Source of the DNA: Dimorphilus gyrociliatus
Lineage: Eukaryota; Animalia; Annelida
DNA length: 55,983 nt
Assembly (NCBI GenBank): GCA_904063045.1
Contig: CAJFCJ010000072.1
Coordinates: forward strand, 13,517-69,499
Reading direction: 5' to 3'
The notes under the pieces: model-generated
Told to the model about the DNA's origin: nothing
The model's input: the letters and a program-made list of their open reading frames with translations, nothing else
Database searches by the model: none
Shown: positions 1 to 55,983 of the stretch, piece after piece
Layout of the letters: every line of letters begins with the position of its first letter
Position numbering within the stretch: position 1 is the stretch's first letter
Position numbers and translations under genes: made by a program

Positions 1-345
1 GAATTGAATTGTGCCCCATCATAAACCAAATTTTTAGTCAGGTGCCACACATTCTCTGCATTATCTTTTGTTGGAAGATGATGTAATTTCTCCCCATTTT
101 TTCTGAGATTTCTTCAATGACAGGGAGAATATCTTCTACAGCAAAGCAAGAGTAATTTTGAACATTTAATTTTTTGCTCACCCTCCAAACCTCAAACATC
201 CCATCTGATGTTATTAGTCCCCAAACCATTACTCCACCTGTCGCCATATTTTTTGTTAGTCTAAGACGGAAAGAAAAGCTGTAAAAGAGAATATACCAAC
301 AGCCTTTAGAATAGCTATCTTAATTAAGAATTCGTCAAGTAGTTT
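1..345 (-). mobile_element. Tc1-like DDE transposase relic (frameshifted, internally deleted)
   Basis: Minus-strand GGVMVWGLITSDG...YIIFQQ, then after a frameshift DNA joined directly to ENVWHLTKNLVY (the usual WP..SPDLNPI segment is missing). A degraded DE..FNLD-like motif near 330-345 marks the likely 5' limit. Runs off the window start. Confidence 0.7.
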
Positions 346-2335
346 TGTATTTTTTAATGATAAATTACGTAATGTTTGAAAATGATTCGTAAATCCTCTT
401 TCAATATCATTTATCAATGAATTGTCAATGTGAAGAATTTTTAAATTTGTATTATATTTAAATAAATCTTTATGTAGAAATTTCAAATTTGAATGGGAAA
501 GGTCAAGGTGAAATAGATACTTTAACGATTTGAATGTATCGGAAGGGATTATTTGTAAGTTGTTTTTATTCAATAATAGAATTTCAAGGTGAAAATTAAA
601 GTTGAATGTTGAATTGTTCAATTTGAAAATGTTATTTAACGTTAAATTTAGATATTTCAAACTTTTGAATGGGAAATAAGTGGAAAATGAAGATAAATTT
701 CTATTTTCAATTTGAATGTAAATTAAAGGTAAAGATGGATGATTCATTAGCAAATTCAAAATGAGATTTGCTTCAACATTTTGAATGAAGATACTCTTTA
801 GATTTTTAAACTGATCTGAAGTTGCATTTGTTGTAGAATAACCATAAATGTTGCACTGGTAATAGCCAACAGGGCATAATAAATTGCAATATGACAACTC
901 GTTAGAAGGTAAATGGGTATTTATTCCATTTTCCAACATTTTTCTACTGCTGATTGTTTTTCCCTTAATTGTTTCCTATATTCAGCTATATTTAAAGAAA
1001 ACAACATAACCAAGAGGGACAAAATGTCTAGGAATGAAAAATGGCTGTCTAATCCAAGATATTATACCTTTACAATTAGCTGCAGGAAATTCATCATCTC
1101 CTTCTTGACAATCTTTTTGCAGATTGCAACAGTTAATTCTTGTTAGTAGTTGACCATTTTTGCAGAAGAACTGAAATCCATCTTGAATCACTAATTGTTC
1201 TATTAAATTTTCATAGATAAGATAGATAAGATAAGATGATAATCTATTTAAAAGTTGTAAACAACTAAACTGTTTGAACATTGTTCTTCGTCTGAATTGT
1301 CTATACAATCTTTCACAGTGTTACATTTGCTTGTTAGTGTATGTTACAAATAGTTTGTCTTCCGAACCGGATGTCTTTTGTTGCCATTCCATTGAATAAA
1401 GATTACAAATTCTATTGAATAGTTCAATATTACTGTATTGACTTTTCCTATTGATCATGACAGGTAAAATCCTGAAATTTTTGGTCACGTGATACAAAGT
1501 TGATGGGAAAACTGATGACGGTCTGTTAACGTAGTTATTTGAAGATGAATTGGTCTTCCAGACAAGTTGTCCAACTTTGAATTTTGCCAAAATGCATAAA
1601 TTTTTTGGGCATAGGCCAACTGTCTGATTTCCTCTGTCTATTCTAAGCTTTCTAGCCTCTCTATCATTGTTATCAATATACTCGATATTTGAACATTCGT
1701 GTTTAAAATTGTAGTAAAGACAGTAAGGAGTCGCAATATTCTCCTTTTCCCGATGTATTAATGTATGATTGAAGCCCAATTCCCAATAGAAAAAGGCTAT
1801 GAAAAAAAGACACTTGTTGTTTTAATACAAGTTGTAATTAAAGAACTATTGGCACAGACATTGAGATTCATCCTTATAGCATCTTATGCAAAGAGGTGTA
1901 TAGTCTCTAGTCGAAGAAATGCAATTATATTTGCAATTCTTTCTAAAACCATCGCATTGAATTTCCAATAAAACGCTTATTCTTTCGACTGAGAAACAAA
2001 CAAACAAAACTAGGTTAGATTAGTTTAAACCTTCAATTTGATGACAAAAAGAACGAACCGGAAATGGGACAGGAAAACGCTTCAGCTTTATAAACACTAA
2101 AGGTCATTTCATAACAAATTGTCATTATGTCGTGTTCTTTAATTGTTTGCAGGGAAAAGAAAATGCTATAAGTTGAAAATTCATCAACTGTCTGGACTTG
2201 TCCTTCGCAATAGTCATTTGTACAGATTTTATAGTTTTCATTCAATATAAGCTTCTAGTATTCCCAATCAGGCTAATTGTTTGGTAAGTAAGTTACTAAT
2301 TAAAAATAAAACACCAGTGATAAATATTGCATCAT
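346..2335 (-). pseudogene. GRL101/LGR-like receptor ectodomain pseudogene (SRCR-like, C-type lectin-like, LDLa, LRR), truncated before the 7TM
   Basis: ORFs 2033-2245 (SRCR-like EGQVQ...ICYEM), 1321-1779 (lectin-like, CILAKF..CLYY), 982-1308 (LDLa CKNGQ..CNLQKDCQEGDDE) and 256-939 (LRRs LxxLxLxxNxL). In-frame stops between 1780 and 2300. The 3' end reads into the Tc1 relic. Confidence 0.78.
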
Positions 2336-2921
2336 AGATACCATACAACCAAAGAAACAATCAATTAGTCTAATTGGAAGGAGAAGAAAAAGAAAATGAT
2401 GATAAAGTATCCACATCATTTTCCCAAACTATTGCCTTCTTGTTTTCTGTTCAAGAAGAAATGAGTGAGAAGCGAATGTCAGTGATTTACAACTGAACTT
2501 ATCATTAACCTTTATGATATATCCATTTATGTTGACGACTAAAACAAATCGTTTAATTGTAAAGTGTTTGTTAAGCATCTAAAATATCACATATAACGTG
2601 TTATGACAATCTACTCTTGTGAATATGCACCCAATAGGCCTATAATTTAAAATAAAATATAATTTTATTGTAGGGCGTCAACTGTAATTAGACAAAGTAA
2701 CATCAATTTTTCTTCAAAAATAAATCACTCAGAGTGCAAACTCTTATCTCCATATTCCCCTCCATTGTCCATATTAAGGCAAAAGCGCATCGCTAGAACA
2801 GATGTCACTATAGTAGTTATATTTTCTTTGTTCTTCAAAAGTCAAAGTTTGCTTTGAGAATATACTGTTCAAGCAGACAAAATTTATAATAGGATTATCC
2901 TGTTTGAACACTGAAATATTC

Positions 2922-5402
2922 AAGTTGGGGTGCGAACATACCCAGGTACATTTACACCCTATTTTTGGACTTGTTTTTTTATTGAATTTTTGAATAAATG
3001 ATTTGGCTCTTAATCTATAAGTATGTATCTAAAAAGATTAAATATTATATTAATGAACAATAAAGATTGACAAATGATATTTATGCTGGAGAGTAGATAT
3101 GGGATGTTTGCATTAATAAATCAATTGATGTCAATTTGTTCAACCTGAAATCATCCCACAAATCAAAATTTTCTTTTGGATGTCAATGTACATTTTCTTT
3201 TATTGTTTGTAAGTACTTTCCTCTGACAGTAATTTCTCATAATTGCAATCAATTAAGACTCTTCTTTTAGCTCATCAACCAGCATGTAAAAATACCCCTT
3301 AGCAGGTAGCTTACTGTTCATTCTTTGATATACTTCATAAACATTATTGGTCCTTATAGACAAACCAAAAACTGACCAATTATTTGGTTTCCATAATTTA
3401 TTTTTGATCCAGTTTGTTTGGAAGTATTGCAGCTGGTCCAAAAATATATTTTTTTCAAAAAGTTCTGCATTTATACTGTTAAATGTTGGTTCAATAATAT
3501 GTGCTGGCAATTACATGGCCAAGAGCCTATTGAATCATATAAGTTATTCAATACCTAAAGTTCTATATATTTGAATGTAACTGACTTATATTTTCCTATA
3601 CACTGCTTGTGTGAAATGAAATACACAACCTTGAAATTCAGTGAGGGGATATACTTTTGATAATGCTTTCCATAGTCCTTTTTCAAAATCCATTGTAATT
3701 CTATTTGGGTGAAAATCATTGATAAGATTCTTCATATGATACAAAGAAGCAACTTTACTTATCATCACTTTTGAACAGATAATATGAAATATTGACAAGT
3801 TGATAAAATGGTTCTTTTACAATCTTGAAACTACCATCATAGTACCAACAGTTGGATTTTGATAATAAATTCAGCTGATGGTTTGTTGCAAAGATTAAAA
3901 TTCTTTCTCCATTTTCACAAATATCTTTCAGCAAAAATTCATCAGCCAAAAATGTTTCATCTAAATTGAAATTATACACTTTAGGTTCCACTGGCCTAAA
4001 CTTTTGTCTATTTGAGGTTGCCATTCTCTTTAAGTAGTTGATATCAGGAAGACAAGTAGTATTGGTTTCATAAAATAGAAGAACTTTTTCAGCAATGCTT
4101 CTTCCAGATGTTTGATTATCACTTCTGCAAACAATTTTCAAATCTGTTTTCACTTTAAAATCCACTTCTAAATTCTTTTTTCTGTTGTGATTATGTTCCA
4201 AATTGCCTTTGAGAAATAAATTTCCATTTTGTCTTATTCTGGCCACACATCTTTTCTTCTTACTTCTCACACTGCACACCCAAATAGTACTTGATAGTGT
4301 TTTATGTTTAACAAGAAAAGAATATGCATCATTCAGTAAAATGTCATGTCCCTTTCTACTTCCTCCTTTTACAATCTCAAAATCATTTTTTGTGGATGAT
4401 TCACAATATTCTTCAGCATTCTCCTCAACTTCCTCCAAAGAGTCTAGGTCCATTGATTGGCATTCTGAAAGAACATGATTTTCATCCTCCAATATTGATT
4501 CTTTAATTGCAGCAGTCCCATTTCTTTCATCAATTAAGCTTTCTTCAGAATTTACTTTGAATTTCCAGATTGGTTAACTTCTTCAGCATGACAGTACATT
4601 TTCTTTTGTTACAAGGTTTGCAAATTGGTATGTTAGCTGTTTCTATATGAATGTGTTAAAAAATATAATTACATGAAAGCTGATTAAAGAGTTACATACC
4701 TGTGCATTTCCTATGAATAAGGTTCTTACAAAGGCTGCATTTCAAATATTTTTACCTTTCATAAATTGTTGAATGACAATAATGACATTTGACAGCCATT
4801 TTATAATATCCAATCAAATGTAGATAGTTATCTAACAAAATTTCCAGTTATCAATAAATCTCCTTTCCAAATATTCAAAATGGCTGAAATTTTATTTATG
4901 CAATATATTGACCTTATTCACAATTGAAGATAATACATTATATCAAAATATCATGTATCAACAATCTCAATGATAGGATATAGATACTTACTTCTGTTAA
5001 ATCTTCCAAGAAGCACTTTGTTCAAATTTATTCAGGAAATATAACTTTACCTTTGCAAGCATAAATATTCCAAGTGAAAGTTTATTTAATAAAACTACCA
5101 CTATTAAAATGGCTGCTATTTCACTTTCAACAACATTTTCTTTTAAAGTAGTAATTAATATTGTTGGGATATGTATTCTATTTAATATCTGCATTCTATC
5201 TAATCAATATATTAACAAATATATCATGAAGGAAAAGAAGGAAAACAGGATGTCAATGTACATGTTTATTCAAAAATTCAAAAATAAAATAAATAGAAAA
5301 ATAGCATCCAAACAATCCTCAGTAGGTTCACACCCTGGTACTTTCCTACCTGACCCCATAAAATAAATAAAAAATAGGGCGTGAACATACCCAGGTAACC
5401 CC
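2922..5402 (-). mobile_element. Mutator-like (MULE/Phantom-type) element, near full length, defective; PHD-FLYWCH-MULE transposase
   Basis: FLYWCH (IWVCSVRSKKKRCVAR...HNH), WYYDGSFKIV, MDFEKGLW..GCVFHFTQAVYRK and RTNN motifs in 3253-4492. PHD exon MAVKCHYC..CSLC..HRKC at 4799-4700. Termini aagttggggtgcgaacatacc / gtgaacatacccaggtaacccc. Flanks gaaatattc (2913-2921) and aaaatattc (5403-5411) give an 8/9 TSD match. Confidence 0.9.
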
Positions 5403-5479
5403 AAAATATTCATTATTAATTGGGAAATTTACACTCACAAAACAAAAACAAAAGGCATGTTTAGTTAATTAACAATTAG

Positions 5480-7440
5480 TCATATATTTGTTGTTTCATA
5501 GTAGCAAATTTTCATATTTTCTTCAGTTTTACCAAAACCTTTTATGTAAACGGCCTGACAATAATCTTGGCCACAAATACAAGAATAACTACAATGATCG
5601 TCATCATTTCCACCAATCAGCTCACAGCTGATATACTCTCCTTGAAAGTTTGCTTCTAATTCAATATTGGCGGGAATATAGGCTAAAACTCCAGAAGTTA
5701 CTAAACCATTTTGAACATTAATACACTTTTGCAGATTTTCACCTTTGATGATGATATGGAAATTTTTGAATGGAGAATCAACAGAAGGCCAAGGAATTCT
5801 TAAATAGAATATTTGACCAATAGCAATATTCACACACGTTCCAGCGCTTTCCTCATCAATGATATTCTTTATTTTGTCCCTATTTGAACTTTTTTCATCA
5901 TTAAAAATTGGTGCATTTGTGCAGGAATGCCTCAAGAGAGTTTGAGGATTATCTTCAGAGTTGTATTTGCAAGTGGAGGCTGTAGAAGTAAATGTGGAAC
6001 ATACTCTTTCTCTATTATTAGGTATATACATAATCATGTCACAATTTATTTCATTATCACACAGATCTTTACATTCCCTAATACTATTTACAACATGTTC
6101 GTCATCTGCTCCATACTTCCTTTTAAAACAAGTTAGGGATTTCTGTGCGAGCCTATGATAAGTAGATTGCTGATTAGATTAACTATAGCAGTAGGCTTCA
6201 ATACGATTTTTGACAAAATGCATGCAGTTGTGCTAAAATTGTAGTTAAAACAGCTTTATTCTATTTGATCACTTTTATCAGAAAATTGATGAAGGCAGTT
6301 ACCTAACAATAGCCTCATCTGCAAATTTATCATTCCCAATAAAAACTGTAAATACATCTGCAATCTGTTTAACTTGTAAATATTTTCTTTTGTAATAGAG
6401 ATCTACTGTTTCTCATTTTTCATTTATTTCACACAGTCTTTTCAGTGGGACAAGAACATTCTTCATCAATGAGGGTGACAATGTTTAAAGATACTAAGCA
6501 AATATTTACATATGATGTTGGTAAAATCTATGGATATGGGCATACAACTTGTAATGCATTTCATCAGATAGAGTTTAACTCTGTTACAATTCAAAATCTA
6601 TCACCTTCTTTAGAATTCGATTTAATTGAATTTGATTGTTTTTATATGAGAAATAATAAGAGTAACAATTTAACAGAATTTGAAAACACTTGTAAGTTTT
6701 CATTTTCTTTTCTTATTGACTTTTTAATAATCATTTTCTCATGAAAATTCACATTTGTTAAAGAAATTCAAAATTATTCACATTTCTACACATCCAAATA
6801 AAATAGATTTTTTTTTTCTTTTAATCCATCTTCTGGCTAGCTTTATATTCAAAACACTAAATTTTTTTAACACTTCATAGCCAATATACTTTGGCATATT
6901 ATTCAACTTTTTCAACTGTTTCAAGTTGCCCCAGACAGAAAATGTTATACACTTAAAAATGATAATATGATAGCATAAAATCCAGAAATACTCCTCATAT
7001 TTCAGCTTACAAGTGATCCACACAGGGCTTGAATGGAGATTTGTATGAAGCTACTGGAGTATACATTATGAAGAGACTTTAGCCTGTCCCATCAGCATCT
7101 TCAAGTAGAAGTGTGAATTTTTGTTTTGGATCTGCAAAATCTTTATTTACAGAATAATACAGATTTTTTTTCTATTTCTTTTAAATTTCAAACAGTTGTT
7201 TTTGCAAAGAAAGGGACGAGTTTTCCCTGACCCTCACAAATTGTATGTGTCCTTCATAGTAATATTTAATCTGTGTTGAGTAGAAGGTATCTTTCATTCA
7301 TTACTTTGAAGAGGGTATATGCAGGATTAACCAAATCCTTCTCTTCATCATAATAATTATCAAAATAGTTTCATTTTAGTTCACTTTGAACAGACACAGC
7401 AAAAATAAATGGTCTATTAAACTTTAATATTACCTGAAAT
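5480..7440 (-). pseudogene. Degraded secreted-type gene with F5/8C-like, PAN/apple-like and Cys-rich C-terminal segments
   Basis: ORF 5480-6037 extends upstream in frame into ECKDLCDNEINCDMIMYIP..C (PAN-like) and ends in CSYSCICGQDYCQAVYIK. Upstream segments (YLQVKQIADVFTVFI) contain stops. 5' boundary approximate. Confidence 0.5.
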
Positions 7441-8095
7441 GTGGAAGAAGATGAACAGATGAACAATAGATGAATATATAATATGATTTTATTGAACTAA
7501 AATACTGAAAACAATCTGTCACTTTTCCATAATAATCCTAAGGATGAAAGTTGAGTGCTATTTGTCTTTCAGTTCAATAATATAATAATAGGAGAGCATG
7601 AATTGATTTCTAACATACTAACCTACTATCACTGATTTCAAGTTAAGTGGATTGAAAGGTAAGGTAGATATTTTGCAGTACAACTTTTATTTAATCCCTT
7701 AAACATATCCTGCTTACCCTCTCTCTCATCATCATCTTTCCAAGAGATAAGTAACCCGGGACCAATTGACAGAGATTGTCCACAAATGAATTGTTTTACC
7801 CTAACTGCTCAATGTACAAATGAGCTACTCTCTTTGTCTGCAAATGTATTAATTCCTTTGGCAAAGTATTCAGATATCTAGTTTATGTCTGATTAGCTCA
7901 ATAACTCTTTTTTTTTTTTATTTTCAATGTTGCTGGCTGTTCTTGTGCATCCTTGCCTTTCACTAACAAGTCATTAATACAATGGCTATTGTAATTTGGT
8001 ACTAGGACAAGGAAGACAAGAAAACCAATCAACAGAAGCTAAAGAAACTGAATTTTCCTGAAATATTGGACCTATAAATAATTTTATTGAAATTC

Positions 8096-11000
8096 TTAGC
8101 ATAAAAACGTCTTTCGTTTTTGGAGAATTTTTCTTAATATAACACCAAAATCATAAATATCTTGTTGTTCACTTTTTGATGTTTTTACACAAAGATCTTT
8201 AGCAGAAAGGAAGTATATATCATTGATTTTCTAAACCAAAGAAAACCAATAAGGTTTTATTAATACAACTACAATGTTCTTACCTCATAAACTATTGAAT
8301 TTATATTAAAAGAATATTTCAATGATAATTCTTTTTCATGAAGATACTTTATAGCCGAAATAATTTTTAAACTACATTTCAAATATTTGAAATTCTCATA
8401 GAACTCTTTACAAAAAATTGCTTCACTATTATTCTTCAGTTTCTCTTCATAATTAATATACAGAAAGTGTTTTTCACCACTTTTTACAAGATCTAATACT
8501 TTTAAATTTTAAATTTTAAAAATTCAAAGAATTTGACCAAAAAAAGAATAAAGAAAATTGGATTATATTTACAATTGTTACACCACATTTCACCAATGGT
8601 TCTCTTCCATTTAAGCTTATCATTTAGAATTTTATCTTTCTTCCTTTGATTTAACAAGATTATTTCATCAATTGAAAAAATTACCAAGTTTAATAGCACT
8701 TTTAAATATATAAATGTAGGAATTATTGCATCAACATCAGGTTTTTTCTCAAATACTTTAAAAATCATAAGAGGGCCTATTGAAAGATAAAAAAAAAACA
8801 GAAGAGTGTATTACGTAATGTGAAAGAAAACAAAACACCATAGTCAAAACCTAATATAGCTAAAGGAATTGATGTTAAGACATTAACAAGAATGATTGTA
8901 CAGACTTTTGAATATAGTTTAAACAATTTGATATTCATTTTTGTGTCACTACTAGTTTCTCTTGATGAATATTTTACATAGAAAGCAATTTTAATGTACA
9001 AAAATGTAATTAGTATAGTTATTGTTGGATTAAAAATGCAATAATGAAAATAATCAGTGTGAATAATGTGAATGGTCTTTAAAGCATGAATTAATTGAAT
9101 AAAATTCTCAATTCTAAAGAGACTATTTTGAATTGAGAGATATTTCAAATTGTTTAAAGAATTTATTGATATTGAATTTGAAATTGATTTTACACTGCAA
9201 TTGTTAATTTTTAATATTTTTAAATATTTTATATTTTTAAAAATCATAAATGAAAATTGGTTAAAAAAAATATCCGACATTTTGACAATTGGTATTGAAA
9301 TTACCAATTGTATAATTCGGTAATTGGCAATTTAATTCATCACTTCCCTGTATACAATTGATTTCTCCATTGCAAAGATTTTCAAGTTTAATATAAATTG
9401 TTTCATTCCAACATTTAAAATAACCTTTTGGTATAAAATTATCTGAAGAATGTATTAGGAACAAAATTTTTCATGGTTCTTATTGAGTACAGTTCATTTC
9501 CTACCACACTCAGTTTCATCATCTCCTAGGTAACATTGATGAATACCATCACAAATTTGTTCAATTGATATGCAAAAATCTTTTGAATGGCATAAATATT
9601 CACCAAAATTACATTTTGTTCTTACACATTTCCTATCTGGTTCATATAGATTTGTTATTGAAATCCCCATTGAGCTTACTCTATAGAAGCATTCAGTTAA
9701 ATTGTTTGTATCATATCTATATATTTCATATTCTACATCACAATCTATTTTTCCATCATTCATCAAGAAATTTGGAACACACTGCTCATTACATTTAAAT
9801 TGGGTGTTTTTGTTGCAATCTGAATGAAAAATATTTGATAGAGAATGATTAAATTGAAAATAGTTTATTGACTGATAATTTTTCAGTTATACCTTCTTTG
9901 AAATTGTTTGAAATTGAATTGACATTGTTACAAATTTCATCACTTGCATCCAAACAATTTCTCTCATTATTGCAAACATATTCTTCAGGAATACATTCAT
10001 TATTATGGCATGTCCTAAAATTAGAATAATGATTGTTTGCTCATTTATTAAACTGGGTGTATATGATAGAAATCTATAGTGACCCAATTAGATTATTTAT
10101 ATTCTTACCTTTGTCCAATTCTGCATTTAACATATTCTGAAAAAGAAAAGGAAAAAAACTAAATGAAATTTATCTGTTTTTTTTTTGGCCTAATCCAGTC
10201 TGCCCCAGATTTTAGTGCTACCCCTAAATCTTTACTAGAAAAAGTTCTATTAATAGTACCACCACATTCTAATTCGTCAGATTTGTCATGACAATCAAAT
10301 TTGAAATTACAAACTTTTACTAATGAAATATTTTGCTTTGATGTTAAACATTGAAAAAAATTGATTGAATTATTTCCTTCTTTTTGCTGTTCATCTTCAT
10401 TTGAAAAACAATCATTGTTTCCATCAGATACATAAATTATGTTTATGTATATTTCATATTTTGAACAATAGAATGCATTTGGATGTATAATTGTATGTTT
10501 TGTTGATGTAAACTGGTTAATATATGTAAGTTCCTTTTTAAATGCTACATTTGTATTCAATATTTAGAGGAATTTAAATAGAATATTCCATATTTTGTTT
10601 TTACTTAAAGTCTTTTGGCAAGTTATAAATTTTTGCCACTTCCCTATACAGCTTTTCTTTGAATATAAAACATCTAAATATTGTGTGAAGTATATTTCTT
10701 TTATCTATTGGCAAATTGCCAATAAATATCAATAAAATATTTTTGATATAGAGATATTTACTGAAAGTTGAATTTTAAACAAAATACTTTCACAATTTAA
10801 CCTAAAGATTTCAGAATTTTTTGAAAATTTTCCATTTATATTTTCAATACTCATTCTATGCTAAAAAAAAGACAAAAGAGTGAATCACTAATTGGAAAGT
10901 GGTGAAACTCTTTCCCAATTAGTACTTTATTATAAAATGGAGGAATACTAATTGTTCTGCCACCTGTTGTCACAAAAATAATTTGATTTCTCGTATACTC

Positions 11001-13775
11001 TTTTCTGTCCAAGACTGAAACAAATAAAAGAAAAGGTTATTATTCAATACTGAAATAAGAAAAATGGTTTTACTTTGAAAACCAAATGGATTGTTAGGTG
11101 AATATTTGTCAATGTTTGGCGCTTTGACAGATGATAAGAATAGACTGACAAATAATGAATTTAATGTTGAATAATCAGAGTATGTTAAATTCCTTTTTTT
11201 ACAAAACTCTTTCATCTCTGATATTAATGCTACTCTATTATATTCAAAAGTATAATAGCAGACATCATAGATGAGTAGAGCAGACTTTGTTGGGCAATCT
11301 GTTAGTAAAAAAAACAACAGAATATTTTTGATTAACTAAACAATAGAATTAAAAATATTTCAGTTCTTACTTTCAATAATATTCTCATAGGAACATTCTA
11401 ATGAATATGGCAGCCATTTTATGAATGTTCTTTTAATGGTTTACAAGATTTTATTAATATATTTTATAAAAAGAAAAACTCTTTACTTTCTATTTTTAAA
11501 AATACAATGTGAAAGTGATGAATTTTTACATAGTATTGTTTCAAAACTTTCAACATTGTCTATTTCATATTGTTCATGTACAGGTAAGAATTCATCTATT
11601 CTTGATTCTTCAACTATTTTCCCATAATTGAAACCAAAATATTTACAAATAACACCAATTTCAAAATATTCAATATATTTAAGAACATGCCAGGAATTTA
11701 TGTATAAAATTTGAAAAACACCTGCCAATTTCTGATATTTTTTATCAATTTCATAAATTGCAGTTGATTCTTTCAAATTATAAAATTGATATTCTATAAT
11801 TAGAGATAAAGAAGAAATGTTTTACAAGATTTTCCTGTTAAGCTATGGCTTCAAAAAGTTGGATAATTGGATTATTACTATTTTTTCCCTGTTTAGTATA
11901 ACAGTAAATTTTAGCTTCATATATTTTTTTTGAAGTTGTCCATCTCATACTACAACTTTTATAACCTGATTTACAATTTCCAATTGTCAATTTCTAGAGA
12001 AAAAAAATATATATTTATTTTCTTGATTTAAAAATTTAAAAAAGTTCAAAAAAAAAAATATTTTGTATTTCTTTTTACATGTCCTTCTCTTCGTTCTGTT
12101 ATAAAAGAACAATTCAATGAATTGGCATTCATTGAAAAAAAGTGACAGACACTTTTACATAACTTTAAAGGAAAGGAATTTTTTTTAAAATGTGGTGTAA
12201 CTAGACCATAGTTTTTTGATTCAAAAAATATTTCATATTCTTTTCCAAACATGGTGAATAGTTGAAAAGATGAATAATTGTTCATATCATGTCTCATAGG
12301 AGTGAGATCTGGGGAGAGGGTGATAGCAAAGAATAAGCAAAAGAAACCAACTATTAATTCAAATCTCATACCATTTAAATAACGAATAGAACAATGAATT
12401 CGTTTGGAGAAACTCCTACTGCCATTTAAAATGTTCATTTTCTCATCAAAATGGATTTTTTTATTGATTTTTTCAGATAAATTTCTTGATATCAGAAATT
12501 CACTTTTTGCACAAAATTTTTTTGTTTTAGCAACATTTCCATAAATTTGAAAATTGGTTACATTTGCTCTAAAATATAATTCAATTTGTTTTATTTTCTT
12601 ATTGAAATTTGCAAAAATATCTGAAAAGCAAAGAGAAATTTGTATATCTTCTCTTTTACACATCAATACCTACATGGAACATGTTTTTTGAAACATTTTA
12701 AACTGATTCCATTAATTATTTCATTTTCATTTCCAGGTTGACTTTTAAAAGTTAAAGTTTCAAAAAAAATAAATCTTTTGTATTTTATTTCACTGGAAAC
12801 AAAACTTACAAATAACAAGTCTTAAAACAGTTTGAAAATATATAATATTTATAATTATTTTCCCATTTGGAATATTTGCCAAGGATAGACAAGAGAAAAG
12901 AGATTATCATAGCCAATTGCAGAACAAATTTGAATCAATATATTAATAGGCAGTTTTTTGAATTGAATATGAAATGTATGTAATGGAATTTTCTTTATTC
13001 TCATCTTTAATACTCCTATATCATATTTATCTTCCACTCTATATGTATGGAAGAATAGTTGAACATCTCTCAAACTTTGTATTCCAGGTACTGCAAAAAG
13101 ATTTTATTGTTGATATTTAATGTGCAAAAGATATAACTACTTTTAAACTCATTTTCACAAGCTGTTGTCACAACTCTAATTCTGTTTGTTTGAGGATAAT
13201 TTAAAATAAAACAATCCATAATGTTTGTATTAAAATCACTGCAAGGTTGAATTATAGGAAAATATTTCTAAAAATAGAAAAAGTATCTTTAAAGTAGAAT
13301 TATTGATTATTTTGGTTGTTTTTTGGAAGATAAGAAACTTTTGATGTAATTATATTTGATTTACAAGTAGAGTTTATTGGTATTTGTTTATTTATATTCC
13401 AACAAATAAATAAACAACATTTATCAATTTCCAATAATCTACTAAAAGCTAAAGGTAATTTTCCATGAGATTTAGTTTCAATGATATATTTCCACTTTTT
13501 TAAATCATCTCAAATTTGGTTGTAATGTTTGAATCAGTTGCATAAGAAATGGAATGAAAATTGTCATATCCCATATTTCCATAAATTATTGATGGAAGTT
13601 GTCTTTGTTCATATTCAAAATGGAGAGAGAACATTTTGTTCTTAAACAAAATCTTTAAATATCCTTCAACATAATGTTCATTTTCATTAATAATATCCAA
13701 AAAATAATTCTTCTCATCTTCAAATATTTCCGCTTTAATTAAATGACAAAACAATAGAAATATTATTGAAATCAT
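8096..13775 (-). pseudogene. Multi-exon GRL101-like receptor: signal peptide, several SRCR-like, C-type lectin-like, LDLa repeats, short LRR, TM5-7, C-terminal kinase-like domain; frameshifted, TM1-4 absent
   Basis: Signal peptide MISIIFLLFCHLIKA at 13775. SRCR-like ORFs 13500-13775, 12855-13073, 11483-11776; lectin-like 10970-11317; LDLa ORFs 9261-10560. LRR and TM5/TM6 in 8777-9307. In-frame phase-1 intron 8850-8777 joins TM6 to TM7. Kinase-like motifs KIISAIKYLHEK and QQDIYDFGVILRKIL lie across an in-frame 53-bp intron (8283-8231). Confidence 0.8.
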
Positions 13776-13959
13776 ATTTTTGGTGTAAAATTCTCTTCTG
13801 AATTGAGAAAAATTTTCATTTTGAATTTTTTTTATTAATTTACTTAAATTTCAAATTAATTTTCCAAAGTGTACATTTATAGATTTAAAATTTTTCAAAT
13901 TGTATTATGTTTCAATTACGATTTTAAAAATTCAAATGAACAGTCGAGTCATCTCAATG

Positions 13960-14900
13960 TGAGATGATCGCAGACGTCAACCAATCCGAAGTGCAATGGA
14001 AAGGCCTCAGTCTGAGGAAGCTACCTTGTTGATTGTAGCAATTCCTTCTGCAAGGTAAGTATGCTTTCCACTGCCTTACACCATACTTCTATACTTCAAA
14101 ATTAAAAGTTTAACAAAGTTTTTCCATCAAACATTTGGACTAAAGCTTCTATTTCTATGATATAAGCCTATATTAAATTTACCTAGTCAATCAATTTACA
14201 TTCATAAGGATCCTGCTTTCGCCATCTTATTACAAAAGTATGATTTTTTTATCTATAGATGGCGCAACAGTAGAATTAACAGAAGAGTGTATTTTGTGAT
14301 ATTTTCCTTCTTTCAATAGCTGAACACTGTTCATGAGAATTACGTTTTGAATTGGCTTTTTCTGTTTAGATTCACATAAAGGTAAGGTGTCATATAGTAT
14401 ATAACAGTATGCTTTCACATTGACCTTCACCTAATAACTGACTGAATTTGCCATATTTTCTTATTATAGATATAACTATTAGACTGTAAAAATCTCGAAA
14501 CTACTGTAGATGGAGCCACCAATAGTTTACTGTTCATTCTTCTCTATCGAACATAGAGATATTTCTATATTTTTGTAGGGTTTTTTCTAACTAATTGTTA
14601 ATATGCAACTTGTGTAAAATCTGGAGAAGTTGATTGCCTTAGAGGAAATGCTCACTTGTCACCGGAGATGATTATTATCGGGAATGTCCTAAAGATGGCA
14701 GCACTAGTAGAAATTGTAATAAAAAAGGTATTTATATAAGATTGCTGAATTAAAGCAGCTTCTGTTCCAGAAGCGTCTAAGTGTGGAAAAGAATTCAAAG
14801 AATGAAATTGCAGATATCTACTATATGGAAGAAAATACTATTCAAATAGCAACATTCCTATTGATCTATCAAAATTTAATTCTTCCATCACAATAAATAA
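13960..14900 (+). pseudogene. Possible multi-exon gene remnant of unknown function
   Basis: Good splice donors (caag|gtaagt ~14054; aaag|gtaagg ~14382) and acceptors (ag|gatcc ~14209; tttgtag| ~14578) in locally higher-GC sequence. The spliced frame hits stops and I recognise no domain. Confidence 0.25.
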
Positions 14901-15559
14901 AAAAGTTCTATAAGATTATGCACAGTTCCCAAATAATATAAAAGTCACATGATCCTATTTAAAAAAAACATCCAAAGGAAAGGAAAAAGATTGCAATTAT
15001 CAAGAGATCTGAGCGAAAGTTTGCCGACTCTTTCTAACAATTATACAGCGTATACATTAACCCAATCACGTGACTATTTTTTATAACGCAACAAATAGAA
15101 AGACATATAGCGCTGACACGCCTCATCTGCCAAATTAAGATGATAAAGAAAGTTAAAGAGGATGACAGTAAAGTTTGAATTTAGTTTGTATTTATTAAGA
15201 AAACATGCAGAATCAATCAATTTGCCTTATCTTTCATGCAATAATTTTGCAAATTTTAATGACCTTGACATTTACAATGCACTCCCTTCTTTTCCATATT
15301 AATATATTCAATTATATTTGTTTTCCTTATATTTAAAACTATACCATCATCTTTTTTAAAAAACAGAATATTAATTAGGTCATAAATTATTAATTTTAAG
15401 TTAAATATTGTTCTCTTTTAAAAATTTAATATCTTACCTAAGTACACTTTCAGGTTGGTAACATTCTCTGGAAAATATCCAATGAGCGGGTTTGTACTTT
15501 GTTGTATTGTAATTGTAGGGGTTTCTAATTCATCAAAATCGAAATCTTCCTCTCCAATC

Positions 15560-16450
15560 ATTTACCAATGTGCCAAAGTACTCAAACAAATAGAACCTTT
15601 CAACTTTGTCCACAATAAATGAAATTTTACCAACAAAACACCAGTATTTCATTCAAAGAATATTTTATCGAGTAAATGAGTTTCTAGTTCTAAACAACCA
15701 AGTTTAAGCAACCAGCAGACAGTTAAAGAACTGAACTGTCTACTGTTAAATTTGTAGGGTTTATATACTTTTCCAACAGTTGACAGTTCACAGATAAAAA
15801 TATTGACACAAACAAATGTAACAATTTGGATAAAGGAAAAGTTGAAATATACTTCCATATTTGTTACTTTTTCTTTATCTTGGAGAACTGCTGCTCCCTA
15901 TTTTTAGTAGGTTGGAAAGTTGCATAAGATGTAACAATTTTGGTCAGAGTTGGATCGATTCAAAAACACAAAAATAGACAAAGGTCAACTTTACTGCTGT
16001 TCTAATATACCACAAATTATTATTAATAAATTGTTTGTGTAAAATAATTTTCTAAAGTTTCATATCAAACTTTCAACAGAACCTGAGTATTTTCCAAATA
16101 AGATGTGCAATGGATATTCTCAGCTTCTATCTCTAAGCAATAAGCCAGAAGACTAAGCAAGAGTTTTCGAACTTTCCAAACAGTTGAATTTGCCTTTAAT
16201 CGGTTCTATTCATCTGTTAATTTCATAGGGTTTTTATACTCTTTTAGAGGACCATACAGACATTTCTTTTGCGAAAGAGGCAATTAAAGAGGCCTATAAA
16301 ACACGATAAAATCGTTGATAGAGGTCATAATCAATGAATTCTTCATGGAGAAATGGATGCAATTGAACGAACAACACGTAAATAATAGAGGTGTTCAAGT
16401 GGTCTTTTTGAATTTACATGAATCCATTCAAATAGATATTGGTGCACGAA
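15560..16450 (-). pseudogene. Degraded member of an unidentified multicopy gene family
   Basis: Stop-ridden coding-like sequence. 15770-16020 is clearly paralogous to 41350-41570, and 16070-16170 matches ~42790-42890 in inverted orientation. Confidence 0.4.
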
Positions 16451-18093
16451 TTTGTCACGTGACTTATAATTGATGATCTATGTATATTCTAGAAGAGTAA
16501 AAATGATAGAATTAAAATATATAGATATAGCATTAAATCATTCAAGAAAGCATTGTATGTAATAATAGCCATCTTAATTAATTGAAAAAACTTGAACGTT
16601 CAAAATTAATTCAATTACTATAAATAAAAATAGTTTTGTAATGAAAACCTTAAACTTGATATATGATTTCGCAATATTTTTGAAACGACGATAGGCCTAT
16701 GCAAAAATAAAAACATTAAACAATACTTAAGATTATAGATTTGTATTATAAACAAAAGAAAGTCTATTATAAAATTTCTTCCCATCATGAAAAAAATCTG
16801 CAAATTTTGTGATTTTATCATACAATATCCAATAAAACTTAAATCGAAATTATCCAAAGAGGGAGGATTAATTTTTTCTAGTCACATCTTTGGTGTTATT
16901 ACTCAATGATGACTCTAGTAAACATAATGCCTATTGTTCAACAATCTGCCAACATTTCATATTACAAACCACTGAAAATGGCTGCCCTATACATAAATAT
17001 GATAAAGAGGTTTGTTTGTTTGTCATATTTAAAATTTTTCAAATATAGAAAGCATGAATAATGCCATATTTTAAAAAATTGTGATTTTGGTGATGATAAA
17101 TTCAAAAATAGCGAAATTTCTGGCAAGGAACATTTTATAAGAGAATTCAATGCGGAGAAAACGCCGAGACACGCTTCGACTGTCAGGCTATCAATGAGTT
17201 AAATAGTTGTAGTATATCAAAATGTTTGCTTATTTGCCTCTTATAGGAAGAATATACAACTAACTATGGAGGCTAAAACGTTTTTTTACATTTGTTTGTA
17301 CCAGTTTTTATTTTTATAACTATTCACGCCTTTTCTACATATAGAGAGTGTAAATACAAAATATGTGATAGTGAAAAAATTTGTTTTGATGAAAGTGATG
17401 AAATTTGTCTTCAAAGGGACAGGCGAGTGGGATAGTAGGAGATTTTAATCCTAATCCAAATCTAATAGGATTTGATAAGACTTATCTTTTGGTTTTTTGG
17501 AATTTTTGGTGTATTTGAAAATCTCTTGTTATTTCTTGTAAGTGTTGACGCATTGTTTGTTTTTACACTCTCTATATGTATATATATAGCAACATTTTCA
17601 CTGGTATGATCATCTGTTTGTACTCTACTTATAACCTTGGAGAGACACCAAGCCGTTGTTTATCCATTGAACAAATCAATTTTTCAAAATACGTCACAAA
17701 TCTATCCAATCTATTCTTCTCTAAAAATGAAATAATAAAAACTGTTAAGAGTGTGACAACTGCAAAAATGATGACTCATTCGCGTAATTTTTCATTCAAT
17801 GGACAATTTTCAAAAAATTCCCTTTTTATGCAAGTAATATAATGAATATTTGCTACTATAAATCTATAAAACCCTCCTTTGTATTTCTTTACAAGCTTCC
17901 TATACAGAAATATATTTTAAACATTGGCGAAATTTATGATAAAACGGAACTCAATGAAAAAATGGACATCTCTTCATTAGGTACATTTGTAAAGAAGCTA
18001 CTGCAAAGGAGACATCAAACATTAGGCCTATTCAATACATTAATTAAATTATTAAGCATTTCCGTGCTTGTACATTGATTTCTTAACTTTTTC

Positions 18094-19286
18094 TTATCTT
18101 CTTCTTTGGCATGTTTCCAGTCCATCTTCTCTTTTATGGGAATGGGGTTTTTTTCCAGGATAGAATTGATCTTCCAATTGATTGACACTTGCTGGGCATT
18201 TGTTGTTCTTATTCCTTACACTACATGTCCAAAATGTTTTTGTTGACCTTTTCATCTTTATTGTAAACATATAACCATCATAGGCCAATAGGTCTTTACC
18301 TTTTTTACTCATTCCTTTCAGAATTTTGAAAGTTGGCTCCATATCTACTCTTTTTGATGTTGGAGAATTTATGAAAGAAGTTTCCATCAAATTATTTGAA
18401 TCCTGTGAATGATTTTCTGTTGTGATTTCAATGTTACACCCAATCATTAGATCTGTGCTGTTGTTTTCAACAATAACATCATTATCATCAACATCTGTTC
18501 TCATATTTCTATCACTTTCTTTTTCATTTTCATAAATATCTGGACCATTACCAACAACATCATTCATAGTATTTTGAACTTCATATGTCATCTCTACTTC
18601 CTTTTCCACTTCAGAGTTCACTGTTTTGATTTGACTAGTAGACAGCTGTTGTAAGGTGACCAAACATGTTCTCTTAGAAATATCTTCACAAATATTGCAA
18701 AGAAAGAGATGATTTTCTGTTAATACAATCATTTAAAAAAATTATATATGCTATAAAATTGAATTTAACCTACTTTTCATGCATTTCTTGTGAATTATTA
18801 CCCAATGGTGACATAGTTGACACTTTGCTTTATGCTGTCTTCCAACCATTTTCTCCTTACAATTGTAGCAATATGCCATTATCTATCAGTAAAAAGAGAG
18901 AGTTACCCCAAAATCGCTGCTCAAATATTTTAAAAGAGATTTTACTAATTAAAGTTTTACCTTAAACTGATTCAATTTAAAAGAATTATCAAGAGATATT
19001 CTGGTGTATTGAATTTTTTTGATATTGTGTTGTACTTGTGTAATATCCTTTTCAGATAATATTTGAATCAAACTCTCCTTTGTATGGAACAAAAACAGGA
19101 AATCATAAACAGGAAATAGTTCCTCAACAAAATGGAGAACCTGACATTGCATAATTTTTATTATCACTACAATGTACATACATTATTAATTTTAATTTCC
19201 ATGGCCATTTTCCCCTATAGACTTTTTCCACTGTGGACATTTCTCCTGTGGATATTTTCTCTTGTGGACGTTTTCTCCATAAACCG
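18094..19286 (-). mobile_element. 5' half of a MULE/Phantom element (PHD + acidic linker + FLYWCH), 3'-truncated
   Basis: FLYWCH GKDLLAYDGYMFT..FWTCSVRNKNNKCPAS..PHSH in ORF 18094-18732. PHD exon MAYCYNCKEK..CQLC..HKKC at ~18870-18770. Subterminal tandem repeats (ggagaaaacgtccaca-like) at 19200-19286. Confidence 0.82.
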
Positions 19287-19559
19287 TTAAATCAGTGGGT
19301 GTGCAAATGTTGAGTGTAATATCTGTGTTATTTATATTCCCTAATCCTAAAGTGGAACCCCTCTAGCTATATATCCATCCAAATTACCAAACTAACCCTT
19401 CCATAAAAAGTTATCTGGGTAGGCTATATTTGTAAACAGGTACATTCACACCTGTCCCCAAGTTAAATATTTGTCTTTTAAAAGCCTGCATATGAAAATG
19501 CAAGAACATTTGGCCAAATATATATCTTGATTAGTCATGCTGAAGGTTTGTTTTTAATT

Positions 19560-19812
19560 ATCAGTTTTCTTCTTCAGCTCATGTAACTATAAATGTCAAT
19601 GATGTCAACAACTGTGCAGTAATTAACCATTAAATGTTATATGATAAAATGTTCTTAAATTCAAGTATGTACCTTATTTTACATTTTGTTTTTTGTATTG
19701 ATTGTATGTAATTAAAACTTATGTCAAAATGTAAAAAAATGGGCCTGAATGTCCACAAATGAGCCAAAATGTCCTATGGTGGACCTGAATATCCTGGGCT
19801 GAAATGTTCTGG
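19560..19812 (+). mobile_element. Probable 3' end remnant of a MULE (subterminal repeats)
   Basis: Tandem g(g)cctgaatgtcc / gccaaaatgtcc / gacctgaatatcc / gctgaaatgttc units at 19741-19812, the same style as the other MULE termini here. Confidence 0.4.
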
Positions 19813-20439
19813 TTTTAATTCAAAGTCAGTTGCTTCAACACATAATTCAAGAGATCCTATAGAATGCACTATCAATATAAAATACCATTGTTTTATTATA
19901 TATAACATTGTCTAAGTTTATACATATTGAGAATTATTACAGTAGTGATGCTTCTACTTGATCCACTCAAGAAAAATGTTTGAGTTTAAATAATTTATTC
20001 AAAAATAGATGACTGAGCAAACTAGGTATAAGACAGTTCAGCAGTAGGGTAGATAACAGTTTGCAATAGCGCTTATCCCAATGATGTTTGGATGATCTTC
20101 TCAAGTTAAGAGTTAAAGAACCAACAAGGGTTATATATATCTTTTGTGGGAGTCACTGACTAATATTGCTTCAATTTCTTCAGCTGAGAAAATTATTGCC
20201 TTTTCCACTATTTTAGCTGATACTACCTTAACTCCACTTTCATTATTGCTGTTGTTCAGTTCAAGTCCACATTCAATTAATCTTTCATTTTTGTTATCTT
20301 TGTTTTCCCATTTAAACTCAATTTCAATTAAAAAACTCAGAATCTTTAATTGATTGTCTTTGCTGTTGCACCTGGAAGAAGTAAGTAATCTGATGGTTGG
20401 ATAAATTCAAGGGTAAAAGTAGCAAAAGCAAATATTGTA

Positions 20440-21420
20440 AACAAGAATTTTGTTTGTTAACTTGTTGCTGATGTATACCTGTTGCATTCTTCTTTGAGGG
20501 TGATGATCATATCTGAATGGTGGAGACTAGAGTCATCCTTCATTTCCAATGTTACAACAGATGCCTTGGATTGACACCTTGTTGGCCTATCTGGGCCATA
20601 ACTCAGGAAGGGAAGCAATATTGGATTGGATCCTGTTCACCTATGACCAAACTTTCTTCTATGCTTTCCAATAAGAAGAACAGGATTCTGTCACTCTTTA
20701 TAACCAGTCCCCGGGTCATGCATACTCACAGTAAGGGTATTGGAAACTATTGAGGTTTGCTTGGCAGTGTAGCATTTAGCATGCTCATTCAAGACTTTAC
20801 TTTTACAGGATATAAAATGATATCAACTACTTACAGAAATGCTGAGGAAAATCTTGATTCTGTTCCATCCTTTGACTTGGTATCTCGACTGAAGTGAATT
20901 TTAGCTCTCATATGGGGTGATTATGAGGCAAGTACTTATGTTGGGTAAGATTCTTGATATAGTAGACAGTTTTCTTTGAGAGTTTGTTCTGCAAAATTTG
21001 CAAGAAATTGTAAAAATAAACAGATAAAATTTAGGATAAAATTATCCAGAGATATGGGAACATATACTATCTTCAGACATTATAAGCTTTTCAACATTAC
21101 ACATTTGTCTCTGAGAGTTATGTCTGTTTCATTCTTTGAAAGAACATCAATGCAGTCTGTGTAACCTCTATGAACAGCCCATTAAATGGCCATTTGGTTA
21201 GTTTTACTGTCTTAAACATCAACTGTAACAGCCTTTTAACCTCTGGCTTTGAGTAAACTTTCCAATTTTGTTGCTTTGCCATCCCTGTGTTCCCTCTGTA
21301 GGAAAACAACAAGGTATTGTGTAAAAGTTTCTGGCAACAAATATAAAGCCATTCAAAAATTCTTTGTCCTGGAGATTGAAAAAATTAACACTAACGCCTA
21401 TTGAGGACGAAACCATGGTA
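20440..21420 (-). pseudogene. Ankyrin-repeat gene remnant
   Basis: Minus-strand DGKATKLESLLKAR...AI*WAVHRGYTDCIDVLSKNETDITLRDK (~21290-21105) is an ankyrin repeat carrying stops. Flanking splice sites present. Downstream exons not assigned. Confidence 0.55.
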
Positions 21421-21759
21421 GATCTTGAAGGTAGGAAAAATTCAGAAAAAAATTTTTGGAAAATATTTTTGAAAAAATTTCTTCTGATGGAAACTGCTTT
21501 TAATGTTGATTTTGGTGTGTTTTTTCTTTGACTGCTTACCAAAAAGAATTGGGACACTATCAAAGTGATAATTCCATTTCTCTTTTTTGACTTTTGTCAA
21601 GAAGAAAACCTTTACTAACCCTAACACTATGCTATTTGATGAGAGCTAAATTTATATCTTTCTATTGATTATTGTAATTTTAAAATATTTACAAATACTA
21701 ACAATATGTTTAAATATGGCAATGGTTATGTAAATGTTTGAACAAGTGATGAGTTCATT

Positions 21760-24010
21760 TAACCTCAACCTATGTTGCTGTAGGTTTGACCTTTGGGTTA
21801 GGTTAACACCCCTCTTCCCATTATTTGAACTCCCCTTTGTTTGCAGTCACTCTTAGAGAGATTGAGGGTGAAGAAACAAAACCAGCACCCTATTTGATCA
21901 GTTAAGGCCTAATAGCTGCAAGTGACATTCACAGCCTGATGGAACTATGGCTTCTTAGATGCTTGAGTAATAGCCTACAGCCAAATCCACTCTTTTTTTA
22001 AACCTACTCCCATTGGCCTGGACATTTTAAATAGGGAAGACCTAGCTGGTCCAAGTTCCTGTTTCAAATTTTAGCCAAACTGATTAGTAGACAGACACAT
22101 AAAGTTGTCAGATCTCTAGAGGCAGTTTTAGATCTGAGGTCCAAATCCAATAATTGGCAGACCTTGATGCCAATTCTGACACAAACTGAGGGACAATCCC
22201 TCCCAGACTGCAATACAACTTCCAAATGATCTATATCAACTTATAGATGGGACAATTCTGAATGTGAACATATCACTGACAAAACACTATGCCGGGGTCA
22301 AGAAAAAACGTCCTTGGGAAAAAACGTCCCTGGGAAAAAACGTCTCAGGGTGGGAAAAAATGTCCTAGGTTTGGGAAAAAACGTCCTGGGGTAAATAAAG
22401 TGTTGTAGCCTGAACTATTGATAATTTTCCCTATACTGTTTGTTTCAATTATAAAATATAATAGTCATATTTTTACCAGTTTTCTCTAAATTATGTAATG
22501 TTATTAAAGGAGAAATGAATTATTTCATTGTGTTGCCTAGCAGTGAATGGTAGATTTTACATTTCTTATCATATTTTAAGGCTCATTTGTGTTTTTAAGC
22601 ATTCATTCTCTTTTTATTGAATTGGTTTATGAAGCATTTCAAGATTATACAATTTTCCAAGAGCCTTTCTCTCTTGGTAAGTTATTATTTATAACTTTTG
22701 TATTGGCAGCCATATTTGATTTTTGAAAGTGAATATAGTTTTTACAGAAATTGAATAAGGGCACCTGTTTGTATTAACTATAGTAAAAGATTTTATGGTA
22801 GACAGAGAAAAATGAAATGCAGTAACTGCCAAGATTGTGTTCATGCCAAATGCATAAAAGGTCTGTCTTTCCATAAGTTTTAATGAAATTATTGACTCTT
22901 TTCATTTCTAATTTAGAATCTGAAAGAATATTTTGCAATAATTGTGTAGAAAAGTTGATGAATAAAGAAATAACATGTTCACTTTGCCATCATAAATATA
23001 AAGGTAATATTTACTATATAACAACATACAATTATTTAACTTTGCTTATATTATTATTAGTTCCCAAATTGTGATAATATTTTTGACCTTGAATATCTTT
23101 TCCCACCCTTGGGACATTATTTCCACCCTTGGGACGTTTTTTCCCATACCCCACTATGCCTACTACACAATATCATCAGAGATCCCACAGTACGTAAATC
23201 TAAAAAAAAACACTGAAAATACACCATTAAAGAAACTACTTAAAACCAATGAACAATTGATCATCAAACCTGCTGACAAGGGCAACAGACTTACTGTGGT
23301 TCTGACCTATATAATATTAGCAAATGGATTGATTTATTTTTGGTAAGACTAGCAAAAACCACAAATAGCTATGTCAAGAACTCATCACATTGCATGGACA
23401 AACTCAAAAAAATTAGACTGGACAGGAAGGAATATATACGCAGCTGATATGGAAGCTGTATATCCCAGTATAAACCCACAATGGGGAATAAAAGCAGTTA
23501 AAGATTATATGACACTACATAAGAACCCATATAGACCTCATTCTGGAAATTCTTTGGATTTGCCTTACCCACAATGACTTCTTATTTGGTAAAACAAGAT
23601 TCTTACAGATCAAGGGAACAGCAATGGGAGCACCATTCAGCCCAGCATATGCTAGCATTGTTTAACACAATGGGAAGACCCACTTGTCAGTAGATACTCA
23701 AATGATATTGAATTCTACGGAAGATATATTGATGATATCATCACAAACAGGTCTCTTGTAACACAAAGAACTTGATATATATTCTCCAATGTTCTGTTTG
23801 CCTAATATCCTACATGGGCACTGATTCAATTAAAAGCAAATGGGGAACACACAACCTGGCCCTCAGAAATGGGATTGATAGACCCCTCTACCAACATATG
23901 AGGGAATATGGAATTAAAATATTTGTCTGCCCCATTGAACTACAGGACCCTTGTACTTTTTGTATGAGACATTATATCCCAGATAGTTATAAATTCTCTG
24001 ATATAACCTA
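21760..24010 (+). mobile_element. Penelope-like retroelement (RT + GIY-YIG), degraded, interrupted by a MULE
   Basis: IIKPADKGN, AADMEAVYPSI, QIKGTAMGAPFSPAYA and RYIDDI RT motifs (23260-23745); GIY-YIG-like IYILQCSVCLISYMG..H....IDRPLYQHM (23772-23910). 5' boundary approximate. Confidence 0.85.
22294..23152 (+). mobile_element. Non-autonomous MULE deletion derivative retaining the PHD exons
   Basis: Termini ggggtcaagaaaaaacgtcc / ggacgttttttcccatacccc with tandem gggaaaaaacgtcc units. TSD (c)actatgcc at 22285-22293 and 23152-23160. Internal exons APVCINY..GRQRKMKCSNCQDCVHAKCIK | ..IFCNNC. Confidence 0.9.
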
Positions 24011-25289
24011 TAACTAACAAAAATAATTGGAAAAAACAGTCTTTTTACTCAATTACAAAGGAATAACAGAAATGTTACGTCAACGGAATTGAAGATTCCT
24101 CCTATTACTGATGGTGACCAAAATTGCCAAAATCCTCAATGATATCTTGGAGGGTAACTGGAAACAGGTCAAAGATTTACATAGAGAATGTTAATGAATT
24201 TCATTGCTGTAATCGAGTGGAATATAACACAACTCAAAATGTACATACAGTTGCATTAAGCAATGGTACAAGCTAATTTTCTGCAACAGATTCATCATAG
24301 GGCACATTTAAGTTTGGAGTGGAATATTCCTTAAGAAAATGCTCTGAGGTTACTTGAATATTTGTATTCTTCCTACTCAATTTGTTATAAATTCCTAGTT
24401 GTAAAAGGAGAGTAGGCCGGAGGGACTGAAGGAGGTAGGGAGTGATAGGGAAATATAAAATTTCTTCCCCAAATATCAAAATCTAAGGCAGGGGCTTAAC
24501 AAGTACTCTTTGAGGGTTAAGAAGTATTCAACTTTTCATCATTTTTATAATGCTCTCTTGAAGTGACAAGCTTAATCAAATGGAGACATTGCAAATAGCT
24601 GTGCCTTTGAAGTGATTGGGCAAACATCTATGGTTGGAAAAGCTCTTGGAAATTGAAAGATATTTTTCAAAATGATTCAATTTAAACTTTATCTTCCCAC
24701 ACAATAAACTAAAAATTGAAGAAAAGCATATGTATGCATACACACTAAAATATTGTTGTTCCACTATCTCTTTTGTAGCATATTAATTCCAAAAGAGTCA
24801 TTTCTCTCCTAACTGTACTGCAAATACAAGAGAATAATCTTTGTTTTTTTTTCAACACTTGTTAAAAGAAGTTGTTATTATTTACAGCATTTCTTAAAAC
24901 TCTAAGCAAAATGCACTGCTTTTGTAAAGTGCTTTTCTTCATAAACACTTACCTTGCTAGACACAGAAGAATAATTCAACCTCAGACACAAGTCAGAACC
25001 ATTCCACTGAAAATGAACATGATAGCTTAGGGGCAGTATTTCTTTGCCATGCTCTATTTTTGGAACACCTTTCAAGTGCATTTTGGATTCTTTCACAATT
25101 TCATGAAATATAGTTAAATATTGATTGAATTTAAAGACACAAAAAATTAAACTATGGCTGATAGATTGTTAGGTGTAATTGGTTTGTGTAATTTTGAATT
25201 TTTCAAGTTTATTATTGTTTACATTTTTTAATGGAATGTTGAATGATTATTTATTTTTATATAAAAAAATATTTTGAAAAAATGTTCAG

Positions 25290-25972
25290 AAAAACTTACC
25301 ACATCCATAAAACTCTAAAGCAATTGCGTGATATCGACCACTGTATGGTTTTACTCTTAGTCTTCTAGCTTAAATTTTCATATTCAAATTTATATGAATA
25401 GTATCATTCCATGAGTTTTCATCATTTCCATAAAACATCTAATAAGAGAATTAGTTGATAAAAGATTGAATATATGCTGTTGGAATAAATCAACCTCATT
25501 ATTTCCTTCTTTATCTTTACAAAAACTTAGTCCACCATCTTCCAAACCATAGAGTAATTTAAATGTTTTTGTATAGTAGTAAGATTGACTAGATCCAGCA
25601 CACCAACATCTTCCTCTAATGTCTAATCCATGTATCTCATATACTTCACCTTAATAAAAAAATGATTATTTTAACCATCAGATATTGCAACTACAATAGG
25701 CAGCAATACTAACCCAAATCAACTTGAATCCATCCTTCACCAGCTTCAATAGTATTCCAAGAGTATTCCTGATTTGGATATGTTATTCTAACATATTCTG
25801 GTCTATTGTCATTATATCGAAGGAAATCTGTAAATCTTGAGTTAGGAAATTTATTACTATCAAAGATTCCGACTTTTTTATGTTGGCAAGTTTCCAAATT
25901 GAAACAAAAAGGGCTAAAAATGATGAAAATAGCAGATATATCCTTTAATAGGGTAAATTTTCTCCAGTACAT
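25290..25972 (-). pseudogene. Secreted F5/8 type C (discoidin) domain gene, at least 3 exons, one in-frame stop
   Basis: Signal-like N-terminus, then WNTIEAGEGWIQVDLG | EVYEIHGLDIRGRC..YTKTFKLLYG | MFYGND..KI*ARRLRVKPYS..ALEFYGC joined by short GT-AG introns. Probably continues toward 24.5 kb. Confidence 0.8.
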
Positions 25973-27159
25973 TTTCAGTTAATAAGGAACAATCACAAAG
26001 TATATTTGCAAGTAAACTTAAATGCAAATGATAAAAGTCAATATTTATTGAGTAAAATCCTTTTAGTTTTCTCTTTAATTTCCTCTATTAAAAAAATATA
26101 TTTTTACTGTTAATTCTCTATGTAAACTATTCCCTTCAAATTCAACAATTTTAAGAAAATACCTCTCTCTCTCTCTCTATAGAAAACTAGTTGTTTTTAG
26201 GAAGAACAGTGTTGGAACTATTTTGAGGTCATATTTGGTGATTCTGAAAGAGTAATTTGTTTATTTACTATTTTGTATTTTAGTAGATAAACCCTATTGA
26301 ACTAAGGATATCATACTCTTTCAGTATATAACTAAATGATTATCACTGTAGCTACAAAAATACACTGTTGTTCTTCAGGATTACGGGCGGAGGACGTTTC
26401 AAACAATAAACTACTATAGATGATTTGATTTTGTCTTAATTTAAAATTCAATAGGAAGAAACTCTAGAAAAATGAGTCGGAAATATGATAAACTATTCCT
26501 TTTTGACTCAAGGTCAAAGTTAGCAATCAGTCTTCTCTCCTTCCTCTCTAATTTCATATAGATCAGTAAACGCAAGATTATTCAATACATCACTTGTATT
26601 AAAGTGTTGGCTTCCAGTTTACTAATTGATTTATGAACAGTTGTAATTTTTTTTAACCATATTCACCCTAATAAACAGTGTGTTAAAATTATACAATCTA
26701 AAAAATACAAGTAATATACTATACAGATGGCGTTAATAGTAGGCTAGTTGCCACCCTTAAAGATATAATACTCATTATCCATTGATTGACTCTTTTAATT
26801 ATTTTATTCATCATCTTCCATTGTTATATCTCTATCAGTCATTTGTTTATTATAAGTTTATATATTGATTAAGGTACAGTTTCATACTTTCAGTATGGTT
26901 TCATTCACTCCCATTGTTAGTAAGAATAAGATAATGGCTGCTGCTGATTTGTTGACACTTTCTGTTGTCTAAGAAGTGTGCAATCCTAATTTGAAAATTT
27001 GACATTGTTACTGGAGGTCCAATAAGAATACTGTGAGTATATTATTAAGATTATAGATTATTAAAAATATGTTGGTTAGTGATATATATGTGTTTCTCAT
27101 TGCATTTTTTTAGTGATACACCAGATTCAAACATGGCTCTTCTTTGTTAAATTTGTAAA

Positions 27160-27480
27160 AATGAATTTTATGGCAGACAAAAAAGAATAAAATGTATCAT
27201 ATGCAATGAAATTCTTCATCAAAAGTGTCTCAAAAGTAAGTGTTACACTCTGCATCAAAACTAATTATTATTACTTTCTTTTTCTCAGGGACCAAAATCA
27301 GTTGATCTGCAGCCTTTGTGAAACATTATTAAAAAACAAATCAGAACACCTTGTCAACCAGAAAAGCATGGATAAAACTGACGATATTATAGGTATGAGT
27401 GAGAATGGTCCATCTGAATATCATACTGATACTTTCATCAAACCTGATGAGTGCATCAAAGATTGATTAGAGAACAGTGA
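27160..27480 (+). mobile_element. MULE 5' relic (PHD exons only)
   Basis: GRQKRIKCIICNEILHQKCLK |intron| DQNQLICSLC, matching the PHD exons of the other MULEs. Confidence 0.62.
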
Positions 27481-28218
27481 AGGAAATGAAAATTATATAA
27501 CATATAACCAAACCTGAAAATGTTGGTTACATTTTAGGCAAATCAGACAAACTTGACATGAGCATATAACTTTAATAGCCTTGTTTTTGTTTTACAAATA
27601 AAAAAAGAAGTATAATTGAAATCTAGATTCGATTCTATATAAATGAACCTCTCTCCAATAGTCCAAGATAAACTTTGTCAAGAAATATTTTGGAAATATA
27701 TCTTGACTTTAAAAGCAACTTGTTTCCAAAGTGAAAGTTATCTTCTTCAATTTTTTAATGGCTGTTATTTAAATTTTCAACAATCTTTATATTGTAATAA
27801 TATAATATATTTACAATATTCAATATGTATTCTCTTAATTTTGAATTAACTTTTTATGAGTATGGCTTTATTAGCCATGCAAGGGTTCAATTTCATCCAG
27901 GTACAGTTTCACCCACTCTCCTTTTTAATTACTTTAGACATAAACTACCAATCAAATTACTGTATCTAACAATTTTTCAATCTGAAATGTTGCTTTCAAA
28001 ATCTCATTTGGGGACATTTTCTGTTTGCCCCAGAATATCTAGTTTGTCAAATGAAACAAGCCTCTAACATTCCAAAGCAGATAGCTTGTTCCAGTGGCAC
28101 TTGTTTAAAAAATATAATACCAGTATAGATACCTTTTGTTTCATTGTTTCTTTTGCCATTTTTTTTGTTAGGATTTTTAAAAATAGTTAAAGATATTTAT
28201 AATAATGCTTTTCAAACC

Positions 28219-28426
28219 GGATACGACAGAAAACGTCCCCAAATTCATGATTTAACCCTAACCCTAACCTAGCCCTTGTCTCTCCTTAACCTTGTTGATT
28301 GCTCCTAACCCTTAGATGGAACCCCCCCTAACTATAAATCAAAAGCTACTTTACTCCTCCTAACAATTTTTCAATCCGAAATGTTTCTTTCAAAAATCTC
28401 ATTTGGGGACGTTTTCTGTTGGCCCC
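28219..28426. mobile_element. 208-bp MULE-type MITE
   Basis: Perfect 19-bp inverted repeat acagaaaacgtccccaaat (28226-28244) / atttggggacgttttctgt (28401-28419). Perfect 9-bp TSD tttcaaacc (28210-28218, 28427-28435). A partial second copy of the right end lies at ~27965-28031. Confidence 0.9.
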
Positions 28427-28696
28427 TTTCAAACCATATCACTTGTCACTTTAAATATAATTTTTTGAAAATTTTTAATTTTCACAGATATAATTTTCCT
28501 TGTTCAAAAATCTTTAAAACTCTCAACATGTGCAATAAAATACATAAAGCTGTTGTTTAAATATTCAATTTCATTACAGATCAATACTGCGTTAGTCCTA
28601 ACTGTAATTTAAGACTTTGTGCAATATTCTTGCCAGAATTCTCCAACAGGTGTTATACCATACTGAGACAAAAGTGCAGATCAATAATAGTTCAAT

Positions 28697-29144
28697 GGGG
28701 TTGGGTGCGAACGTACCCTGGGCGGGTGCAAACGTACACAAAGAATGAACAGTAAGCTACCTGCTAAAAAGTCTCTTTACATGCTGGTTGATGAGCTAAA
28801 AAAAGAGTCTGAGTTGATTGCAGTTTATGAGAAATTACTGTCAGAAAAAAGGATTTACAAACATCAAAAGAAAAAGTATATTGACATCCAAAAGAAAATT
28901 TTTGATTTATGGGATGATTTCAAGTTGAACAAATTGACATCAATTGATTTATTAATGCAGACATCCCATATCTACTCTCCAGCATAAATATCATTTGTCA
29001 AGCTTTATTCTTTTTTAGTATAATATTTAGTCTTTTAAATACATACTTTTAGATTTATAGCTAAATCTTTTATTCAAAAATTCAAAAAAAAACAAGTATA
29101 AAAATAGGGTGTGAACGTACCTGGGTACATTCGCACCCCAACTC
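28697..29144 (+). mobile_element. 448-bp deletion derivative of the 2922-5402 MULE family
   Basis: Same terminal sequence family. The internal part matches the transposase 3' end (NSKLPAK..LVDELK). Perfect 9-bp TSD tagttcaat (28688-28696, 29145-29153). Confidence 0.92.
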
Positions 29145-29574
29145 TAGTTCAATACTACTTACCTATACCAGAACTAGCCTTGTGAATATATTTGGTTAAA
29201 CAGGTAATATTTATTTCACAAATTTCTTAATTTTCTTAACTGAACAATTTTAACATGTATAAAATTTTGACTACTTTTTAAGAATAAAAATTTCATGAAA
29301 TATTTTGATGTAGAATTATACTGTAGAATTCAGTTTTCTGACAATAATATACAAAAAAAAGAATAAATATAAAAGTTACTTGAAGATCATTCAGCAGATT
29401 ATAAAATTAGTTTTAAAAACAGTTTATCAAAAAAGACAAAACAGATATCCTGAAACATCAATTAACACATTAAATTGTATTTATCCAACATATAAAAAAT
29501 ATATTAAAAAGGTATCACTGGAATGAAAATATTAATATTCCAAAAAGATACTGATGACTTAAACCAAAAACAAA

Positions 29575-30132
29575 TGTGGATATTTTTAAAATTATTTGTA
29601 ATGCGCTCAAAAAATCTTCCAACTCTTTAAAAATAATTCATCTTTACAACTGTTTATTAAATGCTAAACAAGCAGAAAGTCTGAGAAAGACATTTAAAGA
29701 GTGAAAATAATTAGTCTTTATAACTGTGAATTAAATGATGATCAAGCTGAATGTCTGGGAAAAGCATTGAAAGATTGTTCAACACTTGAAAATATTAATT
29801 TATCTTTCAATACAGATATGGGATATGGATTTAAAGTAATATGTGATGGATTCCAACCTTCTTCTAACACTTTGAAAATAATTAATTTTTCATCCTGTGC
29901 ATTAAACAATGATCAAGCTGAATTTCTGGGAAAAGCATTGAAAGAGTGTTCAACACTTGAAAATATTGATTTATCTTTCAATAATGATATGGGAAGAGGA
30001 TTTAAAGTAATATGTGATGGACTTGTATCTTCTTCAAAAACTTTGAAAGTAATTAATTGTTATTCCTGTGCATTAAGTGATGAACAAGCTAAATGCCTGA
30101 GAAAAACTTTCAAAGATTGTTCATTACTTTAA
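29575..30132 (+). pseudogene. RNI-like/NLR-type LRR-only gene, internally deleted
   Basis: Repeats of CSTLENIxLSFNxDMGxGFKVICDGL..SSxTLKxINxxxCxLxDDQA. An additional repeat upstream (29580-29700) is in a different frame. Paralog of 45380-46075. Confidence 0.78.
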
Positions 30133-30178
30133 AATTGTACACATACATTTGTCAGCTCTTTTCTATAGTAGATAAATA

Positions 30179-31000
30179 GGGGTAAAGGACAGTTGACCCG
30201 CTTTGGGACAGTTGACCCCCAGATAGTTGACCCCCATGTGAACAGTTGACCCCTAAGATGGTTAATCCTTAGACTGTTGATCATTCTAACTTGTAAAACT
30301 GTCAATCTCATGAAGTTATTGTGTACTTCAATGAAAATCATCTTTTTTGAAAGAATTGAAAGTTGATAAGCTCTTACTTTTCTTTAATTAATGTTTGAAA
30401 TATATTGTTAACAATTGTTAGCTTTTTGGATCAAAATGGATTAGAAACCAAACTCTCAAATCGTAAATCATTGATCTTAGAATAAAATTTGAAGAATAGA
30501 CTAATAATAATAAAATAAACTAAAATAATTAATTTCATATTCATGAAAATTTGTTTTTCAAAAATTATGGAAAATACAAGTTGGAAATTTCTATGAATAC
30601 ATCAGCTGTTTTATCAGCATTTGCAAATTCTTCCCAAACTAAACATTTTACCTTACAATTCCTTGTATTTCATTTTCTGTATGCTACATATCTTTTTCTC
30701 TGACAACAACTTTTCATAAAGGGCAACAATCTTTGATTCATGATTTAACTTCAAAATTAAATTGTAAAAATTAATGCTCTGTCCACAGTGACTGTTTTGT
30801 CTATGATGCCAGGATTCTACATCATTGTTGGTTCTGATGGTCACTTGGTAGATTGACCAATTATTTATTTTCCAAATATTATTTCTAATAAAGATTCTTT
30901 CAAAATAATCCAAAAAATCCAGAAATAAATTTTCTTGACAAGTTCTCTTTTAATAGCAAAAAGTTTTGTAAGAAATAAGCTAAATCTCAGAAAGGGAGGT
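30179..31000 (-). mobile_element. MULE 3' relic with tandem-repeat terminus
   Basis: Four gacagttgaccc-type units from ggggtaaagg at 30179. Transposase C-terminus WSIYQVTIRTNNDVESWH at 30653-30913. Confidence 0.65.
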
Positions 31001-31099
31001 GAGCAGATTCAGACAAAACACCAATACATTCTCATATAAGAATAGATTTTATTGATAATTATTTAAAGTCTCTAAATTAAATGGAATTTATGCCTTTAT

Positions 31100-34000
31100 G
31101 TACTCAGGTATGGTTTCACTCCTAGTCTTTATTGAATAGGGGTGAAACCATACCTGGGTGAAACCATATCTGAGTGAAATCATACCCATGGCAGGTGAAA
31201 CCATACCCATAAGAAACTTAGTTGTCTTATATTATTAAATAATAATAGTTAAACCAAAAACAATAAAAAGATTGTTAGAAAATAAAAATACAGACATTTT
31301 AAAATTGAAGAAGAAAATTAAGAAAATTATGTATTAAGATTTTCATTATGCATGTTATCTTCCATTGGAAAATATTGAATTTATTTGATAAAGAATGTTC
31401 AGCCATTTTGAATAAATGCTAATTATAATTGTTTGTTAGATAGCATTATTTATAGTGAATATTTTCAGTCATTATTGAAATATGGCAGTTAAATGTAAAA
31501 ATTGCAAGCTTGTTGTACATGGAAGACAGAAGAGAAAATCCTGTGTGCTATGCAATGAAATTATTCATCAGAAATGCATCATAAGTATCATTATATAATC
31601 CATATGATTATTATAATTATTCAGCTATTTCATTCATATTCTAAGGTGTCTGTTTGTCTGGATTGTGAAAAGGGAAAGTGCCTCCTTCAGACCATCAGAC
31701 CTGAAGGCATAGAAACTGGTGATGTGGATGGAAAACTGAAAAATTCAATTAAACATGAACATCAAAATGCAGAAAGTCTAATTGAGTTGAATGATAGTCT
31801 TTCAAATGAACCAGAGTTTGATGATGATGGAAATTATGATAGCTGCAACATGAATGAAAAAGAAATGGAAGAACATATAAATGAGGATGTCATACATGTA
31901 AATCTGAATGAACATGCAAATGTGAATGACAACTTTCAAGCAATTAAAGGTGGAATTCAGTTGGGAAAAGACATTCTAATCAATGACAGATTTTCATTTA
32001 CATTGAAAGCTAAAACTTCTAAAAGCAACATTTGGGTTTGTAGTAAAAGGACCAAAAAACAACTGCAAGAATACACCAGCAGGGGAAAATATTTATAAAG
32101 GAAAAGTTAGAACACATTCATGGTAAAAATGATGAATATGGTAGAAAACAGCCAGGATTGAAAACAGCCAGAGGCTTGATTGAAAATGGCCAGAGGTTTG
32201 ATTGAAAACGGCCAAAGACTTATTTGTATAAAGAAAATGATAAGTATGATATAGATGTTAAACAAATATTGGAAACTTGAAATGATAATAATAGTCAGAA
32301 GTGATTTATTTACTAAAACAACATGAAAAGCACCATACTAAAAATAAAGCACTAAAAGTAACTACTTGGACTAAAAGAATAACATGCATCTAATGTGAAA
32401 AATATATTTTAGAACATTTTTCTAAAATCTCAGCAGCTGTTATTTCACCATTTTTAAATTTCTCCCAAGTTTCAAATATTTCCTTTTGTATGTTTAAATA
32501 GATTTTTTTCTGTAACCTCTTTAATTTCTTTTCTGAAAGCATTTGTTGATAAATTGGAATGAGATCAGCCTCTCTTTTTAGTTCATCTATCAGATTGTAG
32601 AAAGATTTAGAATTGCCAACATTTATATTTAGCCTATTGTGGAATCCCTCAACATCATTATTTATCCTGATTGGAGATTCATAGGCTGACCAAGAAGAGG
32701 GTGTCCACATGCTATCTTCAATCCAAGTATCCTCAATATAAGTTATTAGGTCCTGCAACTTCTCAGTTGCTTTCAAATGTTGTTTTATCTAAAAAAATTC
32801 ATTTGAAATAACATCAGCAGGTAGGAATGGTAAAGCCAATAGCTTTTGCATTTCAATCCATTGCCCAAAGTGGTTTTTATATTCACCAGAATAACCCAAT
32901 TCATATGAAAACAAAAAGAAAATTAGTTTTAAAGAAAATATTCAACACAAAATGAATTTGTACTTGAATCTTTCTGAAAACTGCCTGAGTCCAATGAAAT
33001 AAACAGCCTTTTACTTCAGAATCTCGAAAATGCTTTGTAAATTCTTTCAAATGGCTCTTTCAAAATCTACCAATACTTTCTTTGGTGATTTTTCAGCAAT
33101 CAATTTTTTATAGCCTGCAGAAATATTTGTAGACTTTGGTAAAAATATTAATAATATACCTTAAATAAAAGGGGATAACAGATTTTCTTTTTTGATGATG
33201 TCATTGCAAAAAGAAGAGGAACTTATTTCAAAACACCATCTCTTTTTAGAAATGAGTGAATGGAAAACAGCTGTTTGAATGGAGGATTTACAACTTTAAA
33301 AGTTCCATCTAAAAACCACATCTTAGAAGAAGCCAGAAGTTGAAGTTGGTGATCAGTTGCAAAAATTATTATTCTTTCATCTTTTTTGTGAATATCCTCT
33401 CTGAAAAATCCATTTGGAATAAATGTAAAATTGATCAGAAAAGCTATTGATTCAGATTCCTTTGGCCTGTTTTTTCTCCTTTGATAGTTAACAATTGCTT
33501 TTGATGTTGACATCTTTGGAAAATTGGACACATTTTCATTTTCCAGGTAAGAATCTTCAACTATTCTTTTGCTGCTGACATTTAAATCTTTATTTGCTCT
33601 TTCTCTTATTTTAATGTTCATTTCTATGATCTTTTCCAAATTTGCTGTTGAAGGATGAATGTGCTGCTTAGAGCCAATTTGACAATTACCTTTATATTCA
33701 TTTATGCTTGCAGGACATTTTTTGTTTTGATTTCTCACACTGCATCTCCATATTCTAAAGTGTTCTCCATGTCCTTTTATAGTATATGAATAACCATTAT
33801 GAACCATTAATGGTTTTCCTTTTTGGCTCCCATTCTTTGAAAATTCCAAATGCTCATCTAAGTTAGCCTCATCCATTATGTCTTCAAAAGAGCTTTCTAT
33901 TTGATTTTGGGCATCAACTACATTAATATTATCTTCTTGTATGATTTCAGTTGTCATGCACTCTTCTTCATGATCAACTTCCATGATATTTTTGTTCTCT

Positions 34001-35340
34001 GGAGCAGTATGCAGGGCCTCACAATAACTTGTTAGCAATTCTCCTTCCAATTGAAATGTGGTAACAACAGCTTCTGTCATGCTATTCTCTTCCATTATTT
34101 CATCAGGAGTTGAAGCTTGGCTGTCCACTTCCATTGGATTGTTACCTTCAGTTTCTGATTGTTGAAGAAGTATGGAAATGTTATCATATTTGTTCAAAAT
34201 TACTTTTAATTGGCATTTGTTGATTGTTGTACACATTGAGCAAAAACCATCTAAAACAATAACTTTAAAACTTAATCAAAAATAATAATGAAGTGTTACC
34301 TTTTAGACATTTCAAATGAAATTTTTTCTGGCTTAGAGTGCATATGGATCCATAATTTCTATATATTTTCTTTTGGCAACAAAAGCAACAAGGAGCCATT
34401 TCAAAAGTGCTCTCATAAAACAAAACCCCTTTCTATGAAAAAGCAATCCAAAATTTTCTGAAAAAAAACTGAAAACAAGGATAAAGAAAGATGTTTGTAA
34501 TTGTAACATAAATCACACAGTAATTGTGCTATAATACATGTTTAAATTATCAAATTTATGAATATTACCTAATGGTTTCAAAGAGAAAGTTTCAAAATCA
34601 GTGAAATATACACTATCCAAAAAAAGAAACTGATAAATTTATTTACTACTGATATTATCACTCAAACCCATAAAAAATCATTTAAATCATGCAATCATAA
34701 ATATGTTAATTATTTAATAATATTATTATGTTTATCATTTTCTATATACAAATAAGTCTTTGGCCATTTTCAATCAAGCCAATGGCCGTTTTCAATCCTG
34801 GCCATTTTCTACCAGTCCCAAAATGACCATCTAACCAGACATCAGAATTAGAAAAGATTTGAAAGAAATGTGTAAAAGTGACACAAGTTCAAGTGGAAAG
34901 AGATTAGCTGAAACAATTCTGTTAAAGCACAGCAATCATACAGATTCTGTGCCAAATGTTGATTATCTGAAAAGAGTTGCTAATTTCACAAGGCAAAAAC
35001 TAAGGCCCAAAGAACAAAAGAAGTGGACTTTGATTAAAATAAAGATTCCAGATGATTTTTTGCAAGTTGATGTCTATGAAAATACAGAAAAAATTCTTAT
35101 TTTAGCTAGCAGCCACAAAATTAATTTGCTTGGTAAATCAAATCACTGGTTTATTGATGGAACATTCAAGATTGTGAAGGCTCCATTTTATCAGCTCTTA
35201 TCTATACACAGCTATGTAAAATAAGATGGAGAAATGAAACATGCTCCCATAGCATTTATCTATATGACATCAAAAAAAAGAAAAAGCTATAAAAAGGCAT
35301 TTAAGGTATAATTATGAGCAACTTATTTTCAACTTTTCAA
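31100..35340 (+). mobile_element. MULE (PHD-FLYWCH-transposase) split by a nested MULE; 3'-truncated
   Basis: ggtgaaaccatacc terminal repeats at 31105-31210. PHD MAVKCKNC..CVLC..HQKC at ~31481. FLYWCH at 31950-32133. Coding resumes at ~34828 (DLKEMCKSD..WFIDGTFKIVK), collinear with the 3755-4492 transposase. Confidence 0.85.
32134..34819 (-). mobile_element. Nested near-full-length MULE with ~110-bp TIRs; defective
   Basis: Long TIRs built of ttgaaaa(c/t)ggcca units at 32134-32250 and 34735-34819. TSD aaaatgat / aaaatgac. PHD exon at ~34399, FLYWCH and WFLDGTFKVV in 33223-34236, DFERAI..GCLFHWTQA, and RINNDVEGFHNRLN in 32390-32776. Confidence 0.92.
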
Positions 35341-35649
35341 AATGTATTTCATATTTCAGAGTATCAGAAATCCGACTGGCATGTCACAACCTTACTATAG
35401 TATCTGAAATTGTTTCTACTGGACTAAATGTCTATTTGTTGTAACTTAATTTGGAATTTCCCTATTTCAAAATCTTTATCTCATGAATATTCATTCATAA
35501 TAATGAGCTTTTAATACCTTTCTAGAATTGAAAAAAATGGCATGAATGACCACTCAGTTTGATATATTATTGAACTGATAAGATGATAGATATGAAAAAG
35601 GTGGTGTATATTTTAGACCAGTTAGTGTTGTAGTTTATCACAGATGGTT

Positions 35650-36560
35650 GCAAATACAATAATATTCTCAGTCAATAAAAGTTTTCACCAATACATTTCT
35701 CTCTTAGCATATAGCCATAGCAAAGGAAGCTAGGATCAACAATGATAGTGATAAAGTTCCCTCTTGTAATCCAAGTTTTTTCAATGTACGCATTTAAATC
35801 TCTGTACACATTTTTCTCCAGAACTTCTCTTTTTAAGGTGGAAAAAGTAGGTGGAATCACTTGAGATGGAAGAAAAGGTAGGGCTAATAATTTTCTCATC
35901 ATAGTTTGTATCTTTCTTGGTTTTATAGTCAGCTACATATCCCAAATTCTAAAAGTAGAAACAATTCTACAAGCATACTTGTATTTTTCTGAAAACAGCT
36001 TGTGTCCAATGGAACACACATCTTTGGATTGATACATCTGGGTATATAGATGATAATGCAGTCCATAATCCTGACTCAAAATCAGCAAAAAACTTTTTAG
36101 GGTAACAAAAGTTTGTGATTGTTTGAATTTCCTGCAAAATATGTTCAAGTTATAAAGTCAGATTAAATATTGTATGACTCACGTTTAGTACATGTTTATA
36201 TCCTTCCTTCTTTTTTGAAGTCATAAAAATGAATGCCAAAGGAATCTGTTTGGCTTCATCATCTTTTTTAATAAATGAATGGATGGAAAAAAGTTGAATA
36301 AATGATTGCTTCACAACTTTAAATGTGCCATCAAGATACCAAATTTGCTTTTACCTAATATCTTACATTGCTGCTCTGAGGCAAATATGATAAATCTCTC
36401 TTTCCCAAATATGATATCCCTCTGAAGAAAATCAGCATTTATCTCAAAAAGAGGATCATTTTAGTGAATGCAAGCTCATCATATAATAAAATGTCCTTTC
36501 CTCTCTGACTTAAACAAATGCTGTTTTTTCTTCTTCACTTATGTTTCTTCTTCAAATATA
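35650..36560 (-). mobile_element. MULE transposase core relic
   Basis: WYLDGTFKVVK..LFSIHSFIKK..IPLAFIFMTSKK (~36340-36190) and RKLLALPFLP..YIEKTWI (35672-35902). Confidence 0.8.
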
Positions 36561-36589
36561 TTTAAAATCTCATAGATCATTTCTTATTA

Positions 36590-37020
36590 TCATTGTCACT
36601 ATCATTATCTCATTTATTGAATGCTATTTTCCATCATATATATGCCAATAAAGAATGTGATACAGTCATATGTCAAGGTCATTATAGGTTTAAATATCTA
36701 AATTACTTTATTTATCTTACTTTTTTTCTATTCATCTAATTGGAGCATTAATTTTACATGTAAATATCATAATTATTGCAACAAAACATGCAAATGATAT
36801 TGAAATTCAAACAAATAGGATAAAAACAATTTCAAAATCTTCAACAGTAACTCTAAGCCAATTATCATTTATGGTTATGATATGGATATTTTTATCAACT
36901 TGTGGAGCCATGTTTTTTGTTACATTTTGATTTCAATCTACTCAAAATTGCAGCATATTACAGGTCAACAATGATTCTACATACAATTTTGGATCCAATT
37001 ATATAAATTCTCACTAATTC
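36590..37020 (+). pseudogene. Rhodopsin-class GPCR TM5-TM7 remnant
   Basis: Hydrophobic segments IGALILHVNIIIIA and LSFMVMIWIFLSTCGAMFFV, then in a shifted frame MILHTILDPII* (a DPxxY motif with the Tyr codon mutated to stop). Confidence 0.55.
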
Positions 37021-37419
37021 AATACTAAAATCCTCATTAATACAACTATTTAAATGTAAGAAGACTATTTTTCCAAAGGATCAAGTCAAACTGCAAAATG
37101 TTGGGTAAGAAACATAGGGTCAAGGTTAGGATTTGAGGAGAAAAATCTGTACAATTTCCCCATCCAAAATTTATTTCACTACAGTAAGAATATCTGAATG
37201 GGAAATGTCAACAAATGGTCAGATTTTGGGATATGTTAAGGGTAGGACTACATTCAAGAATATTTGTAAAATTCTATGACAAACCGAATAGTCAAAGAAT
37301 AAAAAAAAAATATAAAAATTCTGATCTATGCTGAAAGTGACAAAGATATAAAAAGTATATTTTAAAGATATTTCAATCAATCAATCAATCATAAGTGAAA
37401 AAGTTGTCATTCTGAATTT

Positions 37420-39321
37420 TCATTGGCTCAGAGATGTAGATATGACTATTACTGAAGAGAAATTGTAAGAGTTGTAAAGACAACCATAATTTCTCCAATA
37501 CAAAATGTCACCTTCCTCTAGACTTAATAAAATAGATCTTGTTATTACGTAACCTCTGTCATGTCTAGCCTGTTTTTTTGTTATAGCAATCATTTTTCCA
37601 TTTAGATACATTCTTATATCTAAAGTTTCTCTTGGTCTTGGTACAAAAGAAAATTCAATATAGTACATGCCAGATTTTTTAACCAAATATTGATTCCTTG
37701 TTATATCCCACGAATCTGTTGAATCAACGTTTATCTCTGGGAAACGTATATTTATAAATTCGTCACAAGTTTGTAGTTTACCCGAAGCCATAAAACGAGG
37801 CAAACTAGTATTTAGTCTAAAAGCACTTAGATAGGTTTCATAGTGTGAGCTAGACACAGGTGTTTTGTTTCTAGTACCAGTTCTTGATATAAAAACATCT
37901 CCAGTATTGACGTGAATAAGGGAACTCCTTGAAAATTGATCAGTTACTTGTTGCCTTCTAATATTTATCTCTAGAAATTTGTGCGTTTGTTGTACAACAT
38001 TGTTTTTTGAAATTTCAAGAATTAATTTTGTCGAATCAACTAGACCAGTACCGCTAAAACCCGCTTTCATACCCATAGAAACCAAATACCATCCACCATT
38101 CGATGCTCTAAATTCAGTTAGATCACTCTTTTCAGTGAATCCTTTCATTGCCGATATAATGGGCCATGGTATTTTTGGCTTATTAATTCTTGTACGACTA
38201 GTACAATATAAATAATTACTTGTATCATAGTGGAAACCAAGGAAAGATGTTTCTTTACCTTCTTCACTACTGTAAACATCTGTTGTAATTCCAGTTGATA
38301 GAACTGGTTGAGCAGCATTAGCCAATTCAAAAATTCCATTCCTTGAAAATGTTTCTGGACCATATGATGGTAATGCTTTACGTAAAATTCCCAATGAAAG
38401 TCCAGAATTTCTTATTCTCACGTCTATTGGTTTCAGTTTTGATGAAGTTATAATCATTGAAAAGAAATAAAATCCAGGTTTATTTATTGTTATTCTGTTT
38501 GTATTTGGGTCAAACATTCCCCCAGAATTCAAATTTACCACTGTCCAATTAAAATAGCCCTCATTGAGTGTTGTAGTTTCCTTTAATGATACCATAAAAG
38601 CAGGATTTCCTGCCACTGGACAAGGATTGGATGAGCATAATTCCGTTTGTATTGATTGACCTTTACAGTCTTTTCCACCATTCGATGGAGGAGGATTATT
38701 ACACATTCGTGTTCTTGTTCTATTCCCAACTCCACACAACTGACTACACTCGCTCCAATCTGACCAATTATTCCATCCACCATCAATAGGTTGCGATCCA
38801 CCATCAGACGACCTGCACATTTCATTCGAACACTTTTCAAAGTCATAAATTGGATTGAATTTTGTGAGAGGAGGACATTGTTGTACCCAACCATAACCAT
38901 TCAAGCAGTTGTAGTAAAAACTAGGCTCAGTAGAACTAGGGACAGTACTGTTCAAATTTGGATGGCATTCGCCAACTTTTGCACCAACTGCTTTCCCATT
39001 AAGTATGGTTTTTAGGGAGGAATTTTTCAAAATATTGATTTTGTTCAATTGGTTCTTTTTCAAAGAACATTTCGATTCACTTGGTTGTACACAAGCAAAA
39101 TATTGACATTCAGTAATAACAATCTTAAAATGTAGACCAGGAGGACATTGTTGACCATAAGCTACACCATTGTAACAATGATAGTAAACACTACAAATTG
39201 TAGGATGTCTAAATACGCCATTAATTGGTTTTTCATCCGAACCAATAGGACAAACAAAATTTGAGTTTGTCCTTTCCAATAAAGAAATTACTAAAAGTAA
39301 ACAATAAAAAGTTAATTTCAT
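37420..39321 (-). CDS. Intact intronless 633-aa secreted protein: signal peptide, 2x chitin-binding peritrophin-A (CBM14), TSP1, 3x C1q-like domains
   Basis: MKLTFYCLLLVISLL signal. Two C..YY.C..G.....CP....F repeats. DGGWNNWSDWSECSQLCGVGNRTRTRMCNNP TSP1. PAF..N.GG.FD....I..PGFYFFS and two further C1q-like units (GWYLVS; GMYYIEFS..YLNG). Confidence 0.92.
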   Translation of the reverse strand: MKLTFYCLLLVISLLERTNSNFVCPIGSDEKPINGVFRHPTICSVYYHCYNGVAYGQQCPPGLHFKIVITECQYFACVQPSESKCSLKKNQLNKINILKNSSLKTILNGKAVGAKVGECHPNLNSTVPSSTEPSFYYNCLNGYGWVQQCPPLTKFNPIYDFEKCSNEMCRSSDGGSQPIDGGWNNWSDWSECSQLCGVGNRTRTRMCNNPPPSNGGKDCKGQSIQTELCSSNPCPVAGNPAFMVSLKETTTLNEGYFNWTVVNLNSGGMFDPNTNRITINKPGFYFFSMIITSSKLKPIDVRIRNSGLSLGILRKALPSYGPETFSRNGIFELANAAQPVLSTGITTDVYSSEEGKETSFLGFHYDTSNYLYCTSRTRINKPKIPWPIISAMKGFTEKSDLTEFRASNGGWYLVSMGMKAGFSGTGLVDSTKLILEISKNNVVQQTHKFLEINIRRQQVTDQFSRSSLIHVNTGDVFISRTGTRNKTPVSSSHYETYLSAFRLNTSLPRFMASGKLQTCDEFINIRFPEINVDSTDSWDITRNQYLVKKSGMYYIEFSFVPRPRETLDIRMYLNGKMIAITKKQARHDRGYVITRSILLSLEEGDILYWRNYGCLYNSYNFSSVIVISTSLSQ

Positions 39322-40849
39322 TTCAAAAACATTAGTTCAAAAACACAGACACAGACACCAGACACACACGTATATATACGTAATTTAGAAAGTCCTGAAT
39401 AATCAAGAAATACGATAGTAAACTTTTTTAATCAGTAAGATAAGAAAAAGATAGGACATATCAACATATTTTCTAGCTGACTGTTTCAATTTTTAAATAA
39501 AACAAAACTGGAAAAATCACTTTAAAAATAGCTGATACAAATTTAACAAAATATCGAATTAGAAATATCCTAAAAACAAAAGGTCAGCAGGTTTATTAAT
39601 GAAGACAAGTTTTCTATGTGATGGGGATTAGATTGAGAAAATTATTGATAAATGAAGAAAATATCTTCAAATTGATAATTTTGCCTTTTCTTTTTACAAA
39701 AAGAACTCGACGGTAGGTGGAGAAATTTTATTGGCGAAAGGATAATGTGACAAATTAGGAGATTTAGAAATAGATAGTCTGGTCCATGCTGTTAAAAACA
39801 AGATAGGCCTATACATATTTATGCATTAATCATTGGTCCAGATCAATGTTCTCAAAGAAGTGTTTGATAGCCTTAACAAAGTATGGATATCTCTAAAATA
39901 CAATATAATAGCTGTAATCTAAGTCTCAATGAGACAAATTACTAATTAACTAATTCTAATTAACAAACACTACTCTGAGTCTTTAGGTCTGCATGTTTTA
40001 CTACATATGTCAATTATCGCCAAATCATCCAACTCAAGCCAATCTCCACAGTACAGTAACATTTATTTAAAATATGGACCATCCAATAAAACTTTTATGG
40101 ATAGATCAATAAAAATCAGTATAGATAAGCATTTAGTCATCTTACTAAAACAATTTTTGATTGCATAACTATTTAAACTGATTACGCAATCGACAAAAAT
40201 CAATACCAAAATCATATATTTCTGTAGTATTTAAATGAGAATTGTTATTTTTATTATCAAATACCAATGAACTTTGAATAGTTTTGTTTGGCAATTGTTG
40301 ACAAATACAATTTGATGTGTCAAAACCGCAAACTTTTAGCTTTATGTGTTTTCTTCCATTTCACTGACTTTACTTTAAAAAAACACCGTTTCTCTATTTT
40401 TTAGACAAATTTCTACATGGAGATAAAGGTGTTAGAGAACTTTTGTAAAACCATTAAACACTTGACAATCTTCAACAATGTGATAAAGATAATCATAATT
40501 GAAACATTTACAAACATGAACAGAATGTCATAGACATTCCCACAACTCTTAAATTTAATTGAATATTTTTGTTTATCTACTGAAGAGGTAAATACTACTC
40601 ATCTTAATAATAAAGATGCCTTTAAAATGTCTTGACTACATTCATCAGCTGAAAAGCAATTTTTAATAAAAAAGCAATAGTCAATAGTACAACTCAAAAC
40701 ACATTTCAACAAGTTGAGTTGAAGTTATCCCACAAGCTTTGAAGTTTTCCCATATAGACAATAGCTCTTTTTGAATTCTTGTGTAGGTTTTTTTTCTTGA
40801 TTCTCAATATTTTCCTCTCATTTAATAGTTTCTGATACACAGAAATTAA

Positions 40850-41088
40850 GTCACCCTCTCTTCAGTTCAACAGTCATATAAAATGATAAGTTACCATCTG
40901 TTTTTATTCAATCTGTTGTGGTAACCTTCCAGATAATTATTAGTTCTTATTTTCTGGTCAAAAACAGACCAAGTCTCTGGAGGCCAAAAGCTACTTTTAA
41001 TCCAGTTAATTTGAATGTATTCCGGTAAATATTCAAGTTTTGTTGAATCAAATTTCAATAAAAGTATGAGGAAAGTAGGGCAGACCAA
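40850..41088 (-). mobile_element. MULE transposase C-terminal relic
   Basis: WIKSSFWPPETWSVFDQKIRTNNYLEGYHNRLN. Confidence 0.78.
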
Positions 41089-41719
41089 ATATCATTTTCA
41101 TGGATTTCCATTCTCCTTCTCTTTTCTTAAATTCTGCACTATATCCAAGATCCTAAAAGAAGAAGAAAATCTGTTAAACTATTTTATTAATTTTCAAAGA
41201 GGTTACAACCTGAATTTTTCTACATATTGATTGTAACCAACATCAGACCATGTACTTCTTATACTTGATGTAGGGACAATTTGGAGTGAGACATATATGT
41301 TTTTATGTCAGATAATGATTATTGTGTTGATTGCTTCAATGCTAAAAAACAAAAAGTTGCTGTATCTTCCAATAGTTGACAGTTCACAAATCACAAATAT
41401 TTACAAACAAATGTATCATTTTGGATAAAAGAAAAGCCTAAATATGGTTCCATATTTGTTACTTTTGCATAAGATGTAACAATTTTGGTAGAAGTTGGAT
41501 TTCTACCAAATCACAAAAATAGACAAATGTCAGCATATTTGCTGTTCTAATATACCCCCAATTGATTATAATAATTGTGCTCTCGCTGGTAAGTGTGTGC
41601 ATATGGTGAATGATAATGACTAAATGTGTACACTTTTCATTCATCTAAAATGTTTTTTAATCATACTGCCAGGTAGGAAAGGTAAACACATCATTTTTCT
41701 CAACATTTTCCCTTCATAG

Positions 41720-42197
41720 TGTACTGCTTTGGTCTTGCCAATTTATGCGTTTGCAACTTATAACAGTACTGGTTCTACTCGAACCTTTAAACAAAGTGTT
41801 TCAATTAAAGTGGTTTATTGAAAATAATACTTAAGCAAGTAACAATATGAAGGTTCAATAGCAGAGTAAGTAGTGGGTAACAGTAGGTTGCCAAGTTTCC
41901 AAACTAGTGTCCAATGTTGAGGAAGTAGAAAGATCCCAGTGGGTGTTGGTTCCAGTTCATCCTCCCAGGTTGAGGATAGCCCATTGGAGTAAAGCAGTGA
42001 GGAGTTATATACTTGAAGATTATTGTCTAGCATCCAATCACCACTTTACAGCTGTGAACTCACCTAGTTCATGTTTGTCCTTAGAACAATATGTTACAAA
42101 GTTCCCCACTTGAGAAAGTTAATTAATCATAGTTTGGCCAAAACCTTAGACAAGCTCATCAATAATATAATGTGGCCAAAACTTAAGTGGTACCTGA
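41720..42197 (-). mobile_element. Partial LTR (3' ~475 bp), inverted relative to the 53830-54435 LTR
   Basis: Near-identical (roughly 95-97% by eye) reverse complement of ~53960-54435. Begins tgtac; flank atag. Confidence 0.88.
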
Positions 42198-42279
42198 AAT
42201 TGTACCTGGATGAAATTGCATCTGGGTCAAGTTGTTATTTAATATTCAGTCATAGATAAAGATTCTGTTCAAGATTTGT

Positions 42280-42460
42280 GATAATAATACCAGTGGAACA
42301 GCAGACAATATTAAGTGAACATGACACAGTAGTCTAATCTCAGTTTCAATATAAAGAAATACTTTTAAAGTGGAATTTAAAATCAAAACTAGTTGGTATA
42401 CGCATTCCCTTTCACCAGCAAATGATATTGTCAAGAACTTTAACCAAATCACAGAAAACT
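42280..42460 (+). mobile_element. Possible degenerate retroviral-type integrase core fragment
   Basis: ILSEHDT..SQF.KEILLKWNLK..IPFH, then frameshifted ANDIVKNFNQ, loosely resembling I.SDNG..F..PYHPQ.NG.VERFN. Weak. Confidence 0.3.
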
Positions 42461-43199
42461 GTACAATAGCACATCATCTTGGTAAAGAAAGTATACCCTA
42501 AATAATACTGGAATCACTTATAAGAAATTTAGTCCAATAATTAATTCTCAATGAAATAATGAGGCAAGCACAAACTTTGCTCAATGAATAATGCCAAAAA
42601 CAGAACTGGAAAGAAATGGAAATATCCATATGTTCAAAATTATCTTACATTATTATTCAGGATGAATGAAACCAACCCAACACTGAAACATTTTCAGAAC
42701 TTTCAATTCTGTTAAATTTTACTTTAAAATTGTGAACTGTTCAACTCTTACAAAAGTATAAAATCCTACAAATTGAACAGTTGTTAGCCTAGTTTTCTAG
42801 CCTCTTGCTTAGAGATAAAAGGTTTAAATATTCAATACACATCTTATTTAGAAAATACTGGCAATGTGTTGACAGAGTGCACTTAGAAGTTGTTTACATC
42901 AAGACTTTTTAAGAATGAAAGTTGATTGGGACAATTATTTATTGTAAATTGTAAACATTAATTTATAAGTTGTTAAAATAATAGAATTGTCTATTAAATA
43001 GGCTTAACCATTTAAATATAATGAACATAGAAAGGTGAAGGCTTACTATCTATGTTTATGCCTAACCCTGAGTCAAATCCCCAGATAAGGATTGTTCACA
43101 ACAAACAGGGTCAAGGGTTATCATATTATGCAATAGTGGTGTAAACAATAACAGGTTATTGTATTCCCTTGCATAAAAAAGGCAATGCATTTTTTAGAA

Positions 43200-43830
43200 A
43201 ATCATTAGATGCAAAACTAATGAAATTACAGCAAACTTTCTCTTTGAAGAGAATTCACAGGAAAGGAATTCATACCCTACATAACAATAACTCATTAAGA
43301 GGTTAAATTATAGCTCCCTTAAGAACCTTACAAAGAACTCCATACTTAATAGAACAACTAGAAAGTCCTTACTTGGAGGTTTGGATAAGATCACTCAGGT
43401 GGGTAAGACAATGTTTAATTATAGAGTGAAGTTCTTATAAGCCAAACTTAGGGAGTAGAATAACTTGAATTTTTGCAACATTTATAGGGAACAATTAATG
43501 GCAGAATATGAGCTTCAGGAAAACTCATAAAGCAAAGTCCAAGATTCTGTAACAAAGTTTTTGAAGCTATACCAACTCCTTAGCTATAAAGGAACTAAAC
43601 TAAAGCTCATAGAGCTACATTAACTACCTGTAGCTCATAGTGCTCAACCAACTCCTCAGCCCCAGACATCCAGAACTCAACACATAGGAGGCTAATATGA
43701 AAATCATGGAATTGTAAAAAAAAACTGTGGAGAAACTCAAGCAGAAGGAGATAACTAATAAAAAATAAACAAAAACCAATGGAAATTGATTGGACACAGG
43801 CCCTGACCATTTCTGGGAAAAGGTTTTATT
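43200..43830 (+). mobile_element. Ty3/Gypsy gag-protease relic
   Basis: Gag-like LDKITQVGKTMFNYRVKF (43381-43434). PMEID (43776-43790) abuts the protease motif LDTGPD (43790-43807) in another frame, implying a deletion. Many stops. Confidence 0.5.
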
Positions 43831-44877
43831 TAATTTTCCACTCCCTGAACAGAATATGGTGAATAAATTTAAGATTACATAAATCTCAGAAGAAGTAGAC
43901 TCGACAAAAGGCTTGGATAAAAAGGTGAAATAGGAAAAAAAAGGTCTTAATAACAGAGCCTCATCTCAATAATCCTCTTCATATATTCATCATTAATAAT
44001 TATATGTAGATATAAGCTTTCCAGCAACAGCAAATAAGAAACCTAGACATGTAAATCAATTCAAACACCATTCTCTGGTGGCGCCTGGGTACAAATTTGC
44101 TGGAAAAGAGTACTAAAGAACAAAGGTGGGCTTCTCACTCTTTGCACTCATTTGCTCATGCCTGGTTTCTTTTTCCTTGGTGGGTTTGCTCTCTGTACAA
44201 ACATGACTCTATGAGAATGAAGAATTTTGTTGTGTTCTCTCCTTCCTTAAGAACCTCATTAGAGGAAGCCCATCTTATTTTTGTGTACTAAGAAATATCA
44301 ATTAGAATAATATGGAATCTACACATGATCAACCAACAAAGATTAAGATAAGCTTTCCTCTAAAAACAAGAATACTCTTAGGGCTTTGTGCAATGAATTT
44401 GCCAATCAGTTAAGGGTTACAATACCAGAGATTCCTGATATTTCAATTGACAAACCACTCATACAATTGGCAAATCCCAATATCATCACTCCTTCACCAA
44501 CACCAACAGGAAGTCTATTTCCAGAGACTCTTGGTCTGTGGTCTAACTGCCATGTTAGCAGGTGATCTGGATCATCTAGAGAAAACTAGGGGTTGATGGA
44601 AAACATCCAGATTAGATTTTGGCTTGAAAAATGGTTAGGGGGAAGAGATAGCCATTGATTTATACTTAGGAAATACTATCTGAGGGTTAGCACTATTCAG
44701 AATGGTTGGGCAAGCCCAAGGGTTAGGATAAAAGCAAAGTTTTGTAAACATTTTCCATAACAGCTATTATATTAGGGGACATACAGAAAGCTTTAATCAT
44801 TTCTCTCTTACAGCTAAAAAAATTATTATATAATATGCTTATTTATAAATATCTATTAATGTCTTAGGTATGTCTAT

Positions 44878-45318
44878 TGTACTGCTCTGGTCTTGCCAAT
44901 TTATGCATTTATAACTTATACCAGTACTGGTTCTACTCAAACCTTTAAACAAAGTGTTTAAATTGAAGTACTTTATTCAAGACATAATACCTAAGCAAGT
45001 AACAATATGAAAGTTGAATAGCAGGGTAGATAGTGGACAATAGTATGTTGTCAACCAACCAAACTAGTGTCCAATGTTAAGGAAGTAGAAAAGTCCTAGT
45101 GGATGTTGGTTCAAACCCACCTAGTTCATGTTTGTCCTTAGAACAATATGTTACAAAGTTGCACACTTGAGAAAGCTAATTAATCATAGTTTGGCTGCTT
45201 AAGTATGACAAACCAAAGTCTGTGTTAGGCCAAATGTTATTGCATTCCATAGCATAGGTTTTTAGTAAGTTATAGATAATAGTATAATATAAGAAAAAAA
45301 TAGAATAATAGTTGTCTG
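44878..45318 (-). mobile_element. Diverged solo LTR with 4-bp TSD
   Basis: Aligns with internal deletions to the whole 53830-54435 LTR in reverse. Flanked by ctat (44874-44877) and ctat (45319-45322). Confidence 0.85.
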
Positions 45319-45379
45319 CTATCAAAAATCTATATATAAAAATGACATTTTTTTAAGTATGCACAAACATTAAATATCT

Positions 45380-46075
45380 TTAATTAATGTCTGTAAAAAA
45401 TATTCTAATATCAGAAACTCCACTATATCTATCTTTCACATCTTTAAAATCATTTAATTTACAAGCATTAAGACAAATAGTTCTCAAAGAGCTTGCAGAA
45501 GATTTGAGTCCATCAGATATCACTTTAAACCCACTTCCCATGTGTTTATTGTGAGACAAATCAATATGTTCAAGTGTTGAACACTCATCAAATGTTTCTC
45601 CTAGACATTTAGCCTGTTCATCATTTAATTCACAGTAAAAAAACCTAATTATTTTCAAAGTGTTTGAAGATGATTTGAGTCCATCACATATTACTTCAAA
45701 TCCATTTCCCATGTATTTACTGTCAGACAAATCAATATGTTCAATTTTTGGACAGTCTTTCAATGTTTGTCCCAGATATTTAGCTTGTTTATTAACTACT
45801 CCAAAGTGTGAAAGATTAATTTTTTTCAAAGAGTTTGAAGATGATCTGAGTCCATCACATAACACTTTAAATTCATATCCTATGTTATAATTCTCTGATA
45901 AATCAATGTGTTCCAGTGCTGAACACTCTTTCAATGTTTCTCCTAGACATTTAACTTGTTTATTTTTTAAATGACATTGTTTTAATATAATTTCTTTTAA
46001 ACAGTTAGAAGATGATTTGAGTCCCTGACATATAATTTTGAAAGAATCCAACAATTCTTTGTTTGAGACATTCAT
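45380..46075 (-). CDS. Intronless 231-aa RNI-like LRR-only protein
   Basis: Open ATG-to-stop ORF made of alternating ~28-aa LRRs (LKxIxLxxCxLxxxQxKxLG / LEHIDLSxNxxMGxGFxVICDGL). No NACHT domain seen upstream. Confidence 0.88.
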   Translation of the reverse strand: MNVSNKELLDSFKIICQGLKSSSNCLKEIILKQCHLKNKQVKCLGETLKECSALEHIDLSENYNIGYEFKVLCDGLRSSSNSLKKINLSHFGVVNKQAKYLGQTLKDCPKIEHIDLSDSKYMGNGFEVICDGLKSSSNTLKIIRFFYCELNDEQAKCLGETFDECSTLEHIDLSHNKHMGSGFKVISDGLKSSASSLRTICLNACKLNDFKDVKDRYSGVSDIRIFFTDIN

Positions 46076-47005
46076 TGTTTTTTAAATAAATTATACTCTT
46101 TATGAATTTACTTATATTTAGTATATTAATTAGCTCTCAGTTTTGTTTGTTTTATACTGATGTTTCAAAATGGCTGTATGATCTGTTTTGAAATGAATGA
46201 AATTGTTCAAACATGGATGATTAATTTATTAAGATATAAAATTTTTCAATATAATAGTTAAAATGCAGCTGATGCATGGAAGCCATTCTGCTGAATGATC
46301 TTCAAGTAATTTTTTTTATCACAGTACAAAAGAAAATTTAATAGTTTTTCTTTTTACATTTTTTCTGTCCACCATATTTTATGCTTAGTCATTTTTTGCA
46401 AATTCATATAATTGACTTTTCATTTTCAGAAAACTGAATTCTACAGAACAATCCTACACTAAAATATTTCTGGAAGTGAATATTCTTAAATGGTGTTCAA
46501 AATTTTACAAACATTAAAAATGATTAATCAAGACAATTAGATAATTGAGCTGAAGAAAACATACCTATTGTACTCTTGCAGTCAGAATGCCTATTCTCTT
46601 ATAGGTAGTATAGTTATAGTAGTATCAAACTAGTCTGCTCTAGCACTTGAGTCATATATTGTATGACACATATTAGAGAATTCTGTCAATAGTATTGAAA
46701 AAAATGAGTTGGTGTGCAAACATACCTGTGTGCAAATGTACACTGGGTTGCACCCTGTTCTGATGTTTTTCCTTTATTTTAATATTGAATTTTAAATAAA
46801 TGATTTGATTATAAATCCCTAAATGTTTACTTTTGATAAAATATTGTAGACATTAAGTTAAATATGGATTGAAGCAAATGTGTATTTCAAAAGGCAGTAA
46901 GGGCATACTCTAGGTTGAAACCACCTGAATACTCTGTCAAAGGAATTGGTATGCTTCCCTCCAGGTGGCAAGGATTCATTGACAATAATGGGCAATTCAT
47001 AGTTA

Positions 47006-47135
47006 AATAGACATACCTAAGACATTAATAAATATTTATGAATAATTAATTTGCATAGTATACAATTTTTTTTCAGCTGTAAGACACAAATGACTAAAAT
47101 TTTCAGTATGCCCCTAATACTAAAAAACTGTTACA
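47006..47135. repeat. Inverted paralog of 44755-44877
   Basis: aatagacatacctaagacattaata...agctgtaaga...cccctaata matches the left flank of the solo LTR in reverse, without the LTR. Confidence 0.65.
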
Positions 47136-47343
47136 AATGTAACTTGTTGGTGTCTCTGATTATTTCTTTTAACCACATTTTCTGTATGCTTTAAAAATAA
47201 CACTAGCTCATTTCTTAACAAATTATGAAGTATATTTAAAAAATTATTATTTAGAAACAGTCATATGATTAAATGAATGGAATGTATTCTCTATATTTAC
47301 ATATGTTTTTATGCTTTCCCAGAAAGATTAGCTGTGAACAAAA

Positions 47344-47552
47344 TTGAACAAGAGAATGGTTGCATTCCCTTAAATTGAATTTTGTTTCTTCCTTATTATT
47401 TACTTTTCAACTTCCTGTTTAAGAAAAACTAGCAGAAGTGAAATAATTTCATAAAAACAAAAGATTATGTGATATGACTAAGAATTTTGTATTTAGAAAT
47501 GACCTAAGTCATATCAAATAATCTTTGGGAATGCAACCATTCTCTTGTTCAA
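47344..47552. repeat. Asymmetric fold-back element / MITE-like
   Basis: Perfect 26-bp IR ttgaacaagagaatggttgcattccc (47344-47369 / 47527-47552), plus an inner 19/20 IR (47460-47479 / 47507-47526). Confidence 0.85.
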
Positions 47553-47954
47553 ATATTTGGAAATGGTTTAAGATTCCAGAAGAAAATGTGTATTTCAGTT
47601 CTTTAAAAAATAATATTAAAATCTTCATGATCAGATATTCTTATGTTGTTCTGTAATTATAAGTAAACACCAATTTTTTAAAATGGTATTGCATAGTGTA
47701 TTGTCTAAAAAGTGTCATTTAGTCCATCATAAATCCATATAAATTCTTTTCCTTTGCATTAATATATAAACTACATGCAGCATTAAGTACAGTAATCATC
47801 CATTCCAATCTATACTTTGTAGTATTGTGATTGTAGGAATTGGTTCTACTCATTCAAAGTACAAAGTTTAGATCTATGAACTACATTAGTTATATTGAAA
47901 ATATTAAGAATGAAACTTGTTTAAATAAAGAGAGTAAAATGTAAGGTTATGATA

Positions 47955-48295
47955 CACATATGTTTGATGATTTCTCCAATAGATCCATTGCTGATATTAA
48001 TCCCAAATCATAATTATCCCACAATTTGAATATCTGAACCTGCAATTTCTTTTGGTGTTTTTTTCAACTTTTTTTCAGATAAGAGTGTTTTTTAAATACC
48101 AATAAGGTAGGCGTTCTTATTTAAATCATCTACTAATTGGTAAAAAGAGCCCTTAGCAAAGACCTTACTGTTCTACCTTTTATGCCAAGCTTCAACTTAG
48201 TTGTTACTTCTGAGGGTAATACACAGACCATTGTTGATGTTGCCAAAATGAATTTTCAATCCATTGAGATCTGACATAATCAAACAAATCAGAAT
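47955..48295 (-). mobile_element. MULE transposase C-terminal relic
   Basis: WIENSFW..WSVY..RSNN*VEAWH..LLSEKKLKKHQKKLQVQIFKLWD..DLLEKSS. Confidence 0.75.
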
Positions 48296-48874
48296 ATCTA
48301 TTTCTTGTTTTCATTTCATTGTCAATTAAATGGAAGATTGTTGTTATGGTAGAAGAAGGAAGGAAAGGCCTTATTCATATTTGATTGATAGTCTTTACTG
48401 TATCCTAAATTCTAAATGTACATCTGGTACATTGAAATTGTGGCTAAATTAAAATATGTTCTAAACATGTCCTGTATATTGTAAATAGATAACAGCAATG
48501 ATGACATTTCCAGCAATAAAAGGGTTCATTTACCCAAATTGTAATAGATAAATAACTAAAATGGTAACCAACAATCCTAATCCTAACCCTGAATCTAAAC
48601 CACTCAAATGGATATCTTGATTTTCTTAGCATTTTTTTTGTTAATGTCAAGTAGATTGAAATTATTGCAATTTTTTTGTGTTTAATTAATAAAAACAATT
48701 AAAATATCAAGAAAATGTCAATAAAAGATGTGGAAAAGATATTGTTATAAAAACAACAACAAAATGTGGATGTTTTCTGTGTAAACAAAATTTTACTTGA
48801 GTTATTGCTATTTTAAATCAAAAATGTTGTACTATTGCCATTTATCCTCATTTAAGATAGTCATTTATGGTTGT

Positions 48875-50283
48875 TTAAATACTACCAAGTGCATCAAATA
48901 ATTCTGCAAGAGCATTTCCTATTCCACTATCATCACTAACCCCTTCAGCAAGGCTCTGTACAGTTTCAATTGTTTCGCATACTGTATTCAGTCCTTTAGC
49001 AACACCACCAGCCACTTTTGTAATAGTTGCGAGAGTATCACTATTGGATTTCCTATTTAACAATCTTTCAGGTTTACAAATGATTGGAGTTAAAAGACAC
49101 ATACTATAATCTTTATAGTCTGTATCCAATTGCTGATGTCTGATTCTTTTAAAAGAGTCTGGTTCTGTAAAATATTCTTGGATATTTCTAGGATAGTTTT
49201 CATCTTGAAGAATGAATAATAAATTGTGCAGATTTCTTGATGATGTACAAGTTTCACTCTGCTTTAGAAGAATTCGTAATAATGGAAAATGACACTTTAT
49301 GAAAGCTTCAAGTCTGTTTTCACCAAGACAATTAGTAAAGCAGTAGCTAAATTCATCAAGATACTTCAAATGTCTGCCATTTTCAAGTATTTTTAACACG
49401 GCAAATAGAGCAGATTCTATTGACAACTGCGAAATCGAATAGGTTCCATATTTGTAGAGAAAATATATCACCAAATGAGGATCAATGTACCTAGTTGGAC
49501 ATTCATGCATTGGTTTAAAATCAGCTGCAAACATGAAATCATCTTTATCAATGTTTTTTAAATGTTGGTCATCTTGATTATTAAAAAAATGAACAAGGAG
49601 AGAAAGATTTTGCAGTCTATACCCCTGTGGGTAAATTAAATGGAGTAGCATACAAAACATGGCTTCTAAGGTCCACCCATTGAGAGTCTTTGCAGAGCAT
49701 CTTGACAAATATTCTAAAGCTTCAAATAATTTACACCTCAGTTTTACATTTTGATTCAACTCTGACAAAATTGGTGAATTATATGTGAAGATTAAAATTT
49801 TACAAAGCCAATCACTAAGCATAAATAGCTTTGTGAATGAAACTTGTTCTCAAATAATTCTAGTAGATGCGCGAGTGTTGTCTGAATGTACTCATAGAAA
49901 TTCGTTTCTGTTAAAATCTTTGCAAAAGAATTGTGTAGATATATGCCTTCACTGATAAGAAGTAAAAAATCAATAAAAGAACAAGCCGCTTTCAATATAT
50001 CATCAATATCATATTTCAAGATTCTTTTGATAATAGCAATGATATATCTAACAATTGATTCATCATCAAAGAAATATATTCCATATTGTCTATCCCTTTG
50101 AGAAGAGCGAATAACCTTTTGAAATGGTAGTGATACTTCACTGACAGATGTGGGTTGCCAAAATTTTTTCATTTCCTCATCACTTTTACAATAGATAAGT
50201 TCCAACCTTCTATAAAACTTGTGATGTTCCTTGTAAATTGGAGAAAATATATTCATTGTTTTTGAAATTTCTTCCACGCACAC
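48875..50283 (-). CDS. Intronless ~470-aa gene of unknown function, split by one frameshift
   Basis: Overlapping ORFs 49792-50283 and 48875-49822 join with a single indel near 49855 (..LELF / EQVSFTKLFMLSDW..). Helical-looking; no domain recognised; CpGs retained. Confidence 0.65.
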
Positions 50284-51241
50284 AGATTAAAACTATGCAA
50301 TTTCTAAATGAAACAAGTTTGTTCCCTTATCCTTCTTTTATGGAAAGATTTTAATTAATAGTTGATTTTAGAGAAACTACCTTATTTTTTCAGTTTATAT
50401 TATTACAATATACACAAAAAAAGAAAGATGAAAGGAAAAATAAGAAAATTTTATCTCTAAATCAATCATAACAATAATTTGGATAAAAATTTGACAACTG
50501 AATAGGCCTATAGCAGTGAGTCATGAACACCTGAGTTCTAAGTTTATAGGTTGTGAAAACAATTTGGCCTTCTATTTATTGATCTCTTGAAGGATTTTCT
50601 TTTAATGAATTCATAGTAAAAATTGCCATTTTTGAAAGGGGAAGTATTGAAATGAATTATCAGAAATGTTTCGTATTAACATTTACTTTTTCTGTCAATA
50701 CTTTTGTTTCAATCAAAATCCTAACATTTTTATTTACAATCCAATAAACAATTCTTATCAATATACCATGTGTTCCCACAGACTTTTTATCACTACATAT
50801 TCTTATCACTTTAGATAATGTAGAAAGATCTCACAGACAAGATAGTTAAACTACCAGTTTTTTCAATTCCATTTCCCTCACATATGTGTTGGCATGATAC
50901 AGTCTTATCTAAAGCTGATTAAGTTTGGGGCATGTTTCCCACATGGTTGTTCATATGGCTTATATATATTGTAAATACATTTTGAAACAATTCATTAGTA
51001 GTTTGAAGATTAAGGAGTAAATTCAAAGTAGCCAGTTAAATGTACAGCTATTAAAAAATCGTCCTGTTTCTCTTTTTTGACAAACACTGAGTCCTATTTC
51101 AAACCACAGTACGTCAAAATTATATTGATAAAATCCATCAGTATAATTAACAGAAAAAATATATTATATTGCCATGAAAAGAAAATTAAATGGAATTTTT
51201 TAAAAAAATTCCATTTAATCATTTTTACAGTTTTTTTTACA

Positions 51242-53755
51242 GATATAGAAATTATTAATCCTGATAATGGATATGACATTACTAGCAATTATGAGACAAA
51301 TCAACTGCTAACCTCTTCTGAAAGCAATAGTGAATGGGATTTTAATCCAGAATCTGATAGTCATGCTGCTAATTCAATGCAAGAAGAATTAAGTATCTGG
51401 ACTAGTTCTGACAATGACTCAATTATTCTTATTGATTCATCTGAAGAGGAGACTGAAATTACAAATATTTCAGATAGTGAGTCAATTATTACTATAGATT
51501 CAGTCACAGATGCAATTGAAAGTAGCCTTGAAGAAATGGAAATGAAGACCCAGTACATAGAATTGGAAGATGGAATAACTGTAGCAGTTGAACCAAAACA
51601 AGAAACTTCTGATGGTGAAACAAGAACCAATATAAGAAGAACTAGCAGGAAACCAATGTCATGGTTATCATTATGGTTGACACTTATAATGATTTTCAAC
51701 TGCAGTAGTCCAAGCACAGTCCCAAAATCATTGTACCAAGGTGCTGCTGTTACAAGTGCAAACATAACTTTAACATTTAAGCCACCCTTATATTTCTGTT
51801 CTAATCAACTACCTACTCAGGCATTTGATCTAGCAGAGGAACCTGTTTGTAGCATAGAAGGCCAGCAAACAAAAAAAATAACAGCTGACATCTATGAATT
51901 GAAGTTACATGAAATTGTAACAAGGGCAGTCAAATGTAAAGTGTATCTAAGAACTAACTTTTACATATATTATTTCTTTGGAGCAAAGAAGAGGAGAATT
52001 GTTGATTCAATTATCAAACTAACACCTGAACATTGCAGACAGATGGTTAAAGACAAACAATCTTTCCAAGGAAAAGCCTTGACTGTTAGAAGCAACACTT
52101 GGATCTACAGAGATAAATTCCCAGAAGCATATACATGGCCAACAACTACAGAAGTCCTAGAATATACCACCATCATGCAGTTTGGAAAAGCATATTGGCA
52201 ACCTCCAAATATGAAAATTACTACCAATCTTGACTACCTAGAAGACTGTCTACCAGGGCAGTCATACTGTGAAACAGAAGAAGCTATTATTGTCTTAAGA
52301 AACCTTAAAAATAATTACACTATTGGACAACAATCACCATGGAAGAAATTGGTAACCAAGTTAGCTGTATAAAATTTGCTGGTCACTATTCTTGCCCAGG
52401 GTATTCTATTCTAGACATCCCTTACCAAGACAAATTCATTGATAGTATTGGTGGCCCTGGAACCAAAGTACTAGTGCCATTAGAAGAAAGGAATCTGATA
52501 TTGGAAACAGCCAGTGAACACCTATACCAAGCATTACACTATCATAGGATTGGAGAAATTGAAGAAAAATGATTATTAAACTATCCCAATAAAGTAAAAG
52601 AACAACTCACATTATATAAACGTAACAATCTTTTACCCAGCCTTAATGAATGGTATAGAAACACTAACACAAAGTATAAATTAATGAGAGCTAAGGGTAA
52701 ATTGAGAGAAATTGTGACCTATCACTTGCAGCAACCTATTAGTCCATCACATTGGGAGTTAGATAACTACTATATTGAAGAAATGTTAAAAGCAGTAAAA
52801 ATATAAATTCTCACTACAAATAAGAGAGGCTGCCCAAACATCTCCTCTGCTACAGTTCACTGAGCAATTATCAGGACTACTATGCAATCAATTTGTACAA
52901 TGAAGTAGAATGATTGCATTACTTGCAAACCTGGACCCTCAGCTGACCACTGTATTGACAGACCAGTTGGGTATGCACAGCAGTCAAATGGGAGAACTAG
53001 CAATAGTTAAGCAATGTTCACCAATAGCTTCCACAGAAGTAGTTTGTGACTTAGCAATAATAAAGAAGGATAACAAATGTTCCCAATTCTTAATTGTTGC
53101 AATGAATAACCTTCTCTTTCAGGTAGAACCTGTTACTCATGTTCTATGGCAAGTTAATTTGGAACAGATTACCTATAATGACTGCAAAACAAAGAAGCTT
53201 TTCTACAAAACAACTCATAACCCTTTGAGCCCTGTAAGAACTCAAACAATGAAAGACAAAATGTATGTTTATTATTCTGAAAAAGGATGCAAATTTCACA
53301 CTGTATCTGCAAAATCAATGCAGCTAAAGATCAATAATCAACTGTCTGAACCAGAGCTGGAAATTGCTAGGCTAGCTGACCTACTCCATCATGGGATAAA
53401 GAAAGATATTGGGTACCAACACTCAAAAATACAGCAAGCAATTGAGTCACTGGAACAAAATCAAGCTAGATATGATAGCATGGTACATATTGCAGAAGAA
53501 AATGGCATTGTACATGGTCCATCTGGAATTAAACAATTTTTTCATCATTGGTATTACCAGCCTGGAAAAACACTTTACATCACTTTATGAAATATTTGCT
53601 TGAGTATCCTAGTATTGATAATTGGTGTTATGATTATCCACAATTGTAGAGTGAGAAACAAGCAAAAGCCTGTAGAAAACACCATAAATGAGATTGAAGA
53701 TGACTTCTCAGAGCAGCCCATTCCTAACACCAAGCCCAGGAAAAGATCAATCTGA
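51242..53755 (+). pseudogene. env: LTR-retrotransposon env remnant (acidic pol-tail-like linker + class III-like fusion glycoprotein)
   Basis: Acidic linker, RRTSR, hydrophobic WLSLWLTLIMIF, Cys-rich ectodomain (KCK..YYFFGAK..EHCRQM; YTWPTT; LDPQL..MGELAIVKQC), TM ICLSILVLIIGVMII after a TGA, short tail ending 53755. At least two frameshifts and several stops. Directly followed by a PPT and LTR. Confidence 0.85.
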
Positions 53756-53829
53756 GAAACAGGAGCCACCTCCTGTGATCCTACTCAAACCAAGATGAAG
53801 AGACTCATCTTCACAAAGAAGGGGGAAGT

Positions 53830-54435
53830 TGTACAACTTTCATTCTATTCTATTCTTATTCTATACTACTATTATATATAACTTACTAGAAACTGATGCA
53901 AGGAAATACAATAACATGTGGCCTAACACAGACCTTCTTGGTCATACTTAAGGTTCATCCTAAGTACCACTTAAGTTTTGGCCACATTATGATTGATCAG
54001 CTTGTCTAAGGTTTTGGCCAAACTATGATTAATTAACTTTCTCAAGTGGGGAACTTTGTAACATATTGTTCTAAGGACAAACATGAACTAGGTGAGTTCA
54101 CAGCTGTAAAGTGGTGATTGGATGCTAGACAATAATCTTCAAGTATATAACTCCTCACTGCTTTACTCCAATCGGCTAACCTCAACCTGGGAGGATGAAC
54201 TGGAACCAACACCCACTGGGATCCTGCTATTTCCTCAACATTGGACACTAGTTTGGTAATTTGGCAACCTACTGTTACCCACTACTTACTCTGCTATTCA
54301 ACTTTCATATTGTTACTTGCTTAAGTATTATTTTCAATAAACCACTTAAATTTAAACACTTTGTTTAAAGGTTCGAGTAGAACCAGTACTGTTATAAGTT
54401 ACAAACGCATAAATTGGCAAGACCAAAGCAGTACA
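53830..54435 (+). mobile_element. 3' LTR (606 bp) preceded by a polypurine tract
   Basis: PPT aagaagggggaagt (53816-53829). tgtac...gtaca termini. Two other copies in the window. 3' flank atat. Confidence 0.92.
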
Positions 54436-54475
54436 ATATTGTATTGAGCTGACTACTTCTCCATACTCCATGAAT

Positions 54476-55250
54476 TCAATGTGGACTAAACCCAAATAGT
54501 TCTGACTTGGCCATTCTAAGCTTCTTGTTAGGTGGTGATGATGTGTGTTTATAAGTCAAAGAAGACCTTTTAGATTGTGGATCATAGAGGTGTACCCATG
54601 TTTCATCTCCAGTCACAATTTTTTCTAAAAAGTCTCTTCCTTCTGCTGTGTATCTTTCAAGTAGCTCCATACAATGACTCACCCTCACCTGCTTCTGAAC
54701 CAGATTGAGAGCATAAGGAATCCATTTTGCATAGATCTTTCTGTATCCTAGCTCCTTTATAATTTTCCCTACAGTCTGTTGACAAATGTCTATTTGTTGG
54801 GCGATTGCTCTCTGAGAAATGGTCCAATCTTCTCTGATAAGCCTGTCAATTTCTTCTCTATTCTGACCTGTTACAGCTGTGCTTGGATGACCAGATCTTG
54901 CCAAATCTTCAAAATTTTTCCTTCCTTTTTTTATGTCAGATACCCACCTCCTTATTGAGCTTTCACTCAGAGTTTCATCCCCGCAAAAGCTTTTTAACAG
55001 CTTATAAATTTGTCTCGCAGACACCTTCTCATGCACTAAAAATGCTATGATTGGTCATTGATCGGAACATATGCACATGACTTGCAGTTGCTTATACCAA
55101 AATAAATTTGTAATACCTCAACAGAATCAAATGAAAGTTTGCACAGTGAAAGTTTACTAATTTCCTAAGATTATTGGAAAGTATCAATGATATTAGTTAA
55201 GCCATTTTAAAATTACAGCACAGTGATTGAAACTTTTTATTTGTACCTAA
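54476..55250 (-). mobile_element. Mariner (DD34D-type) transposon, 5' half
   Basis: HTH SIRRWV..F..ED..RSGHP, KWIPY.L and IVTGDETWVHLYDP. TIR-like ttaggtacaaataaaaagtttcaatcactg next to TA at 55251-55252. The N-terminal DQ*PIIAFL carries a probable CGA>TGA stop. Truncated at the 3' end. Confidence 0.9.
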
Positions 55251-55347
55251 TAGATAGCGGACCATATAACCCTAATTTTTCATAAAATAGACATGTTTAC
55301 AATAAAAAGAACTTTGTTTATTCTAAAGAATTGTCAATAGCATAAAA

Positions 55348-55983
55348 TTAATAATTTTTCCAATGTAATTGCTTTTGTAATAAAGTTCTTAATGACAAAG
55401 AAGCTTTTAAAATATCCTCACTACAATGATCATTTGAATGGTAATTTGCTCTTGAAAAAGAAACAAAATATTTTCCATCTATATTGTAAATATTTTTTAA
55501 ATCAATTCCATCATTTAGGGAAAACATATAGCTATGACAAAAGTCAATTGCTATGAATATTTTCATTGTTAAATTGTAAATTTCATTTGCTGTCATTTTC
55601 TTATTAAAATTAACAACACAATCCTTCTCTTTTCGAACATTTTCCAAAGCAATGTGTTTTGAAGCAGCTCCTTGATAGAATTCAATCCCTGACAACAAAA
55701 GTATGTATGCAGTTGAAGGAAAAATATTAATTATACAAAAAACATTTCTAACATTTTCTTCCCATTTCATTTTCAAAAAATTTTTTCTTTGCTTCACTGA
55801 AATGAGATGACAAAATATAAAATGAGAAAGATATGATGGAAATCATATACTTGCCCCCGCTTTTTAAGCAGTAATCTAAATTGCAGGGAAGTATACAAAA
55901 ATGGATTTAAAACTGAATTGATTGGCAAGCAGACTGTTATAATCCAAGCATAAACATCATTTGAAATATTTATTTTTCTTATA
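55348..55983 (-). CDS. 3' end of a GRL101/LGR-type GPCR (TM7) followed by a kinase-like (pseudokinase) exon; gene extends beyond the window
   Basis: 55982-55851 translates ISNDVYAWIITVCLPINSVLNPFLYT (LGR TM7). An intron-like 55850-55797 segment follows, then ORF ..KIFIAIDFCHSYMFSLNDGIDLKNIY..SEDILKASLSLRTLLQK, homologous to 8096-8620. Confidence 0.78.

Follow-up and report, generated by a model that had tools for sequence, protein, structure and literature searches.

The minus-strand locus of Dimorphilus gyrociliatus contig CAJFCJ010000072.1 described here belongs to an expanded LGR family whose proteins probably end in a cut-down, dead kinase-like tail, and the copy at this locus is most plausibly a deletion derivative that has lost TM1 to mid-TM5. 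All coordinates are positions in the window, the whole 55,983-nucleotide stretch of DNA that was analysed. The window is AT-rich, with 24-36% G+C and introns of about 55-80 bp; it comes from a genome of 77.9 Mb in 349 contigs, and it also contains an LTR element carrying a herpesvirus-gB-like envelope gene. The features of the gene, and of a second family member in the window, are as follows (a slash marks a splice site or junction).

13503..13775, minus strand: first coding exon, an ORF with a signal-peptide-like start, MISIIFLLFCHLIKA
9243..13509, minus strand: ectodomain exons, from Pfam LDLa matches and exon-by-exon colinearity with paralogs
8851..9307, minus strand: exon that encodes the final leucine-rich repeats with their LRR C-terminal cap (DYFHYC), then the half of TM5 that is left (the second), inner loop 3 and TM6
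9035..9043, minus strand: deletion junction TAT TGC/ATT, from paralog comparison and split tblastn matches
8777..8850, minus strand: intron 1, 74 bp, GT..AG, phase 1
8573..8776, minus strand: TM7 exon and basic linker QRKKDK...GEMWCNN, from translation and a hydropathy peak
8499..8572, minus strand: intron 2, 74 bp, phase 1, donor t/GTAAAT, acceptor AAAAG/8498
8284..8498, minus strand: tail exon 3, from alignments A1/A2, PDB profile matches and hhalign
8231..8283, minus strand: intron 3, 53 bp, GT..AG, phase 0, kept in four paralogs, between ..SIVYE and KINDIYFLS...
8096..8230, minus strand: tail exon 4, coding 8230-8099, stop TAA 8098-8096
55351..55797, minus strand: tail of the second, more distant family member, a single ORF; its TM7, with NPFLY, lies just upstream, outside the window

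Translation and comparison with paralogs show that the exons noted earlier between 9307 and 8096 on the minus strand are real. By exon-by-exon tblastn, the gene and the paralog C144 are colinear, starting at the signal-peptide exon (13784) and continuing through the final one; the first coding exon is 49% identical to that of C144 and 72% identical to that of a second paralog, C5. The position and phase of the three GT..AG introns are kept in the paralogs C144, C50 and C322, while their lengths are variable and not multiples of three. Intron 1 has the form G/GTTTGAC ... ATAG/GC in all three of these paralogs, at 54-74 bp. The initial annotation had described an in-frame intron at 8850-8777 joining TM6 to TM7. 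A GT..AG intron does follow ..TSIPLAIL+G, but its 74 bp shift the frame. The TM6 label was sound, as 30 of the 31 matches of the TM5-TM6 exon profile are to class-A receptors, at TM5-loop-TM6, with a best E of 0.0012. The next exon, 56-62% identical to its paralogs, encodes by translation and hydropathy the hydrophobic TM7-like segment that had been proposed, followed by the QRKKDK...GEMW linker. The 53-bp intron proposed before the last exon is likewise present, with GT..AG at 8283-8231 and the stop codon at 8098-8096.

The region between the TM7 exon and the tail deserves separate consideration. Across 8582-8498 the reading frames differ by one base, and A/T runs are abundant there; both would be expected if a complete 7TM receptor ran directly into a kinase-like domain and were broken by a 1-nt frameshift, either a homopolymer error or a pseudogene lesion, near 8510. 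The initial annotation had indeed placed a 1-nt shift in a tttaaaa tandem at this position. We regard this explanation as highly improbable. Intron 2, which is canonical and of phase 1, covers this position, and its site and phase are common to C144, C50 and C322 (donor t/GTAAAT or t/GTAAGT), whose introns have other lengths and sequences; moreover, the 7TM is incomplete. The predicted splice model needs no frameshift because the conserved phase-1 intron at 8572-8499 restores the frame, and we accordingly reject both a frameshift and a homopolymer error near 8510. A second possible donor, t/GTAACA, is seen at 8581.

The receptor part of the gene was identified by Pfam and by comparison with receptors of known class. 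LDLa repeats (Pfam Ldl_recept_a) are found in two stretches at 10162-10560 (E 9e-11), at 9497-9766 (E 7e-5, 23.5 bits, just below the Pfam cut-off), and at 9264-9464 (E 2e-5, 25.4 bits, over the cut-off), and the more N-terminal ectodomain exons have no Pfam match. The SRCR and C-type lectin domains of the initial annotation were not found, as the exon-by-exon Pfam scan gave no match to either at E <= 1. Of its other labels, LDLa is borne out by the Pfam matches, and LRR has weak matches. At the locus all of them are sub-threshold, the best being LRR_14 at E 5e-4, and a close paralog matches Pfam LRR_8 at 1e-5. The assignment of the 8851..9307 exon is based on the LRR_14 match, the class-A GPCR TM5-TM6 profile, and hydropathy peaks. 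An LDLa/LRR gene also neighbours the locus at 256-1779.

In the paralogs the class of the receptor is clearer. The ORF of C50 that covers the leucine-rich repeats and TM1-4 matches RXFP1 with E 1.2e-10, aligned from the last repeats to TM3, and L025, an intact related gene from a public contig, matches both RXFP1 (3e-6) and Pfam 7tm_1 (2e-4). The intact paralogs have their best solved relative in RXFP1. These matches to RXFP1 and 7tm_1, together with the class-A TM5-TM6 profile and the LDLa repeats, identify the family, by sequence, as LDLa-bearing LGRs of the class-A relaxin-receptor/GRL101 type. All seven helices are present in C144, C50 and C322. The E/DRY motif of TM3 reads ERY, DRH or DRY in paralogs, and TM3 is missing in the locus copy. 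TM7 is degenerate, with NLVIFSIDEI instead of NPxxY at the locus and NL.IF.IDEI in close paralogs; the paralog at 55.3 kb retains NPFLY.

What is new at this locus is that the copy, as assembled, is without TM1 to mid-TM5. The initial annotation had implied a complete 7TM, which does not hold for this gene. In the locus copy the LRR cap joins the second half of TM5 directly (..DYFHYC/IFNPTITIL..). The paralogs have 657-665 additional bp between F.YC/CYVWK of the LRR cap and ..SYC/IFNP of TM5, and TATTGT stands at either edge of this segment. The segment missing from the assembled sequence consists of TM1 to mid-TM5 together with the outer-loop-2 intron, and its loss, about 0.66 kb, reads as an in-frame microhomology deletion between TATTG(T/C) repeats. 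Three hydropathy peaks are left. With only three helices remaining, the copy as assembled cannot act as a G-protein-coupled receptor, since it is not usable as a seven-helix receptor. Because three helices remain, however, the ectodomain would still be outside the cell and the tail still inside.

Is the locus copy a working gene? It may be a three-helix receptor in which the LDLa/LRR ectodomain signals via the kinase-like tail without the G-protein-coupling core, comparable to a receptor-like kinase, or acts as a decoy. The deletion preserves the reading frame exactly and leaves the topology, with ectodomain outside and tail inside, unchanged, all exons compared with C144 are open and colinear, and the three downstream introns have canonical sites. 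The dN/dS against paralogs, 0.2-0.55, is like that between intact paralogs; this ratio is uninformative on a live gene versus a young pseudogene, as it is blind to a recent loss of constraint. On the other hand, half of TM5 would make a poor membrane anchor. Furthermore, the nearest paralog, C5, which is about 70% identical, has a stop in TM1 and has lost the LDLa block and TM3-7. On its sequence C5 is plainly dead, so decay by deletion seems to be common in this subfamily. We consider a working three-helix receptor possible but doubtful, and judge it slightly more likely that the copy was recently disabled. As a single gene, then, the locus is probably a decaying copy.

The tail is a module of about 115-125 residues that Pfam does not recognise. 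Its span corresponds to kinase beta4/5, hinge, helix D/E, catalytic-loop position, beta7/8, and helix F. Tail exon 3 supplies the beta4/beta5, the hinge, helix E (..AIKYLH) and a degenerate catalytic-loop position, LSLKYSFNINSIVYE, and tail exon 4 supplies the beta7/beta8 position (IYFLSAKD, with no DFG) and a helix-F-like segment, QQDIYDFGVILRKILQKRK. In alignments A1 and A2, no more than about 25-40 residues are present ahead of the helix-E equivalent, where the N-lobe would be, and these have no Gly-rich loop, VAIK Lys or helix-C Glu. HRD, the catalytic Asn, DFG, and an activation segment with APE are also missing; LSLKYSFNINS and YFLSAKD stand at the aligned positions, and about 12 residues lie between the beta8 position and the helix-F position. 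The absence of HRD and DFG had been noted initially, and both translation and alignments bear it out. Because the N-lobe, HRD, the catalytic Asn, DFG and the activation segment are missing, the tail as predicted cannot bind ATP or phosphorylate.

Tail exon 3 has many relatives in the same genome. The A2 profile, built from 38 tails, matches at least 145 places at E <= 1e-3, and this count is a lower bound. In close paralogs the tail is spliced to TM7, while in the homologs P0031 and P0032 TM7 and the tail lie within one ORF. The tail of the homolog P0003 belongs to an intact LDLa-LRR-7TM gene. Thus, the architecture of seven helices followed by a tail is found at the level of the family, and the genome-wide comparison with paralogs that had been proposed supports the fusion. 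The ORF at 55351-55797, which the initial annotation had named as a paralog, is indeed related to the tail and stands behind a TM7 with NPFLY. Its claim of conserved splice phases is correct for the close subfamily but does not extend to this paralog, where one ORF covers the tail. The argument that the receptor and tail are not a chance juxtaposition stands, as the module, the three introns and their phases are kept in close paralogs and the tail recurs at the places counted above. An exhaustive profile search of 1.84 billion proteins at E <= 1e-3 gave 39 matches, nearly all of them short ORF fragments from AT-rich Logan contigs; they included no bona fide kinase, no annotated full-length receptor, and no annotated receptor from another phylum. 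The family, with more than 100 copies, is apparently lineage-specific.

The resemblance of the tail to protein kinases comes from weak sequence matches and from predicted folds. The searches were made with single exons or contiguous homologs. The exon-by-exon Pfam scan of the locus gave no kinase match. When the A1 and A2 profiles were compared with all PDB sequences, kinases made up 33 of 33 and 17 of 19 matches, respectively, with best E values of 0.05-0.1, and the kinase matches align in the correct register at helix E (..YLH), the catalytic loop and beta7/8. Comparison by hhalign with 18 kinase domains of the same genome gave P 0.0015 and a probability of 17%, over 23 columns at helix E. 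One homolog, P0020, matches Pfam Pkinase at positions 170-199, at helix F, with E 0.017, and a second single homolog does so with E 0.053; the best Pkinase scores among the homologs are 15 bits, compared with a cut-off of 31.7 bits. None of these kinase comparisons is significant (PDB E 0.05, hhalign 17%, no Pfam match above the gathering score).

Structure prediction was applied to two homologous tails, which are 22-59% identical to the exons of the locus; the models are of these homologs and not of the locus protein. The AlphaFold model of the P0003 tail has a pLDDT of 90 and a pTM of 0.80. Every match listed by Foldseek for this model is a kinase, with probabilities up to 0.99, TM of 0.4-0.61, and E >= 0.08. 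With VIA-align, which is independent of Foldseek, the best 50 matches are all kinase folds (50/50), with Z of 9.2-7.1 and 84-109 of 110 residues aligned, and they include Rad53, the RNase L pseudokinase, Rio2, IRAK4 and NFR5. The model of the 55.3-kb tail (pLDDT 87) also finds kinase folds for nearly all of its best 50 matches, with Z up to 10.7. Note that Z values of 9-10 are moderately over the tool's stated background of 7-8. The predicted models of both tails thus have the core fold of a kinase C-lobe, with helix E, beta6-9 and helix F.

These data have to be weighed against the possibility that the tail is a small alpha/beta module specific to this family and unrelated to kinases, with YLH, DIYxFG and the fold arising by convergence or predictor bias. 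No kinase profile was matched significantly, the exhaustive profile search contained no kinase at E <= 1e-3, every catalytic motif is missing, and Z values of 7-10 are close to the quoted background. However, the weak matches are almost all to kinases, and they fall in the right register at helix E and the catalytic loop, and at helix F. Furthermore, two template-free models from different subfamilies each have about 50 of 50 kinase folds among their best 50 matches, over 84-109 of 110 residues, and a single pre-specified hhalign test gave P 0.0015. We therefore consider an unrelated module unlikely. The kinase-like tail of the initial annotation is upheld at the level of the family by the weak matches and predicted folds, but not by any significant profile match, and most likely the tail is the descendant of a protein kinase domain.

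In our proposed scheme, a kinase domain would have been trimmed to the stretch from beta4/beta5 to helix F and fixed as the cytoplasmic end of the expanded LGR family, with the small spliced exons after TM7 encoding a conserved cytoplasmic module. We suggest that the tail may provide a surface for docking or dimerisation and so connect the receptor with a partner in the cytoplasm. At the present locus, the loss of about 0.66 kb between the TATTG(T/C) microhomologies would then have taken out TM1 to mid-TM5 in frame.

How does this arrangement compare with known systems? The intact paralogs resemble the type C LGRs RXFP1/RXFP2 and GRL101 in their LDLa repeats, LRRs, LRR C-terminal cap, and rhodopsin-class 7TM; GRL101 has been described as LDLa-rich (PMC8286064). 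They differ from these receptors in having a kinase-like module after TM7 and more than 100 members in one small genome; in addition, TM7 of the subfamily has lost NPxxY, and the locus copy is without TM1 to mid-TM5. In our literature search we found no description of a kinase-like tail on LGR, RXFP or GRL101 receptors, and no paper describing this tail. A kinase-type domain at the C-terminus of a seven-helix receptor is likewise found in the GPCR-TKL/K and GPCR-TK of choanoflagellates and sponges, in the GPCR-bigrams of oomycetes, and in GPCR-PIPK (RpkA). GPCR-kinase fusions are known in oomycetes, amoebae, choanoflagellates and sponges (PMC12716839, PMC5784254, PMC6033456, PMC3206951). They have arisen repeatedly and none has been functionally characterised, and GPCR-TKs have been reported only in choanoflagellates and early-branching animals (PMC12716839). 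The known fusions have full, Pfam-detectable kinase domains on other 7TM families, whereas here a bilaterian LGR carries a half-sized, motif-less remnant.

Dead kinase folds are used as regulatory or docking modules under membrane receptors in the kinase-homology domain of receptor guanylyl cyclases, in IRAK3, in plant NFR5, and in RNase L, and the last three are among the top structural matches of the tail models. Those receptor pseudokinases have retained both lobes, and nucleotide binding persists in many of them. The tail module differs from them in that it has no N-lobe and ends after helix F.

A more far-reaching interpretation is that a relaxin-receptor-type GPCR of a bilaterian became a hybrid receptor by taking in a partial kinase as a fixed cytoplasmic output module and expanded to more than 100 genes, possibly as an immune-type recognition repertoire, with deletion copies showing that the tail signals alone. 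We consider this quite improbable. If it were true, the in-frame deletion copies would show signalling by the tail alone, as in receptor-like kinases or pseudokinases. For the gene itself, the result is a corrected model, with an intron in place of a frameshift, and the locus is a natural deletion variant that parts the tail from the G-protein-coupling core. For the family, a kinase-derived tail on a large group of hormone-type receptors in a bilaterian worm would carry the theme of GPCR-kinase fusions over to ordinary animal LGRs, and the role of such a tail could then be studied in a compact, tractable genome.

Matches to the kinase-like tail number at least 145 genome-wide. Most of them fall on contigs of small size (C34 to C322), so the family is located in poorly assembled regions, which are probably repetitive or polymorphic. 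Stop codons occur in about half of these matches, and introns account for some of them. The main gene's closest paralog, with about 70% identity, lies on another contig of the same genome (G000:C5:28000-37999) and is a pseudogene. It carries a stop in TM1, and both the LDLa block and TM3-TM7 have been deleted. Both tail exons of this copy are still open, and the intron between them is still canonical. The best match in the exhaustive search of proteins with the tail profile, P0001, is a 3084-residue protein matched over 24 short stretches. Low complexity or repeats probably produced this match as an artefact, and the protein is unlikely to be a relative.

The window contains the following further features.

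256-1779, minus strand: fragment of a second LDLa/LRR receptor gene (Pfam LRR_8, E 2e-14; LDLa weak)
3755-4492, 18094-18732, 31574-32098, 33223-34236 and 34859-35224: five ORFs sharing a sequence motif
29701-30132, plus strand: leucine-rich repeat ORF
37420-39321, minus strand: uninterrupted ORF of 633 residues carrying a signal peptide and a WSxW/CSxxCG motif of thrombospondin type; its C-terminal halves are repeated
45380-46075, minus strand: leucine-rich repeat ORF
51077-53590, plus strand: large ORFs inside a candidate LTR retrotransposon whose envelope gene is herpesvirus-gB-like
54476-55036, minus strand: mariner/Tc1-like transposase ORF

The LRR exon of the second receptor gene is overlapped by a transposase-like ORF, and the gene's portions for the membrane region and the tail would be located to the left of the window. 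The motif shared by the five ORFs follows the pattern ..KG(K/H)D.L..(D/N)GY.F....(K/R)....W.C...., followed in some of them by ..ILIFAT..QL.LL.....W..DGTFK.... These ORFs look like repeated transposase-derived genes, presumably of the FLYWCH/MULE-like type. The mariner/Tc1-like ORF closely follows the tail of the 55.3-kb receptor paralog on the downstream side and does not enter the paralog's coding region. The candidate LTR element is consistent with the 'Dingle' elements of PMC7854359.

The 633-residue product looks like a secreted protein. In the two leucine-rich repeat ORFs, the repeats are of about 28 residues and of the ribonuclease-inhibitor/NLR type, with the pattern ..CL..L..C..LE.I.LS.N...G... 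Together with the receptor genes, these two ORFs suggest a cluster of recognition-type genes.

Follow-up and report, generated by a model that had tools for sequence, protein, structure and literature searches.

Does a relaxin-receptor-type GPCR of Dimorphilus gyrociliatus carry a piece of a kinase beyond its last membrane helix? The question is raised by the far end of a 55,983-nucleotide stretch of contig CAJFCJ010000072.1 (hereafter the window, meaning the whole stretch of DNA that was analysed), where the original prediction had placed a GRL101/LGR-type receptor fused to a catalytically dead, C-terminal pseudokinase. Our preferred reading, to which we give a probability of about 0.6, is that this DNA is the 3' end of a GRL101/relaxin-type GPCR gene with a kinase-derived, dead tail, and that the link between receptor and tail is doubtful now. 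The tail would descend from the middle of a kinase domain, comprising beta5/alphaD-alphaE and alphaF with a ruined catalytic and DFG region between them. Its activation segment would be shortened, and the ATP-binding strands, the catalytic residues and alphaG-alphaI would be missing. The features on which this reading is built are collected in Table 1.

Table 1. Coordinates of the receptor end, its tail and related sequences (window numbering; L001 is the extended locus, which reaches 3.8 kb beyond the window end; a slash marks a splice boundary)
Feature	Position	Strand	Basis or remark
End of 7TM exon: TM7 (LPINSVLNPFLYT) and helix 8 (SLQFRLLLKKRGQ)	55851-55982	minus	translation, PDB match
LDLa-bearing frames	L001 2-463, 1052-1450, 1414-1617	same strand as TM7	E=3.4e-11, 1.7e-6, 3.6e-8
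Candidate intron, 54 nt, CAA/GTATAT...TCATTTCAG/, with pyrimidine-rich tract	55797-55850	minus	GT..CAG, length
Junction zone: TGA 55794-55796 in TM7 frame and weak AAG acceptors	55786-55796	minus	GT/GC-AG enumeration
Tail ORF, 149 codons (164 stop to stop), as tail exon(s)	55348-55797	minus	ORF, homology to paralog tail
Candidate in-frame intron, 48 nt, T/GTATAA...TTGTCAG/GG, phase 1	55689-55736	minus	splice model
AATAAA	55317-55322	minus	28 nt past ORF stop codon
Comparator: paralog post-TM7 tail, 140-aa frame after intron removal	8099-8651	minus	statistically supported kinase similarity
Relic of third tail copy, 61 nt, ECSQDILKASLLLR then stop	40602-40662	minus	77% DNA identity to 55387-55447
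Decayed fourth family relic: LDLa-like, TM1-like, ERH (TM3-like), two tail frame pieces (..MDISSLGTFVKKLLQRR)	17112-18075	plus	

Receptor exon and gene layout

The minus-strand exon at the window end (55982) translates as IRKINISNDVYAWIITVCLPINSVLNPFLYTSLQFRLLLKKRGQ, an NPxxY-bearing TM7 followed by helix 8. TM7, which lies at the window edge, reads NPFLY at this motif and shows the LGR-type signature LPINSxLNPxLYT. Its best PDB match is relaxin receptor 1 (RXFP1, 7tmw_R residues 653-682, at the TM7 of that receptor; E=0.0024), and the remaining PDB matches of the exon were unrelated class A receptors, all with E>1. Additionally, at least four LDLa modules (Pfam Ldl_recept_a) are encoded in three same-strand frames further upstream. 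The RXFP1 match and these modules bear out the claim that the receptor end is of the LGR/relaxin-receptor type.

Between the LDLa modules and TM7 lies an assembly gap of 2044 N, which opens at 55984 (window numbering 55984-58027, equal to L001 1796-3839) and truncates the 5' side of the TM7 exon. The visible part of the 7TM domain is TM7 only, and the LRR/hinge region and TM1-6 fall in the gap. Because the N run separates them, it is by inference that we assign the LDLa modules and TM7 to the same gene. As far as it is visible outside the gap, and judged from translated sequence, the gene layout is GRL101/relaxin-receptor-like. Transposon and microsatellite insertions are found between the upstream LDLa modules, and the surroundings are rich in transposons. 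The public annotation (CAJFCJ010000072.1, GCA_904063045.1) has no gene model at the TM7/tail locus, which may be due only to the N run. Two single-exon proteins encoded elsewhere in the window are on public record and place it on this contig of the D. gyrociliatus assembly (PMC10212961).

The tail frame and its relatives in the window

Shortly after TM7, on the minus strand and 54 nt beyond its exon, there is indeed a single ORF with the three strings from which the kinase reading was first drawn, KIFIAIDFCHS, LNDGIDLKNIY and EDILK..LRTLL. The kinase alphaE-like motif occupies residues 65-89 of this ORF and the alphaF-like motif residues 125-143. Stop-to-stop frames of at least 164 codons are expected only 0.01 times per shuffled window, and thus the length of the frame marks it as coding sequence now or until very recently. 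It offers 89 one-step paths to a stop codon, such that the probability of its acquiring no stop would be 0.05 at 0.1 neutral substitutions per site. That the frame is intact in spite of these paths, yet only ~22-25% identical to its paralog, argues for selection on it as coding sequence through most of its past. Its preservation through so long a divergence suggests that the tail was formerly translated as part of the receptor, and probably was so for most of its existence. The AATAAA that follows is weak evidence, because the genome is only 30% GC. An exact look-up of the ORF (and of one neighbouring ORF) in protein records returned nothing.

The comparator is a paralogous tail near the other end of the window, which is continuous with its own TM7 in one frame and has no intron at that junction. 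Further on, this paralog tail needs three frame pieces, joined by canonical introns at 8493-8572 (80 nt) and 8231-8283 (53 nt). The two tails align colinearly from K-x-K-W to LQK(Q/R), and the end-to-end alignment first noticed with the post-TM7 region at 8096-8620 holds under three gene models (z 4.8-7.2). Unspliced pieces compared with that region gave a Smith-Waterman (SW) score of 87 (z 7.2; 0 of 2,000 shuffles), splicing of the paralog only gave z 4.8 (4 of 3,000 shuffles), and splicing of both tails gave a score of 80 (z 6.3; 0 of 5,000 shuffles) and an alignment broken by no more than three small gaps. When 472 six-frame segments of the window were compared with the paralog tail, the ORF scored highest after the tail itself (69). 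The two tails are homologous, and the ORF is coding in nature.

The next-best partner of the paralog tail (SW 64) is the decayed fourth copy of the opposite strand (~17.1-18.1 kb), whose tail pieces are colinear with the paralog tail and have the third-best kinase-HMM score in the window. The ORF belongs to a repeated family of post-TM7 tails, as had been proposed, and the window contains two loci and two relics of it.

Residues 20-38 of the ORF form a hydrophobic, transmembrane-like stretch with a Kyte-Doolittle 19-residue mean of 1.83, compared with 1.42 for TM7. The 48-nt candidate intron encodes exactly this stretch, and its removal leaves a near gap-free alignment with the spliced paralog tail, in which the phase-1 intron at 8493-8572 is comparable. 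As T-rich intron sequence translates to F, I and L, we read the stretch as a probable in-frame intron and not as an eighth membrane helix.

The junction between TM7 and the tail

The length of the 54-nt candidate intron between TM7 and the ORF agrees with the median intron of D. gyrociliatus, which is 66 bp (PMC7854359). The same unit was considered as a repeat or insertion and rejected, there being no second copy anywhere in the window. We enumerated all GT/GC-AG pairs that could connect TM7 and the ORF in a stop-free reading frame. The caveat about frame attached to the original prediction is correct: the CAA/GT donor and the strong TTTCAG acceptor (55797) lead to KKRGQ-stop at an immediate TGA, the ORF being one base out of phase with TM7, and an AAG acceptor does join in frame. 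Retention of the intron also terminates at this TGA.

Two joins are the sole in-frame options that retain the conserved K-x-K-W start of the tail. The first pairs the CAA/GT donor with a weak AAG acceptor (59-nt GT-AG intron, exon from 55791), and the second pairs a GG/GCAAGT donor with an AAAG acceptor (68-nt GC-AG intron, exon from 55786). The AAG join matches the spacing from helix 8 to K-x-K-W in the paralog, which is intronless there (8505-8777). A third in-frame option, in which the stop codon itself supplies a GTGAAG donor for a purine-rich intron of 50 nt, was judged unlikely because it would delete K-x-K-W.

The frame offset is a property of the DNA. The contig of the probable source run matches exactly, and a contig from an independent 2024 sample spans 55197-55919 with no inserted or deleted letters; its only differences are C>T and G>A, a bisulfite-like pattern. 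With no indel in either data set, we reject a homopolymer assembly error as the cause of the offset, and the 1-nt homopolymer correction that had been proposed is not supported. The DNA is correct, and the anatomy set out here is as it stands in the genome.

These results leave two readings of the junction. To one of them we allow nearly an even chance: the gene would end at KKRGQ-stop, or the whole would be a pseudogene, and the 149-codon frame would be a young relic in the 3' UTR. The best splice and intron retention both end at the same TGA, and the offset recurs in both data sets. This copy has also drifted past direct kinase detection while the paralog remains detectable, two further copies in the window have decayed, and transposon insertions and microsatellites interrupt the upstream LDLa part in its transposon-rich setting. 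The locus is also unannotated, although the N run may by itself account for that. However, a neutral frame at 30% GC soon gains stops (P=0.05 at d=0.1), and thus any disconnection would have to be recent.

The other reading, which we rate at rather less than even odds, is a working fusion in which the AAG splice (exon from 55791) or the GC-AG splice, possibly used alternatively, would keep the dead kinase remnant as a cytoplasmic scaffold. In a variant of it, splicing to the CAG 5 nt upstream might produce an additional isoform that lacks the tail. The ORF that has stayed open past so many one-step routes to a stop, the paralog-like spacing from helix 8 to K-x-K-W that the AAG join reproduces and the AATAAA 28 nt past the stop codon all point this way. 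Against it, the AAG acceptor is weak and has a textbook acceptor, TTTCAG behind a pyrimidine tract, only 5 nt before it, the public annotation offers no gene model, and searches for sequencing runs listed no RNA run.

Under our preferred reading of a receptor gene with a kinase-derived tail, the strong acceptor would end the receptor at KKRGQ-stop and consign the tail to the 3' UTR, and only the weak AAG 5 nt further on would keep it. If it is made, the tail could serve only for docking or as a small scaffold below helix 8, and its topology and function, like any splicing, are presumptive. The claim of a fusion at 55348-55983 was therefore overstated: the best splice puts a stop right after helix 8 in DNA that carries no indel error, TM1-6 lie in the gap and a gene model is absent.

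Kinase similarity of the tail and known fusions

Kinase similarity was scored against a custom HMM of 291 positions, built from 63 kinase domains cut from 80 viral contigs with an HRDLKPEN-coding pattern, and with 1,000 composition-preserving shuffles of each tail as the null. The paralog tail scored 14.5 bits, which 0 of 1,000 shuffles reached (mean 0.55, maximum 9.0). Its first match covers HMM positions 82-129, from beta5 through alphaE, and ends at YLHEKG one residue before HRD; the second, colinear with the first, covers positions 189-212 at alphaF (DIYSLGYILYELL versus DIYDFGVILRKIL). Among the 472 window segments, the two exons of the paralog rank first and second (E=0.011 and 0.013; next 0.25). 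In the PDB, its last exon matched only TAK1 and Pto, again at alphaF (SEKCDVFSWGIILWEVI versus SEQQDIYDFGVILRKIL) and at a sub-threshold E of ~1.1. A profile of the two tails, aligned to the kinase profile with hhalign, scored 25.0 with its match on alphaE, compared with 11.5 +/- 2.0 for column shuffles (0 of 120). The paralog tail and the two-tail profile are similar to kinases, which shows kinase descent for the family and for the paralog.

In the 55348-55797 tail, NKKMTANEIYNLTMKIFIAIDFCHS matches the kinase HMM at these alphaE columns too (positions 103-127). Taken alone, its score against the custom HMM was not significant (1.5-3.2 bits; p=0.23 for the 149 aa and 0.09 for the spliced form), and hhalign against the kinase profile gave p ~0.10. 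Pfam searches with this tail returned no kinase family at E<=10, and phmmer against the PDB returned nothing relevant; two small stable tail alignments (A3, A4) used as profiles against the PDB also gave nothing. Searches for homologous proteins with the tail, with the TM7 region of the frame at the N gap and with a 74-aa paralog exon found no matches. Across 1.84e9 representative proteins, the sole phmmer match was P0001, a 3437-aa bacterial repeat protein, which we rejected as spurious because it matched 12 times through repeats of the GKYFVDG..FNPADYTVGNH type.

Neighbours of this tail by ESM features were families of kinase fold, namely YukC/EssB, DUF6382, Kdo, APH, RIO1 and PK_Tyr_Ser-Thr (top score 0.95, with the top named family flagged as probably wrong), and Pkinase clusters made up most of the 100 nearest neighbours of the 74-aa paralog exon, patterns of a sort that can arise by chance. 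AlphaFold (AF2, run without an alignment, since MAFFT gave unstable alignments between the paralog exon pieces and the whole tail, and these were kept out of its input) gave a pLDDT of 36 for the ORF and 47 for its last 112 residues. Foldseek with the pLDDT-47 model returned mostly kinases among the best 50 matches, but at E 0.13-0.35 and over ~56 aligned columns; these matches sit on the N-lobe (for example, CaMKII 40-90), in a register differing from that of the sequence match. The top folds from VIA-align were ferredoxin/ACT-like and, at Z<=5.3, within its noise. The check by profile and structure that had been suggested for the kinase claim came out divided: significant kinase matches were obtained with the paralog tail and with the joint profile, but the 55348-55797 tail alone gives neither a significant match nor a confident kinase fold.

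The tail might instead be a lineage-specific domain of non-kinase origin, resembling kinases through composition and short motifs (LH, DI..L..LL) and possibly adding an eighth membrane helix at residues 20-38. We consider this unlikely. It would agree with the non-significant outcome of every direct kinase test of this tail, with a hydrophobicity in that stretch above that of TM7 (1.83 versus 1.42) and with the ferredoxin/ACT-like arrangements from the fold searches, themselves at noise level. However, the kinase matches of the paralog tail and of the joint profile are significant and colinear, this tail falls on the same alphaE columns, and the hydrophobic stretch is exactly a canonical 48-nt GT..CAG unit whose T-rich sequence would read as F, I and L in any case. 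That the ORF is an independent small gene apart from the receptor transcript, starting for example at the ATG nine codons into it (55768-55770), is hardly credible, given that the homologous paralog sequence is in one frame with TM7, that no protein of such sequence is on record and that the receptor exon is only 54 nt away. From the kinase match of the paralog tail and the homology of the two tails, we infer that the 55348-55797 tail is itself of kinase descent.

What descended would be a fragment. The tail has 131-149 aa, compared with ~250-300 aa for a complete bilobal kinase domain, the paralog's kinase matches cover only HMM 82-129 and 189-212, and the span from alphaE to alphaF is ~26 residues shorter in the tails than in a kinase. 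Its translation has no Gly-loop, no beta3 Lys (VAIK), no HRD, no DFG and no APE, and nothing after alphaF (no alphaG-alphaI); LNDGIDLKNIY stands in the catalytic region and SFS at the DFG position. Given these absences, that of the activation segment and its size, we regard the tail as a kinase fragment and not as a pseudokinase domain. With neither ATP-binding strands nor catalytic residues, it would be unable to phosphorylate. On the evidence of its translation, the tail is about half a kinase domain, in which ATP binding of the usual kind is predicted to be impossible. The description of a dead pseudokinase was right in its register of alphaE, degenerate catalytic loop and alphaF, but overstated in implying a complete domain where a fragment of 131-149 aa is found.

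The locus resembles GRL101 and the type C LRR GPCRs (RXFP1/2, arthropod LGR5) in having LDLa modules upstream on the same strand and an LPINSxLNPxLYT TM7. It differs from them in the extra exon of 131-149 aa after helix 8, the described receptors having no reported kinase-like tail. A paper on GRL101 mentions none (PMC8286064), and literature searches that combined pseudokinase with GRL101, or with LGR and LDLa, found nothing relevant.

Known GPCR-kinase fusions place kinase-derived sequence after a 7TM domain on the cytoplasmic side, as GPCR-TKL/K, GPCR-TK and GPCR-PIPK proteins do. In a 2025 survey, GPCR-TKL/K fusions were recorded in oomycetes, amoebozoans and acanthoecid choanoflagellates and GPCR-TK fusions in choanoflagellates and sponges, and both were reported absent from metazoans except sponges (PMC12716839). 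In those fusions the kinase domain is complete, is recognised by Pfam and sits on 7TM domains of unrelated families, whereas here an LGR-type 7TM domain is followed, across a candidate join, by a dead fragment that escapes Pfam. The nearest kinases appear to be of the TKL group (TAK1/MAP3K7, Pto), to judge by the sub-threshold alphaF match of the paralog's last exon. Unlike TKL kinases, the tails have no Gly-loop, VAIK lysine, HRD, DFG, APE or alphaG-alphaI, and their alphaE-alphaF interval is the shortened one described above.

GRL101 has reportedly been proposed by Veenstra as an IGF receptor, with the GPCR and kinase arms treated as separate receptors. A bolder reading of our data, which we regard as a long shot, is that bilaterian GRL101-type receptors arose from an ancient fusion of an LGR with a TKL/TK-like kinase, that Dimorphilus keeps an eroded docking remnant of it, and that the choice between CAG and AAG acceptors, 5 nt apart, switches between tail-less and tail-bearing forms. 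If this were true, the GPCR and kinase arms of insulin/relaxin-type peptide signalling would be connected through it. Were relaxin-receptor-type GPCRs to carry a kinase fragment, even a dead one, the bilaterian LGR lineage would be shown to have contained such a fusion, and a tail of this kind would give orphan receptors a second interface, independent of G proteins. The locus at 55348-55983 by itself does not prove a fusion, and it adds a far-diverged, possibly decaying member, which matches no protein at E<=0.001, to the family. The window as a whole shows turnover of this tail family within one small genomic region.

Receptor relics and the neighbouring paralog

The decayed receptor relic is compact and runs from an LDLa-like part through a TM1-like part and an ERH (TM3-like) part to two frame pieces, which are colinear with the kinase-like tail (MDISSLGTFVKKLLQRR). 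By score against the kinase HMM, a custom profile built from 63 kinase domains, this relic ranks third in the window. Additionally, a short copy of part of the tail ORF, the 149-codon ORF that follows TM7 in the receptor gene at the window edge, is terminated by a stop and surrounded by transposase-like sequence.

The neighbouring paralog, a receptor gene with a kinase-like tail of its own, seems to pass from three LRRs and a hinge directly into an apparent TM5-ICL3-TM6, and its TM7 candidate lacks NPxxY. This gene either has a strongly reduced membrane domain or is decaying.

Transposons and repeats around the receptor genes

About 300 nt separate the tail ORF from the mariner/Tc1-type ORF, which lies downstream of it. 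Next to the latter, a stretch of 180 nt reaches contig depths in the thousands and is thus a high-copy repeat, which is probably the end of the mariner/Tc1-type element. In L001, the fetched locus extending 3.8 kb past the window end, the introns separating LDLa exons are far above the species median of 66 bp. Elsewhere, several ORFs have MULE-type transposase sequence preceded by a common FLYWCH-like zinc-finger motif, which points to a DNA-transposon family repeated within the window.

Features near the receptor genes and elsewhere in the window (window positions unless marked L001)
Feature	Position	Strand	Remark
FLYWCH-like/MULE-type ORFs	3755-4492, 18094-18732, 31574-32098, 33223-34236, 34859-35224		common motif
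Neighbouring paralog, LRRs to TM7 candidate	8777-9307 + 8505-8777	-	
Decayed receptor relic	17112-18075	+	opposite strand to tail ORF
Tail-copy fragment (61 nt)	40602-40662	-	77% identical to alphaF-coding part of tail ORF
Mariner/Tc1-type transposase N-terminal ORF	54476-55036	-	HTH_32, HTH_Tnp_Tc3_2, HTH_48 matches
High-copy repeat	55072-55250		
Long (TA)n/(CA)n and (GA)n microsatellites	L001 300-370, 1130-1200		between LDLa exons
Transposase C-terminal fragment	L001 631-822		between LDLa exons
2044-N assembly gap	L001 1796-3839		first N at window 55984

Assembly gap and independent sample

The LRR and TM1-6 parts of the receptor gene carrying the tail ORF are concealed by the assembly gap, which begins directly past the window end. 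Public annotation holds no gene model from window position 49823 to 59822. Across 55040-55983, contigs from run X2, an independent 2024 sample, differed by C>T and G>A only, along their entire length. Run X2 resembles a bisulfite library and is suited to indel checks, but not to the study of polymorphism.
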